DNA of 44,019 nt, taken from IMG/VR virus record IMGVR_UViG_3300011200_000001; one strand, given 5' to 3'. The translations under genes and the position numbers were made by a program. Numbering within the stretch: position 1 is the first letter of the stretch; each line of letters begins with the position of its first letter. The notes beneath the pieces were generated by a model. It was not told where the DNA came from. It was given only the letters and a program-made list of their open reading frames with translations, and ran no database searches. Source of the stretch: a virus. Below are positions 1 through 44,019 of the stretch, piece by piece.

Positions 1-77
1 CGAACCCGGCATCGTTGACCTTCTTCGTCCAGGTGTCGATAGCCCCCGCGCCACCTTCGTACAGGATGCGCGCCGCG
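1..77. repeat. terminal overlap: bases 1-77 are identical to 43943-44019 (circular closure of the contig)
   Basis: Direct comparison of both window ends. The tape-measure reading frame runs through the junction without interruption. Confidence 0.95.
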
Positions 78-982
78 CCAACCTGCTCGTTGCCGAAGAT
101 CTGCCCAAGCGCGGCGTTGCGGGTAGCCTCATCCAGCGGCCCGAGCTTGGCCTGCAGTTCGCCGGCTGCACCCTTCATGCCGATGAACTTGCCCGAGGCG
201 TCATAGACGTTGATCCCGAGGTCTTCCATCCGCTTGGCGACGATCCCCGAGGGGGACGTCAAGGTCAGCAGAACACCGCGCAGGTTGGTGCCGGCCATCT
301 CACCCTTGATGCCCTGCTGGGCGAACATCGCCAGGGTTCCCGTGGTCTCCTCGATGGAGATACCCAGGCCCTTGGCTGTCGGCCCCGCGAACTTCAAAGC
401 CCCAGCAAGATCCTGCACTGACCCCATGGCCTTACCAGCACCAGCCGCGAGCAGGTCCGCGATGTGGGGGATGTCCTTGCCCTGCAACCCGAACTGGTTC
501 ATTGCCGTCGCTGCGATCTCAGACGCATCTGCCACGTCAAGCTGGCCTGCAGCCGCGAGGCTCAGCGCCCCGGTCAGCCCACCACCAAGGATGTCTTTCG
601 TGTCGACCCCGGCCTTGCCCATGGCGGTGATGGCGTCCGATGCCTCAGTGGCGCTGTACTGGGTTTTGGCCCCAGCGTCGATGGCAGCAGCCCGCAACGA
701 CTTGAGCGCGCTGCCGGTGGCCATCGTCCCGGCCTGCGCCTTGCTCATGCTGGCGTCGAAGTCCGTGAACGACTTCACGGCCATGGTCACCCCAGCACCG
801 ATGACCCCGCCAGTGACGAGCATCCCCTTGCCGACCTTGTCCCACGACTGGCCGTGCTTGGCTGCTGACTTCTGGGCGTCGTTGGCAAGGTCCTTGGTGG
901 CCAGGGACGCCCGCTTCATCGAGGCGACATACCCGGAGACGTCGGCCTTCAGTGCCACCGAGACCGAACGGTCTTGCGTCAC
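1..982 (-). CDS. tail tape measure protein, N-terminal part (gene wraps the junction and continues at 43942..41490; about 1144 aa in total)
   Basis: GTG at 982 lies 5 nt after AGGAGG (reverse complement of 988-993). Own translation VTQDRSVSVALKADVSGYVASMKRA...DASEIAATAMNQFGL...TLAMFAQQGIKGEMAGTNLR resembles a TP901-type tape measure core. The frame is continuous with ORF 41490..43925. Confidence 0.9.
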   Translation of the reverse strand, partial: MTQDRSVSVALKADVSGYVASMKRASLATKDLANDAQKSAAKHGQSWDKVGKGMLVTGGVIGAGVTMAVKSFTDFDASMSKAQAGTMATGSALKSLRAAAIDAGAKTQYSATEASDAITAMGKAGVDTKDILGGGLTGALSLAAAGQLDVADASEIAATAMNQFGLQGKDIPHIADLLAAGAGKAMGSVQDLAGALKFAGPTAKGLGISIEETTGTLAMFAQQGIKGEMAGTNLRGVLLTLTSPSGIVAKRMEDLGINVYDASGKFIGMKGAAGELQAKLGPLDEATRNAALGQIFGNEQVGAARILYEGGAGAIDTWTKKVNDAGF

Positions 983-1053
983 GGCAGCCTCCTAGTTGGT
1001 TAGATATTCGCAACCGGCATGCGCGCCACCACTGCAGTGGCTAAGGTGCGGGC

Positions 1054-1221
1054 ATGACGTCAGGAATGTTTTGGTTCGCGCTGCTCGGATTCGCCATACA
1101 GTTCGTGGTCATCTACGCGGCGATCAGGCTCGCGCTGGTCCACGACCGGCAAGCCCCCGCGAAAGCAGTCGCCAGCGCCGCAGCAGTAGAGGCCCGCAAG
1201 ACAACTAATCCCGGAGCCTGA
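1054..1221 (+). CDS. small hydrophobic membrane protein (55 aa), opposite strand to the late operon
   Basis: Own translation: MTSGMFWFALLGFAIQFVVIYAAIRLALVHDRQAPAKAVASAAAVEARKTTNPGA. AAGGTG sits 5 nt before the ATG. GC3 is about 73 percent. It fills an otherwise unexplained 222-nt gap between the chaperone and tape measure genes. Confidence 0.5.
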   Translation: MTSGMFWFALLGFAIQFVVIYAAIRLALVHDRQAPAKAVASAAAVEARKTTNPGA

Positions 1222-1549
1222 CCCGGTACATCGGCCCCGGTGGTGGACGGTCAGCCTTGAACGCAATCGCAGCACACGCCGGGCACTGACCCAGGACATC
1301 CACGGTGTAGTTCTCCGCGTTCGCCGGGTCCATCGCCTCAGACCACGGGCGCCCGCAGTCGTGGTGCACGTCCGCTTCGACGCGATGCAACGCGATGGCG
1401 TAGGCGCGGTCCTCGTCAGTCCAGACCGGTTCGCCCTCCGCGACGACACGGCCAAGGAACACCGACCTCGGTGGCCCGGACCAGCCCCGCGCGACCTCTA
1501 CTTCTTCGCGGTGCTCACTGGATCTGCGGAGGAGGGCGGCATAAAAGGG
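1205..1549 (-). CDS. tail assembly chaperone, -1 frameshift extension (gpT-like part of the G-T fusion)
   Basis: ORF 1205..1570 overlaps the 3' end of the chaperone ORF in the -1 frame. It is entered at the CCCTTTT heptamer and sits directly upstream of the tape measure gene. Confidence 0.75.
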   Translation of the reverse strand, partial: PFYAALLRRSSEHREEVEVARGWSGPPRSVFLGRVVAEGEPVWTDEDRAYAIALHRVEADVHHDCGRPWSEAMDPANAENYTVDVLGQCPACAAIAFKADRPPPGPMYRVRLRD

Positions 1550-2019
1550 ATCGACACGCCACGCATGCACGCACTCATCGCGGTTTGGAAGATCGAGTTG
1601 CGCTGGTTCAGCGTGAAGCCATCCAGCAACGCCTCAGCCTGGGCGACGGTCATCGTCGGCTCGACAGCGGATGCCGCGATGAGCGCCGCAGGGAACGTGG
1701 TGGCGTCCCAGTTCTCCTCGTCCTGCTTGCCCTCACGCGCAGGGTGCGCGGCGAGCAGGTCAGACCACGCCTTGTCCCCGATGGACTGGAACCGGAACGA
1801 CGCGGACGCTTCCCGCATCTGATCTTCAAGCTCGGCCTTGCGTGCCCGCAGTTCGGTGCGAGGGTCGGAGTCCGACATGCTCGCCGGTTCCCACTCGTCG
1901 TACTGCTCAAGGTCGTCGTTGATGAGGTCGAGGTCCCCGAGCAGGTCCCCGCGCAGGCAGACCCGAACGGATGCGGTGGCGGGCTTGACTTTGGCGAGGA
2001 GGTCTTCGATGGCGGTCAT
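1498..2019 (-). CDS. tail assembly chaperone (gpG-like)
   Basis: ATG at 2019 overlaps the upstream TGA (ATGA). The product is an acidic 173-aa protein. The gene lies between the major tail and tape measure genes and has an overlapping -1 ORF. Confidence 0.8.
   Translation of the reverse strand: MTAIEDLLAKVKPATASVRVCLRGDLLGDLDLINDDLEQYDEWEPASMSDSDPRTELRARKAELEDQMREASASFRFQSIGDKAWSDLLAAHPAREGKQDEENWDATTFPAALIAASAVEPTMTVAQAEALLDGFTLNQRNSIFQTAMSACMRGVSIPFMPPSSADPVSTAKK
1543..1549 (-). promoter_or_regulatory. -1 programmed ribosomal frameshift slippery heptamer C CCU UUU
   Basis: The plus strand reads aaaaggg, which is CCCTTTT on the coding strand. It is phased X XXY YYZ in the chaperone zero frame (atC CCT TTT atg). 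After the slip the frame reads ...IPF-YAALLRR... Confidence 0.75.
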
Positions 2020-2369
2020 GGCGTCACCCGGTTTCCGCAGTCGCACCCACGGTCGTGGTTGTCGGCGTCGTTGCAGATCCGCGTCCCAGCCTTCTCTGCA
2101 TCGCACTCGGCGCACGGCTCGAAGTTCACCTGATACCCGCCGAACTCCGTCTGCTCAACGGGCTCACGCAGTGCCTTGATCACACAGTCGGGCAGGTCGA
2201 GATCGACGCTTCCTGGGGCCAGTTTGAGCGTGACCTGGAACGACGGGCCAAACCTGTGTGGCTGGGAGACCGAGAAACCGTCCTGCGCCACAGCGTTCGT
2301 CATGTCGACCCCGTCAACGAGCAGTTGTGGGCCGACGCCTTGGATGGTGCGGAGATGTACGTGAGGCAT
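2016..2369 (-). CDS. hypothetical protein with Cys-rich C-terminus (CAECD...RICND...GCDCG)
   Basis: ATG at 2369 (MPHVHL...). A TTG at 2426 is an alternative start. The stop overlaps the chaperone start. Confidence 0.6.
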   Translation of the reverse strand: MPHVHLRTIQGVGPQLLVDGVDMTNAVAQDGFSVSQPHRFGPSFQVTLKLAPGSVDLDLPDCVIKALREPVEQTEFGGYQVNFEPCAECDAEKAGTRICNDADNHDRGCDCGNRVTP

Positions 2370-2457
2370 AGTGCGTGTCCTGTCCTTGAGTCCTGGGAGG
2401 TTGAAGGAGGCGCCGCCCCAGGACAAGAACGGCGCCCCCGATCAGGGGTGGAACCGG

Positions 2458-2937
2458 TCAGGCGGTGACCGCGGTGGTCGCCGGGTCGCTGGTCACGTTA
2501 GTGGGTACTTCCACCGTCTGGACCTGATTGGGTCCATAACCCGGCGTTCCCTGCCCACACTCGGACGGGTAGACCTCGACCTTGTCGCCGATGGCGGGGG
2601 CGGTCCCCGCGTCGATGGTGCGGCGCACCACGAGGAACCCGTTGGCGCGGAAGACCAGCGTGGTCAGTGCGGTGTCAGCGGCGTCCTGCCGCTTGAACTT
2701 CACGCTGTTGGCGAACCCGCGACGACCGGCACGCTTGGTGTCGTAGGCGCTCGACAGCGAGGACGTGTCCACGTCCGCGGTGCTGGGGTCCGTCTTGAGC
2801 CCGTCCGGGGTCATCACGGTGTCGAGCCGCAGCCCGGCGTTGCGCTCAGCCACGGTCGGTGCGTTGATGTTCGCGCAAGCGGCAAGCCACTCAACGCGGA
2901 TCTTGCCGTCGCTCACCAAATCGGCCACGATGATCAA
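2458..2937 (-). CDS. putative major tail (tube) protein
   Basis: A 159-aa ORF immediately upstream of the G/GT chaperone pair. Its TTG start overlaps the upstream TGA (TTGA). The call rests on position and size. Confidence 0.6.
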   Translation of the reverse strand: MIIVADLVSDGKIRVEWLAACANINAPTVAERNAGLRLDTVMTPDGLKTDPSTADVDTSSLSSAYDTKRAGRRGFANSVKFKRQDAADTALTTLVFRANGFLVVRRTIDAGTAPAIGDKVEVYPSECGQGTPGYGPNQVQTVEVPTNVTSDPATTAVTA

Positions 2938-3185
2938 CTCTCTTTCTTGCCGGCATCGCCAGCGGTCTTGCCGGTGGTCCGGGCCACGTCTGTGACCTGG
3001 AGTTCTTGGGGTGCCGCGTCAGCGGCGGCGTTCTCAGCGTCGACCCGCTCAGCGTCAGCCTCGGCGCGGGTCCGGGACTCACCAATGGGTTCCCACCCGC
3101 GGGCCTTGAACGCGACCAGGGCCTCTGTGGGAAGCTCAGCCTCGGCGTTGATGGCTTCGTTGCGGCAGCGCGTGACCTCACTCAT
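2934..3185 (-). CDS. hypothetical protein (83 aa, acidic, Ala-rich)
   Basis: ATG at 3185 overlaps the upstream stop (TGATG). The stop overlaps the major tail TTG start. Confidence 0.6.
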   Translation of the reverse strand: MSEVTRCRNEAINAEAELPTEALVAFKARGWEPIGESRTRAEADAERVDAENAAADAAPQELQVTDVARTTGKTAGDAGKKES

Positions 3186-3511
3186 CAGGCACGCACCAGG
3201 GCGACGGTGACCGTGGTCACGGCTGAGTACGTCCACGAGATCAGCCCGGTGGCCAGGTCAGCCAGGGACGCGGGGAGGTGGATCAGGACGTCGCCCGTCG
3301 TGGCTGGGACGCTCACTGCGACGTCGGGTTTGGCTTGTGCGTAGTCGCTGCCGGGGACCACGACAGTGACGGTGATCGCGCCACCGCTGCCGTTCTTGAC
3401 GCGCAGGAACGTGCGGTCATCGGGCTGGCAGGTGTCACCACCAGCACCAGCGGCCACGAACGCGGGGGTGATCCCCGTGACGGGGACCTGTTGAGGAACT
3501 AAGAAGGCCAT
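3185..3511 (-). CDS. hypothetical protein (108 aa, beta-rich), translationally coupled to the tail genes
   Basis: ATG at 3511 with GAAAGG upstream. High GC3. No motif recognised. Confidence 0.65.
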   Translation of the reverse strand: MAFLVPQQVPVTGITPAFVAAGAGGDTCQPDDRTFLRVKNGSGGAITVTVVVPGSDYAQAKPDVAVSVPATTGDVLIHLPASLADLATGLISWTYSAVTTVTVALVRA

Positions 3512-3558
3512 CAGGGATTACCTTTCGATGTGGTGGATCGGGGTGTTGATGGGCGGGA

Positions 3559-3969
3559 CTATTCCGGGTCAACAGGAGTGGGGTCAGGGCGGGCGGGCCA
3601 GTGCCAGGTGTGAGGTTCGGTGTCCTCCCCCTGACACGCGCTCGATGCCCAGAACGTGTCGTTGCCGTCAAGGAAGACCTGCCCCTGAACGGTGGTTGAT
3701 TCGGGACTCCAGACGCGAACGATCAACATCGGGAAGGTGTCACCTGCTGCCACTGCGTTGCCGACGTGAATGATGACCCCAGAACTTGCGTCGATGTGCT
3801 CGATGCGGTGTGACTCGGCATCTTTCCGACGCTTGTTGATCGCGAGAGCATCGTGCGCGCCGATGGTAAAGATGACGATCCTGCCGATGGTGGGGGCTGT
3901 CATGGTGCTCCTTCTGATGTTGTGCGGGTAGATCGGGCAGTCACCGAAGTAGCCGATTGGCTCGGTCAT
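3559..3969 (-). CDS. hypothetical protein (136 aa, or 114 aa from ATG 3903)
   Basis: Both ATG 3969 (GAGGAGGAGG upstream) and ATG 3903 (GAAGGAG upstream) have strong ribosome-binding sites. The codons between them have high GC3. Confidence 0.65.
   Translation of the reverse strand: MTEPIGYFGDCPIYPHNIRRSTMTAPTIGRIVIFTIGAHDALAINKRRKDAESHRIEHIDASSGVIIHVGNAVAAGDTFPMLIVRVWSPESTTVQGQVFLDGNDTFWASSACQGEDTEPHTWHWPARPDPTPVDPE
3560..3587 (-). repeat. tandem-TGACCC element, copy c (inside the last codons of 3559..3969)
   Basis: The minus strand reads CTGACCCCACTCCTGTTGACCCGGAATAG. Confidence 0.7.
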
Positions 3970-3987
3970 CCTCCTCCTCTGTCGCGC

Positions 3988-4014
3988 ATCTCCGGGTCTT
4001 AGGTAGTGGGGTCA
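3988..4014 (-). repeat. tandem-TGACCC element, copy d (starts on the stop codon of 4012..4170)
   Basis: The minus strand reads TGACCCCACTACCTAAGACCCGGAGAT. Confidence 0.7.
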
Positions 4015-4170
4015 GGCGGGCGTCACACGCAGCCATTCCGGGCTGTCCATAATCGCGGCGCGGGCACCAGTGAGCCGTGGCTGTTGCTCCTTCGGTAGTG
4101 CCGCCAGTTCCTTGACGACGTCTCGCAGATGCTCGTGGAGCCAGCCATGTGGGAACAGTTGGTCGTTCAT
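4012..4170 (-). CDS. small hypothetical protein (52 aa)
   Basis: Own translation: MNDQLFPHGWLHEHLRDVVKELAALPKEQQPRLTGARAAIMDSPEWLRVTPA. AAAGGAG sits 4-5 nt before the ATG at 4170. The ORF is below the track length cut-off. Confidence 0.55.
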   Translation of the reverse strand: MNDQLFPHGWLHEHLRDVVKELAALPKEQQPRLTGARAAIMDSPEWLRVTPA

Positions 4171-4249
4171 CTCACTCCTTTCGAGGCGCTGGTATGCCGG
4201 GTCGAAAGGAGGGGGTGACGCGGGTCACCTAGACGGATGTGTATAGAGG

Positions 4250-4278
4250 TAGACAGGACTCACTCATCTCTGTATAGT
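4250..4278 (+). promoter_or_regulatory. sigma-A/sigma-70-like promoter TAGACA-17 nt-TATAGT for the plus-strand cassette
   Basis: TAGACA at 4250-4255, a 17-nt spacer, then TATAGT at 4273-4278. GGAGAGGG and the ATG at 4322 follow about 45 nt downstream. Confidence 0.5.
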
Positions 4279-4287
4279 CATATACAG
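4270..4287. promoter_or_regulatory. palindromic operator candidate CTGTATA-gtca-TATACAG overlapping the -10 hexamer
   Basis: A perfect 7+7 inverted repeat. An extra TGTATAG half-site lies at 4240-4246. Confidence 0.5.
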
Positions 4288-4321
4288 AAGGGCAGGAGAT
4301 ACCAGCCCGGGAGAGGGAAAC

Positions 4322-4714
4322 ATGCCGATTCTCAGCCAGGCCACAGACCACCGACTCACCCTCGGTGACGAGCTGGACACCATCCTCGCGGCGACCTACG
4401 CGCAGGACGGTCGGGCACTCTTCGACGCCAAGGCCGCGCACTACAGCAACGTGATCTCGCTCCACGGCATGGAGCACCCGACGATGGCAGCCCTGATGGT
4501 GGCTCACCCGTACATCGAAGGCGCGCCGCTGGAGGTCGAGCTCATCACTGAGTACCAGGCCAGCAACATCGCGAAGCTCGAAGCCAAGATCGGTCGCAGC
4601 TGGACGGAGTTCACGGACGCACCCTCTGGGACCCCGGCGACCAGCATCGCCCAGCGCGACTTCGTCAAGCTCATGAAGGTCCTCCTCGCGGCCGCTGGGT
4701 ACCCGAAGTCATGA
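4322..4714 (+). CDS. hypothetical protein (130 aa), first gene of the opposite-strand cassette
   Basis: ATG follows GGAGAGGG. Typical GC3. The stop overlaps the next start (ATGA). No motif recognised. Confidence 0.8.
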   Translation: MPILSQATDHRLTLGDELDTILAATYAQDGRALFDAKAAHYSNVISLHGMEHPTMAALMVAHPYIEGAPLEVELITEYQASNIAKLEAKIGRSWTEFTDAPSGTPATSIAQRDFVKLMKVLLAAAGYPKS

Positions 4715-5154
4715 TCACCACCACGCAGCTTGTAGAGATCGTCCAGGCCCACGGATACGCCGACTACGACGCCGCGACTGTCGAGGGGTTGATCGAGGAC
4801 GCGGTCCTTGAGCTGAACGGCGACGACGGCGGCATGGACACCATCATCAAGTCGGGAGACGAGTACACCGACGACGCAGGGATGTGGATTACGAGCTACC
4901 TGGAGGAGCAGATTCATCCCGATCCCCAGAAGGTCGCGGTCGACGCAGAGGAGGCAGAGCTCGCCGAGATGGACCAGCGGGCCGACCTCAAGCGCATGGC
5001 AGAGAACTACCGCCGCACGCACCAGTGGGATCTCAATGCGCTTGAGTATCTCCGGGTCGCGATGCGTGAGGCCGCCCCGACGATGAGCGAGTCCGAAATC
5101 GCCAGAGTCGCAGGCGTCACCCGGATGACCGTCCGCAAAGCCCTTGGGAAGTGA
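4711..5154 (+). CDS. acidic protein with C-terminal helix-turn-helix (147 aa)
   Basis: The C-terminus SESEIARVAGVTRMTVRKALGK looks like an HTH. The N-terminal half is rich in D/E. The gene is coupled to the upstream gene. Confidence 0.8.
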   Translation: MITTTQLVEIVQAHGYADYDAATVEGLIEDAVLELNGDDGGMDTIIKSGDEYTDDAGMWITSYLEEQIHPDPQKVAVDAEEAELAEMDQRADLKRMAENYRRTHQWDLNALEYLRVAMREAAPTMSESEIARVAGVTRMTVRKALGK

Positions 5155-5165
5155 CCCCGAAAGGT

Positions 5166-5182
5166 GTGGCGAGAGGCGCCAC
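5166..5182. terminator. hairpin GTGGCG-agagg-CGCCAC between convergent genes (weak bidirectional terminator candidate)
   Basis: A 6-bp GC stem followed by tatt on the plus strand. It lies 12 nt after the stop at 5154. Confidence 0.3.
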
Positions 5183-5210
5183 TATTCCGGGTCACTGTGG
5201 TCTCGGGTCA
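5182..5210 (-). repeat. tandem-TGACCC element, copy e (starts on the stop codon of 5208..5402)
   Basis: The minus strand reads TGACCCGAGACCACAGTGACCCGGAATAG. Confidence 0.65.
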
Positions 5211-5402
5211 AGGGCCGCAAGCGTCGGGACCGTCCGAGGTCCCAACGCGGTGCTTATCCAGCGCCTCGATCCTGTCGATGAGTGCGATCAGCCACTCAGG
5301 GTTTACTGAGACGTAGGACTTGCCGGTGTCGATGCAGTGCTGGGCGTTCTGTCGAGCCATCTCAGCACTGAGCATGGGGTCGTTGGTCATGTACTGGATC
5401 AT
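5208..5402 (-). CDS. hypothetical protein (64 aa)
   Basis: ATG at 5402 is directly preceded by GAAGGAGG. No motif recognised. Confidence 0.6.
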   Translation of the reverse strand: MIQYMTNDPMLSAEMARQNAQHCIDTGKSYVSVNPEWLIALIDRIEALDKHRVGTSDGPDACGP

Positions 5403-5432
5403 CCTCCTTCGGCGCTAGAGATGGGGTGGTCG

Positions 5433-5459
5433 TTATCCGGGTCAACAGTGGTGGGGTCA
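5433..5459 (-). repeat. tandem-TGACCC element, copy a (starts on the stop codon of the deacetylase gene)
   Basis: The minus strand reads TGACCCCACCACTGTTGACCCGGATAA. Confidence 0.75.
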
Positions 5460-6857
5460 GAGGCCCCTGGCGATCACTTCACCGAGAGGGCGCACAGCGA
5501 TGCCAGAAGCCGAGATGTTGCCCATGACGGTGGTGAAGTTCGCTGTCGAATATTCGGTAGCCACAGTGGGCGCGGCCACGATGTTGTGAAAGTTGATGAT
5601 GAGCCACGACTTGTTGGCAACGGCTTCGGCTACCGCTGTCGCGATGGTCGCTGTCGTCGTGGTGTTCACGACCTCTAGGCACCGCAGGAGGTACTGGTTG
5701 CCAGGGGGCCACGTCTCGTGGTTGACGTTGTCACCGATGGTGCGGCCCGTGGCGAAAACCTTCGCGACCTGGGCGAGGCTGTTGGCGTCGAACCCCCCAC
5801 CGGGGTAGGCGACATGCTGAGACCCTGCGGCGAAGCCGTTGTCGATGTACCACTTACGCAGGGCAACGAATCGGGCCAGGAGAACGTCAGGGGCCACATT
5901 GTCGAAGGTGTCGATGTCGTGGGCGGTGATCTCCCAACCGTGAACGTCCTGCAAGGTATGAAGGTTCGCCAAGGTCATGAACGTGGGGTCATCGACGCCG
6001 CTTGGGATGATGTTCGCGGTGCCTCTGATGCCGTATGCGTCCATGATGGGGCGGGCAGTGAGGAACTGGGACTCTTTGCCGTCATCGAAACACACCGACA
6101 CAGCGCCAGCGGGCGGCTCCGGGAACGCACCGATCCCACCGAACCAGACATTGACCGGGCCAGATACGCCGGTGTCCTTGACTTGGACTCGGAGAGCGTT
6201 GATGGCAGCCCTGTTCGGTGTTCCGGTCGCTCCGTCTGTGGCGAAGTTCAGGGTCACACGGGTCCAGGTGTTCGCCACGAGGGGGTTCCGTGGTCCGCCG
6301 TTCTTGTATGCCTCGAAGTTGAAGTAGTTGGTCCACGTCGATGCGTCAGAGCCGAGCAGGATACGGACGGACGCGGTCAGTACCGGGTTGTCTACCTTGA
6401 TCCACACCACCACCTGTTTGCCAGTCAGATCGTATGGGCCGACGTTGGCGTTCTTCTGCACGGTGCAGTTGGTATTCAGTGTGGTGGTGGTCAGTTTGAG
6501 CGACTGTGTCCCGAGCGCGTAAGTCGTCGTGTCGTCCGCGAGGGCACCAGCCGCTGACTGTTTGCTGAACCCGTGCCCGGCAGCGAAAAGCGTGAGCATC
6601 TGGGTGACCTGCGGGGTCGGCACCCGGACCGGTCTGTCTGACGTCAGAAACGTGGAATTTAGTAGTGCCCGCTCGGCGGTGATCGCAGCGTCAAGCTCGG
6701 CCTGCGAAACCGTCCACCCAGCATCAGGGGGGACCGTTCCAGGAGGCACCACCGGGGCGGCAGCCACAACCCAGCCGAGGGTGTCCCACCCGTCATAGAA
6801 GGCTTTGTCGAGGACGGTCTTGACGACGCCGGGCAACGAAGGGTGCGACATCCACAT
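5457..6857 (-). CDS. tail-fibre-like protein with C-terminal polysaccharide deacetylase (NodB/CE4-type) domain
   Basis: CE4-like motifs are present: VCFDDG, GWEITAHD and VAYPGGGF. A central beta-rich domain looks CBM-like. The first 30 aa match 27/30 with ORF 36919..38388. Confidence 0.75.
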   Translation of the reverse strand: MWMSHPSLPGVVKTVLDKAFYDGWDTLGWVVAAAPVVPPGTVPPDAGWTVSQAELDAAITAERALLNSTFLTSDRPVRVPTPQVTQMLTLFAAGHGFSKQSAAGALADDTTTYALGTQSLKLTTTTLNTNCTVQKNANVGPYDLTGKQVVVWIKVDNPVLTASVRILLGSDASTWTNYFNFEAYKNGGPRNPLVANTWTRVTLNFATDGATGTPNRAAINALRVQVKDTGVSGPVNVWFGGIGAFPEPPAGAVSVCFDDGKESQFLTARPIMDAYGIRGTANIIPSGVDDPTFMTLANLHTLQDVHGWEITAHDIDTFDNVAPDVLLARFVALRKWYIDNGFAAGSQHVAYPGGGFDANSLAQVAKVFATGRTIGDNVNHETWPPGNQYLLRCLEVVNTTTTATIATAVAEAVANKSWLIINFHNIVAAPTVATEYSTANFTTVMGNISASGIAVRPLGEVIARGL

Positions 6858-7004
6858 GGTGGCTCCTGCCGAAAAACCATATTGAGTTAGGCGGGCACCG
6901 ATGCGGTGAGCCGTTGAACACTGACTACGCGGGCACGCTTGCCGTCAGCCAGCGATCAACCGAGAACAGGACAGGGGGCGGTGTCACCCACACACGTGGG
7001 GTGG

Positions 7005-7433
7005 CTACGGCTGAACGTTGAACACGTCGAACAGGATCGGGACGTACCAGCGGGAAGGGCTCACTGCCAGGTCCTGACGGATAGGACCAGGGTCAGTCGA
7101 CTCATTCACCAGCCCACCGGAAGTGGTCAACCTGACTCCCGTCAACGCCGAGCGGACTTTCTTGGCTGCGGTCAACACCCGGTTCACGTCCCCACCAGCA
7201 GCTGTGACCTGGAAGGACCAGGCCAGGTGTGAGGGCGCGCCCGTCAGGTTCCCGGGGATGTTGCGGCCGGGGGAGACGTAGAGCACGGCGTACATGTGTG
7301 CTCGCCCGTCCGGGTCCATCCGCACTGAGCCTTGACCCGCGTCGTCGACGGACCCGTCGAACACGTCCAGGTTCGTCGTCGTCATCAAAACTGCCAGCGC
7401 TGCGTCATGCAGGACAGCCACGTCCAGGGTCAC
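7005..7433 (-). CDS. putative tail terminator / tail completion protein
   Basis: A 142-aa ORF whose GTG start overlaps the upstream stop (GTGA). It lies after the HK97 gp10-like gene. The call is positional. Confidence 0.55.
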   Translation of the reverse strand: MTLDVAVLHDAALAVLMTTTNLDVFDGSVDDAGQGSVRMDPDGRAHMYAVLYVSPGRNIPGNLTGAPSHLAWSFQVTAAGGDVNRVLTAAKKVRSALTGVRLTTSGGLVNESTDPGPIRQDLAVSPSRWYVPILFDVFNVQP

Positions 7434-7783
7434 AGGAGCTTCTCCGTGATCCGGCCGAGGGCGTCTGCGAACTCGCCGGCATGACGGTCGAACGCTGGAC
7501 CCATGTATGCCGCCGGGCCTTGAGTGGACGTGCCGTACTCGACGTGAGCCCCATAGTTGGCGGTTGGCCCGACCTCGGCAGTCAGCCCTTTCACGTCGCA
7601 GCTGATGCTGTTGCGCAGGTTCCCGGTGTCGACGGGGGCGAACATCTTGGCGTCACGTTCGATGTCGGCGCTCGACTTCTCCAGCACCTTCCGGGCTAGC
7701 GGCACCATCTTCGCGGGGATCCGCCCGAGGTCGACTGCGAGCCGGTTGAAGTCGGACAGGTCGATGTCGAAACCGTCTCCCAT
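7430..7783 (-). CDS. HK97 gp10-family head-tail joining protein
   Basis: The motif run FAPVDTGNLRNSI...GPTANYGAHVEYGT is typical of the HK97 gp10 family. A strong GAGGAGG ribosome-binding site is present. Confidence 0.75.
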   Translation of the reverse strand: MGDGFDIDLSDFNRLAVDLGRIPAKMVPLARKVLEKSSADIERDAKMFAPVDTGNLRNSISCDVKGLTAEVGPTANYGAHVEYGTSTQGPAAYMGPAFDRHAGEFADALGRITEKLL

Positions 7784-7792
7784 GACTCCTCC

Positions 7793-8218
7793 TCAATCCA
7801 GGTTGTCGGTGGCGATGAGGTCGCGCTCGAACCGTTCCGACCCGTACTGCACGTCAGTGACCTGCAGCCTGCGGCCCACCAGGTGGGCGTCGTTGTCCGC
7901 GGCGGTGATGACGATGTGCGCGCCCTCAGGGACGTCGGGGACGTCCGCGGGGACAGGGATGAGGTAGCGGCGTTCGGTGACTTGCTGGCCGGCCTGCGTG
8001 GCCTCGGTGGCCGAATCGATCTCCTGGATCCGGCAGGGGCAGTCATCGATGATCACGATCGGCGCGGCCGGGATCTTGGACTCCGTTCCGGGATCGGTCG
8101 ATCCGGGTCCAACACCGGGTGTCTCGATGCGGCACACCGCGGTCATTGCGCCTTCAGCTACCGGCTGGTGATGCTTCGACCAGTCCGCGTGGATCACCCT
8201 TGTCGTCGAGAACGGCAT
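7793..8218 (-). CDS. head closure / head-to-tail stopper protein
   Basis: ATG at 8218 overlaps the upstream TGA. Size and position between the connector and gp10-like genes fit this role. Confidence 0.6.
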   Translation of the reverse strand: MPFSTTRVIHADWSKHHQPVAEGAMTAVCRIETPGVGPGSTDPGTESKIPAAPIVIIDDCPCRIQEIDSATEATQAGQQVTERRYLIPVPADVPDVPEGAHIVITAADNDAHLVGRRLQVTDVQYGSERFERDLIATDNLD

Positions 8219-8580
8219 CAGAGGCCCCACACCTGGTGCTCGGTGAGCTCGGGGCTGCCGGGGTACGGCTGGTAGTCGACGACGTCGAACGCGAAGTCGT
8301 CGTCCTCAGCCTGGGCGCGGAGCCGGTCCGCGTGCTTGCGCAGCGAGTCCGCGGTCTTCGCGCCATCGGTAGACAGGTCTTGGGTCTTGATGACCTTGGA
8401 GACGAGGGTCTCGGAGTCTGCGATCGCGTCAAGGGCGTCAGCTGCGGCGCGACGAACACTGCCGGCGTTGATCGCCAGGAACCCCTCGACCTGCGGGTCG
8501 TCCAGGATCGGGGTGGTCTCGTTGGTGTCCGCGATGAGGAGCCGGACCTGACCAACGGGCGTTTCGTAGTCGATGGCCAT
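8218..8580 (-). CDS. gp6-like head-tail connector (adaptor) protein
   Basis: A 120-aa acidic protein that is the first gene after the major capsid gene. GGGAGG ribosome-binding site. The sequence pattern ...AADALDAIA...RLRAQAEDDD resembles this family. Confidence 0.65.
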   Translation of the reverse strand: MAIDYETPVGQVRLLIADTNETTPILDDPQVEGFLAINAGSVRRAAADALDAIADSETLVSKVIKTQDLSTDGAKTADSLRKHADRLRAQAEDDDFAFDVVDYQPYPGSPELTEHQVWGL

Positions 8581-8599
8581 GCGGACCTCCCGATAGGAA

Positions 8600-8720
8600 T
8601 GTGGTTGGGGCGCAGGACTGCTCGTGGCAGGGGCCGATTGGACCCGGCGTTGGAACCCCCGAGCGGACCTTCACGCTGCAAGTCAGTAGTGCCGGGCGAC
8701 GTGTTGACGCCCCAACCACA
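8600..8720 (-). repeat. long-range 13-bp perfect inverted repeat (TGTGGTTGGGGCG ... CGCCCCAACCACA) closing a ~95-nt loop in the capsid-connector intergenic region
   Basis: The arms at 8600-8612 and 8708-8720 were read directly. No convincing ORF lies in the 204-nt gap. Confidence 0.6.
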
Positions 8721-8784
8721 GGCTTTGAGATGACCCAGCGCCACCCGACCCGATTCATGGGCCGGGCAGCGAGGGTGATGCGAC

Positions 8785-9951
8785 TCAGATACCCGGGGTG
8801 CCCGTCGCACCGGTCGACCCGTAGGTGTGGATCGGGTCAAGAGCCGCAGAGCCCGTCACGTGCCGGACCCGGTACCACACACCGTCGACCTCGAAGTCGC
8901 CCTCCTCTGGTGCGATCGCACCGCCACCGACACGGGAACCCGTGTTGGACGACACCCGAAGATCCGGGGTCTCATGGCCGGCGAGGAACGCGACCGCGAC
9001 AGCCGGACGCGCAGCACCCTTCGGGTCGGGCAGGACAAACCAGGACGCGCCCGCCAATAGCGGGTTCACGACCAAGCTGACCGCGCCCTTGAGGGGGTTC
9101 GGCTCATCCACACTCTTGGCGCCCGACGTGGTCCGCACCATCGTGGCATTCAGGATCCGCGCTGCCGTGAACTGCAACGCGGGACCAACCATGAGGATCA
9201 GACCGGAGTGGGGAAGAATGTTGCCTTCCTTGTCGCGGCGACCCGCGATGGACTCGATGGCCGCCTGCACCGCAGCAGACGTCAGCGCCGCCGTCGAGCT
9301 GTTGTCGAACACGGTGTAACCCAACAGTCCGGCAGCCGTGGCGTCGTAGGCCTTGAAGTATGCGGCCAGGGGTGCGCCCGTCACCGCGGTGGTGATCGCC
9401 TCGAGAGCGGCGTACTCCTCCGTGAGCTGGGATGCCCGACCGTACTGGTTCGGGATCTGACGGAGCTCGTCGATGTCGTCGTTGACGCCGGCTTCCCACG
9501 AGTACCCGAACCGGCGACCGAACTTCTTCGCCGAGATCGCGAACTCGTTGGTGTCGGACTCGGCACCTGGGTACTCGGTGAGCTGCGGGACAACGTCGAG
9601 GCGGGTCTTGCCGCCCATGATGTCGATGAGCTTCTTGGGCTTGAAGTTCCGGACCGTGGTGCGGGTCGCGAAGTTCTGCCACACGCCCGGGACGTCGCCG
9701 TAAACCCCGAGGAGCTCGCGGTCGAGCAGGTCGCCGGTCGCGGACACGAACAGGTCGGACGTGGTGAGTGCCTCGTTGACGACCAGGGCGGCCATCTTGT
9801 CGCCACCCCACGCTTTGGCCCACAGCTCGGCGGCTTCCTTGAGTGCCTTCGCGCGGGTGGGGGAGAGGCGGCGGTGCGCCTCGTTGGTGGTGCCTTTGAG
9901 GGCACCGTTTTCGGTGAGGCCGAACGACTCGGCCAGCAGGAGAATGGTCAT
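8785..9951 (-). CDS. major capsid protein
   Basis: A 388-aa ORF after the protease-scaffold and DUF2190-like genes. GAGGAG sits 5 nt before the ATG. Composition is typical of HK97-fold capsid proteins. Confidence 0.8.
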   Translation of the reverse strand: MTILLLAESFGLTENGALKGTTNEAHRRLSPTRAKALKEAAELWAKAWGGDKMAALVVNEALTTSDLFVSATGDLLDRELLGVYGDVPGVWQNFATRTTVRNFKPKKLIDIMGGKTRLDVVPQLTEYPGAESDTNEFAISAKKFGRRFGYSWEAGVNDDIDELRQIPNQYGRASQLTEEYAALEAITTAVTGAPLAAYFKAYDATAAGLLGYTVFDNSSTAALTSAAVQAAIESIAGRRDKEGNILPHSGLILMVGPALQFTAARILNATMVRTTSGAKSVDEPNPLKGAVSLVVNPLLAGASWFVLPDPKGAARPAVAVAFLAGHETPDLRVSSNTGSRVGGGAIAPEEGDFEVDGVWYRVRHVTGSAALDPIHTYGSTGATGTPGI

Positions 9952-9960
9952 CAGTGCTCC

Positions 9961-10311
9961 TCAGTACTGGTCGACGCGGACGGGGATGACGCCGGCTGGC
10001 GCACCCTTGGTGGCGAGGGCGACACCGAACTTCGCGTTGGTGTTGGTGGCGTTCAGCGCGTTGCCGGGGACGGTGATGTACACGTAGTCGCCGACCGCGG
10101 CGATAGCGCCGGTGACGGACAGGAGGTGGACGCCTTTGAGCATCACCGACGCGAACCCGTCGGGGTTCCCACCTTCGCCTTCCTTGGTCTGGGCGACACC
10201 GTTGATCCCGGCGGCGAGGACACCGACGTGGACCGGGCCGCCCGATGGGGTGTCCTGGGGCACGGGCAGCGACAGGTAGTCGCCGTCCTCGAACTTGGTG
10301 TTGGTAGCCAT
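9961..10311 (-). CDS. DUF2190-like head protein (decoration/cement candidate)
   Basis: 116 aa. The motif VMLKGVHLLSVTGAIAAVGDYVYIT and the position between the protease and capsid genes fit this family. Confidence 0.65.
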   Translation of the reverse strand: MATNTKFEDGDYLSLPVPQDTPSGGPVHVGVLAAGINGVAQTKEGEGGNPDGFASVMLKGVHLLSVTGAIAAVGDYVYITVPGNALNATNTNAKFGVALATKGAPAGVIPVRVDQY

Positions 10312-10313
10312 GG

Positions 10314-11615
10314 TCAGGCCTCCTTGATCTGGTGGCCGAATGCAGAGGCCACGGCTTTGTCGACGTCGGCCTCGGTGACCTCGCCCTTGGTGTTGTCGGT
10401 CCGGCCGAAGTTGGTGACCTTGCCGACGCCGAACGCCTCACCGATCGAGGCGACCTCGGTCTCGGCGGCGGTGCGAGCGGCCTCAACGGCGGTGCGGAAC
10501 GCGGCCTCGTCGAACGTCCCGTCCGCCGCGAGAGTGATGCTCGAGACCGCGGCCTCGATGACCCTGGCAGCGACCACCGGGGGCAGCTGCGTGGACTCGC
10601 CGACCAGGGTGGTCGCGATGGGCCGTGCGGTGTCACGGGCTTCGGACACGGCACGCTCACGGCGCGCGGTGTCCCTCTCGGCGATGGCTGAGTCGCGCTC
10701 AGCCTCTAGCACGGCGACCCGGCTAGAGTCCGCCTCGAGCTGGCTCAGTCGAGCCTCCTCGATCTGTGGCATGGTTTTCTCCTTTGGTGGCCCAGCCGGG
10801 ATGACTGGAACGTTGATGGCCGCCTCGATGGCGGCGGCGATGACCTGCGGGTCTTCCCACAGGTCACGGGTGTACAGCTGCGGCGCGGACGCCCGCAAAG
10901 CGGTGGTGAACGCGTCCAGCGCGTCACCGACCGCGCCGCTCATAGCGATTCGTTCCTCGCGGGAGAGGCGCCCGTCGCCGAACATCTCGTCAGCGTGGCG
11001 CGTGAAGTCCAGGTGCATCCTCGCCTCGAACCACTGACCCACGTTGCGGGCCTCACGCAGCAAGGTCAGGGACGCTGCAGGGGTGAACCCTGCCTCGGCC
11101 GTCGACAGGGCCGACTCGAGGACCTGCAGGATCTTCCCGCCGCGGCCGGCGTCCGTGACGTAGTCAGCCGACACTCCCTCGACGAGCTCTGTCACGATGA
11201 CGCCTTGTCGGCCTTCTGCCTCGCCCGATTCGACGTGGGCTGCGGCGCGGATGCTGACGCCGATGGCTTCCTTCATCTCAGCCAGCACTTCACGGTAGGG
11301 GCCGAAGACCTGCGCCTCAGCGACAAGCGCGCCACGCGCTTTGTCCCAGTGGGCGTCTTCGGTGAGCATGCCGGCGATGTCGCGGACCGACCGTTCAGGT
11401 CGGTCCTGCGCTTCGCTGTACGACGGGTGATCCAGGAACGTCTTCATGCCCGCCTTGAACACGCCAGCCTTGCCTGCAGCCTCAAGGACTTGGGCCGAGT
11501 AGTGCCCTGAGCTGCCCCACCCTGGTGTGATGAGCTGCAGCACGAAGCGGCCCTCGGCGTCGGGTGCGGCGACCTGGCCTAGGTCGGCCTCGGTGAGCTG
11601 GATCCGCTGCGGCAT
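10314..11615 (-). CDS. capsid maturation protease fused to a coiled-coil scaffold-like C-terminus
   Basis: ATG at 11615 follows GGGAGG. The N-terminus ...LITPGWGSSGHYSAQVLEAAG...FLDHPS...RPERSVRDIAG is typical of actinophage prohead proteases. The C-terminal half is Ala/Glu/Arg-rich and helical. Confidence 0.75.
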   Translation of the reverse strand: MPQRIQLTEADLGQVAAPDAEGRFVLQLITPGWGSSGHYSAQVLEAAGKAGVFKAGMKTFLDHPSYSEAQDRPERSVRDIAGMLTEDAHWDKARGALVAEAQVFGPYREVLAEMKEAIGVSIRAAAHVESGEAEGRQGVIVTELVEGVSADYVTDAGRGGKILQVLESALSTAEAGFTPAASLTLLREARNVGQWFEARMHLDFTRHADEMFGDGRLSREERIAMSGAVGDALDAFTTALRASAPQLYTRDLWEDPQVIAAAIEAAINVPVIPAGPPKEKTMPQIEEARLSQLEADSSRVAVLEAERDSAIAERDTARRERAVSEARDTARPIATTLVGESTQLPPVVAARVIEAAVSSITLAADGTFDEAAFRTAVEAARTAAETEVASIGEAFGVGKVTNFGRTDNTKGEVTEADVDKAVASAFGHQIKEA

Positions 11616-11645
11616 GGTGGGTTCCTCCCGGTCGTGGGATCGTGG

Positions 11646-11807
11646 ATGGCGATGAGTGACGATGACGACGCGGACTGCGTCGAACACCTCTGGGTGATGA
11701 CCGGTGCCACGTTCGACATGGACGGCGCGCACCTGGACCACGCCTGCAGCAGGTGTGGTGCCGTGATGTTGGTCGGGCCAGACGAGCTGACCGGGAAGGT
11801 TGGTTAG
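11646..11807 (+). CDS. small acidic Cys/His protein (53 aa), opposite strand, in the MuF-protease gap
   Basis: Own translation: MAMSDDDDADCVEHLWVMTGATFDMDGAHLDHACSRCGAVMLVGPDELTGKVG. GC3 is about 83 percent, against about 69 percent for the in-frame minus-strand extension. It fills a 188-nt gap. Confidence 0.4.
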   Translation: MAMSDDDDADCVEHLWVMTGATFDMDGAHLDHACSRCGAVMLVGPDELTGKVG

Positions 11808-12862
11808 GCGACCAGTCGCCCGAGCGGGGTCGGCGCCCAAGAGTCACGCCAACCGGGGGTGACCCGCTTCGTGGACAGGTCCGCCCAGCCGATGTGTCCC
11901 CTGTCGAGGAGCTCGACACGCTGCGGGCCCATGACCGAGACCCGGTCTGCGTGCGGGAGGTCGTCGAACACAGCGCGCGCGTCGGGCAGGACTGACGCCG
12001 GCTCATCCAAACCACCGAACCCGAGCTGCGCCCACGTCTTAGTGACCGGGACCCCGACGCAGCGGCCCTGCTGGTGGTCGTGAGGCCCAGCATCGTCGAC
12101 GTCGTGCGTGGACCCATGCAGTGACCAACACGACGGGCAGGTCCGTTTGTCGAGCTGGGCGACCCACTGCCAACCGGTCAACGTGTCAGCGTTCGCCTTG
12201 TTCGCCGCGGTGGTCGCGGCCCGGTGCGCGTCAAGGATCTCGGTGCGGGCGATGACCAGGGCACGGTTGCGGCCGCCTTCGAACGCGCCCTGGACCCGGT
12301 CCAGCATGATGCTCGCGGCCTTGCGGGGGTTGTCGCCGATCGCAACACCGCGGATCAGCGCCGATCGCATGGCCTGCTCAGCCTGGGCAGACAACGGCCG
12401 GGACAGCGCAGTCACCCGGCCGGTGGTCCTCTTCACGACCGCGTCCAGGGCGCGGGGGTCGACCCGGTTGAACGACGCCGCGAGCTCGGCCTGCGTCCCG
12501 GCAACTGGCGGGAGCTGTGAGGCGGTGAGCCGGGCCTGCCACTGCGCGGCCGCGGTGGTGAGGTTGGGCACGTCCTGCAGGACGGTGATGGGGAGGTCCT
12601 TGACCAGCTGGTTGAGTGCGTCACGGGTGACCTTGACGGCGTTGCGCGCACGTTGCGCGCGGTTGATCTTGGTCCGCGATGGCCACGCCCCGTCGGTGGA
12701 CGTGGCGACCAGGTCGTTGATGGCGGCGTCCCACTCGGCGGCGACCTCGGTCCATGCCGCGCCCCACGCGGTGATGAGGGCCTGAGTGGCTGCGTCGACG
12801 GGGGCGTTGACGGCGATCCGCATCCCGGAGAGGAGCCGCATGGTGGCTTTGGTAACAGCCAT
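11804..12862 (-). CDS. head morphogenesis protein (SPP1 gp7 / Mu F-like)
   Basis: The motif ...WVAQLDKRTCPSCWSLHGSTH... is typical of the MuF family. The gene lies downstream of the portal gene. Confidence 0.8.
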   Translation of the reverse strand: MAVTKATMRLLSGMRIAVNAPVDAATQALITAWGAAWTEVAAEWDAAINDLVATSTDGAWPSRTKINRAQRARNAVKVTRDALNQLVKDLPITVLQDVPNLTTAAAQWQARLTASQLPPVAGTQAELAASFNRVDPRALDAVVKRTTGRVTALSRPLSAQAEQAMRSALIRGVAIGDNPRKAASIMLDRVQGAFEGGRNRALVIARTEILDAHRAATTAANKANADTLTGWQWVAQLDKRTCPSCWSLHGSTHDVDDAGPHDHQQGRCVGVPVTKTWAQLGFGGLDEPASVLPDARAVFDDLPHADRVSVMGPQRVELLDRGHIGWADLSTKRVTPGWRDSWAPTPLGRLVA

Positions 12863-13122
12863 CAGCCGTCAAAGTCCGTACGTCGCGCCTCTTCGAGCGA
12901 CATCCCACCCGGCAGGGAATCCAACCACTCGATGCGTGTCGACCCGCCGTGGCCGTGGATGATCTCGACGTCCTGGATACTCGGCCAGATCACTGTCGAC
13001 TGGTGATCCCCACGCCACCTGATCACACACACACCGTCGGGGAAGAGCACCCCGTCAGCGACGACACCGGTACCTGAGACGCCACTCACATCAACGTCGC
13101 GCGCCAGCTGGAAGCGGCGCAT
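12862..13122 (-). CDS. hypothetical protein (86 aa)
   Basis: ATG at 13122 overlaps the upstream stop. The stop overlaps the MuF start. Confidence 0.6.
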   Translation of the reverse strand: MRRFQLARDVDVSGVSGTGVVADGVLFPDGVCVIRWRGDHQSTVIWPSIQDVEIIHGHGGSTRIEWLDSLPGGMSLEEARRTDFDG

Positions 13123-13409
13123 CAGACTCCGACCCACTCGCCGTCGGTGATGAAGCCGTGCGTCTTGCAGCGACCGCAGAGGATCGACGGGGTGACGGTC
13201 AACGGCTCGACCTGGACCACGTGCCAGCCTGCCTCGTTGATCGGCAGCAGCGTCTCGGCGCGCACCGGGATCAGCGCGCCACCCTCGCCAAGGTGGGACA
13301 TGCAGTCGTGGAACCACCAGAAATGGACGCCGTCATCGTCCATGTGAAACGTCGGAGCGGCGCGCAACCTCTCGGTGACCCGACGACCTATCTCCTCGTA
13401 GAGGGTCAC
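13122..13409 (-). CDS. hypothetical protein, DUF6527-like pattern
   Basis: GTG start overlapping the upstream stop (GTGA). The pattern W..F.DC...(P)SILCGRCKTHGFITDGEW resembles DUF6527 proteins. This is a memory-based call. Confidence 0.55.
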   Translation of the reverse strand: MTLYEEIGRRVTERLRAAPTFHMDDDGVHFWWFHDCMSHLGEGGALIPVRAETLLPINEAGWHVVQVEPLTVTPSILCGRCKTHGFITDGEWVGV

Positions 13410-13615
13410 AGCGCGGCGGCGGGGTCGATGTCGTCACGGGGGACCCGGCGGTGGTAGCCAAAGGCGTCGACGTCCTCTGGTGGCTTCGCGGGGTCGTGCT
13501 CGTCTCGGCCGTACGGGCACACGTAGCGAGCGAGCATCACAACGCAGTGCTTCCCTCCTCCGAACGGGCTGGCGCTCGGGGTGAAGCCGTGGCTCGTGGC
13601 GTAACTGTCACCCAT
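13406..13615 (-). CDS. hypothetical protein (69 aa)
   Basis: ATG at 13615 overlaps the portal stop (TGATG). Confidence 0.55.
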   Translation of the reverse strand: MGDSYATSHGFTPSASPFGGGKHCVVMLARYVCPYGRDEHDPAKPPEDVDAFGYHRRVPRDDIDPAAAL

Positions 13616-15225
13616 CACAGCACCGTGGGCGGGACGTCGCCGTGCAGGACCGCGTTCTGCTGCGCCCGCGCCGCGGCAGCATCAGCGGGGTCAACCCAGT
13701 TCCCCTGATCATCCACCAACTCGGCGAGCAGTTCGTCGATGTCCCGGACCCCGAGGAGCTCCAGGATCAGGCGGGCCACAGTCAGCGGCGGGAGTTTGCC
13801 CGTCGAGTCAGCCTTCACGATCGCCTCAAGCAGGGCAGGCACGTCGGGCTGGTTGATCGGCGGGAACGTGATGTCGATGGTCCGTGGCTGCCCGGCCGCG
13901 AGCTCGATGACCTCCACGCCCGTCCCAGGCTCGCGACGGACCGTGCCCTTCAGCCGGCCCTGCGGTGCCTTGATCGCCTGGTCGATGACGTACGACAGGA
14001 TCCGGCGGTGCAGCTCAGCCCACCGGTCGCGGCGCATCCCCATCCCCAGCTCCGTCGGCTGATCCAGGGTCGCCGCGACCGCCCGGGCACCGGTCTGGCC
14101 CGGGTCGCACAGCAGCATCGTGACCGGGAGGTCCAACGCGGCCGCGACCATCGCAGCCAACGGCCGGCCACTGTCACTGTCGATCGTGGCCCCGGTCTTA
14201 GGGATGGCCTCAAGGCCGGCGCCTTCACTCATGATCGCCGTGGCACCGACCCCCAGGGACTGCCCGGTGCGCGGGTCCGTGGTGGGTGCCGCAGCCAGCT
14301 TGGAGCGGACCTGAGCGGCGTTCCTACCTTTGGCGGTGGCCCGCCACGCGAACCTGCTCAGCGCCTTGACGAGGCGCGCCCAGTCCTCGAGGAACTCCTT
14401 GTATGACCGCGCCCACGCCAACGCGTTGTACCCGTCGCCGATGCCGAACTTCCACCCGCTCAGCCGGTTCACCGACCCGTGCAGGACCGGGGACGCCCAC
14501 ATGACCTCGGCGCCGTTGATGGTCTTGGGCCGCATCAGGGGGTAGTACCCGAGCGCCGGGTAGAACGCCTTCATCTGCTTGGTCTCCGTGCGCCCCGTCT
14601 CAAGGTTGATGGTCGTCGCCGTCCACGACCGCTCGTAGTACCACGGGTCGTCACGGTCGTCAGGGTTGCAGATGACGTCCAACACCTCGTCGAACGGCAA
14701 CGACCTGGCCTGCACCCGCCCAGTCAGCGGCGACGTGAACAGCGCGAGGAACACGTTCCCGTCGGTGAAGAACGCCCGCTCGAGCTCCTCCCGGGCCTGG
14801 CTCGACGTCAGGGACGCCCGGTTGGACTCGTCATCCAGGAACGCCTGCACGACGGCGTTGACGTCCTGCTCGCCGGCGTCGGTGTCACCGCGGGCCGCGA
14901 TGGACACGCCCCCACCCCACACGTACGCGATCCGCAGGTTGGACCCGCGGCCCATGAGCGGGTTCACGACGGTCATGACCCGGCACAGCTCCGAGGACCG
15001 GAGCAGGCCCTGCCGGTTGAACTCGGAGTCGAACGACGACGACATCCGCAGCCAGCCGACGTCCTCGAGCGCGAGCTGCGCGTCAACCAGCGACTCGCTC
15101 ATCACTTCGAGGGTGTTCTCGGCCGCGTCGAGCTGGCCCAGGAGCGTGGATTCACGGGACGCTTCGGCTTCAGTGATGTCGTCGACGCCGTCCAGGAGTG
15201 CGGTGGTGCGGTCGAACAGGCCCAC
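13615..15225 (-). CDS. portal protein
   Basis: 536 aa, directly downstream of the large terminase gene. GTG start 5 nt after GAGAGGAG. The sequence is typical of SPP1-type portals. Confidence 0.85.
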   Translation of the reverse strand: MGLFDRTTALLDGVDDITEAEASRESTLLGQLDAAENTLEVMSESLVDAQLALEDVGWLRMSSSFDSEFNRQGLLRSSELCRVMTVVNPLMGRGSNLRIAYVWGGGVSIAARGDTDAGEQDVNAVVQAFLDDESNRASLTSSQAREELERAFFTDGNVFLALFTSPLTGRVQARSLPFDEVLDVICNPDDRDDPWYYERSWTATTINLETGRTETKQMKAFYPALGYYPLMRPKTINGAEVMWASPVLHGSVNRLSGWKFGIGDGYNALAWARSYKEFLEDWARLVKALSRFAWRATAKGRNAAQVRSKLAAAPTTDPRTGQSLGVGATAIMSEGAGLEAIPKTGATIDSDSGRPLAAMVAAALDLPVTMLLCDPGQTGARAVAATLDQPTELGMGMRRDRWAELHRRILSYVIDQAIKAPQGRLKGTVRREPGTGVEVIELAAGQPRTIDITFPPINQPDVPALLEAIVKADSTGKLPPLTVARLILELLGVRDIDELLAELVDDQGNWVDPADAAAARAQQNAVLHGDVPPTVL

Positions 15226-15240
15226 GGTCGCTCCTCTCGG

Positions 15241-16773
15241 TCAGTAGGGGGAGATGCTGTACACGTCTTCGTCGTCGAGCAGGTCGTCAGACTCGATCAA
15301 CGTCCCGTCCAACATCGGGACCAGCAGCAACCGGTGCAAAGCCTGAGACAGCGCATCGACCTGGTCATCATTCGCGACGTTCGGGAAGTCCTTGGCCTCC
15401 TGGACCAGACCACTCACCCACGGCGCGAACGACACATCGGGCAGGTGCACGTTCCCCGCCTCGACCAGCGGTGAGACTGCTGCGGCCCGCGCGTACTTCG
15501 ACCCTTCCGGTTCGACCGGGATCAGCCCGACGAGCTGGGAACGCAACGCGTTCAAGATCGCGGGCCCGTTGGCCTTGTCCTCCACGAGCTTCGCTGTCGC
15601 CTGCGGCCACCGCTTGGACAGTGCCCGGATCGCTTTCAAGGACCCGGTGAACGACATCCGTGCCCGGACCTGGTCCAGCAGGAACACGTCAGCGCCCCTG
15701 CGCAACCAAACCTGGCCGACAACGAAGTCGCTGCTCTTGGTGTCTTTGAACGTGAAGTCCCACGACTGGCAGAGCTCGACGTCGGCACCGTTGGCGTTCG
15801 GGACCATACACACGCCGTTGTGTTCCAGCCACAGTGGCTGGTCGTAGGAGTGCCACCAGTCCTCTTGGAGCACGCCGCCGGTCTCGGGTGAGGGCCGGCC
15901 TTGGTAGAGGGCGGTGAAGTCCCGTGTCCCGGTCTGGACCCGGATCTGCTCCCACTGCGCCGGTGTGCGTTGCTGCCCGGTGTCCTCATTGACCCGCGCC
16001 GACGCCATCCACTCACCCGGCTGCCGGCCGAGGAGGTCGGTGCCGCCCTTGTTCGGGTCGTGGTCGGCCTGAGCGGGGATGTTGATGACCCGCCACCGGT
16101 GCGCGTCTTCCTGCCCCAACAGGTACCCGGCGAGGTCGTCGGTGTGCCACCGGGTCAGGACCAGGATCACCGGTGCGCCCGGAGCCAGTCGGGTGGATCC
16201 GACAGTGCGCCAGAAGTTCTTCGCCTGCTCCCGGTAGACGGGGGAGTCGGCACGTTCACGGTTCGCGACGGGGTCGTCGATGATGAGGCAGTTCGCGGCC
16301 CGGCCGGTCAGGCCGCCGGTGATACCCACGGAGCGGACCCCGCCGCGGTGACCGTCGATCTGCCATGAGGACACCGCGCCACTGTCGGGTGCGATCCGCA
16401 GCCCGAGGTCGAGGGTGTCTTCCTGCCCGGAGTGGCCGGTGATGGCCGTGCGGATGTCGCGGCCGAAGTCGTTGGCGAGGTCCTGGGCGTAGGACACGAT
16501 CGCGACCCGCCAGTCGGGGTTGTGCAGCAGGAACCACAGCGCACCGATCTTGGTGACCCTCGAGCTCTTCCCTTCCTGCGGGGGCATGGTGATGATGAGC
16601 CGGTCGCAGCGGCCTTGGGTGACGTCGATGAGTGCTTCGTCGATGAGGTCAAGGGCGGGGGTTTGGACGGTGCGGGGGTCGAGGGCTTTCGCGAGGTCGC
16701 CGGGGGTGGCCCAGCGTTGGGTGAGGGGTTCGTAGCGTTGGGCGAGGTACTCCCAGCAGAGGTCAGCCGTCAT
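15241..16773 (-). CDS. terL: terminase large subunit
   Basis: 510 aa. An ATPase motif is present (ITMPPQEGKSS). A nuclease-type C-terminal half and the position upstream of the portal gene support the call. Confidence 0.85.
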   Translation of the reverse strand: MTADLCWEYLAQRYEPLTQRWATPGDLAKALDPRTVQTPALDLIDEALIDVTQGRCDRLIITMPPQEGKSSRVTKIGALWFLLHNPDWRVAIVSYAQDLANDFGRDIRTAITGHSGQEDTLDLGLRIAPDSGAVSSWQIDGHRGGVRSVGITGGLTGRAANCLIIDDPVANRERADSPVYREQAKNFWRTVGSTRLAPGAPVILVLTRWHTDDLAGYLLGQEDAHRWRVINIPAQADHDPNKGGTDLLGRQPGEWMASARVNEDTGQQRTPAQWEQIRVQTGTRDFTALYQGRPSPETGGVLQEDWWHSYDQPLWLEHNGVCMVPNANGADVELCQSWDFTFKDTKSSDFVVGQVWLRRGADVFLLDQVRARMSFTGSLKAIRALSKRWPQATAKLVEDKANGPAILNALRSQLVGLIPVEPEGSKYARAAAVSPLVEAGNVHLPDVSFAPWVSGLVQEAKDFPNVANDDQVDALSQALHRLLLVPMLDGTLIESDDLLDDEDVYSISPY

Positions 16774-16871
16774 GGGGTCACCTCGAAGGCCGGTCAGGGC
16801 GGGGCATGCGTGAGGCCCGAGAGCGGGGTGCTCGATCGGGCCTTGGGCATAGTCGTGCTGTCGTTTTCATA

Positions 16872-17102
16872 TTACACACCGAACCCGGCGCGACGCTTCA
16901 CCCGCCCTTGTGGCGTGTCCCGGCGGGCCTTCTCGCAGTCGTAGAACGCCAACTCCGAGATCATCACCTCACCGAGAACACGGGTCGACGACAGTCGGTA
17001 GCGGGTGATCCACACACGGATCGTGGACGCCGGGAGCCCAGCGATCTCTGCGGCCTCGTCCAAGGTGATCAAGCCGATGTCGTGAGCTGACAGGGGGCTC
17101 AT
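16872..17102 (-). CDS. excisionase/MerR-type HTH DNA-binding protein just upstream of terL (small terminase candidate)
   Basis: ATG at 17102 forms an ATGA overlap. The sequence ITLDEAAEIAGLPASTIRVWITRYRL is an HTH_17-like motif. Confidence 0.6.
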   Translation of the reverse strand: MSPLSAHDIGLITLDEAAEIAGLPASTIRVWITRYRLSSTRVLGEVMISELAFYDCEKARRDTPQGRVKRRAGFGV

Positions 17103-17920
17103 GCGTGCACCGCGTCCGCGTACGACTTGGCCAGGAACTGGTAGTGGCCCCAGTCCCACGACGCGCCACAAGCGCGGCATACGACCAGGTCGTCACCGTC
17201 TTTGCGTTGCAGGCTCCTGCGCCCGCACAGCATGCACGTGCCGGGGAGCCGGTGGATGAGGCGGTCGGTGCCGGTGACCTGCTCGAGGCGCCGGGCCAAC
17301 CTCAGCGCGTCGAACCCGATGGCGACGGCATCAGGGCAGGACAGGAGCGCGGTGGCGCGGCTGGTCAGGTAGATGGTCGCGGATTCCAGGGTCCGCCATG
17401 GGCGTTGCCCGAACTGGTGGTCGCCGATGTGCGCACGCAACTGGTCCTCAGTGTTGACCGCCCACCGGATGATCTCGTCGGCCTGGTCCCACGCGGGCGA
17501 TGGTGAGGGTGTGGTGACGCCGGCTGTTGGGCGGCTGTTGCCGGCGCCGTGGGGGGTGTTGAGCGGGCCTGGGGTGAGGGGTTCGCACTGGGCTGGGAAC
17601 CCGGCGATGGTCGCTGTGATGTGTTCCTGGCAGGGCCTGCACCAGTCGGGTGCGGCGGGGGACATGGGGATGTTGTGGGTGGGCCGCTGTGGGTGGTGTG
17701 GTGGGCAGCATCCCGGCTTGATGCGGTGTCTTGGGCGTTCCGGTGCGGGTCCGGCTGTGGCGCGGAGTTCGTTGAATGCGGCCCGCTCGGCGGCGACCCA
17801 GAGGTCGTTGCACGGCCCGGGGCAGGGATCTGCGTCGTCGGAGAGTGCGGCGTCGTGGGCGATCTGGGCGACGTCCAGGTGGGCCAGGCGGGAGCCGTCG
17901 TGACGGCGGCGGCCACTCAT
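17099..17920 (-). CDS. hypothetical Cys/Pro/His-rich protein with C-terminal zinc-ribbon (CMLCG...CRACG)
   Basis: ATG at 17920 follows GGGAGG and overlaps the upstream stop (ATGA). The longer track ORF has a low-complexity Arg/Pro extension that was judged non-coding. Confidence 0.65.
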   Translation of the reverse strand: MSGRRRHDGSRLAHLDVAQIAHDAALSDDADPCPGPCNDLWVAAERAAFNELRATAGPAPERPRHRIKPGCCPPHHPQRPTHNIPMSPAAPDWCRPCQEHITATIAGFPAQCEPLTPGPLNTPHGAGNSRPTAGVTTPSPSPAWDQADEIIRWAVNTEDQLRAHIGDHQFGQRPWRTLESATIYLTSRATALLSCPDAVAIGFDALRLARRLEQVTGTDRLIHRLPGTCMLCGRRSLQRKDGDDLVVCRACGASWDWGHYQFLAKSYADAVHA

Positions 17921-18648
17921 GCGGCGCCTCCCAGGGTTCGGATGTGCTTCGGGAACAGGTCCGCGATCCCGGCTGCCCACGCACCCGGGAAGTTCTCCCG
18001 CGTGACCCCTGCGTTGATCAGCCAGGCGCACAACGCGGCCATCAGGGAGTCCAGGAACTGGCCGAGGAGCAAGCCCCGCTGCTTCGCGAGGTCCACATGG
18101 GCGTCGTCGACTCCTGCGGCGTGGGCGGCTTTGGCGTAGGTCACGAGCTGGTCTTCGGCGGAGCGCAGCATCACCCACCAGATGTTGGGTTTCGCCTCGT
18201 AGGTGGTGCCGCGGTCGTCGCCGCCTTCCTTGTTCCGGATCTTGCCCCAGACCAGGTCTGCGGGGTCGATGGCTTGGACTTGCTCACGGAGCCAGCACAC
18301 TTCGGCGTACTTCGCGGACACCAGCCAGATCATGGCTTCGGTGTGGGAGATCTTCACTGGTTCGGGCAGGCCGAGGCGGGCCATCTGTGCGCGGGCTTTG
18401 CCCTCGGCGATCCGCTCCTCGGCTTTGCGGAGGTTCTGCTTCGCGTTCGCCCCGTGCTTCGCGCACACCAGCTGCCCATCCTTCGGGGGGTTCAGGCATG
18501 GCTCGCCGGCCGCCCGGGTCCGCCGCCCGGGTTTGGGGTCCCGGGTTTCCTTGACGTGGCTCTTGCAGGAGGTGTGCCCGTGGGGTGTGACGTGGGCTTG
18601 CGGGCCGGGGCACGCAGGCGGGTGGTCGCTCATCTTGGTGCGGGTCAC
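17917..18648 (-). CDS. HGGxSTG-like zinc-ribbon protein (alternative small terminase candidate)
   Basis: The N-terminal motif GEPCLNPPKDGQLVCAKHGANAKQN is followed by a helical domain. The GTG start overlaps the upstream stop. Confidence 0.55.
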   Translation of the reverse strand: MTRTKMSDHPPACPGPQAHVTPHGHTSCKSHVKETRDPKPGRRTRAAGEPCLNPPKDGQLVCAKHGANAKQNLRKAEERIAEGKARAQMARLGLPEPVKISHTEAMIWLVSAKYAEVCWLREQVQAIDPADLVWGKIRNKEGGDDRGTTYEAKPNIWWVMLRSAEDQLVTYAKAAHAAGVDDAHVDLAKQRGLLLGQFLDSLMAALCAWLINAGVTRENFPGAWAAGIADLFPKHIRTLGGAA

Positions 18649-18896
18649 GACGGGTCCTCGAGTGCGGCCTGGATGTCGGCCTCACGAACCCCGATAGCCC
18701 GTAGCGGGTTGTCTGGGTGGAGGAGTGCCCGAACCCTGCCGATCGCAGCCAACGCGGCGTCCCGCTCATCCTCAGCCTTGACCAGCGCCTGGATGGCACT
18801 GACGAATGACCCCATCGCATCCCGGTAAGCCTGTAGGTCTGCGCGCAACCGTTCGATCTCCTCGTCCTCCTCGATATCCGTCCCACGGTCGATCAC
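18645..18896 (-). CDS. hypothetical coiled-coil protein (83 aa)
   Basis: The GTG start overlaps the RuvC-like stop (GTGA). The product is acidic and helical. Confidence 0.6.
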   Translation of the reverse strand: MIDRGTDIEEDEEIERLRADLQAYRDAMGSFVSAIQALVKAEDERDAALAAIGRVRALLHPDNPLRAIGVREADIQAALEDPS

Positions 18897-19411
18897 GACA
18901 CCACCTCACGCACGTACGAACCACTGGTGACGCCCGCGGCAAACGTGTCAGCGGCCAGAACAGCCAGGGCGTAGGCCTGCCAGATATCCGCCCGGAAGCC
19001 GTAGAACCACCCCGGCGAGGCCTTGGTGCCCTTGCCGCGGTTGGGCTGGCCCGAGGCGAACCGGTCGATCAACGCCTGGGTGATGTTCGAGTCCTTGGCC
19101 TTCGAGGTCCCGCAGAGGTGGAGCTTCACGTCACGGCGGTAGACGAGGTCGACCTCAGCGAATAGGTCAAGGCTCACTTCAAGGAATCGGCCGACCCAGA
19201 CGCAGGTTTCGAATACTTCTTTCCCGACTGCCATTCCATAGCTCGCGACCATTTCGATAGCGACCAGGTCGGCATTCAGCCCGCCATGACTGACGCAGTC
19301 CCTGAGGTCCGTGTTGGGAATCTTCCCGACGTCAATGGGTGAGCAATTAGTGCCCTCAATGAGGGCGTAACCGGATTCGGTGTTTCCTGGATCAATAGCG
19401 AGGATGCGCAT
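18893..19411 (-). CDS. RuvC-like Holliday junction resolvase
   Basis: The start MRILAIDPGNTESGYALIEG matches the RuvC catalytic motif. The longer track ORF (to 19789) would run through the iteron array. Confidence 0.75.
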   Translation of the reverse strand: MRILAIDPGNTESGYALIEGTNCSPIDVGKIPNTDLRDCVSHGGLNADLVAIEMVASYGMAVGKEVFETCVWVGRFLEVSLDLFAEVDLVYRRDVKLHLCGTSKAKDSNITQALIDRFASGQPNRGKGTKASPGWFYGFRADIWQAYALAVLAADTFAAGVTSGSYVREVVS

Positions 19412-19478
19412 GCGGTCCTGGTTTCCTGGGTTGTGTTGATGGGTTCTGGTCCCTCTGGCCGCCGGCCCCCGCGCGCGC

Positions 19479-19512
19479 GGGTGTGTGCGTGTACGCGCGG
19501 GCGCACACACCC
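19479..19512. repeat. 11-bp perfect inverted repeat GGGTGTGTGCG-12 nt-CGCACACACCC flanking the iteron array
   Basis: Read directly. It lies in the 443-bp non-coding gap 19412-19854. Confidence 0.7.
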
Positions 19513-19528
19513 CGTAGGGGGAGGGTTT

Positions 19529-19838
19529 GGGACAAGCGAATCGTGTTGTGTGGCAATGGGTTTCGTTTTCGGCGGTTTTGGGACAAGGTGTATAAGTGCA
19601 GGTCAGGGCTTGTCCCAAGGGGTTTGGGACAAGCTGGGACACGTGGGTAATCCGGGTTTTGGGTGGTGCCTGTAACCCTCTGACCTGCGGGTATGTCTTG
19701 GGCGCTATGTGGTGCGTTGGTGCTTGGGACAGGAATGGCTTGGGACACGTGGGACAAGACGCGTTTGCGCAGGTCAGGGCTTGTCCCAAGGGGTTTGGGA
19801 CAGCCTGGGACAGATGGGACAGGGTTGGTGGTGGGACA
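19529..19838. repeat. iteron array: 13 copies of GGGACA (mostly TTGGGACAAG-like), including two 44-bp direct repeats and two palindromic pairs; probable replication origin
   Basis: Direct copies start at 19529, 19580, 19626, 19636, 19726, 19742, 19751, 19797, 19807, 19816 and 19833. Inverted copies are at 19611 and 19782. The 44-bp repeats are at 19598-19641 and 19769-19812. Confidence 0.7.
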
Positions 19839-19854
19839 GATCTTGGCCCTCATG

Positions 19855-21279
19855 TCAGTCCTCGATTTCGAAGGAGTGGACGAGGTTGACGAGCTCCATC
19901 TGGCGGGCGTCCATGATGCGTTGGACGGTTGATCTAGGAATGCATGAGGCGTCGCTGACTTCACGCACGGTGAGTTTCTTTCCGGCGGCAGTAATGGTGT
20001 TGCGGATGGTGTACCAGCGTTGATCGTTGAGGCTACTGACGGCATTCCAGGGCCATTCTCCGCCCCTTTGTAGGGCTGGGGGGAACTGTCGTTCTTCGCG
20101 CATTCCGCGCCAATGGGTGAGGTCTCCGTCTTCGGATAGGTGGAGGCCGAACTCTGGCCAGCGCAGCCACCCGGACCAGCCGTAGGGTTCTTTGGGGCGG
20201 TTCTTGGGGTTGCCGTTGGCGGATTTGGCGCTGTGGGCTTCGAGGACGACGGCGAGGTCGTGGCGGGCGCGTAGGGCGTCCAGTGCGATGGCTGCCGGTT
20301 TGGACTCGACCTCTTTGATGGGGTCGCCGTTGGCGAGCTTGTAGATGGGGCCGGTGATGAGCAGGTCGGGGCTGTGGTGGGCGATGAGGGCGGCGAGCCA
20401 GGCTTGGTCTTCGGGTGCGGACAGGTTGAGGCCTTCGACTTTGCAGGCGATGACGAGGTTGGTTGGGTCCAGGTCGTGGCCGGCGGCCAGGCGTAGGGGG
20501 CGCATCTTGCGGCGGGTTTGGCGTTCGGAGTTCTCCAGGTCGAGGACGAGCACTTTGTGTGGGTCGCAGAGTTCGCCGGTGAAGGGGTGGATGCCGGCGG
20601 CGATCTGGGTGGCCCATTGGCGCAGGAGGGTGCTTTTGCCGTGGCCTTCGCCCGCGGTGAGGATGAGTCGGTCCTGTCGTTCGAGCATGCCGGGGACGAG
20701 CCAGTCGTAGTGGTCGTCGGCTGCGCCTGCGCCTAGGAAGGTGTCGACGTCCTGGCCGGGCATGTTGGCTCGGTCTGCGCTGAGGCGTTGGTCGTCCTCA
20801 AGGTGGTCGCGTAGGAGGCGTAGTGCGACGTTGTGGGATGTCTCGTCGGGTGAGCGGGCGGTTTGCGCGAGCCGGGTGGCCAGGGTGGCGTCGCGGCGTT
20901 GTGCTTGCAGGTGTAGGAGCCGCCCGGCGTAGTAGGTGGCTGAGCCGGGGGTGGCGACGCCTGCGACGAGTTCATGTAGGTAGGCGGGGCCACCTGCGCG
21001 GTGGAGGTTGCCGCGGCGGTCGAGTTCGTCGGTGACGGTGATCGTGTCGATGGGGGTGCCGGTGACGGCGAGGGTGAGGACTGCGGTCCAGGTGAGCTCG
21101 TGGGCTGGGCTGTAGAAGGTTTGGGAGGTGATGCCTTGGTCGCGGAGTTCGGTGATGACGGCGGGGTAGAGCATGGTGGTGCCCAGGACCATGCGTTCGT
21201 AGTCGTTGTTGTGGGGTAGGTCGGTGGGGGGTTGGTCTTCGGGTGGTATGGGGTGGAGGTATCGGGCTTCGTTGCTCAA
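19855..21279 (-). CDS. DnaB N-terminal domain + RepA/AAA_25-type ATPase + C-terminal HTH replication protein
   Basis: The N-terminus resembles a DnaB N-terminal domain (ERMVLGTTMLYP...). A Walker A motif GEGHGKST is present. The C-terminus LTVREVSDASCIPRSTVQRIMD is an HTH. TTG start follows GAGGTG. Confidence 0.75.
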   Translation of the reverse strand: MSNEARYLHPIPPEDQPPTDLPHNNDYERMVLGTTMLYPAVITELRDQGITSQTFYSPAHELTWTAVLTLAVTGTPIDTITVTDELDRRGNLHRAGGPAYLHELVAGVATPGSATYYAGRLLHLQAQRRDATLATRLAQTARSPDETSHNVALRLLRDHLEDDQRLSADRANMPGQDVDTFLGAGAADDHYDWLVPGMLERQDRLILTAGEGHGKSTLLRQWATQIAAGIHPFTGELCDPHKVLVLDLENSERQTRRKMRPLRLAAGHDLDPTNLVIACKVEGLNLSAPEDQAWLAALIAHHSPDLLITGPIYKLANGDPIKEVESKPAAIALDALRARHDLAVVLEAHSAKSANGNPKNRPKEPYGWSGWLRWPEFGLHLSEDGDLTHWRGMREERQFPPALQRGGEWPWNAVSSLNDQRWYTIRNTITAAGKKLTVREVSDASCIPRSTVQRIMDARQMELVNLVHSFEIED

Positions 21280-21398
21280 GCCTGCCCACCTCTTTCGTGG
21301 TTGTTGGTGGTGTCGCCCGGCCGATGGCGCCTATCGGTGGGGGTCTGTGGTGCTGCTGTTTTTCGCCCAGGTCGTCGGGGGCGTTCGTGCGCGGGTGG

Positions 21399-21695
21399 CT
21401 ACGTGTTGCGACCTGCCCACTCGGTGCCGCAAATGACCCAGTCGGCGGGGGTGAGCAGGGTGGCGACGTCGTTGCGGTCGTCGCTGACGCTGCCGTGGGC
21501 GATCTGTACCTCGCCTGCGATCGGGTCGACGCGCCAGATCCCGTCCTGGTCGTAGCGGACGCGCAGGAGCACGCCGTTGCTGAACCCGAGGATGGAACTG
21601 TCTTCGTCCGTGCCGTAGGTCGGGCTGAACTCCTCGGTGATGTCGCCGTCGACCTCGATCAGGTCGTCACTGGCTCCGGTCACGGTGATGCTCAT
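21399..21695 (-). CDS. hypothetical protein (98 aa)
   Basis: ATG at 21695 forms an ATGA overlap. Starts MSITVTGASDDLIEVDGD... Confidence 0.65.
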   Translation of the reverse strand: MSITVTGASDDLIEVDGDITEEFSPTYGTDEDSSILGFSNGVLLRVRYDQDGIWRVDPIAGEVQIAHGSVSDDRNDVATLLTPADWVICGTEWAGRNT

Positions 21696-22567
21696 GACGG
21701 TGTGCCGTGCCAGATGCTGGCGGTGATGCCGCCGGCGACGTCGGTGACGATGTCGTCGAACGCGGCCCGGAGGATGTCTTCGGGGCGTTCCATGACGTAC
21801 CCGAGGAGGAGGGTGCCGTCGGTGATGCGGTACCGGAAGCGGGCGTTGACCCTGTACCCGGGGCATCCGTCGAAGGGGGCGATGCCGAGCTCGAAGGTGT
21901 CGGGGATGGTGATGTCGCCCTTCTTGCCCGCGGTGGCGGTGGTGTCCTCGCGGTACTCCAGGGTTGTCTCGCCGGACTTCAGTCGGCGGGATGATTCGAA
22001 GTTGACCTTGGTGTGGGCCTTGAATGACTGGGCGAGTTCGAGCATGTCCGCGCCGGAGGGGGTGGCGAAGTCGGGGAGGCGCTCTTCGACGTGCTCAGCG
22101 AACGTGGTCTGGGGCATGAACTTCCGGTCGAGGGTGGCCCACGCGACCCAGGCGGGGGTTTTGCGCAGGACGAGCTGGGCGCGGTGGTCGCCCCACCCGG
22201 CGGGGCCTTCGATCATCTGGGTGACGGCGTCGGCGAGCTCGTCGATGCCCTCGTTGGTGTTGATGACGGCCACGAGCTGCTGGTTGGCGAGGTCAGCCCA
22301 GACCTCGGTCTCGGGCAGGGCGTGTTTGGTCAGGTAGGCGATGAATGCGGGCGCGTCGTGGACGCTGACCATGCCCTTCTTGCGATCGGGACGGTCCTGA
22401 CCCTTCTCGATCACGGAGCGGAGGTTGAGTTCACGGACTGCGCCGTCACGGTCGACGCCTGCCCAGATCCCTGGTGCGAGCAGGGTGGGGGTGCAGGCTT
22501 GGCGGGTGATGTTCTCGATCGCGGCGACGTCGCTCGTGCTCGACAGGACGGACTCGAATTCGGGCAT
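21692..22567 (-). CDS. DUF2303 (YfdQ)-like protein
   Basis: 291 aa starting at ATG 22567. Size and context among recombination genes fit the family. The family assignment is from memory only. Confidence 0.55.
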   Translation of the reverse strand: MPEFESVLSSTSDVAAIENITRQACTPTLLAPGIWAGVDRDGAVRELNLRSVIEKGQDRPDRKKGMVSVHDAPAFIAYLTKHALPETEVWADLANQQLVAVINTNEGIDELADAVTQMIEGPAGWGDHRAQLVLRKTPAWVAWATLDRKFMPQTTFAEHVEERLPDFATPSGADMLELAQSFKAHTKVNFESSRRLKSGETTLEYREDTTATAGKKGDITIPDTFELGIAPFDGCPGYRVNARFRYRITDGTLLLGYVMERPEDILRAAFDDIVTDVAGGITASIWHGTPS

Positions 22568-22569
22568 GG

Positions 22570-23166
22570 TCAGGCTCCAATGCGGGTTAGTAATGAGTGG
22601 GCAGCACGGCGGGCGCGTGCTCGATCGCGGTTGCATGATCTGCAAAGTCGGTAACCGTCCGAGGTGATGTAGACGTTCGCCCCAGACAGGGGGTGATCGT
22701 GGATGCAGTCCGTCTTGTTGGCGTTCACCGCGGTCGGTGATCGACCTCGGAGCACGTTCTCGCCCTGAGTGACGACTTCGAGATGGTCGGGCCGACCACA
22801 GAGCCGGTGAGCGCACGGGCCACCTGGGCAGGTCAGGTCGCGCGTGTGGCAGAGGTGGTCGGGGACCAGCCCGTCTGGGATGGGACCGACGAACATCAGG
22901 TACATCAGGCGGTGTGCGGTGAACGTTGTGCCGTCGATGTGCAGCGACCCGTAGTTCTGCGGTGACGGCGTGCCCGTCCACGGCATACAGGCATCCGGTT
23001 CGGTGGGCACCATGTAGTGATTCAGGAGACGTTCAGTGACGGAGAGTGCGGGGATCGACTCAAGGTCCCCGCGTCTCCACGACTTGAGGTAGTGCCGCTG
23101 GCACATGTCTCGCGTGCGTGTGGCGCGGTCGCACCCGTTGATGGAGCAGGTTCGGGTGGGCTTCAT
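22570..23166 (-). CDS. HNH endonuclease
   Basis: An N-terminal CSINGC...CQRHY zinc motif is present, plus DHLCH...C...H...N spacing typical of HNH nucleases. Confidence 0.75.
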   Translation of the reverse strand: MKPTRTCSINGCDRATRTRDMCQRHYLKSWRRGDLESIPALSVTERLLNHYMVPTEPDACMPWTGTPSPQNYGSLHIDGTTFTAHRLMYLMFVGPIPDGLVPDHLCHTRDLTCPGGPCAHRLCGRPDHLEVVTQGENVLRGRSPTAVNANKTDCIHDHPLSGANVYITSDGYRLCRSCNRDRARARRAAHSLLTRIGA

Positions 23167-23549
23167 GCGCCTGAGCCCTGCGTGACCTCGCCAGTCGTGG
23201 TGTTGACTCGGGGCGGCGGCGGGACTTCGCGGAGGCTCTCGAACGAAAGCTGATCCGGATTGTCCCGGGTGAGGTTGCCGTTCTCGTCGGCGTAGAACAC
23301 ACCGGACGGCCGGTCATATTCCGGCAGCTTGAGCTTAATCTCGTCGCTGACGACGAGCAGTGAGGCGTCTTGTTTCATGGGTTGGACGGTCACGGTCAGG
23401 GTGATGGTGCCCTTCTTGCCGGTGTCTTGGACGCGGGCGATGAGGTCGTGCAGGCCTTCCCCCAGTTCGGCGTGGGTTCGGCCTTTGGCTTGTTCGGCGA
23501 GCCAGTCCCCGAAGGGCCGGATGATCACGTCGTCGCTGGGGGTGGTCAC
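23163..23549 (-). CDS. hypothetical protein (128 aa)
   Basis: GTG at 23549 follows GAAGGAG and forms a GTGA overlap. Confidence 0.65.
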   Translation of the reverse strand: MTTPSDDVIIRPFGDWLAEQAKGRTHAELGEGLHDLIARVQDTGKKGTITLTVTVQPMKQDASLLVVSDEIKLKLPEYDRPSGVFYADENGNLTRDNPDQLSFESLREVPPPPRVNTTTGEVTQGSGA

Positions 23550-24052
23550 AGTTCTCCTTCGGTGGGCATGCGGTGGTCGAACTCGGACTGCATCTGGGCG
23601 CGGTAGGTGGGGCACATCGGGTCATGGGTGTCCGAGTCGCAACCCAGGGTGAACGCACAGTTGGGGGCGTCTGTGTCGGTGTCGGGGCCGTAGGTGAACA
23701 CGGTCCCTCCGACTGTGATGAACTCGTTCAGGCCTGCGCCGGGCAGGTCGCGGCCGACGGGGTGCCGGCGGCGACTCCCGGCCTGGGGGTTGTCGTTGGT
23801 GACGGGGATGCTGGTGGTGGGCATGGGCGGGTTTCCGTTCCTGTTGGGGTGGGCTGCGCGTTCGGCGATTTCGCGGTCGTTGCGGAGGGCCATGCGGCGG
23901 CGGGAGCCGTGGGCGTTCCTTGTGGTGCATCGGGTCCCCGCTGGGCTGTGGCAGTCGGGGCAGGGGACGCCGATGATGTTGGTGTTCGGGGTCCTGGTCG
24001 CTGCCCCTGTTTGGGGGCTCTTCGCGGCGGCGACCATGCGGTGGGTCCTCAT
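23546..24052 (-). CDS. hypothetical zinc-finger protein (CPDCHSPAGTRC)
   Basis: ATG at 24052 forms an ATGA overlap. This is an internal start within the 268-aa track ORF. Confidence 0.6.
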   Translation of the reverse strand: MRTHRMVAAAKSPQTGAATRTPNTNIIGVPCPDCHSPAGTRCTTRNAHGSRRRMALRNDREIAERAAHPNRNGNPPMPTTSIPVTNDNPQAGSRRRHPVGRDLPGAGLNEFITVGGTVFTYGPDTDTDAPNCAFTLGCDSDTHDPMCPTYRAQMQSEFDHRMPTEGEL

Positions 24053-24480
24053 GCGGCGTGCTCCTGGACGGTCTTGTTGCGGATCATCCGCTCGAGCAGG
24101 TCGTAGCGGCCGGCCCTGGCGCAGTGGTGCTCGATGGTGGACCTGACGACACGGAGGCGGTCGGCGATCTGGTCGAGGGTGGAGCCGTCGCTGACGAGCC
24201 ACTCGATGTCCTCGAGGTGGACCTTCTGCCACGGCTTGCCGGTGACCTGCCCGAGGTCGGGCAGGGCGTCGGGGGTGTCGATGTTGTCGTCCCAGGCCAT
24301 GGGCACCGCCCACCCGACCGTGGCGGCATACCGGATCGAGCGGTCGGACCACCGGTTTCTGGGTGGGGCCTGGTCCCAGAGCTCGTCGTAGAGGGCCGTG
24401 ACGGAGCGTGCGGTGGCGGCGGCGTGAACCCGGTCAACTGGTAACTCAGAGTTTGTAGTTGGGCCGTGGATGCTGCTCAT
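24049..24480 (-). CDS. putative HTH DNA-binding protein
   Basis: The C-terminal region DGSTLDQIADRLRVVRSTIEHHCARAG is HTH-like. Confidence 0.6.
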   Translation of the reverse strand: MSSIHGPTTNSELPVDRVHAAATARSVTALYDELWDQAPPRNRWSDRSIRYAATVGWAVPMAWDDNIDTPDALPDLGQVTGKPWQKVHLEDIEWLVSDGSTLDQIADRLRVVRSTIEHHCARAGRYDLLERMIRNKTVQEHAA

Positions 24481-24773
24481 AGGAAGTGTCCGTTGATGGG
24501 TGGGTTGATGATTGGCCGTGCGGGGGGTTCGTCGTCGGGTTCGTCGATGAAGTAGCCGTGGGGGTATCCGGCGTCGGCGTGGCGTTGAGCGACCTGGGTG
24601 AGGGTGTCCAGGAGGGCGTCGTCGTCCAGGGGGAGTGCTCCGCCACGGAACGCCGCTGCGGCCGATTGGTGGAGGGCCCGGAGGTCGGCCAGGAGGTCTT
24701 GTTCGTCGAGGGTTTGGGCGCCGGTGAGGTGGTTCAGGAGCGCGAGGATGGTGCTGGCTTCTGACTTCTTCAT
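24477..24773 (-). CDS. hypothetical protein (98 aa)
   Basis: ATG at 24773 forms an ATGA overlap. Confidence 0.6.
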   Translation of the reverse strand: MKKSEASTILALLNHLTGAQTLDEQDLLADLRALHQSAAAAFRGGALPLDDDALLDTLTQVAQRHADAGYPHGYFIDEPDDEPPARPIINPPINGHFL

Positions 24774-25111
24774 GTGGTGGGCTCCCATCGTGGGCAGGCT
24801 GGCCACCAGGCGCGGACGTCTGTGGCCGCGCCGTGGGTCATCACGGTCAGGTCGCATTTGGGGTAGGTGCCGTCGTGGTGGCGCATGAGGACCCGGTGAG
24901 CGCAGGACCCGCACCGGTACGACAGGCCCTTAGGGTCGCTGGGGTGGGCTGTGGTGTCGGCCAGGTCGTGAATCATGCTGCCGGTCAGCGGGTGACGGCC
25001 CTTCCTGACGTCTTGGGCCTGACGTTCGGTCAGGCGCTGCCCTGCCGAACGTTGCGGGGCCTCGAACGCGGGTTGAGGTTCGGGCATGCCGGGGAACACG
25101 TCGGCGGTCAT
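24770..25111 (-). CDS. hypothetical Cys-containing protein (113 aa)
   Basis: ATG at 25111 forms an ATGA overlap. Contains a YRCGSCAH...YPKCD motif. Confidence 0.6.
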   Translation of the reverse strand: MTADVFPGMPEPQPAFEAPQRSAGQRLTERQAQDVRKGRHPLTGSMIHDLADTTAHPSDPKGLSYRCGSCAHRVLMRHHDGTYPKCDLTVMTHGAATDVRAWWPACPRWEPTT

Positions 25112-25356
25112 CGCTGCCGGTCCTCTTGCGCCTTGACGATGACCGCGCACGACGGGCAGAAGAAGCACAGGTACAGCGGCACACTCACCGTGCCCTTGGT
25201 GTCCTCCGTGGCCGGGGTGACATACCAGCCGTTCCGCTTCGTACCTACGGTGGACCAGTTGGTTCGGCCTGCCTTGACCTGGTTGGGGCATCCCCGCTGG
25301 GTCGGGAATCCCTCGCACACGATCTCGGGGTCGTTGCGTTGATCGGTGGGCATCAT
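25108..25356 (-). CDS. hypothetical zinc-ribbon-like protein (82 aa)
   Basis: ATG at 25356 forms an ATGA overlap. Contains C..GC...CFFCPSC. Confidence 0.6.
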   Translation of the reverse strand: MMPTDQRNDPEIVCEGFPTQRGCPNQVKAGRTNWSTVGTKRNGWYVTPATEDTKGTVSVPLYLCFFCPSCAVIVKAQEDRQR

Positions 25357-25565
25357 GGCTTGACCCGCCAGTTGATGCCTTGGTCTGTCAGGTAGCGGCG
25401 GCAGTTGTACGGGTGGCCGAGGTGGCACAACCCCTTGCCCTGCTCAGGGAAACCGTCAACAGGGTCAGGCGCTGGACACGGGCGCACATCGGGATACTGC
25501 TTCCGAGTGACGCCGCAGTACGCCGGCATGTCGAGCGACCAGGGTTGACCGGCGTCGAGAGTCAT
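25353..25565 (-). CDS. hypothetical protein (70 aa)
   Basis: ATG at 25565 forms an ATGA overlap. Confidence 0.6.
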   Translation of the reverse strand: MTLDAGQPWSLDMPAYCGVTRKQYPDVRPCPAPDPVDGFPEQGKGLCHLGHPYNCRRYLTDQGINWRVKP

Positions 25566-26224
25566 GACGCACCGCCGTCGAGGACCCGTTTGGCGTCCTG
25601 GAGGAGTTGGAACGCCACGGGAGAACCGCCATGATCAGGATGTGTGAACCGCAACGCATGGCGGTAGTCGCGATCTACCTCAAGAGGTTTGGCGCTGTAG
25701 CGAGCTAGGTCACGGTCTGCGTCGAAGTGACCAGGCAGATCGGCTGAGAGGTGGGCGATCGTCAGCAACGCCTGGGTGCGGGTCATGGGTGCGCTGCCGG
25801 GCATCGGGGTCGGCCCGGAACCGATAGCCTTCCAGCCGGTGTACTGCTCGCCTCTCTTGGTGACGCCGTACCGGTCGACCGCACGCAACGCCTCCAACCC
25901 GAGTGCGATGCTGCGGACGTTGTGCTGCCAGAACTCGCACGAGTCCGTGCTGTAGATCAGCGGCCCGAACTTGGACCCGAACGCGACCCGCACGCCGGGG
26001 TGAACGGGCTGGCGGGCGTTGGCCCGTGGCATCCCGTCGAGGCGCAGGTCGGCCTCGGTGAAGTCGGCTTCGATGACGAAGTCGGTCGCGTCGAGGTAGT
26101 CCAGCTCGCGGCCGAGCAGGGTGAGGGTCGACTGCCAGCCGGCTTTGAAGGCCCACCGTGAGCGGCGTTGGTCGGCGGGGGTGCTGGGTTCGGTCCACCG
26201 CAGCGGCCGGAACGTGGCCTTCAT
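25562..26224 (-). CDS. J-domain (DnaJ-like) protein with unknown N-terminal domain
   Basis: The C-terminus DYRHALRFTHPDHGGSPVAFQLLQDAKRVL contains the HPD tripeptide of J-domains. Confidence 0.7.
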   Translation of the reverse strand: MKATFRPLRWTEPSTPADQRRSRWAFKAGWQSTLTLLGRELDYLDATDFVIEADFTEADLRLDGMPRANARQPVHPGVRVAFGSKFGPLIYSTDSCEFWQHNVRSIALGLEALRAVDRYGVTKRGEQYTGWKAIGSGPTPMPGSAPMTRTQALLTIAHLSADLPGHFDADRDLARYSAKPLEVDRDYRHALRFTHPDHGGSPVAFQLLQDAKRVLDGGAS

Positions 26225-26979
26225 GACGCCATCGCTTTGATGGCTGGGAGCGCCTCAGGGTCCCAGTCGGCCGGCAGCGACTGGACCGGCCACTCACCGT
26301 TGACCACGGCTTCGGGGTCCTTGTGACGGAAGTACGCCTCCAACGAGGCGGACTGTTCCGCGCACCAACCGACCTGGTCGTTATGCAGTTGAGCCAACGC
26401 CCGGCCCGCGATCTTGGAGTTGGATTTGGCGATGGCCCACGCGATGTTCCCGGCCGCGCGCGCGTCAGCCTCAGCGCCGTGAGCGTCCTGCTCGGACAGG
26501 CGGATGCCGTAGTGGGCTGCGACGTCGACGAGCTTGCGTGAGCCCTTCCTGTAGCTGACGTGCTTGTCCAGGACCCGGGCACAGATGACGGGGGCGACGT
26601 GCCCGCCCAACCTGTCGGTGAGGGTTTTCACGCCGCGGCGGACGCACTCGGCGTGCAAGATCGAAAGGTCGTAGACGACGTTGAAGCCCACCACGGGGAT
26701 GCCTTGGGTCATGTACCCGGCGAGGGTGAACGCGATCTGTTCGATGCCGCTGCGGGCGGGGATGCCGTCGGCGCGGGCCTGTTGCGTGGTGATGCCGTGG
26801 ATGCGAGTGGCACCGGCGGGGATGGGGATGCCGGGGTCGAGCAGGAGGTTCGTGACGGCGGGCTGAACACCCTTGCCGCCCCGGATGATGCAGGCGCTGA
26901 CGATGCGATCGGCGGAGACCGACACGCCCGTTGTCTCGCTGTCGAAGAGGGCCATGGGTCCCTCGTGCCAGGCGGTCAT
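26221..26979 (-). CDS. DnaQ-like (DEDDh) 3'-5' exonuclease
   Basis: Contains ALFDSETTG (Exo I), VGFNVVYDLSIL (Exo II) and HGAEADARA (Exo III, with His). Confidence 0.8.
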   Translation of the reverse strand: MTAWHEGPMALFDSETTGVSVSADRIVSACIIRGGKGVQPAVTNLLLDPGIPIPAGATRIHGITTQQARADGIPARSGIEQIAFTLAGYMTQGIPVVGFNVVYDLSILHAECVRRGVKTLTDRLGGHVAPVICARVLDKHVSYRKGSRKLVDVAAHYGIRLSEQDAHGAEADARAAGNIAWAIAKSNSKIAGRALAQLHNDQVGWCAEQSASLEAYFRHKDPEAVVNGEWPVQSLPADWDPEALPAIKAMAS

Positions 26980-27179
26980 GCGTGCCACGTCCCGTCGCAT
27001 CCGCAGTCGGGGATCTGGCAGACGCGAGGCACCGTGGGGCGCTCTGCCCGCAGTCGTGTGAGCTCTGCCCGGAGCCGCGCGACCTCGTTCCTGGCCATGC
27101 CACCGCAGTCCGGGTCGTGCCCGTACACCGCGCCACAGGTGATGCACTCATCTGGCTCGTACACCGGCAGATCGGTCAT
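26976..27179 (-). CDS. hypothetical Cys-rich protein (67 aa)
   Basis: ATGA overlaps at both ends. Contains ECITCG...PDCGG...CQIPDCGCDG. Confidence 0.6.
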   Translation of the reverse strand: MTDLPVYEPDECITCGAVYGHDPDCGGMARNEVARLRAELTRLRAERPTVPRVCQIPDCGCDGTWHA

Positions 27180-27490
27180 CGCCCGTCCTCCTCTTCCTGC
27201 CTGCGCAGGAGCGCGTCATCACGGCGGTCCTGGTCGCACGCAGCGGACCAGCAGCCCGCGGCGTGGCACTTGTCGTGGACCGGGTCGCCGTCGCAGTCGG
27301 ACACCTCGTCGTGCTCAGCGCAGACCACCCCACCGCACAGCGAGCAGGTCGTGCGCTCTTCGCAGTCGTACTCGTCGTTGTCGTCGGTCGCGTCGTAGTG
27401 GCCGAGGCAGTCGGTGTCACGCTCAGCAGCCAGGTCAGAGGGGCTCGGCGGTTCGTAATAGCTGTCCGGCATCCGGAAGTCGGCGGTCAT
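27176..27490 (-). CDS. hypothetical acidic Cys-rich protein (104 aa)
   Basis: ATG at 27490 forms an ATGA overlap. Confidence 0.6.
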   Translation of the reverse strand: MTADFRMPDSYYEPPSPSDLAAERDTDCLGHYDATDDNDEYDCEERTTCSLCGGVVCAEHDEVSDCDGDPVHDKCHAAGCWSAACDQDRRDDALLRRQEEEDGR

Positions 27491-27855
27491 GACGCACCGC
27501 CGTTGATGGCGCGGGCGACGGCGAGAGCGCTGCGCCCCTCGCCCGGACTGGCGCAGTAGACGGGACGCGCCACGTCGTCCAGCCAGTCGGCCAGCGCGAG
27601 GGCCACGAGCGGGTTCATGGCCGCGATGTACGCACGGTCCTGGGGTTGCAGCGACTCGGCGATGAGATACCCGCCGTAGCTGTCATCCCAGCCCCAGCCA
27701 CCGCCATGTAGACGTCCTTCGGGTTGGACGTCTGACACAAGCGCGGCGTAACGGTTGAGACCGTCAACAGACGACTCCCGCCACGGCCCGGGCGTCGCAG
27801 CCTCGGCTAACGCCCGCAGCCTGGTCGCGGCTGCTTTCAGTTCGTCGGCGGTCAT
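27487..27855 (-). CDS. hypothetical protein with PGPW motif (Ead/Ea22-like pattern)
   Basis: ATG at 27855 forms an ATGA overlap. Contains ...ATPGPWRES... Confidence 0.55.
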   Translation of the reverse strand: MTADELKAAATRLRALAEAATPGPWRESSVDGLNRYAALVSDVQPEGRLHGGGWGWDDSYGGYLIAESLQPQDRAYIAAMNPLVALALADWLDDVARPVYCASPGEGRSALAVARAINGGAS

Positions 27856-27995
27856 CGGAGTTGGCCGATGGGAACGAAGACCTCGGCATCGCAGGTGCGG
27901 CAGTGCAGCAAGACCTTGGTGACGCCCTTGGTGACGTGCACATCGGCGCCCTTGCAGTCGACGCGGTGCTGCAGGAACACCTCGCCGGGGCTCAC
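27852..27995 (-). CDS. small Cys-containing protein (47 aa)
   Basis: Own translation: (V)SPGEVFLQHRVDCKGADVHVTKGVTKVLLHCRTCDAEVFVPIGQLR. GTG follows GGAG and overlaps the recT stop (GTGA). Confidence 0.5.
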   Translation of the reverse strand: MSPGEVFLQHRVDCKGADVHVTKGVTKVLLHCRTCDAEVFVPIGQLR

Positions 27996-28837
27996 GTCCA
28001 CTCCGGCTCTGGGGTTTCGTCGCCGGACCCGTCGTGCTCGACGTCGACAGGGCCACTCCCGTCGTAGGTCGCCCCGGCCTCACCAGTGACGACGTCGACA
28101 CCATCCGGGGCTGCGGGTTCGGGGCTCTCGATGGCCTTGACCGCGAGCTGCTCGCGGCGCAGCTCGGTGCCCTTCTTCTCGTCGACCTCCAGTGCCGCGT
28201 TCAGGGTCGCGGACTTCGGCAGGAGCTTCACCAGCTGGCGCAGCGCGGTCTTACGTTCCATCCAGTGCATGGGGTCGGGTATGTTCCCCGACGGGCCGAC
28301 CTTCCCGCCTCGCAGGGACTTGACCTCTTCGGCCGACAAGACCACGAACGCCGACGCTCCGGTCGTCAGCTTCGCGACGGCGTAGTAGGCGATGACGTTC
28401 CCGCGGTCCACCCCGAGAGCGGGCTTGTGTCGCAGCATCGGCGCCAGACCGTACTCGTAGTCGAAGTCGTCCTTCTCGTGGACGGCCTGGGCGTCCAGGT
28501 GCGCAGCGAGCGGGCTCTGCCAGAACAGCTTCGCGAAGCCCTGATAGCCGATGATGAACTGGCACTCCCTCCCATACGGGACGAGGTACGCCTCACCATT
28601 GACGCCCGGTTCGAGGCCGAGGGCCGCCGACGTCAGGAGCGCGCCGGCGAAACTCTCAGGGGTACAGCGGGCCAGCTTTGGGTCCTTGCGCAGCACGGTC
28701 AGGGCCATCCGGGCCATCCGGTCGGCGTCCATGTGCTTGGGTAGCGCCCGGGCGATTTCGGGGCGGAGCTGCTGGATGACGGAGCCGATGGTGGGCTGGT
28801 CTGCGTCGCGCTGCGCGACGGCGTTACGGAGGCTCAT
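27992..28837 (-). CDS. recT: RecT-family single-strand annealing recombinase
   Basis: The sequence ...GLEPGVNGEAYLVPYG...IIGYQGFAKL... is typical of RecT. The gene is paired with an upstream YqaJ-type exonuclease. Confidence 0.85.
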   Translation of the reverse strand: MSLRNAVAQRDADQPTIGSVIQQLRPEIARALPKHMDADRMARMALTVLRKDPKLARCTPESFAGALLTSAALGLEPGVNGEAYLVPYGRECQFIIGYQGFAKLFWQSPLAAHLDAQAVHEKDDFDYEYGLAPMLRHKPALGVDRGNVIAYYAVAKLTTGASAFVVLSAEEVKSLRGGKVGPSGNIPDPMHWMERKTALRQLVKLLPKSATLNAALEVDEKKGTELRREQLAVKAIESPEPAAPDGVDVVTGEAGATYDGSGPVDVEHDGSGDETPEPEWT

Positions 28838-29727
28838 GCTGGGATTCCTGCTCTCTGGACGAGGCCTTTCGCGGCCACGAGGTACGGGATGGACCCATCG
28901 GCCTTCTTGGCCTGCCGGTAGGCGTAGGGCGTGCCGGCGAACCGCGCACGTTTGGCCATGCCCATGGCCGCTGCGACGCGGCTGGTGGCATAGGTTTTGG
29001 CGGCTTCGGCGTCCTTGAACTTGGCGAGGGCGTCGACGTAGGCAGCCGCGAGCTCCACGTCGAGCTCGTAGTCGGTGCCGTCGATCAGGGGGTGGAGTTT
29101 GCGGATCGCCTGGTAGGTCTGGTCGTGGCCGTCGAGGGTCGGCTGAACGCCTTCGCGGAGCGAGGCAAGGAATAGCTGAGCCTGCTCACGCAGGTACGCG
29201 GCATCGTCAGGCCTGGCGGTCACGACGTACTCGCGGAAGTCCAGGAAGGACGTGATGACTGCGACGTGCGCGATGTCCAGGCCGAGGGTGTCGAGCTGCC
29301 ACTGGACCTGGGCCATGTAGCCGAGGGGGATCTCGTCGGTGCCGGGCTCGCCCCATTCCCAGTCGTTCGTGGCGCTCTTGCACTCCAGGATCCGGCGTGG
29401 TTCATCGCTGGGCAGGTCGACGATGCCGTCGGGGGATGCGGACTGCCAAGGTCGGTCGGTGTTGACCCAGGTCCCGCAGGGGTGGTCGATGCGCCAGTCG
29501 GGGTGCTGGTCGGAGAACCATGCACGGATCGCAGGCTCGAGGTAGTGGCCTCGCCTGGTGATGTTGGTGTCAGGGTCCGGGGGGATGGTCCCGTTCATCT
29601 TGTGCCACATGGACAGCGGTGAGTCGTAGACGGAGAAACCGAGGATCGCGGAGATCTTCGACGCGGACATCCGCTTGAGCCACTCGGGTGAGCCAGGTTT
29701 CATGTCGGGGATCTGGGTTGCGGTCAT
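28834..29727 (-). CDS. YqaJ-like (lambda Exo-type, PD-(D/E)XK) recombination exonuclease
   Basis: Contains GSPEWLKRMSASKISAILG..., ASPDGIV and ILECKS motifs. Confidence 0.8.
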   Translation of the reverse strand: MTATQIPDMKPGSPEWLKRMSASKISAILGFSVYDSPLSMWHKMNGTIPPDPDTNITRRGHYLEPAIRAWFSDQHPDWRIDHPCGTWVNTDRPWQSASPDGIVDLPSDEPRRILECKSATNDWEWGEPGTDEIPLGYMAQVQWQLDTLGLDIAHVAVITSFLDFREYVVTARPDDAAYLREQAQLFLASLREGVQPTLDGHDQTYQAIRKLHPLIDGTDYELDVELAAAYVDALAKFKDAEAAKTYATSRVAAAMGMAKRARFAGTPYAYRQAKKADGSIPYLVAAKGLVQRAGIPA

Positions 29728-29858
29728 AGCGCACCTGGCCGGTTGACGTCATAGATGTCGTCGTGGGGTTCGGGTGGGGTGATCGGCGGCCAGGTGATGA
29801 GGAGGACTGCGACGCTGGTGGCGATGATGAACAGGGCCAGCCAGAGGATGGCGGTCAT
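29724..29858 (-). CDS. small membrane protein (44 aa)
   Basis: Own translation: MTAILWLALFIIATSVAVLLITWPPITPPEPHDDIYDVNRPGAL. ATGA overlaps at both ends. Confidence 0.55.
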   Translation of the reverse strand: MTAILWLALFIIATSVAVLLITWPPITPPEPHDDIYDVNRPGAL

Positions 29859-30094
29859 CGGTTTGCCTCGGCTTCGATGGCTGCGTCCTCAGCTGCGGTG
29901 AGGCAGCCGGTGGTGCAGTAGGTGGGTGCGCCGCGGCCGAGCCAGGAGTGCGCGACGTCGTTCCTGACTGGGGTGCCGGTGATGTCGTGGTCGCACCAGT
30001 CGCACTTCAGGTCGACGGCCCGGGCTGCGATGAAGGTGGCCATCCGGAGTTCGGCTTTGCGGTGCCGGGCCGCGGCACGGGTGATGGCGGTCAT
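29855..30094 (-). CDS. hypothetical protein (79 aa)
   Basis: ATG at 30094 forms an ATGA overlap. Confidence 0.6.
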   Translation of the reverse strand: MTAITRAAARHRKAELRMATFIAARAVDLKCDWCDHDITGTPVRNDVAHSWLGRGAPTYCTTGCLTAAEDAAIEAEANR

Positions 30095-30339
30095 GGTGCG
30101 AGCTGTTCGCGGGCGGCCCACGCGGTGGCGTGGGGCTGGCAGACGGGGCTGCCCTGGATGACGGTGGCGGCCAACAGGTCGCAGAACGTGCAGTCGTCGG
30201 GGTGGACTGCGGCGTTCCACAGGTCGTTACTGAGGGACTCGGCCTGGGTTGGGGTCAGGGTGGTGGTGGTGCCGCCGATGCTGACCAGGACGGCGTGCGT
30301 GGTCCCGTCGATGACCTGCTCGGCGCCGATGGCGCTCAT
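30091..30339 (-). CDS. hypothetical protein (82 aa)
   Basis: ATG at 30339 forms an ATGA overlap. Confidence 0.6.
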   Translation of the reverse strand: MSAIGAEQVIDGTTHAVLVSIGGTTTTLTPTQAESLSNDLWNAAVHPDDCTFCDLLAATVIQGSPVCQPHATAWAAREQLAP

Positions 30340-30764
30340 GATGGGACCTTCTCGGCGTCTGCGAGTAGCGGGCTGCAGATCCACTCGAAGTCTTCGACGG
30401 TCTCGGTCCGCTCGGGCTGGGGCTCGGTGGCGGGCATCGCGGGGGTAGCAGGCGTGGTGACCTCGTGGGTGCCGGTGACTACCCGGGTGCACACGGCTTC
30501 GCGGGCGGCGATGAAGCAGACCTTCAGACCGGCGATGTGCCCGATCAGGTCGACGACGTCATCACGAGGCGTCTTGGTGATCGTGCCGGGGATCAGTCGG
30601 GCGAACAGGCGGGCCGAGTCCCGGATCTCGTCGTTCTCGCGGGAGACCTCGATCCAGTTCAGCGAGCTCAGGTCACCGGTGTAGGGCAGGGGCAAGTCTG
30701 GGTTGGCGTCGAGGATGTCGGCGAGCTGGCGAAGCCCTTTGGTATAGGCGAGGCGGTCGGTCAT
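30336..30764 (-). CDS. hypothetical protein (142 aa)
   Basis: ATG at 30764 with GAAGGA 6 nt upstream. Confidence 0.7.
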   Translation of the reverse strand: MTDRLAYTKGLRQLADILDANPDLPLPYTGDLSSLNWIEVSRENDEIRDSARLFARLIPGTITKTPRDDVVDLIGHIAGLKVCFIAAREAVCTRVVTGTHEVTTPATPAMPATEPQPERTETVEDFEWICSPLLADAEKVPS

Positions 30765-30786
30765 TGGATATCCTTCGGGTGAGGGT

Positions 30787-30821
30787 GAGCGGCTGTTCTC
30801 AGGGATTGGGGGCAGCCGCTC
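30787..30821 (-). other. 9-bp perfect hairpin GAGCGGCTG-17 nt-CAGCCGCTC between the two leading early genes and the rest of the early operon
   Basis: Read directly. There is no U-tract on the minus (sense) strand. Confidence 0.5.
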
Positions 30822-30840
30822 GGCTTTGTGTGGGGGCGGG

Positions 30841-31041
30841 TTAGGCGGTTCGGCGGCGGCGGTGTCGTGCCGCGACGGGGTGTGGGGTGTTGGTGTGCGC
30901 GGCGATGTATGCGGCGATGGCGTCGGGGGTGATGTTCCAGCTCCCGCCGTAGTAACTGGCCCTTAGCGCGCCTGAGGCGCACTGCCGGCGAACCCACCAG
31001 CTGCTCTTACCGAGCTCAGCAGCGGCCTGGTCGGTGTTCAT
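30841..31041 (-). CDS. excisionase-family (HTH_17) DNA-binding protein
   Basis: The sequence DQAAAELGKSSWWVRRQCASGALRASYYGGSWNITPDAIAAYI matches the Xis/MerR-type HTH pattern. The ATG overlaps the Cro-like stop. Confidence 0.7.
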   Translation of the reverse strand: MNTDQAAAELGKSSWWVRRQCASGALRASYYGGSWNITPDAIAAYIAAHTNTPHPVAARHRRRRTA

Positions 31042-31313
31042 GCGACATCAGCGTGCGGGCGCACATTCAACACGGTGGGCTGAAAAATGGTGCCGGGTGG
31101 AACGTCGAGCGCTCTTTCGATGGCCGAGGCGGTCTCGGGGGAGCAGGTGGTGCGCTTGCCTGAGACCAGGTGGCCGACGGTTGAGGGGTGGAGTCGTTTG
31201 GGTCGGCAGGCATCGGCGAGGCGCCTGACGTTCATTCCGCGGTAGGCCATGTACTGCTTGAGCATCTTGCGGTGGACCCGCATGTACAGCCGCCTCTCTG
31301 CTGTGTGCTGCAT
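31038..31313 (-). CDS. Cro-like XRE-family HTH regulator (start uncertain: ATG 31313 or 31283)
   Basis: The sequence LKQYMAYRGMNVRRLADACR...STVGHLVSGKR is an XRE-type HTH. The gene is divergent from the repressor gene. The track GTG at 31355 lies inside the predicted -10 and was therefore rejected. Confidence 0.7.
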   Translation of the reverse strand: MQHTAERRLYMRVHRKMLKQYMAYRGMNVRRLADACRPKRLHPSTVGHLVSGKRTTCSPETASAIERALDVPPGTIFQPTVLNVRPHADVA

Positions 31314-31353
31314 CAGATCCCGATCGTAGACGGTGTGTTTGGTGTGTGACAAC

Positions 31354-31382
31354 ACGATACACGGCGTAGACGGGCCTGTCTA
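31354..31382 (-). promoter_or_regulatory. leftward (early lytic) promoter candidate TAGACA-17 nt-TATCGT
   Basis: Read on the minus strand. The -35 hexamer and spacer are covered by operator O1. Confidence 0.45.
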
Positions 31383-31383
31383 C
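31366..31383. promoter_or_regulatory. operator O1: GTAGAC-GGGCCT-GTCTAC
   Basis: Perfect 6-bp inverted half-sites. An extra GTAGAC half-site lies at 31326-31331. Confidence 0.65.
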
Positions 31384-31435
31384 ATGCGGGAAGGGATTTC
31401 ATGTGGGTTGACCTGCCGGTTTGCAAGTTGCATCG

Positions 31436-31464
31436 TTGGAACTTGTAGACGGGCTGTCTACAGT
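31436..31464 (+). promoter_or_regulatory. rightward (repressor) promoter candidate TTGGAA-17 nt-TACAGT
   Basis: The hexamers were read directly. Operator O2 occupies the spacer and the -10. Confidence 0.45.
31445..31461. promoter_or_regulatory. operator O2: GTAGAC-GGGCT-GTCTAC
   Basis: Perfect 6-bp inverted half-sites. An extra GTCTAC half-site lies at 31481-31486. Confidence 0.65.
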
Positions 31465-31506
31465 GGGATTCGTGTCTTACGTCTACGTTCCGGCAAGGTG
31501 GCTTCC

Positions 31507-32223
31507 GTGAGCGAACTGTCGGAGGCGCTGAAGACCGCGCAGGAGCAGCATGGCGGGTGGTCGGTGCGGCGCATCGAGCGCGAGATGGAAACCGCCGGGC
31601 ACAGCGTGTCCTACAGCACCGTTGCGCTCTACCTGAACGGAAGGCACGGCGTACCAGAGGACTCCACACTGTCGGCGTTCGCCGCGATCTTTCCGGAGCT
31701 GAGCATCAGCAGGCTGCGCCACCTCGCGCACCTGCCCCCAGGTGAGAACGACCCTTACATCCCGCCCGCGGACGCGAGCCGGCTATCTCGCACCCAGCGC
31801 CAGGCCCTCGATGCGGTCATTGCGGCCATGCTCGAACGAGAGGGCATGGGCTTCCCGAGCGGCAGTTTCCGCTCTTCGACCTCCACCAGAGCGGGCTCCA
31901 AAGTAGATATCCAGGGTCCCGACTTCGTAATAGAAGTCAAGAACCGGGGGAGCCAACCAGTCGATGCCCCACAACTGGTCTTTCACTATCGTGTCGATCA
32001 CACCAAAGGGGTCATGGAGGTTGCCGAGATGATCCAGTCGCGACTCGATTCCATCGAGGAGCTCGAACAGATGGTGGAACAAGAGATGGAAGACGAACAC
32101 CGCGAGTACCCGGTGCCGACGCCAGATGTGGGCAAACCCACCCCGGGGGAGCAGGCGCGTCGGAAACTGAAGGCGGATGCCGAACACCAAGACCAGTTGC
32201 GTCCGAGTCACAACAAACCATGA
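31507..32223 (+). CDS. immunity repressor (N-terminal HTH) with a ~110-aa lower-GC C-terminal extension
   Basis: GTG at 31507 lies 5 nt after AAGGTGG. The HTH is WSVRRIEREMETAGHSVSYSTVALYLNG. The gene is divergent from the Cro-like gene across the operators. Confidence 0.7.
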   Translation: MSELSEALKTAQEQHGGWSVRRIEREMETAGHSVSYSTVALYLNGRHGVPEDSTLSAFAAIFPELSISRLRHLAHLPPGENDPYIPPADASRLSRTQRQALDAVIAAMLEREGMGFPSGSFRSSTSTRAGSKVDIQGPDFVIEVKNRGSQPVDAPQLVFHYRVDHTKGVMEVAEMIQSRLDSIEELEQMVEQEMEDEHREYPVPTPDVGKPTPGEQARRKLKADAEHQDQLRPSHNKP

Positions 32224-32236
32224 GAGGGCGCCCAAG

Positions 32237-32569
32237 ATGCGTCGAATAGCAGGAGTGACGGCCGCACTGCTCACGATCGTTCTAGTGCCGGGCTGCGCTG
32301 CCGGTGATGGTCAATCGAAGACGGTCAGCAAATCGAGCCTTCCAGGGTGGCCACTGACTGTCGACTCAGGAGTTCTCGAGTGCGAAGGATCTGGTGGCAT
32401 GGGCAAGGTCACGTTCGTCGTTGACGGAAAAACCTATGGGGTCAACGGAACAGCCAGAGCGGACCAGGACAACCTCGACATCCAGATGCTCTGGGCCGAC
32501 GCAGAGACCGCTGGCCTCAAGAAAGACATCAGCCCGTTGATCGATGAAGGCCTGAAGCTCTGCGAATAG
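32237..32569 (+). CDS. lipoprotein (110 aa), DUF2511/YebY-like pattern
   Basis: Signal peptide with lipobox: MRRIAGVTAALLTIVLVPGC. The features W.LTV...LEC...Y.VNG.A and a terminal LC resemble YebY. GC is lower than in flanking genes. Confidence 0.7.
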   Translation: MRRIAGVTAALLTIVLVPGCAAGDGQSKTVSKSSLPGWPLTVDSGVLECEGSGGMGKVTFVVDGKTYGVNGTARADQDNLDIQMLWADAETAGLKKDISPLIDEGLKLCE

Positions 32570-32591
32570 TCAGCATCTGCGAGGGACTGGT

Positions 32592-33743
32592 CTACTCCTC
32601 CAGCGCCGTAGTTCCGCGCATCGCCGCGAAAGCGCTCAACGCGCCCGGTGCCACATCGGTCAGGAGACTGCCGTACACGTCGATCGTGGTCGAGATCGAC
32701 TCGTGACCAATCCGGGACTGCAGCTCAGGCAACGTCGCCCCAGACATCGCCATCCAGACCACGTGGGTATGCCGCAACCAGTGAGGTGACGGCTTACGCG
32801 CCAAGGCCGCGGCCTTGACCGCCGGAACCCAGGCCCGGTTCCGGAAGTTGCTGTAGTGCCACTGAGCACCGGTCGCGGTGGTGAACACCAGGCCGTCACC
32901 GGCGACGCGGGCGAGGCGCCGGGCCACCATCGCGGCAGCCTCGGGGTCGATTGCGATGCGCCGCTGACCAGCCTGCGACTTCGCGTCTTCGACGACCAGG
33001 TGCTGTCCCGCGGCGTTGCGGCGAACCACGTGGCTCATGGTGACGAATGTGATGCCACCCTCAGCCCAGACGTCGTACGCCGACAACGCTGCACCTTCGG
33101 ACCAGCGCCACCCTGTGGCCAGGAGGAACAGGGCAAGGTCCGCGGCGTCCTTGTCGATGAGCGTCAGTGCCGACTGGAGCGCCGCCCATTCGGCCGGCTT
33201 CAGCCCCCTCGGCTGGCCCCGGTGCCGTTTCGGGAGCTCGGTCCCGATGCAGGGGTTGGCCTCGACCAGGCGCCGGCTGGGGGCCAGGGCGTAGGCGTAG
33301 ATGGAGTGCAGGAGCGCATGCCGGTCGACGACGGACTTCGCGCTCAGTGCCTTCTTGTCCTTGGTGCCGGCATGCATGGTGTCGACCCAGGCCTGGACGT
33401 CGGACTCGTCCACGCCGCCAGCTGCTCGAGCTCCGAAGGTGGGCTTGATCCAGTTGGTGTAGTCGCGGCGGTAGTCGGCGATGGTGCGATCGGAGCGGAC
33501 CCGGGTGGCTTTCCAGGTGAAGAACGCTTCAGCGATGGCGTCGATGCTGGATGTGGCTGCCTGCTCGGTGTCGTGTAGGACGTGCAGGGCGTACCTGGCG
33601 TCGCGGGTGTTGATGTCGGAGCAGAATGCGCGGGCTTCGCGGAGGGTGTCGAAGGTCTCGGAGCAGCCGCTGCCGTCGAGGCGGAACCGGACCCGGTAGG
33701 TGGTCCTGCCGTCTTTGGCGACGTACTTGTGCGGGGTCGGCAT
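32592..33743 (-). CDS. int: tyrosine integrase
   Basis: ATG at 33743 (MPTPHKYVAKDGRTTYRVRF...). Catalytic-domain motifs are present: WRWSEGAAL, HWLRHTHV and VYGSL. The track ORF extends across attP and is not credible upstream of 33743. Confidence 0.85.
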   Translation of the reverse strand: MPTPHKYVAKDGRTTYRVRFRLDGSGCSETFDTLREARAFCSDINTRDARYALHVLHDTEQAATSSIDAIAEAFFTWKATRVRSDRTIADYRRDYTNWIKPTFGARAAGGVDESDVQAWVDTMHAGTKDKKALSAKSVVDRHALLHSIYAYALAPSRRLVEANPCIGTELPKRHRGQPRGLKPAEWAALQSALTLIDKDAADLALFLLATGWRWSEGAALSAYDVWAEGGITFVTMSHVVRRNAAGQHLVVEDAKSQAGQRRIAIDPEAAAMVARRLARVAGDGLVFTTATGAQWHYSNFRNRAWVPAVKAAALARKPSPHWLRHTHVVWMAMSGATLPELQSRIGHESISTTIDVYGSLLTDVAPGALSAFAAMRGTTALEE

Positions 33744-33757
33744 GGCACAAGAATAGG

Positions 33758-33790
33758 CCCCTCTGTGTACACGGTGCGTACACAGAGGGG
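33758..33790. repeat. 13-bp perfect inverted repeat CCCCTCTGTGTAC-7 nt-GTACACAGAGGGG (arm-type site pair or hairpin) just upstream of int
   Basis: Read directly. A third copy, GTACACAGGGG, lies at 33948-33958 on the other side of the core. Confidence 0.65.
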
Positions 33791-33810
33791 CTTTCTTCCT
33801 GTTTCCTGCG

Positions 33811-33835
33811 GGTGAGTGACGGGACTTGAACCCGT
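33811..33835 (-). other. attP core candidate: tRNA 3'-end mimic (T-arm plus acceptor strand)
   Basis: The minus strand reads ACGGG-TTCAAGT-CCCGT-CACTCAC-C, which is a T-stem, T-loop and acceptor 3' strand. No complete tRNA can be folded from upstream sequence. Confidence 0.5.
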
Positions 33836-33849
33836 TTTGGGGTGAGGCT

Positions 33850-33883
33850 CTGACCTGCGGGTTTGGGTTAAACCGCAGGTCAG
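33850..33883. repeat. 11-bp perfect inverted repeat CTGACCTGCGG-12 nt-CCGCAGGTCAG next to the attP core
   Basis: Read directly. The same CTCTGACCTGCGGGT 15-mer occurs at 19678-19692 in the origin region. Confidence 0.7.
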
Positions 33884-34048
33884 AAGGGGTTTCGGTACGT
33901 AGTCTGTGAGTGTCTGTGGGTGTGTTTGTTGGCTGTTGTGTGCACATGTACACAGGGGTTTGAGGCGTGATGTTCCTTACTTGCGCAGCGCGTCGTCTTG
34001 GGCTCGCACTATGGTGCGCTCACTCACCATCACTAGAGGGGCCACGTC

Positions 34049-34483
34049 ATGAACGTCAAACTGAGCGCAGCGTTGGTCGCATCACTGGCCCTGGTTCTGG
34101 CTGGGTGTTCTAGTGGGCCAACCCCTGCGGAGACTCGGGCGTCGGCGGCCGCGCTCAGGGAAGCGATGCAGGTCGAGATCCGCTATGAGGTTGAGGGTGA
34201 GCGGTTGTCGTACGGGGACAAGATGCCGTACGCGGACGTGACGATGCAGACCCCGACCGGGACGTCGCAGTCATCGCCGGACCTGCCCATGGGGACCGAG
34301 GATGGTCGTGTCGGGTTGATGCAGACATTTGCTGCCGGAGCTTTCGTCTATCTGTCTGTCCAGAACAATGGCTCGACAAACGATGTGACGTGTCGTATCA
34401 CCGGTGAGGCTGGGCAAGTGATCAGTGAAAACACTTCATCGAGTCAGTATGGGATCGCGAGTTGTAAGGGCCAGGCGCGGTGA
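34049..34483 (+). CDS. MmpS-like lipoprotein (144 aa)
   Basis: Lipobox LVLAGCSS. The C-terminal domain pattern IRYEVEG...VQNNGSTNDVTCRITGEAGQVI...ASC resembles the MmpS family. Codon usage is atypical, with lower GC3. Confidence 0.7.
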   Translation: MNVKLSAALVASLALVLAGCSSGPTPAETRASAAALREAMQVEIRYEVEGERLSYGDKMPYADVTMQTPTGTSQSSPDLPMGTEDGRVGLMQTFAAGAFVYLSVQNNGSTNDVTCRITGEAGQVISENTSSSQYGIASCKGQAR

Positions 34484-34515
34484 CCTTGGGGGCTGCCCTC
34501 AGACGCACGAAAAGA

Positions 34516-34555
34516 CCCCCCTCGCCACCCGGGGTGGGGTGAGCGGCGAGAGGGG
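34516..34555 (-). terminator. rho-independent terminator ending the late operon (also downstream of the plus-strand lipoprotein gene)
   Basis: The minus strand reads CCCCTCTCGCC...GGCGAGGGGGG followed by TCTTTTCG. The stem has one mismatch. Confidence 0.6.
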
Positions 34556-34570
34556 TCGTCCTTGGTGGGG

Positions 34571-34882
34571 TCAGTCGGTGGGCTCGTTGACGTTCGGGAC
34601 GCGGAGCGATGCGCTCTGCCCAGCACACTGCATCGCACCAACGAGCCGATGCACGGTCCCCTTGGGCAGGATGTAGGAGTAGGTGTCGCCGTCCTCTGTA
34701 GTGCCGTACTGGGTGGCCTTCCAGAGAAGATCGCGAACGGCATCATAGACACGGTCGCGCGTGGTGAGTATCGCTACCATCTCGCTTGCTGTCGCTGCCC
34801 AGCGTTCGCGCCAGTAGGTCACTGCGGCTTCGGCATTGACCGGCTCGCTGGTCTCATTGATGAAGGCTGAGCCGCGGTCCAT
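34571..34882 (-). CDS. hypothetical protein (103 aa), last gene of the late operon
   Basis: ATG at 34882 overlaps the holin stop (TGATG). The stop is followed by TGACCCCACCAAGGACGACCCC, a partial copy of the tandem-TGACCC element. Confidence 0.65.
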   Translation of the reverse strand: MDRGSAFINETSEPVNAEAAVTYWRERWAATASEMVAILTTRDRVYDAVRDLLWKATQYGTTEDGDTYSYILPKGTVHRLVGAMQCAGQSASLRVPNVNEPTD

Positions 34883-35100
34883 CACTCGACCAGTGACGCG
34901 GAGTCGGAGCGTCCGATGTTGGTTGCGGCCAGCGCCTTCAACAGCGACAGGACTGCGCCGCCGAGGGCGAACCCGCCGACAGTGGCCCAGTCGGCGTTGA
35001 TGGCGTCGAACTGGTCAGCGGCGAACACGAGCAGCGCGGACTGTGCCGCGGTGGCAGCCGCACGCTCAGCGGCGTCCTTCCAGAACTTCGATGTGAAAAT
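34882..35100 (-). CDS. r1t-type holin (72 aa) with apparent ATT initiation codon
   Basis: Own translation: IFTSKFWKDAAERAAATAAQSALLVFAADQFDAINADWATVGGFALGGAVLSLLKALAATNIGRSDSASLVE. AGGAGG lies 5 nt before the ATT. An in-frame TAG, which is the lysin stop, lies 3 codons upstream. The first canonical start is 24 codons into the ORF. Confidence 0.65.
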   Translation of the reverse strand: MFTSKFWKDAAERAAATAAQSALLVFAADQFDAINADWATVGGFALGGAVLSLLKALAATNIGRSDSASLVE

Positions 35101-35109
35101 GGTGGCCTC

Positions 35110-35952
35110 CTAGAACTTGCCTGAGTTGAGCCGGGTCTGTAGCGCCTTGACGCTGCGCGGGCCGAAGTCGCCGTCAGCGGTGACGCCTAGCCGGCGCTGT
35201 ACGGCCTTCGTGGTGAGCGGTCCGAAGTCGCCGTCGACAGTCACCGCGAGGCGCCACTGGACGGCCTTGATGAGCGAGGACGAGGGCTTGGAGATGACCC
35301 CGTCAACGGGGGTGCCCATGACCTGCTGCCAGCGGCTGATCGTCGCCCGCCCGAGGTCGCCATCGACATCGAGCTTGCCGGCGGCAGGCTTGGCCGCAGG
35401 CTTGGTGGGCAGCGGTGCGCGCGTCTCGTCACGGGAAACCACCGGTGCTGCCCGGTCACCTCGCATGACCCGGGCGCGGGCGATGATGAGCTTGCGCTGG
35501 CCTGCCCTGATGTCGCCGGGGCAGGAGTGCCCGCCGTAGGACTCGCCACCCATCCGGTGGGTGCCGATGCCTCGCAGTCCGGGACGGTCCACGATCACGT
35601 CAGGGGTGCGCAGGAAGTTGTGCCAGCGGGCCAGGGTCTCGATCTGTGCGCCCGTGTACGGCTCGGTGGTGAAGCCCTCGGTCTCGAACGACCAGTAGAA
35701 CCCGTTGCCGGCTCCCTGCGCCCACGCCTTGTGGGTGAGTTCGGTGTACTGTTCGCTGCGCCCGTCCTTGGCGATCCACGCGGTGGAGAACTTCCGGTTG
35801 GGGGACACGAGCCGGTTGAAGTACCCGTACAGCGCGCCGTTGCCCTGTTGGACGTGGGGGATGTAGCCGAGGGGGTTGCTGGCGCTGAACGACCCAGCCT
35901 CTGCGCGGTAGCTGATGGGGCACCATTTGGCGCCGGGGAGATAGAGGCTCAT
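35110..35952 (-). CDS. endolysin: N-acetylmuramoyl-L-alanine amidase (Amidase_2/PGRP-like) plus peptidoglycan-binding repeats
   Basis: ATG at 35952 (MSLYLPGAKW...). HSCPG-type zinc-site motifs are present. The C-terminus carries three LDVDGDLG / VTVDGDFG / VTADGDFG PG_binding_1-like repeats. Confidence 0.8.
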   Translation of the reverse strand: MSLYLPGAKWCPISYRAEAGSFSASNPLGYIPHVQQGNGALYGYFNRLVSPNRKFSTAWIAKDGRSEQYTELTHKAWAQGAGNGFYWSFETEGFTTEPYTGAQIETLARWHNFLRTPDVIVDRPGLRGIGTHRMGGESYGGHSCPGDIRAGQRKLIIARARVMRGDRAAPVVSRDETRAPLPTKPAAKPAAGKLDVDGDLGRATISRWQQVMGTPVDGVISKPSSSLIKAVQWRLAVTVDGDFGPLTTKAVQRRLGVTADGDFGPRSVKALQTRLNSGKF

Positions 35953-36028
35953 GGTGTGGGGCCTTCCGTTGGTGTGGGTGTGGTCCTGCACGGTCCCGCC
36001 ACCGTGGAGTCTGTGCCGTCGTCGTAGG

Positions 36029-36760
36029 TCACTTGCCGAAGACCAGCCCGGCGATGCCAACACCCAGGCTCAGCGCGACCAGGAACGCGGCGATGACCGC
36101 GACCATCAAGGAACTCCCGCTGCGCTGGTCGGTGGCCTGGTCCCGGTACTCGATGCGGGTGTCCCGCGCCCCGGTCGTGGAACCCTCGCCCCTGTCGATG
36201 CGCTCCTTGAGTTCTGTGATGCGCGCATCGAGCGCCTTCTCAAGGGTTTGGATGATCGTGCCGATCTGGTCGATCTGCTTGGTGAACGAGGTTTCACTCT
36301 TGATCGCGGCAGCTGCCGACGCCTCACCCTGGGCGCCAACCAGTTCCTTCGCGGCCTGCAACGCCGCGGCCAGGGCCTCAGTCGATGCCTTCCCTGCCTG
36401 CTCGGTGCGGATGTCGCGCTCGTTGAACTGCTGAGCAATCGACTGGAACCGCTCGATCTGGAGGTCTTCGTGGTGGCTGATCTCGCTCTTGATGCTGTCA
36501 GGGATGCCCGCCACGCTCTCAAGGCGCAACTGGGTGGCGTCGTTGATCGCGACGATCTTGCCCTCGAAGACGTCTTGGATGCCTTTGAGCTTGGCCTCGA
36601 AGACCTTGTCTTGGCTCTCCTGCTCACGCTGGCGGCTCTCTCCGCGTTGTGCTAGGTCCCGCTGCAGGTCCGCGCGCAGGGCGGTCAGGTCCCGTTCGAT
36701 CACGCTGACCTCTCGGTGGATGGCGGCGGTGGTCATCGCTGACGGATCAGTGAACTCCAT
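36029..36760 (-). CDS. tail-anchored coiled-coil membrane protein (243 aa)
   Basis: A long heptad-like helical region ends in the C-terminal TM segment LMVAVIAAFLVALSLGVGIAGLVFGK. ATG 36760 is preferred over 36790 because the first 10 codons from 36790 have low GC3. Confidence 0.7.
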   Translation of the reverse strand: MEFTDPSAMTTAAIHREVSVIERDLTALRADLQRDLAQRGESRQREQESQDKVFEAKLKGIQDVFEGKIVAINDATQLRLESVAGIPDSIKSEISHHEDLQIERFQSIAQQFNERDIRTEQAGKASTEALAAALQAAKELVGAQGEASAAAAIKSETSFTKQIDQIGTIIQTLEKALDARITELKERIDRGEGSTTGARDTRIEYRDQATDQRSGSSLMVAVIAAFLVALSLGVGIAGLVFGK

Positions 36761-36894
36761 TGCGGGGCCTTTCGGTCGTGCTGGTGGCATCCTTTTATCC
36801 TTTGAGTAAAAGGGCGCATGGGGTCTGGACGCTCTCAGTTGGGTGGGTCAGGCACGCGCCGGGGGTCTAGGGCGCGCGTCAAGTAGGGCCAGGG

Positions 36895-36921
36895 ATATCC
36901 GGGTCATATGTGGTGGGGTCA
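36895..36921 (-). repeat. tandem-TGACCC element, copy b (starts on the stop codon of the SGNH tail protein gene)
   Basis: The minus strand reads TGACCCCACCACATATGACCCGGATAT. Confidence 0.75.
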
Positions 36922-38388
36922 ACGGATGTTGGGCAAGACGCTCTTTCGCAGCGCCGTGGCCCAACGGCGGGCATAGTAGGTGTGCCCGGCCTGCCCCGGA
37001 TGCACGGTGTCTGCTGCGCCGATGTACCTGTCAGCATTGCCCGTCCCAGCCAGAGCGCCGATGTGGCCGGTGCCGGTAACCCAAGAACCAGCGGAGTCGG
37101 TGGAGATCGGGACGAACCACGAATTGCTGTCGCCCCATGCAGTGAATGCGGCTTGGACTGCGATCTCGTTGGCCAGCGTCGCCGCACTTGGCCCAGAGGC
37201 CCCTGGCCAGACCCCACCAAGGACGATGGGTGTCAGTGGCAACGCGGCCCGGTACGCCTGTAAGCCTGCGAGGACCGCTGCGGTGATCACAGCCGGGGTA
37301 GAGGCTGAGTCGTTGGTTGAGCCTGTGAGCATGAGTAGGTCAGGGGCCGTTGCGACCGCATCAGCCACCCTCGCTGCGTGGGCGAATGGTGAGACGAACC
37401 CGCCTGGGTTGACCCAACCAGTGCCACCGAGAGCGACCTGACGAACATCGGCCCACCCGAGCAGTTTGCCGAGGCTGATGTTCCAACCACCGTTGGGTTG
37501 AGTCACGCCTGTCTGTGCGGACACGGAGTCACCTACCGAGGCGACGGTCAGGGGGTCAGCGTCGGCAGGTGTCCACACGGTGTAGGTGGGGCCAACATGG
37601 ACGCCGCGCATGCCCGAGGCTTGGTCGCCTTCGACTCTGATGCGGCGAGTGGTAGCGCCTCCTGATGCGGTGAAGTCGAGCAGCATGTAGGACCCGCCGT
37701 TGGTCTGTGGGAATGCGGTCGGAACGGCTGCCACGGCCACGCCATCGACCTCGAACATGAGCCCTTGTGGGCTGGTCGAGTTCGCAGCGAACACCTGTAC
37801 CTTCGGGGCGTCAGTCATGAACTCAACAGCCCAGCCGACTGCGCTATGGGTGGCGTCAATGTTGCCCACTGTTGCTGGCAACGTCACGACGGGGAACTTG
37901 TAGTAGATGCCGCTGACAAACGGCGTACCGCCCCGGTAGCGGTAGCAGGCGGCGTTGGCCGCTGAGACGGTGAAGTAGACAGTTTTGGTCAGGGTCGCGT
38001 CTAGGTCGGTAATCGCGGTAGTGATGACTGGGGGCGAGGTCATCACCGGGCGCTCGATGCTGTTCAGGCCCTTGGCGATAGCAGCGGCACGACGAAACCG
38101 CTCCCCGAGCGGGCGCGCAAAGGTGGAACTCAGTAGTGCATCCTGGTTGGCTCGGTCGGCGTCGATCTTGTCGTCGACACCAGCCGCGCTGATACCCCCA
38201 CCCGCGAGCAGCGCCTCAGCCAGAAGCTCGGAGATCTCACCCTCACTGACCGGCCATCCCTGGTCAGGCAGCGGCGGGCCTGCGGGGGCGACGTCTTCCA
38301 CCCACCCGAGGGTGTCCCAGCCGCCGTAGAACGCGGAGTCGAGGACGGTCTTGACGATCCCAGGCAGGCTGGGGTGGCTCATCCACAT
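36919..38388 (-). CDS. tail-fibre-like protein with C-terminal SGNH/GDSL hydrolase (esterase) domain
   Basis: Block I is VGDSVSA, followed by LTGSTNDS and a DTVHP(G)...H block V. The first 30 aa match 27/30 with ORF 5457..6857. Confidence 0.75.
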   Translation of the reverse strand: MWMSHPSLPGIVKTVLDSAFYGGWDTLGWVEDVAPAGPPLPDQGWPVSEGEISELLAEALLAGGGISAAGVDDKIDADRANQDALLSSTFARPLGERFRRAAAIAKGLNSIERPVMTSPPVITTAITDLDATLTKTVYFTVSAANAACYRYRGGTPFVSGIYYKFPVVTLPATVGNIDATHSAVGWAVEFMTDAPKVQVFAANSTSPQGLMFEVDGVAVAAVPTAFPQTNGGSYMLLDFTASGGATTRRIRVEGDQASGMRGVHVGPTYTVWTPADADPLTVASVGDSVSAQTGVTQPNGGWNISLGKLLGWADVRQVALGGTGWVNPGGFVSPFAHAARVADAVATAPDLLMLTGSTNDSASTPAVITAAVLAGLQAYRAALPLTPIVLGGVWPGASGPSAATLANEIAVQAAFTAWGDSNSWFVPISTDSAGSWVTGTGHIGALAGTGNADRYIGAADTVHPGQAGHTYYARRWATALRKSVLPNIR

Positions 38389-38432
38389 GCGGGTCTCCTG
38401 CGGGGGTTGGGGTGGTGAGTGGCTGGTCAGGC

Positions 38433-38966
38433 TCAGGCCGGGCCGAGGTCAACGACGTACAGCTGGCGGCTCCCCGAAGGGGTCTCCACCCCTGTGCCAC
38501 CGAGGCGAACGGTGAACGCGGACAGGGTCACGGTCCCCGCGCCAGGGACGAAGGACCCCGCCACTGGCAGAGTCGGGTCGTATAGAGTCCCCAAGACGTA
38601 CCCTCGTGCGGACGCGATGAGCGTCGACGCAGACGTAGGAGTTGACCCGCCACCGTTGCGGATGCGGACACACACTGCGTCATCAGCCACTGACGTCCCC
38701 ACGCCGCAGCCGTCCAGAACCGCGCGGTAACGGCGGCTCGCGACCGCGGTGAACACGTAGTTACCCAGGACCGCGTCACGGGTCTCGGTGGTGCCGCTGG
38801 TCACGGTGCCGCTCGATGACGTCGATGCGGGGGTGCCCATGTTGGCCCCTGCGCGAATCCCCGGAATGACATCCAGAGCCTGAGCGATGGCTTGAATGTC
38901 AGCGGGGACGTTCGGGGCTGCGCTCGGGTCTGGGTACGGCAGAGAGAGGTTCGCGGTCGTTGGCAT
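38433..38966 (-). CDS. minor tail protein (fibre/tip)
   Basis: The N-terminal MPTTANLSLPYPDPSAAPNVPADIQAIAQALD pattern is common in actinophage minor tail proteins. AAGGAG ribosome-binding site. Confidence 0.7.
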   Translation of the reverse strand: MPTTANLSLPYPDPSAAPNVPADIQAIAQALDVIPGIRAGANMGTPASTSSSGTVTSGTTETRDAVLGNYVFTAVASRRYRAVLDGCGVGTSVADDAVCVRIRNGGGSTPTSASTLIASARGYVLGTLYDPTLPVAGSFVPGAGTVTLSAFTVRLGGTGVETPSGSRQLYVVDLGPA

Positions 38967-38979
38967 GTGTGCTCCTTGG

Positions 38980-39270
38980 CTACGGCGTACCGATGACCCG
39001 GCAAATGATCACCAGGGACGGGGGCTGGATATTGAGCAGGACGGTGTGCCCCACCACGGGGGTGTACGCCGCGCTATAGGCGACGGATTGTTGGATGCCG
39101 CGCCACGTCACCACAGCCAGCGCGTTGCCATCGCTGGCACCACCGGGGGTCACGGAGTAGACGACGGCAGGCTCGAGCCACGACGACGGGCGCCTGCCGG
39201 GGCCTGACCTGCCTGCCAGTTCGGCGGCGAGCTTGCGGGTCGCCCCGGTCATGGTGCGCTGGCGGGTCAC
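38980..39270 (-). CDS. minor tail protein (96 aa)
   Basis: The GTG start overlaps the upstream stop. The gene lies within the baseplate gene block. Confidence 0.55.
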   Translation of the reverse strand: MTRQRTMTGATRKLAAELAGRSGPGRRPSSWLEPAVVYSVTPGGASDGNALAVVTWRGIQQSVAYSAAYTPVVGHTVLLNIQPPSLVIICRVIGTP

Positions 39271-40361
39271 GGCACATCCCCCTCGGGGCGGGTCGAGCGG
39301 GTCGTGATCTGCTGCGGGCTGTCCACGTCCAGCGGGATCGTGACCGTGTCGATGAGGTGCTTCTCCGTCGTCCCGTCAGGGAGCAGCACCGCGATGACGT
39401 CCCCACCATCCAGCGCCGGGTTGACTGCGGACTCGATGGACACCTGCGCGGCCAGCCCTGTGACCCGGGACAGGATCGCCTGAGCCGCAGCGAGGGCCTG
39501 CCCTGCGGTGGTCAGCAGTGGGCTGCTGTAGAACGTGGGGACGTTGCCGAACGCGCCACCGACATAGGTGGGCGAGGCCACGTCGGAGTCGTAGGCGATC
39601 TGCGGAGCGAACGGGACAGACCCGTCTGTGCCCTCGGGTAGCGCAACGACCACGTTGAATGTCCGGGCGCGGTCGCGGGCACGGTCAGCGCCAACCAGCA
39701 CCCCGGACTCGCCGGCATCGACCGTCCACACGGATGCGTTGGTCAGCACCGGAAGGTTGCGGGCGACCAGCGACCCGTCGCGGGCGAAGTAGATCTCCGC
39801 GGCGGCTGACTTCACCAGTTCCTCGATGGCCTGGTCGCGGTCGCGGTCCCAGATCTGGGAGCGGGTCGTGGCTGCGCTGGTGGCGGTGTTGACGTAGCCC
39901 ACAGAAACGGCACCCGTGGCGAGCCTGATGGCCTCGGTGACTGCGCCACCGTTGGTCGTGGCAGGGTTCAGGAACCTCGCCCGCTGCACCGTCGCCCACC
40001 GGTCCGGGGCGGTCAGGTCAATGGTCCCGTCTACGCCGTAGCTCATCTTCTGGGAGTCGATGCCGAACACCCCAAGGGGGACGTACTCGGTTGTGCCGTC
40101 GATGAAACGGATGCCGCGGTAGGGCACCACTTCGGTGCCGATGGGAGCGAGGATGTCCCACAGCGCGCCGCCCTCATCGCGTGCCGACGTCAGGGACAGA
40201 GTCGAGCGGACCCCACCGGAGGTCGCGTCGATGGAGACCTGCCCACCGGAGTACCCCAGGTCAGCGACGATCATGGTGCCTGCGCGCCACACCTCAACGC
40301 GAGTTAGTGCGGTGTGGCCCGTGCGGAGCGCGGCCTGGAATCTGAGCGAAACTGGATACAC
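39267..40361 (-). CDS. minor tail protein (DUF5047-like, tail-tip/Tal-position)
   Basis: The start (V)YPVSLRFQAALRTGHTALTRVEVW is typical of this actinophage tail family. The gene lies two genes after the tape measure. Confidence 0.65.
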   Translation of the reverse strand: MYPVSLRFQAALRTGHTALTRVEVWRAGTMIVADLGYSGGQVSIDATSGGVRSTLSLTSARDEGGALWDILAPIGTEVVPYRGIRFIDGTTEYVPLGVFGIDSQKMSYGVDGTIDLTAPDRWATVQRARFLNPATTNGGAVTEAIRLATGAVSVGYVNTATSAATTRSQIWDRDRDQAIEELVKSAAAEIYFARDGSLVARNLPVLTNASVWTVDAGESGVLVGADRARDRARTFNVVVALPEGTDGSVPFAPQIAYDSDVASPTYVGGAFGNVPTFYSSPLLTTAGQALAAAQAILSRVTGLAAQVSIESAVNPALDGGDVIAVLLPDGTTEKHLIDTVTIPLDVDSPQQITTRSTRPEGDVP

Positions 40362-40364
40362 AGG

Positions 40365-40679
40365 TCACGCGCCCGCGAGCGCGTCCCACACGGATGCAAC
40401 CCGAGCTAGGAAGTCCTCATCGGTTGGCGCCACCACATCGACAAGGTCTGTACCGGCGAGGACCCAGCGCAGACGTGGCGCCGCAGTGGCAGGGTCGCGG
40501 AGCACCTCACGGGCGAACGAGCGTCGGACGTTCAGCCGTGCCCGCTCGTCTGCAGGGGTGTCACCGGTTGGGCGCGGTTCCGCGGCCACGGCCAGCGCGG
40601 TCATGATCGTGGCCACAAGGACCCTATTGCTGAGGGTGTTATCGCTGGCGAAGGTGACGCGCTGCGCGAATGTCGCCAT
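40365..40679 (-). CDS. hypothetical protein (104 aa)
   Basis: ATG at 40679 follows GAGGAC. This is an internal start within the track ORF. Confidence 0.55.
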   Translation of the reverse strand: MATFAQRVTFASDNTLSNRVLVATIMTALAVAAEPRPTGDTPADERARLNVRRSFAREVLRDPATAAPRLRWVLAGTDLVDVVAPTDEDFLARVASVWDALAGA

Positions 40680-40689
40680 CAGGGGGTCC

Positions 40690-41490
40690 TCACGTCGTGG
40701 GAGCGAGCAGGTCGATGTAGTCCGTGAAGTCGGCCAGGACGACCGTGTACGTGGCAGACTCAGCCAAGACGTCCGCGTAGGTGCGCTGCGACTGTGAGCC
40801 ACCCACGGGCCTGCTGACGACGTGATACGGGCCGGAGATCAGCCGGTAAGGATCGTCGCCTGTCTCGGTCTCACGGGCCTCCATGAGGTCGCCAAGGCTG
40901 ATGTACTCGTAGCTGACACCCCACCCCAGAGACTCGGGCACGTTGAGCAGCAGCACCGCGGCGTCCGCGGTGAGCGCGACCAGCGCGCCAAGCTCGTCCA
41001 ACGTGCGGGTGCGGATCACGAGCGTGGCCTGCACAGCCTTACGTTTGCCGTCCGTCACGACGATGGGCTCGGCGCGACCGTAGGGGGCGAAGATCCCGCG
41101 GGACACAGGCCGGCTCCGGTCCCCAAGGGACTTGACCTTGGGCAGCATCATCGACAGGGCAGGGATGCCGGGGTGGATCAGCCACACGTCGGCAACGGCC
41201 AACGTCACGGTGTCAGCCAGGGTGTCCATGAAGAATCCTGGGTTCATGTACTGCGCCACCGCGGAGTACATGACCGACGCCCCGAAGGGTGCCTCGTAGT
41301 CGTAGCCCACCCACGCTGTGCCGGTGATGCTCGCAGGGTCAGCGAGACGGACCACGCGGGTGCGTCCGTCCGGGTCGGTGCGGGTGATGAGCACAGACCC
41401 GGCGGTGGACCCACCAGGCAAGGTCACATCGAGGCGGTTGCGTGGCGGGAGGTTCCCAGGCTCGGTGGTGACGACGAACGTGGCGGGCAT
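40690..41490 (-). CDS. distal tail protein (Dit-like)
   Basis: The ATG overlaps the tape measure stop (TGATG). The 266-aa size and the position immediately after the tape measure gene fit a Dit. Confidence 0.7.
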   Translation of the reverse strand: MPATFVVTTEPGNLPPRNRLDVTLPGGSTAGSVLITRTDPDGRTRVVRLADPASITGTAWVGYDYEAPFGASVMYSAVAQYMNPGFFMDTLADTVTLAVADVWLIHPGIPALSMMLPKVKSLGDRSRPVSRGIFAPYGRAEPIVVTDGKRKAVQATLVIRTRTLDELGALVALTADAAVLLLNVPESLGWGVSYEYISLGDLMEARETETGDDPYRLISGPYHVVSRPVGGSQSQRTYADVLAESATYTVVLADFTDYIDLLAPTT

Positions 41491-44019
41491 CAGTTCCCCC
41501 CGTAGACGAGTCCGTCGACCAGCTGCTGAGTGTGGCCATCAACGGTGGCGGACACGATCTGGGTCAACTCACGGTCCCCGATCTTGACGACGATGGACTG
41601 GATACGACCCGGCGCCGGCCTGGCCCCGTAGGTGGACGCGGCGACACCTTGGGGCAGCGCCCACCGCGGCAGTGCTGCAACCTTCGGTGCGTACCTGGCC
41701 TCCACCGCTGCCTGACGTAAGGCCAGCGACTTCTCGCGGTTGACCGAGATGTTCATGTCGTGGGACAGGCGGCTGCGCACCGCGGGGCTTCGGGCTGCCT
41801 GCGAGGCCAGGGTGTACGCCTCGTCATCGGCCTGCATAACCAGCTGGTCGGCCAACGTCCCGAACCCGCGTTTGCGCAGGTAGTCGACGTTGCGCAGGAA
41901 CGCCAGGGTGGAGGCGTTGGACTTGGTCGCCGCGGCGTGGAACCGGGACGAGTAGGGCCTGGTCGCGAGGTTGCGCGCGGCCTCGGCGCCCCTGAGTCTG
42001 ACTGTCGCCGCCCGCAACGTCCCGCGGCTGTTGGCCAGGCGGTCCTCTGCGGCGTTGACCTGCCGGGTCGTGTGGCCCTTGGTGTGCCGCAGCTTGTAGA
42101 GGGCGTTCTCTGCGGTGTGCAGCGCGGTGGTGGCCTTGGCCTGACGTAGGCGCATGGCGGTGATGTCCGCGGCGCTGGGGGAACTGGTGGGCATCCGACC
42201 CGTGATCGCGGAGAAGTCAGCCGAGACGAACCCGCCAGTGGCGAAGTGCTGAGGTGAGCCGACCGGGCCACCATCGGCGAACCGGTTGACGCTGTGCAAC
42301 GCGGCGAGGCCGATGCGCTTGGTGGACGCGGCGTTGATGACGAACTCACCATTGCTCAGCAACGCCGGGATCGAGTCGGAGGTCCCGGTGCCGGGGCCGG
42401 TGATGTACCCGCCAGTGGCCACCTTCGGTCCCAGCCTTGCATCCTGCGAGGCCCGGATCGACTTCGTCACCGTGTAGTTCAGATGCGTCGTCTTGATGAA
42501 CACTTCTTTGCCGCGCAGTGCGTTGATCTGACGTTGCAGATCGGCGATCCTCGCCCTACCTGCTGCGGTGTTGGCGTCGATTCCAGGCTTCCTGCCCTGG
42601 CGGATCGCGTTGATCTGTGCCTTGAGCGCGGTGATCTTCGCGTCCGCGGCGGCCTTGTCGATCTGCACCTTGGTCAGGTGCTGCTTGGGGATCTTGATAA
42701 TCGAGTCCGCGTAGGCGTTGGCCTGGGCCTTCGTCATCCCGAACTTGATACCCGTGGCCACCAGCGCGGACCGCGAGGACACCAGCGAGGCCCGCATCTT
42801 CGCCTCGGACCCGGTCTCCGCGTAGATGCTCTTGGCCAGGTTCAGCGCCGCACTGGCCTGCCCGTCCAGGGCAGCAGCGTTGTCGCGCTGCTTCGACTTG
42901 TTGATGTCCAGGCCCTTGCCGTTCTTCCGCAACGCGTCCGTGGCAGCCACCTGGGCGTCCTTCAAGGCCCGCTGCGCCGAACGTGTCGACAGGACCACCA
43001 GACCCGCGTCCTGCAACGACTGCACCTCGGCGTCGATGGCCTCCTTGGCAGCGGTTGCTGACTCTTTCAGCGCAGTCTGTGCAGAGGTCAACTTCTCGGT
43101 GCCACCAGCAGCGCCGCCCGCAGCCTCACCCGCCGCCTTCTGGGCCGCAGCCAACTGAGGCAGCGCAGCCATGACAGTCGCCACCGAGTAGCCCTGCTTG
43201 GTCGCCTCGTCGGTGACCCGCCTGAGCAGCACGGCAGCCTGCTCAGCGTTCCCGCTGGCGACCATGGTCGCCAAGCCGCTGTCGAGGGTCTTGAAGAACT
43301 CGATGGACTGGTTGGTCTCCGAGGTCTCAAACCCAGTCAGGTTCCCCGGCGAGATCGAGGAGAAGAACGCGCTGACCTTATGCCCAAGCTCAGGACTGAA
43401 CACGTTGTTGATCGTGTTACCCAGGTCGTCGAAGTGGCGGTTGATCAGGTCCGCGCTGCCGCCGCTGGCCTTGCCGCTGGTCGCGAACTGGGTCAGCGCC
43501 TTGCTCGCTGCCAGCGCTTCCGGGGCGAGTTGGCCGAACGTCCCGCTGACCTTGGTCGCAGCAGCATCCAAGATGGGGATACCAACGAGGGCAACAGTGG
43601 ACGCGATACCCAGGCCCTTGATGGCCGTCGCGGCAACGGCGCCCGAGCGACCCATGTTCGTCAGGGCGACTTGTGCAGCCAGCGCCTTCGGGACCAGGGT
43701 CACCATGGCGCCACCAGTCAGCAGCGCAGCCGCGGTGACGGCACCGAGGGCGAGCGCGCCCTGCTGCACAGGCCCCGGCAAGGCCCCGTACCGGTCAACG
43801 ACGCCTTGCAGGTTGCTGGTCATCGAGCGCAGCATCCCGTTCGTGGCTGACCCGGACACGATCAGCACCGAGGACAGCGACCCGCCAAGACGCTCGACGT
43901 CGCCCTTGAGGTTGTCCGTGAGCATCGCGGCCTGCTCGGCTGCGAACCCGGCATCGTTGACCTTCTTCGTCCAGGTGTCGATAGCCCCCGCGCCACCTTC
44001 GTACAGGATGCGCGCCGCG
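41490..44019 (-). CDS. tail tape measure protein, C-terminal part (43943-44019 duplicates 1-77; the true start is GTG at 982 across the junction)
   Basis: The frame is open to the window end and continuous with 982..1. The product is long, Ala-rich and helical. Confidence 0.9.
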   Translation of the reverse strand, partial: AARILYEGGAGAIDTWTKKVNDAGFAAEQAAMLTDNLKGDVERLGGSLSSVLIVSGSATNGMLRSMTSNLQGVVDRYGALPGPVQQGALALGAVTAAALLTGGAMVTLVPKALAAQVALTNMGRSGAVAATAIKGLGIASTVALVGIPILDAAATKVSGTFGQLAPEALAASKALTQFATSGKASGGSADLINRHFDDLGNTINNVFSPELGHKVSAFFSSISPGNLTGFETSETNQSIEFFKTLDSGLATMVASGNAEQAAVLLRRVTDEATKQGYSVATVMAALPQLAAAQKAAGEAAGGAAGGTEKLTSAQTALKESATAAKEAIDAEVQSLQDAGLVVLSTRSAQRALKDAQVAATDALRKNGKGLDINKSKQRDNAAALDGQASAALNLAKSIYAETGSEAKMRASLVSSRSALVATGIKFGMTKAQANAYADSIIKIPKQHLTKVQIDKAAADAKITALKAQINAIRQGRKPGIDANTAAGRARIADLQRQINALRGKEVFIKTTHLNYTVTKSIRASQDARLGPKVATGGYITGPGTGTSDSIPALLSNGEFVINAASTKRIGLAALHSVNRFADGGPVGSPQHFATGGFVSADFSAITGRMPTSSPSAADITAMRLRQAKATTALHTAENALYKLRHTKGHTTRQVNAAEDRLANSRGTLRAATVRLRGAEAARNLATRPYSSRFHAAATKSNASTLAFLRNVDYLRKRGFGTLADQLVMQADDEAYTLASQAARSPAVRSRLSHDMNISVNREKSLALRQAAVEARYAPKVAALPRWALPQGVAASTYGARPAPGRIQSIVVKIGDRELTQIVSATVDGHTQQLVDGLVYGGN

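Follow-up and report, generated by a model that had tools for sequence, protein, structure and literature searches.

The window, a stretch of 44,019 nucleotides (IMG/VR record IMGVR_UViG_3300011200_000001), is a complete circular 43.9-kb temperate actinophage genome. Its minus (coding) strand carries two paralogous tail-enzyme genes of one anchor family, an accessory island in the tail operon, and five strong copies (c1–c5) of a 27-nt motif.

5457–6857, minus strand: anchor-family gene 1, N-terminus MWMSHPSLPG.. and a CE4 deacetylase-like domain
36919–38388, minus strand: anchor-family gene 2, N-terminus as in gene 1 and an SGNH/GDSL esterase domain
3512–7004, minus strand: accessory island of 3.5 kb, holding c1, c3, c4, c5 and a weak copy, c7
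5433–5459 (read 5459 to 5433), minus strand: c1, TGACCCCACCACTGTTGACCCGGATAA; its TGA ends the 466-aa anchor::CE4 deacetylase gene
36895–36921 (read 36921 to 36895), minus strand: c2, TGACCCCACCACATATGACCCGGATAT; its TGA ends the 489-aa anchor::SGNH gene
3560–3586 (read 3586 to 3560), minus strand: c3, TGACCCCACTCCTGTTGACCCGGAATA; within the last nine codons of a 136-aa gene and at the island's right edge
3988–4014 (read 4014 to 3988), minus strand: c4, TGACCCCACTACCTAAGACCCGGAGAT; TGA is the stop codon of a 52-aa gene
5183–5210 (read 5210 to 5183), minus strand: c5, TGACCCGAGACCACAGTGACCCGGAATA; 7-nt spacer; TGA is the stop codon of a 60-aa gene

The motif follows the pattern TGACCCCAC-N6/7-TGACCCGGA, two blocks with a variable spacer that form a direct repeat of TGACCC. 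A sequence-only reading of the window had placed five copies on the minus strand, and each was located at its position; their number far exceeds chance, and four of the five are clustered inside 1.9 kb. Block 1, TGACCCCAC, occurs six times, always on the minus strand (shuffled sequences: mean 0.87, maximum 4), and C or T follows it in five of the six, in line with the five occurrences of a 10-mer counted earlier. With up to three mismatches, TGACCCCAC-N6-TGACCCGGA has four matches against 0.15 expected, a number that 0/100 shuffles reach; c5, with its 7-nt spacer, falls outside this pattern. A two-block weight-matrix scan scores the five copies at 30–35 bits and everything else at 14 bits or less, and the maximum in simulated sequence averages 15 bits. 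Copies c1 and c2 are identical at 24/27 positions within 3′ flanks that otherwise cannot be aligned.

Relative to transcription all copies are oriented alike, and all lie at gene ends. In 4/5 copies the upstream gene has its called stop codon at the first TGA, as had been claimed; the exception is c3, where the 136-aa ORF reads through the motif and stops at the TAG of GGAATAG. TGACC is a frequent stop context in the window (CC follows 28/59 TGA stops), largely because of ATGACC start/stop overlaps. The earlier observations that the motif forms no hairpin and is followed by no consistent −10 hexamer are both borne out: there is no hairpin within it and no sigma-70-type −10 element.

Counterparts of c2 occur at the matching gene junction in four other uncultured phages (G005, G006, G007 and L284). 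These relatives carry a single copy each, and multiple copies occur in one genome only. The six anchor-family genes of the five phages have only residues 1 to ~55–90 in common, and the two paralogs preceding c1 and c2 share only ~30 codons, at the 5′ end. The motif directly follows the anchor-gene stop codon in 5/6 cases, and in G005 it follows the next gene. The G007 motif is ~90% identical to c2, amid an unrelated upstream domain and a downstream protein only 33% identical. The G006 copy is degraded, and block 2 in G005, G006, and L284 is TGTCCCGG or AGTCCCG, so that the TGACCC direct repeat is not kept. Among 100 matches to the block pattern GGATAT-N12-TTGACGCG, only G006 and G007 were recovered. 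The motif-sharing phages have no regulator gene in common at E<1e-5. A recombination boundary had been among the functions proposed from the sequence, with a search of related phages for the motif at mosaic breakpoints as the check. The comparison supports it: c2 and its counterparts follow unrelated C-terminal domains at one matching junction, placing the motif where homology breaks off in four or five phages, and c3 lies at the right edge of the island.

No relative carries the island (head-module L003–L008; tail-module G005–G007 and L147), and the head-module relatives lack the motif as well. Similarity to the tail-module relatives resumes directly past c3. The recipient junction in relatives has no motif, and at least one island edge therefore arose by illegitimate joining. 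Copies in the same orientation stand on both sides of every island gene; one cassette runs in the opposite direction and carries a promoter of its own. The genes lying between copies are unrelated to one another, and tandem gene duplication was accordingly rejected as the origin of the island. The reversed two-gene cassette is mobile: G007 carries the same cassette elsewhere, between ~45-nt direct repeats, and G006 has the empty site. An HTH protein of 147 aa is encoded within the island. The searches turned up no donor phage that combines the small island genes with the motif.

Further partial copies, and hairpins close to several copies, are as follows.

34547–34573, minus strand: c6, partial copy; block 1 exact, on the stop codon of the last late gene
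4193–4218, minus strand: c7, weak copy, TCACCCCCTCCTTTCGACCCGGCATA; block 2 alone motif-like
34510–34557, minus strand: intrinsic terminator directly after c6, a 17-bp stem and then UCUUUUCG
36853–36879, minus strand: GC-rich hairpin ACGCGCGCC..GGCGCGUG, 15 nt downstream of c2
5150–5196, unstranded: compound inverted repeat at a convergent junction; inner hairpin 5166–5182, outer arms 5150–5166 and 5180–5196

Four degenerate copies had been suggested from the sequence. Two of these, at 6979–7007 and 16774–16797, score at chance level in the weight-matrix scan, and the other two, c6 (through block 1) and c7 (through block 2), are plausible half-copies. The block-2 position of c6 (GACCCC) is the 5′ arm of the late-operon terminator, and the apparent block 1 of c7 is one arm of a cassette palindrome (4214–4229). 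Similarly, block 2 of c5 makes up the outer stem of the hairpin downstream, and the plus-strand HTH gene at this convergent junction likewise ends in TGACCCC. The hairpin after c2 falls inside an intergenic block common to the window, G006, and G007.

Measured against an intrinsic terminator, the motif lacks a hairpin of its own; hairpins follow c2, c5, c6, and the G005, G006, and G007 copies only, with none after c1, c3, and c4, and U tracts are found after the c6 and G005 hairpins only. RNA structure within the motif was rejected, as the motif is unstructured, without internal complementarity, and RNAalifold support for a shared hairpin is weak. Rfam gave no match at the gathering threshold in the whole window, and none at E≤5 in 3300–7200.

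Searches for the motif in isolated phages gave no near or distant DNA match. An exact-pattern scan of IMG/VR returned two matches, both by chance and inside coding sequence, and relatives of both esterase genes were not found there. The metagenome scan returned 120 single matches, none related to the window and with no enrichment of TGA as a stop codon, and the genome-contig scan yielded nothing but an unrelated Acidovorax match. Several look-alikes were also rejected. Manual translation shows that the plus-strand frames over c1 and c3 differ, which argues against an antisense protein family across the copies. A TGACCG-N7-TGACCGTGA repeat in G005–G007 was discarded as a related regulatory motif; it is coding (manual translation), and encodes the common N-terminus (MT.PADR.G..T) of paralogous small early genes. 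The window has a single integrase, located as follows.

32592–33743: tyrosine integrase (the only one), with a tRNA-like attP

Relation of the motif to an integrase arm site or attP was rejected; the tRNA-type attP is unlike the motif. The phage also encodes a YqaJ exonuclease and RecT.

The best explanation, to which we assign a probability of roughly 0.5, is a boundary role: the motif would be a conserved element, specific to this lineage, at the 3′ boundary of late-gene cassettes that can be exchanged. Its home site would be the junction after the variable tail-enzyme gene and before the lysis genes; that gene couples a conserved N-terminal virion anchor to an exchangeable enzyme domain at the C-terminus. 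Recombination between phages would trade such domains as well as small accessory genes. The left crossover may fall in the conserved anchor codons or in other shared sequence, and the right crossover in or beside the short conserved motif block; every imported unit would therefore end with a copy. The same import process may have built the island, with its four extra copies. As the motif is kept amid unrelated neighbors, it should have a function in cis, probably exerted via a host component because the motif-sharing phages have no common regulator gene. Such a function would act on the late transcript, just past the translation stop and ahead of a terminator-like hairpin; the RNA processing or stability signal suggested from the sequence may hold in this altered form. 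The mobility of the reversed cassette and the YqaJ exonuclease and RecT of the phage also speak for the boundary reading. Against it, the longest exact runs shared between copies, just 9–12 nt, are very short for homologous recombination, and bipartite conservation with a free spacer points to sequence-specific recognition and not plain homology. The motif-free recipient junction in relatives, the restriction of multiple copies to one genome, and the failure of the searches to find a donor phage count against it too, and the absence of a hairpin after c1, c3, and c4 counts against the proposed cis function.

Short conserved boundary sequences are a proposed but seldom observed route to phage mosaicism (PMC3029335). 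Like the boundary (linker) sequences of the modular-evolution model, the motif is short, conserved, and non-coding, lies exactly at gene boundaries, has non-homologous segments beside it in related phages, and recurs at several junctions (PMC3029335). Unlike them, it is bipartite and sequence-specific, begins on a stop codon, and is amplified in one genome. Crossing-over is part of the linker model; at the motif we infer it from sequence comparison.

An alternative that we consider unlikely, though deserving of attention, is a stop-restart mini-ORF attenuator. Termination of the upstream gene would be coupled to re-initiation 11 nt further on, at the NTG of block 2, and ribosomes on a 7–19-codon mini-ORF would reach or cover the next hairpin, such that read-through into the lysis genes depends on active translation. 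The stop-to-restart spacer is 11 nt in 6/8 copies, and the first triplet of block 2 is ATG in c2, G005, G006, and G007; in c1, c3, and c5 it is TTG or GTG. The mini-ORF stop lies on the 5′ hairpin base in G006 and G007, just past the hairpin in c2, and 13 nt ahead of the terminator stem in G005. Such a device accounts for the coding-strand orientation and the stop-codon overlap, and would work without a phage regulator, consistent with the lack of a common one among the motif-sharing phages. However, no Shine-Dalgarno sequence precedes the restart codon, AAG occupies the restart position in c4 and L284, and c1, c3, and c4 offer no hairpin to cover. The conserved CCCCACCAC of block 1 is left without explanation, the four ATG cases are related sequences and not independent evidence, and the weak RNAalifold result for a common hairpin tells against it too.

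Stated more generally, the 27-mer would be a translation-coupled control point at which the lysis genes and any added cassettes are transcribed only while the upstream gene is translated, which we also regard as rather unlikely. The stop-restart-hairpin unit is self-contained and could therefore travel with any gene placed before it; if this holds, it would be a portable "plug" through which a late operon could gain genes. Leader-peptide transcription attenuators likewise have a short ORF ending at or within a terminator-like hairpin, as predicted at the four related motif junctions. Unlike these, the motif lies inside an operon directly past a stop codon, with no Shine-Dalgarno sequence and no alternative antiterminator fold, and its mini-ORF is a prediction from the DNA. 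Mycobacterial interspersed repetitive units (MIRUs) are intercistronic and operon-oriented, overlap the upstream stop codon, and may carry tiny coupled ORFs; they are 40–100 bp, chromosomal, and tandemly variable. The motif resembles MIRUs in its orientation within the operon and its overlap with the upstream stop codon, but is a 27-nt single unit in phage genomes.

It is improbable that a sequence-specific protein, a regulator of phage or host origin, recognizes the motif as a DNA site, binding the two TGACCC units as a stoperator-like roadblock or insulator. The two invariant blocks with a variable spacer and the TGACCC direct repeat would suit such a site, as would the HTH protein of the island, and the motif shares with stoperators a single orientation relative to transcription and a position at gene termini (PMC3029335, PMC13313380). 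The stoperators of Cluster A/CA actinobacteriophages are likewise short, asymmetric, repeated, and intergenic or overlapping gene termini; the immunity repressor binds them and thereby blocks elongation. They are, however, 13–14 bp long, number about 20–35 per genome (L5 and Bxb1; PMC3029335), and match the early-promoter repressor operator, whereas the motif is 27 nt in two blocks with just five copies, clustered as described. The 151-nt cI/cro intergenic region contains unrelated GTAGAC-N5-GTCTAC palindromes, the probable CI/Cro operators, and 0 motif copies. The motif is common to phages with different regulators, and G006, which lacks the HTH cassette, keeps its degraded copy. A spacing of 15–16 bp turns the two units to opposite sides of the helix, and the direct repeat is not conserved in G005, G006, and L284. 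The stoperator-like function suggested from the sequence is therefore not upheld, and neither is the start-associated function suggested with it. The start-associated sequence (SAS) of Cluster K mycobacteriophages lies at a fixed distance before start codons and includes the ribosome-binding site. The motif is, like SAS, a conserved short intergenic actinophage repeat oriented with transcription, but its position is set by the stop codon before it; 18–105 nt separate it from the following start codon, and two copies (c5 and c6) have no downstream gene.

Very improbable in our estimation is a promoter, late or serving an added accessory gene, with either TGACC unit as the −35 element and possibly an activator. 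Sigma-70/SigA −35-like hexamers (TTGACC, ATGACC or GTGACC) do lie within the blocks, with TTGACC in block 2 of c1 and c3 and in block 1 plus the preceding T of c2 and c5, and a gene follows most copies. A −10 element (TANNNT 16–19 nt downstream of the −35) is suggested by eye only in G006 and G007, as TAGTTT 15–16 nt past block 2; no TANNNT stands at a consistent distance in the window copies, and a promoter scanner reports no site for any of the copies or for G005 and G007. Moreover, just 12 nt separate c4 from the ribosome-binding site, transcripts starting at c5 and c6 would run into hairpins at once, and the phage encodes neither a sigma factor nor an RNA polymerase. With no −10 element at any window copy, an ordinary promoter was rejected.

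Equally little credence is given to the copies having no present function, as relics of one ancestral junction (a stop codon and the first codons of a lost gene) carried along with duplicated or imported segments. The greater divergence of c3, c4, and c5 than of c1 and c2, the single copy per relative, and the frequency of TGACC as a stop/start context are consistent with relics. A neutral 27-mer should not, however, hold ~90% identity between the window and G007 amid unalignable flanks, and the match between c1 and c2 is likewise unexpected under neutrality.

Least probable of all is a site-specific recombinase site, with the island as an integron-like array of ORF-plus-site cassettes. Integron attC sites often abut stop codons, as the motif does, and attC arrays also consist of ORF-plus-site units in one orientation with an occasional reversed cassette carrying a promoter, an arrangement that the bracketed island genes resemble; conservation of sequence-specific blocks across phages would also fit. 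Against this, the motif has no inverted-repeat symmetry of the imperfect attC type (R″/L″...L′/R′), the island neither contains nor adjoins a recombinase gene, no adjacent integron integrase, attI or Pc is found, the sole integrase is ~28 kb away with an attP unlike the motif, and the relatives hold single copies and not arrays.

Taken as a boundary element of late-gene cassettes, the motif would be a clear case of a kind of sequence that is rarely detectable at real junctions (PMC3029335). In five phages, one 27-nt element stands at the 3′ edge of a hotspot for tail-enzyme domain swapping, and the same element marks every accessory-island unit in one of them. If its cis function were worked out, this would explain how extra genes enter an essential late operon without breaking it, and the motif may then serve as a handle to predict or engineer exchangeable receptor-binding or depolymerase modules in actinophages.

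A sequence-only reading had claimed five copies of a ~28-nt motif in the window, and all five are present. The features concerned are as follows:
5433-5459, minus strand: copy c1
36895-36921, minus strand: copy c2
3560-3586, minus strand: copy c3
3988-4014, minus strand: copy c4
5183-5210, minus strand: copy c5
34547-34573: partial copy c6, block 1 (first conserved half) alone
4193-4218: weak copy c7, block 2 (second conserved half) alone
3512-7004, minus strand: accessory island

The motif is real and above chance. The sequence TGACCCCAC occurs six times, always on the minus strand, as against a shuffle mean of 0.87. The pattern TGACCCCAC-N6-TGACCCGGA with up to three mismatches gives four hits in the window where 0.15 are expected; the fifth copy has a spacer of 7 nt, not 6. 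In a two-block weight-matrix scan the five copies score 30-35 bits and all else 14 bits or less, the simulated-sequence maximum averaging 15 bits; since these copies also supplied the matrix, the pattern test is the independent statistic. Fourteen positions are invariant in the five (TGACCC and GACCCGGA, with a variable stretch between). As described earlier, four of the five have the called stop codon of the upstream gene as their first TGA; the exception is c3, which a 136-aa ORF crosses before ending at the TAG of GGAATAG. Of the suggested degenerate copies, those at 6979-7007 and 16774-16797 are at chance level, and c6 and c7 are plausible half-copies, c6 placing block 1 on a stop codon and running into the late-operon terminator. 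It is also correct that the motif does not fold on itself; a -10 element of the sigma-70 type was not found at any copy, and a search of Rfam gave no match to the motif. No relationship exists among the genes lying between copies, which rules out a tandem duplication as the source of the repeat.

A 77-nt exact overlap between the window ends (1-77 and 43943-44019) identifies a circular assembly of 43,942 bp with the tape-measure gene split across the ends, and a 43.3-kb contig from Logan run ERR4837112 is identical to the window. Almost every gene is on the minus strand. Gene content points to a temperate siphophage of a high-GC actinobacterium, with a tyrosine integrase, a tRNA-like attP, and cI/cro-like, YqaJ exonuclease, RecT and DnaB genes. 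Identity of TerL to its counterparts in Glutamicibacter and Arthrobacter phages does not exceed 59%, and none of the isolated phages matches at the DNA level. A stretch resembling a tRNA 3' end, ACGGGTTCAAGTCCCGTCACTCACCC, lies in the attP region (33815-33845, minus strand), which makes a tRNA gene the probable integration site. A 443-nt non-coding field (19412-19854) with repeated (C)TTGTCCCAAACCC units and a 44-nt direct repeat adjoins the DnaB-like gene and is a likely replication origin; the Logan assembly is broken at this field.

Three tail-module relatives from IMG/VR (G005, G006 and G007) were found via the tail-tube protein. Each carries a gene with the N-terminal anchor MWMSHP..GWDTLGWV and an unrelated C-terminal part, metagenome contig L284 holds one more anchor gene, and the motif is present downstream in all four.

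Anchor-family tail-protein genes and, in relatives, the associated motif
Window, 5457-6857: CE4 deacetylase
Window, 36919-38388: SGNH esterase
G005, 27569-29131: TGACCCCGGCCCATATGTCCCGGAAG, one gene beyond the anchor gene, likewise on a TGA stop
G006, 19210-21333 (reverse-complement coordinates): TAACCCCGTCAGATATGTCCCGGGATAT at the gene end
G007, 34775-36136: TAAcGACCCCCACCACTAATGACCCGGATAT at the gene end
L284, 50-1381: TGACCCCCGTTACTAAAGTCCCG at the gene end; the contig ends right after

Across this family a 55-90-residue N-terminal anchor is conserved while the C-terminal domains (CE4 deacetylase, SGNH esterase and others) are unrelated, which makes it a domain-swapping hotspot. The motif marks its right-hand limit. 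Copies c1 and c2 each lie 3' of one of two paralogues whose common part is limited to the first ~30 codons (27/30 residues); the two motifs agree at 24/27 positions, and the rest of the 3' flanks is unalignable. Between G007 and the window the 27-mer is ~90% identical despite an unrelated upstream domain and a downstream gene of only 33% protein identity, and the element is thus more strongly conserved than the sequence around it. Relatives have a single copy each, compared with five in the window (four within the island).

Head-module relatives (major capsid protein 78-93% identical to the window) have neither motif nor island, and their similarity breaks off at the gene 7433>7005 stop codon, to pick up again in the tape-measure gene. 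The island is also absent from G005-G007, where connector genes lead directly to the tail gene and similarity to the window restarts immediately past c3 (after GGAATAG, at TCCCGCCC...CCCCGATCC). In the related sequence L147 both island-flanking genes are adjacent, with no motif between them. A different insert of ~250 nt, possibly with a small reverse-strand ORF, occupies the L147 connector/tail-gene junction (4826-5078), which looks like a recurrent insertion hotspot. Homologues of the 136-aa island gene (3559-3969, phrog_19300), 46% identical, form part of the lysis cassette in Gordonia phages (e.g., Attis gp19), which suggests a tail/lysis-junction type of locus as the origin of the island genes.

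The earlier suggestion of a recombination boundary stands as regards breakpoints, which fall at the motif in relatives and at the island edge; the recombination step itself we infer. Copies have exact runs of no more than 9-12 nt in common, and relatives lack the motif at the recipient junction, which limits this reading. On these comparisons, we put at about one in two the probability that the motif is a conserved 3' boundary element of exchangeable late-gene cassettes.

A hairpin follows the motif in c2, c5, c6, G005 (a 9-bp GC stem, then UUUUAU), G006 and G007, and none follows it in c1, c3 or c4; consensus-fold support is weak (three aligned junctions). The main rival, which we consider improbable, is a translation-coupled attenuator in which translation stops, restarts at block 2 and reads a mini-ORF up to the hairpin. 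In most copies block 2 does begin with an initiation codon (ATG in c2, G005, G006 and G007; TTG/GTG in c1, c3 and c5), 11 nt past the stop in 6/8 cases, and the mini-ORFs of 7-19 codons end on, shortly before or shortly past the next hairpin in four related junctions. However, a Shine-Dalgarno sequence is absent, c4 and L284 have AAG instead of a start codon, and block 1 is not accounted for. A stoperator-like role, also raised previously, fares worse: the immunity region has GTAGAC-N5-GTCTAC palindromes and no motif copy, the copies are few and clustered, and motif-sharing phages have no common regulator gene, so that two defining features of stoperators (PMC3029335, PMC13313380) are missing. 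The next start codon lies anywhere from 18 to 105 nt away, contrary to a start-associated site. An ordinary promoter is unlikely: -35-like hexamers exist, but a -10 is not consistently present, and from two copies transcription would run straight into hairpins.

A separate early-region repeat of the relatives, TGACCG-N7-TGACCGTGA..TCAC, was discarded as a non-coding motif because it is coding sequence for the N-terminus MT.PADR.G..T that a family of small paralogous genes has in common. It lies at:
G005, 5618-7505
G006, 36184-38990 (reverse-complement coordinates)
G007, 11432-12801

The window also contains a reverse-strand cassette (4171-5207) encoding a 130-aa protein and a 147-aa HTH protein, with its own promoter (TAGACA-17-TATAGT) and a palindrome, GGTGACGCGGGTCACC, which in G007 precedes a T run and resembles a terminator. 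Homologues 43-46% identical lie between the lysis terminator and integrase of G007 (39316-40315), bounded by ~45-nt direct repeats, with an empty site in G006; the cassette is mobile. TAGAC(A/G)G half-sites at its promoter (4229-4262) resemble the immunity-region operator GTAGAC-N5-GTCTAC (31445-31461, 31366-31384), and phage repressor or Cro might control it. The short direct repeat CCTTTCG bounding the cassette (5155-5166 and 4193-4205, minus-strand reading: ACACCTTTCGGGG ... CCTCCTTTCGACCC) may be microhomology from its insertion.

As to what the boundary element does, neither an ordinary promoter nor a site for a phage repressor agrees with the data as well as a candidate role exerted via a host component on the late transcript, be it in termination, read-through or stop-restart. 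The element's home would be the point where the tail-enzyme gene meets the lysis genes, and from there it may have been copied to four further junctions as the accessory island of this phage was assembled.

Follow-up and report, generated by a model that had tools for sequence, protein, structure and literature searches.

The window, by which we mean the whole stretch of 44,019 nucleotides of viral DNA analysed here, represents a complete phage genome of 44 kb that is otherwise encoded on the minus strand. Two plus-strand open reading frames, gene 1 and gene 2, interrupt this arrangement; they are joined by an ATGA overlap, and their neighbours on both sides are connector and tail genes on the minus strand (Table 1). 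The only other clear plus-strand genes in the window are a gene for a 238-aa repressor-like protein and a lipoprotein gene. With GC3 values of 0.88 (gene 1) and 0.84 (gene 2), both frames are similar to the remaining phage genes. Such a translationally coupled pair amid minus-strand late genes had been proposed from the DNA letters alone (the original prediction), and this is what the reading frames show.

Table 1. Features of the plus-strand gene pair and its surroundings, in positions of the window.
Feature	Position	Strand	Description
Accessory block, ~3.3 kb, including the cassette	3559..6857	none	between 142-aa connector-region gene and 108-aa tail gene
Upstream palindrome/hairpin	4214..4229	none	GGTGAC-gcgg-GTCACC; fold -11.7 kcal/mol, z -2.8
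O2, operator-like site	4240..4255	+	TGTATAGAGGTAGACA; right half is the -35 hexamer TAGACA (4250-4255)
O1, operator-like site	4269..4288	+	TCTGTATA-gtca-TATACAGA, exact 8+8 palindrome; spans the -10 TATAGT (4273-4278)
5' leader, 36 nt	4286..4321	+	AGAAGGGCAGGAGATACCAGCCCGGGAGAGGGAAAC; hairpin 4290-4308; SD/SAS-like GGGAGAGGGAAAC (4309-4321) abutting the ATG
Gene 1	4322..4714	+	130 aa, pI 5.4, predicted all-helical, no TM segment
Gene 2	4711..5154	+	147 aa; HTH-encoding nt 5077-5151
Downstream compound GC hairpin	5150..5196	none	between convergent stops of gene 2 (5154) and 64-aa late gene (5208)

Together with its control region the pair forms a cassette that belongs to a larger accessory block. 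The minus-strand genes of this block are, in order, a 466-aa deacetylase-like gene and a 64-aa gene, followed after the cassette by a 52-aa gene and a 136-aa gene (phrog_19300). In the related phage L212 the homologues of the 142-aa and the 108-aa gene are adjacent, the tail tube gene comes next, and the whole block of ~3.3 kb is missing. Thus, the cassette is part of an insertion. The GC content of the block is ~0.59-0.64, compared with 0.65-0.69 in the flanks. The 136-aa gene failed as a synteny anchor, as it is itself mobile: 13 viral contigs carry it with none of its neighbours in the window. Direct repeats in the flanks (D2, 17/21) were not read as insertion scars, since they are not clearly above the regional background of similar repeats. 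The position between connector and tail genes could suggest that both proteins are virion-assembly or tail-related factors of the structural operon, and it is the single argument for this idea. However, the two genes lie on the opposite strand behind a promoter of their own, L212 lacks them in its related structural module, homologous pairs in other phages adjoin integrase, lysis or att regions, and the predicted structure of gene 2 is that of a DNA-binding protein. A structural role is thereby already contradicted and hardly conceivable.

The predicted cassette promoter, TAGACA (4250-4255) and TATAGT (4273-4278) separated by 17 nt, lies where the original prediction had placed it and is the only sigma-70-like site that a promoter scan detected between 3900 and 5500. 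It matches 10 of 12 positions, and shuffled sequence averages 0.4 sites. The 7+7 palindrome previously noticed over the -10 element (CTGTATA-gtca-TATACAG, 4270-4287) is exact and extends by one position on either side to give O1, which also contains the predicted transcription start at ~A4286. An additional TGTATAG at 4240-4246, likewise noticed before, falls together with the -35 element into a second, imperfect copy of the O1 palindrome (two mismatches, 4239-4256), here called O2; the two sites are 31 bp apart and were recovered as direct-repeat pair D9 in a repeat search. Allowing up to three mismatches, the palindrome pattern occurs twice in the 44 kb against 0.07 expected occurrences, the second being 4239-4256, and no copy lies outside the cassette promoter. 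Since a single promoter in the genome carries the palindrome, the unit is self-contained. The claim that such a transcription unit, with promoter and operator of its own, has been inserted into the structural operon is supported.

In a comparison with related loci, O2, O1 and the leader hardly vary, whereas spacer and coding DNA have diverged. Between the window and locus L001, 55 of 57 positions are identical over 4266-4322, against 43-46% protein identity. O1 was found in all canonical loci of the family; among loci that were picked by its pattern, this conservation exists by construction. The left half of O2 (TGTATAG) was not included in the search pattern and is kept in 26 promoter fragments, and GTATAG..GTAGACA is invariant across seven loci. 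Likewise, 33 of the 36 leader positions are invariant in seven loci with five different downstream genes, where the spacer between -35 and -10 has diverged, and GGGAGAGGGAAAC is invariant or nearly so among seven family loci. The leader hairpin is weak (z -1.3), and an Rfam search of 3900-5500, leader included, gave no match. There are also leaderless variants: L058, L059 and many other loci have the first-gene ATG 7 nt after TATAGT, which supports the assigned -10 element and start site. A 16-mer palindrome scan of viral contigs returned mostly chance AT-rich matches, which were removed by GC and context, and a literature search on the operator string delivered noise only.

The -35 region had also been taken as a link to immunity, because GTAGACAGG (4249-4257) equals the right half of the palindrome at 31366-31383. 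This identity is real, but the regulatory link drawn from it is not supported: GGTAGACA is invariant in the cassettes of unrelated phages, where it serves as their own -35 and O2 half-site, and the immunity sites read GTAGAC-N5/6-GTCTAC, with a half-site order opposite to that of O1 and no such palindrome at the cassette. One might envision cross-talk with the lysis-lysogeny switch, either through a CI-like repressor acting on GTAGAC half-sites or through gene 2 acting on the immunity operators. The half-site TA(T/G)ACAG would fit, as it occurs seven times against 1.7 expected, three times in the cassette promoter and once per immunity operator. However, the ESAS motif is missing from the repressor-cro intergenic region of the Cluster K phage Adephagia, and we give such cross-talk little credence.

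Hairpins delimit the cassette on both sides. The upstream one is a candidate insulator or terminator that would separate the divergent 52-aa late gene from the cassette promoter. It is retained in L001 as (CCA)CGTGAC-gggg-GTCACG(TGG), with both arms changed symmetrically, and a GC hairpin occupies the matching position in the gene 36 promoters of Cluster K phages too. Downstream, a GC hairpin at 5166-5182 had been described; a hairpin does exist there, but the real stem-loop is compound and larger, as listed in Table 1. It was found as inverted repeat I4 in the repeat search and reaches -26.3 kcal/mol (z -4.0) on one strand and -27.0 kcal/mol (z -4.6) on the other, with 0 of 200 shuffles equally stable. 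It has no T-run, and the terminator scan made no canonical call for it; it possibly acts as a factor-independent terminator without U-tract or as an RNA-processing or stability element.

Gene 2 consists of an acidic N-domain (residues 1-84, pI 4.05), a long helix (72-121) and a terminal helix-turn-helix (HTH; 123-147), its C-terminal half being basic and of DNA-binding type. The AF2 model has a pLDDT of 83, and above 90 over the C-terminal 60 residues. With Foldseek, the HTH gave local fold matches to IstA, DeoR, Lrp and KorA and the protein no global match; ECF sigma factors ranked top, but were discarded at a TM of ~0.25 and an rmsd >14 Å. The sequence match to GntR/YvoA is weak (GntR Pfam 17.4 bits versus a cutoff of 27, residues 125-146 only), and we rejected gene 2 as a GntR-family regulator because the score is below the cutoff and the protein ends right after the recognition helix, without wing or effector domain. 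PADLOC delivered only mad1 (E 0.0024) over the 23-residue HTH and no significant defence-model match. Consistent with what had been predicted, gene 2 thus combines an acidic N-terminal half with a C-terminal HTH; it is, however, not an unrecognised protein, as it fits the phage HTH families phrog_7061 (direct match, E 4e-4) and phrog_2311 (via relatives, E 1e-12). Its last ~30 residues are near-invariant across 14 family members. Alignment with hhalign placed gene 2 (A1) next to gp36 of the Cluster K mycobacteriophage DarthP (probability 90%, E 1.5e-6, 56 columns), bridged by the gene 2 protein of L172 (E 7e-8 versus DarthP), while direct BLASTP to Cluster K gp36 gave 12/22 identities only. 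Judged by these alignments, gene 2 is a distant relative of gp36. The original prediction had called for structure and remote-homology searches; they led gene 2 to an HTH fold and to this kinship, and gene 1 to no significant fold match.

Gene 1 is mildly acidic and has neither a catalytic motif nor a membrane segment or signal peptide. It had been described as devoid of any recognisable motif, and indeed Pfam, PHROGs, PADLOC and NCBIfam gave no match. It is, however, not a complete orphan. A word-index protein search had pointed to one, which was overturned by direct comparison with L001 (43% identity, E 2e-37) and by an exhaustive HMMER search among 1.84 billion representatives, where relatives were restricted to L001, a C-terminal fragment in L222 and the C-terminal half in P0018/L190. 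A further hit of this search, P0017, was dropped as an artefact of eukaryote-like tandem repeats. AF2 gave no stable model of gene 1 (one of five models confident, pTM 0.48), and Foldseek of this unstable model against PDB and BFVD returned nothing significant. Weak matches to SSAP/ERF-like helices recurred (E 0.04-3) and were not counted as evidence. Neither megablast nor tblastn with the region and both proteins gave a match among 50,697 phage records. If we refer to gene 1 as payload, this denotes an exchangeable position in the cassette and says nothing on what gene 1 does.

How the cassette is built becomes clearer from its relatives. The block of promoter, O2 and O1 was present in 12 of 12 distinct loci ascertained by protein homology alone (ten canonical, two with a 22-bp-spacing variant), in all of them ahead of a gene-2-type HTH protein. 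The first gene, in contrast to this constant part, belongs to at least nine unrelated types or is absent, and comparison of nine such types revealed no mutual similarity. One type of gene 2 N-domain (AWLGD) goes with at least six unrelated first genes, and in L002 and L143 it has no first gene at its side. The location varies as well: the cassette occupies other genome positions in L001, L190, L172, L058 and L003, and in other phages the family is usually found in the lysis-integrase slot. A survey of neighbourhoods in related phages had been suggested by the original prediction, and its outcome is a constant regulator, a swapped first gene and a shifting position. In distant relatives, recognition helix and repeat are found in fixed pairs, namely TRMTVRKA with TGTATAG..CTATACA, DRLTVRKY/W with TGTTG..CAACA and DRMTLRDW with GTGTGG..CTACAC; judged by these sequences, operator and helix co-vary. 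This co-variation, and the operator in all 12 loci found by homology, provide comparative support for the proposed autoregulation by gene 2. Copies of the promoter without a gene-2-type HTH downstream were seen in L147, L166 and L170 (short or longer contigs), and a different protein could therefore read the palindrome. The label 'Acb5' that a neighbour gene in L197 bears in precomputed Pfam annotation could not be reproduced.

These comparisons bear on the toxin-antitoxin layout suggested originally, in which gene 1 would be the toxin of a reversed-order type II system and gene 2 an antitoxin that neutralises through its acidic N-domain and autoregulates through its HTH, as in HigBA or MqsRA. 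Two small genes with a 4-nt overlap behind a palindromic operator would be in line with this, and so would the charge distribution of gene 2 as well as the mobility and patchy distribution of the cassette. Furthermore, in the window subtype alone (n=4), gene 1 and gene 2 keep or lose their N-domains jointly: the window, L001 and L222 have both, and L190 has neither. However, a first gene that is exchanged or absent points to a constant self-repressor with a variable payload rather than to a toxin-antitoxin pair. No first-gene type matched a toxin model in Pfam, NCBIfam or PHROGs, with weak sub-threshold matches for alternative first genes only, and PADLOC gave one weak match for the L054 type (PDC-M35B, E 0.0027). 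Gene 1 itself is mildly acidic and helical and without catalytic motif, which speaks against a toxin as well, and in Cluster K the homologue gp36 and its neighbour gp37 are non-toxic, gp38 causing only small colonies (PMC11373665). The toxin-antitoxin layout was thus not borne out, and we consider it unlikely.

The explanation we favour, and regard as fairly probable, is an autoregulated accessory operon (moron) within the insertion of ~3.3 kb, located in the head-tail/tail block of a complete temperate actinobacterial siphophage. The host primary sigma factor would initiate at ~4286 from TAGACA-17-TATAGT, and the mRNA would comprise the conserved 36-nt leader, gene 1 and the translationally coupled gene 2. 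The gene 2 protein might dimerise via its long helix and is predicted to be an autorepressor whose C-terminal HTH binds O1, over the -10 element and start site, and O2, over the -35 element; the centres of the two sites are separated by 31 bp and lie on one face of the DNA helix. We infer both this binding and its effect as repression rather than activation, gene 2 probably shutting off its own promoter. Expression would then be low, steady and independent of late transcription, which for its part would have to cross the cassette in antisense. Gene 2 would be the constant regulator of a portable cassette family, and gene 1 would occupy the slot for exchangeable payloads. Analogy with Cluster K makes it plausible that the prophage expresses the cassette: there, genes 36-38 are expressed in lysogens of Adephagia and ZoeJ (PMC11373665).

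Timing could also be different. As an immediate-early lytic unit, the strong host-type promoter would fire on infection until gene 2 represses it, so that gene 1 is made in a pulse. A near-consensus promoter needs no activator and negative autoregulation provides a fast rise and shut-off; the Adephagia ESAS promoters of genes 75, 76 and 92 are silent in lysogens, and the unit points in the same direction as lytic genes in L058 and Cluster K. However, the homologous gene 36 operon is among those expressed in lysogens, and the repressor-like and the lipoprotein gene lie on the same strand as the cassette, which makes an early lytic role rather improbable to us. A refinement compatible with the autoregulated moron is that the payload serves prophage defence or superinfection exclusion and is switched off by late antisense transcription during the phage's own lytic growth, as for taiEcA of phi80. 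Position and orientation fit this precedent (PMC11364771), the family resides mostly in the lysis-integrase slot, a site of lysogenically expressed accessory genes, and the high variability of the first gene is what one would expect of arms-race genes. Yet gene 1 shows no PADLOC similarity, membrane segment or signal peptide, and gene 2 only the weak HTH-level match to mad1. We mention defence as a tentative option.

If the autoregulated moron is pursued further, one might speculate that the HTH family of gene 2 and gp36 is the regulator of ESAS repeats in actinobacteriophages, and that the cassette is a portable, self-limiting platform of promoter, two operators, leader and repressor for exchanging payloads expressed in lysogeny. 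In the subtype of the window, the helical gene 1 protein and the acidic N-domain of gene 2 might then form a new kind of two-component unit, which could be a defence sensor and effector feeding back on its own transcription and silenced by late antisense during lytic growth. We put this forward as a possibility to be entertained rather than expected. SAS and ESAS have long been without known function or binding protein, and the co-variation of HTH and repeat provides a concrete and cheaply testable candidate. The cassette family moreover represents a compact, apparently self-limiting promoter-operator-repressor module, with or without leader, that might become a genetic tool for Actinobacteria, and its approximately nine unrelated first genes, uncharacterised and probably expressed from prophages, are worth screening for defence or host modulation. 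For this window alone the result is modest, an accessory cassette of recognisable kind.

Several known systems invite comparison. The reversed-order type II systems HigBA, MqsRA and HicAB share with the cassette two small overlapping genes, the second with a C-terminal HTH, and a promoter covered by a palindromic operator. The cassette differs in that it shows no toxin homology, that the putative antitoxin domain does not keep a constant partner, that HTH-only versions occur and that its closest characterised relatives are non-toxic. In the 'noncontiguous operon' taiEcA/atiEcA of phi80, which encodes the tail-assembly-inhibition defence Tai (PMC11364771), a gene on the opposite strand likewise sits within the late operon that encodes the tail of a temperate phage, and late transcription runs through it in antisense. 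However, the cassette proteins resemble the Tai proteins neither in sequence nor in fold, a counter-defence partner was not found here, the host belongs to another phylum, and the Tai genes lack an HTH autoregulator. Classical morons as defined by Juhala and Hendrix, for example the late-operon inserts of HK97 and lambda (reviewed in PMC7067206), are independent units with own promoter and 3' hairpin that were inserted between late-operon genes; as here, GC is slightly deviant and a related phage lacks the insert at the site. In contrast to these, the cassette runs against the direction of the operon, possesses a dedicated (predicted) repressor with a two-site operator, and belongs to a family that keeps its regulator and exchanges its cargo.

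Another relative is the Cluster K gene 36 operon of Adephagia, ZoeJ and DarthP with its ESAS/SAS elements (Pope et al., 2011, PMC3203893). In both cases a GC hairpin precedes a SigA-like promoter, two imperfect inverted repeats ~30 bp apart cover -35 and -10 (in the same layout in DarthP, BarrelRoll, ZoeJ, OkiRoe and Fionnbharth), a purine-rich conserved sequence directly precedes the start codon, and a small protein ends in a homologous long helix plus HTH; both units also hold an accessory position outside the core modules. The element GGGAGAGGGAAAC, which ends at the ATG, agrees in only 8 of 13 positions with the 13-bp SAS consensus GGGATAGGAGCCC of Cluster K and EF, an element defined as lying within 3-9 bp of the start codon; SAS motifs have been catalogued in Cluster K since 2011 (PMC3203893) and later in Microbacterium Cluster EF phages (PMC7302621). 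Differences exist as well: the repeats are TGTTG..CAACA in Cluster K versus TGTATAG..CTATACA here, the HTH gene comes first in the operon there and second here, at least seven ESAS copies are spread over the genome there as opposed to a single site in this genome, and the unit described here lies inside tail genes on the opposite strand. By analogy, both may follow a common mechanism. To speak of an undescribed system was an overstatement as far as regulation is concerned, since an analogue, itself unexplained, has been described; gene 1 falls outside this correction. Taken together, the cassette represents an ordinary type of phage add-on whose control region is unusually well defined.

The best-supported reading of the plus-strand pair formed by genes 1 and 2 is that of an autoregulated accessory operon, a moron with a two-operator promoter resembling the ESAS of Cluster K phages, in which gene 2 would be the repressor of its own cassette and gene 1 the payload; the cassette is probably expressed from the prophage. 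What the original prediction had observed, namely the open reading frames (ORFs), their overlap, the promoter, the palindrome and the strand context, was confirmed with small corrections. Both genes are joined by an ATGA overlap and their GC3 is like that of the rest of the phage. Within 3900-5500, a consensus scanner returned a single sigma-70-like promoter, TAGACA (4250)-17 nt-TATAGT (4278), with a 10/12 match. The palindrome over its -10 (operator O1) is perfect and can be extended to TCTGTATA-gtca-TATACAGA (4269-4288). At ≤3 mismatches its pattern occurs twice in 44 kb against 0.07 expected occurrences, and the second one, at 4239-4256 (O2), covers the -35. The downstream hairpin was present as well, although its size had been understated: it spans 5150-5196 (about -26 kcal/mol, z about -4 on each strand) and has no T-run. 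The cassette is bracketed by an imperfect 21-nt direct repeat (17/21) at 4183-4203 and 5173-5193, whose downstream copy lies within the hairpin; comparable repeats are common in this 1.5 kb region and it may reflect chance, not an insertion scar.

Coordinates of genes and sites discussed in the text (window positions unless a contig is named)
Feature	Position	Strand	Remarks
136-aa protein gene	3559-3969	-	phrog_19300
Gene 1	4322-4714	+	130 aa, GC3 0.88
Gene 2	4711-5154	+	147 aa, GC3 0.84
466-aa protein gene	5457-6857	-	
Three small genes	12862-13618	-	between Mu-F-like head gene and portal
Cro-like gene	31355-31038	-	immunity region 31038-32569
Immunity palindrome GTAGACGGGCCTGTCTAC	31366-31383		one of only two such sites in the genome
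Immunity palindrome GTAGACGGGCTGTCTAC	31445-31461		the other such site
Repressor-like gene	31507-32223	+	238 aa, HTH_31
DUF2511 lipoprotein gene	32237-32569	+	lipobox
144-aa ORF	34049-34483	+	phrog_8241
TRYFT-type repeat protein, contig L002	833-1501		
TRYFT-type repeat protein, contig L196	994-1416		
TRYFT-type repeat protein, contig L107	~5610-5800	-	

The window (66% GC) begins and ends with the same 77 bases (direct repeat 1-77/43943-44019), and it matches at 100% identity an independent assembly, L197 (Logan ERR4837112), which reads through both ends. The window thus represents a complete genome, circularly closed and about 43.9 kb long. Its ends split the tape measure gene, which appears as an 811-aa ORF in the window versus 1144 aa in L197. 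Almost every gene lies on the minus strand, in the order terminase, portal, Mu-F-like head protein, protease/scaffold, decoration protein, major capsid and connector genes, followed by a 466-aa protein, a 64-aa ORF, the plus-strand pair, ORFs of 52, 136, 108 and 83 aa and, last, tail tube protein, chaperones and tape measure. For the three small genes between Mu-F-like head gene and portal, the precomputed table of L197 gives the labels Acb5 (86 aa) and, weakly, BubE (95 aa). The Acb5 label was not reproduced by hmmscan, which gave DUF6527 for the ORF at 13122-13409 with 23.1 bits against a cutoff of 23.6.

Related structural modules were recovered by anchoring on a 142-aa connector-region gene. 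In one of them, on contig L212, the counterparts of the capsid, the three connector and the 142-aa genes run straight on to the 108-aa and tail tube genes, while the 466-aa, 64-aa, cassette, 52-aa and 136-aa genes are missing (about 3.3 kb, 3559-6857 of the window). The GC content of this block is slightly below that of its flanks. By this comparison the cassette is part of an insertion, and its placement within the tail genes is what is unusual in this phage; elsewhere, its family usually resides in the stretch that leads from the last late genes to the integrase, immunity or att region. The slot between lysis genes and integrase, the usual position in other phages, is occupied in the window by the 144-aa ORF. 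As for the other inserted genes, the 136-aa protein has homologues in 13 viral contigs, none sharing the window's neighbour genes, and its gene appears to be mobile and accessory in its own right. The 466-aa protein is weakly similar to NodB/polysaccharide deacetylases (Pfam E 0.006, NCBIfam HfsH E 2e-4) and could be a virion-associated or cell-surface-modifying enzyme.

The regulatory DNA has diverged less than the genes behind it. Between the window and the 41 kb phage contig L001, 55/57 positions are identical across 4266-4322, while coding DNA is only about 60-65% identical. The same block occurs in L002, L143, L190, L195 and L196, ahead of five different first genes. In the seven-way alignment, O2, O1 and 33/36 leader positions are invariant, while the 13-nt inter-operator spacer and all sequence upstream of O2 have diverged, a pattern to be expected of discrete functional elements and not of recently shared ancestry. 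Scanning metagenome and viral contigs with a degenerate pattern gave about 40 high-GC loci with the promoter; O1 was fixed by the search pattern in this set, though the left half of O2 (TGTATAG, 31 bp upstream), which the pattern did not require, is strongly conserved too. The unbiased test consists of loci ascertained by protein similarity alone, and here the promoter family was present in 12/12 distinct loci (10 canonical; 2 variants, L003-type and L193/194, whose half-sites are unchanged but spaced at 22 bp). Many loci have a leaderless first gene, with the ATG starting 7 nt after TATAGT; this is independent support for reading TATAGT as the -10 and puts the start site in the window at about A4286. 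On visual inspection, the predicted mRNA starts with 18 nt (4286-4303, AGAAGGGCAGGAGATACC) that resemble an extended Shine-Dalgarno/anti-16S-tail sequence, about 20 nt upstream of the real one; they are invariant in 7 loci and may form a standby ribosome site or a protein-binding element. On contig L063 (113-210), two divergent promoter/operator copies drive leaderless genes in opposite directions, one operon encoding a 65-aa gene-2-type HTH, in a layout resembling a genetic switch. Therefore, the gene-2-type regulator may in some phages control more than its own operon.

Cassette DNA and both proteins had no match among 50,697 phage records, and a word-index protein search found 13 relatives of gene 2 and nothing for gene 1. 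The closest long relative of gene 2, P0004 (46% identity), lies on L001. The gene in front of it shares 43% identity with gene 1 (E 2e-37) and overlaps the P0004 gene by 4 nt, as in the window; this pair sits between integrase and lysis genes, outside the tail genes. Right after the stop of this gene-2 homologue (2050-2100), L001 carries a short tandem array (TTTCCAGTAGC, ~4 copies) that is absent from the window. The 547-bp contig L222 has the same pairing. When 1.84 billion representatives were searched exhaustively by HMMER with a gene-1 profile, only P0018 (96 aa) was added; it combines the C-terminal half of gene 1 with a zinc ribbon; on L190 it is followed by a 68-aa protein corresponding to the C-terminal half of gene 2, and this pair adjoins a tRNA-derived att site, convergent with tail-fibre genes. 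The N-terminal domains of both proteins are thus jointly present in three loci (window, L001 and L222) and jointly absent in one (L190). The pair is kept as a unit, and it is mobile.

Within this unit, gene 2 is the constant part. Its last ~30 residues (…IRxAAxTMSESEIARVAGVTRMTVRKALGK) hardly vary among 14 family members, whereas several types of N-terminal part occur. In the AlphaFold model, the N-domain is helical, followed by a single 50-residue helix and, at the end, a two-helix HTH (pLDDT >90 across the last 60 residues). The expected C-terminal HTH was thus seen, but Foldseek matches were confined to it (local, to IstA, DeoR, Lrp and KorA); the solved HTH closest in sequence is that of the GntR-type YvoA, with a sub-threshold score. 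The first genes, in contrast to this constancy, fall into at least 9 types without pairwise similarity. One N-domain type of gene 2 (AWLGD) occurs with at least six of them and, in L002 and L143, without any first gene. Consequently, although the two-gene layout had suggested a toxin-antitoxin pair, the family fits poorly to an antitoxin needing a specific toxin, and this reading is disfavoured; a constant gene 2 with a varying gene 1 rather fits a regulator with exchangeable cargo. A defence payload, also envisaged originally, is possible but unsupported. PADLOC gave one weak match among the first-gene types (PDC-M35B, E 0.0027, L054 type), and none matched Pfam, NCBIfam or PHROG models significantly. 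As for gene 1, its protein is mildly acidic and is predicted to be helical; with 1/5 structure models confident, the proposed structure search returned no significant neighbour in PDB or BFVD. Directly downstream of AWLGD-type HTH genes, a protein of repeated 'TRYFT…W..G.DDFVD(Q/E)ITEEQARAFAPAAFTG' units, with no significant Pfam or PHROG match, may represent another payload class.

A link to immunity had been proposed as well. The sequence identity is real: GTAGACAGG at 4249-4257 equals one arm of GTAGACGGGCCTGTCTAC, and both immunity palindromes lie between the cro-like and the 238-aa HTH_31 gene. However, cassettes of unrelated phages carry GGTAGACA unchanged as their own -35 and O2 half-site, and the half-sites of the immunity palindromes are arranged oppositely. 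Cross-regulation is not needed to explain the shared sequence and is unproven. The half-site TA(T/G)ACAG is enriched in the genome (7 copies, 1.7 expected). The DUF2511 lipoprotein of this region is a candidate lysogenic-conversion or exclusion protein.

Among known systems, phage phi80 offers a published precedent in taiEcA, an opposite-strand accessory gene that, like the cassette, interrupts a late operon (PMC11364771). In its regulatory design, the cassette represents a variant of a class already described. One family member of the AWLGD type hits phrog_2311 (E 1e-12) and, by tblastn, gene 34/36 of Cluster K mycobacteriophages (E 7e-8), a family spanning 271 Cluster K records including ZoeJ gp36; hhalign aligned the window-family profile with DarthP gp36 over the long helix and HTH (probability 90%, E 1.5e-6). 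Upstream of gene 36 in DarthP, BarrelRoll, ZoeJ, OkiRoe and Fionnbharth lie a GC hairpin, a pair of imperfect palindromes that are spaced by about 30 bp and overlap TTGAC-type -35 and -10 hexamers, and a 13-bp start-associated sequence. These elements are the ESAS/SAS of Pope et al. (PMC3203893), and Microbacterium Cluster EF phages carry similar ones (PMC7302621). RNA-seq of Adephagia and ZoeJ showed genes 36-38 to be expressed in lysogens, gp36 is non-toxic, and the authors suggest that some regulator other than the immunity repressor binds the inverted repeats (PMC11373665). Recognition helix and repeats change together: DRLTVRK(Y/W) with TGTTG…CAACA in Clusters K1/K2/K5/K6, DRMTLRDW with GTGTGG…CTACAC in K4 (Fionnbharth) and TRMTVRKA with TGTATAG…CTATACA in the window's family. 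This covariation supports, but does not prove, that the gene-2/gp36 HTH family recognises the repeats of its own promoter. In contrast to Cluster K, the window genome has a single site, places the HTH gene second in its operon and carries the unit on the opposite strand within tail genes, and GGGAGAGGGAAAC ahead of the ATG is only 8/13 identical to the SAS consensus. What the cassette adds to the described class is its portability with swapped cargo and a candidate identity for the ESAS regulator.
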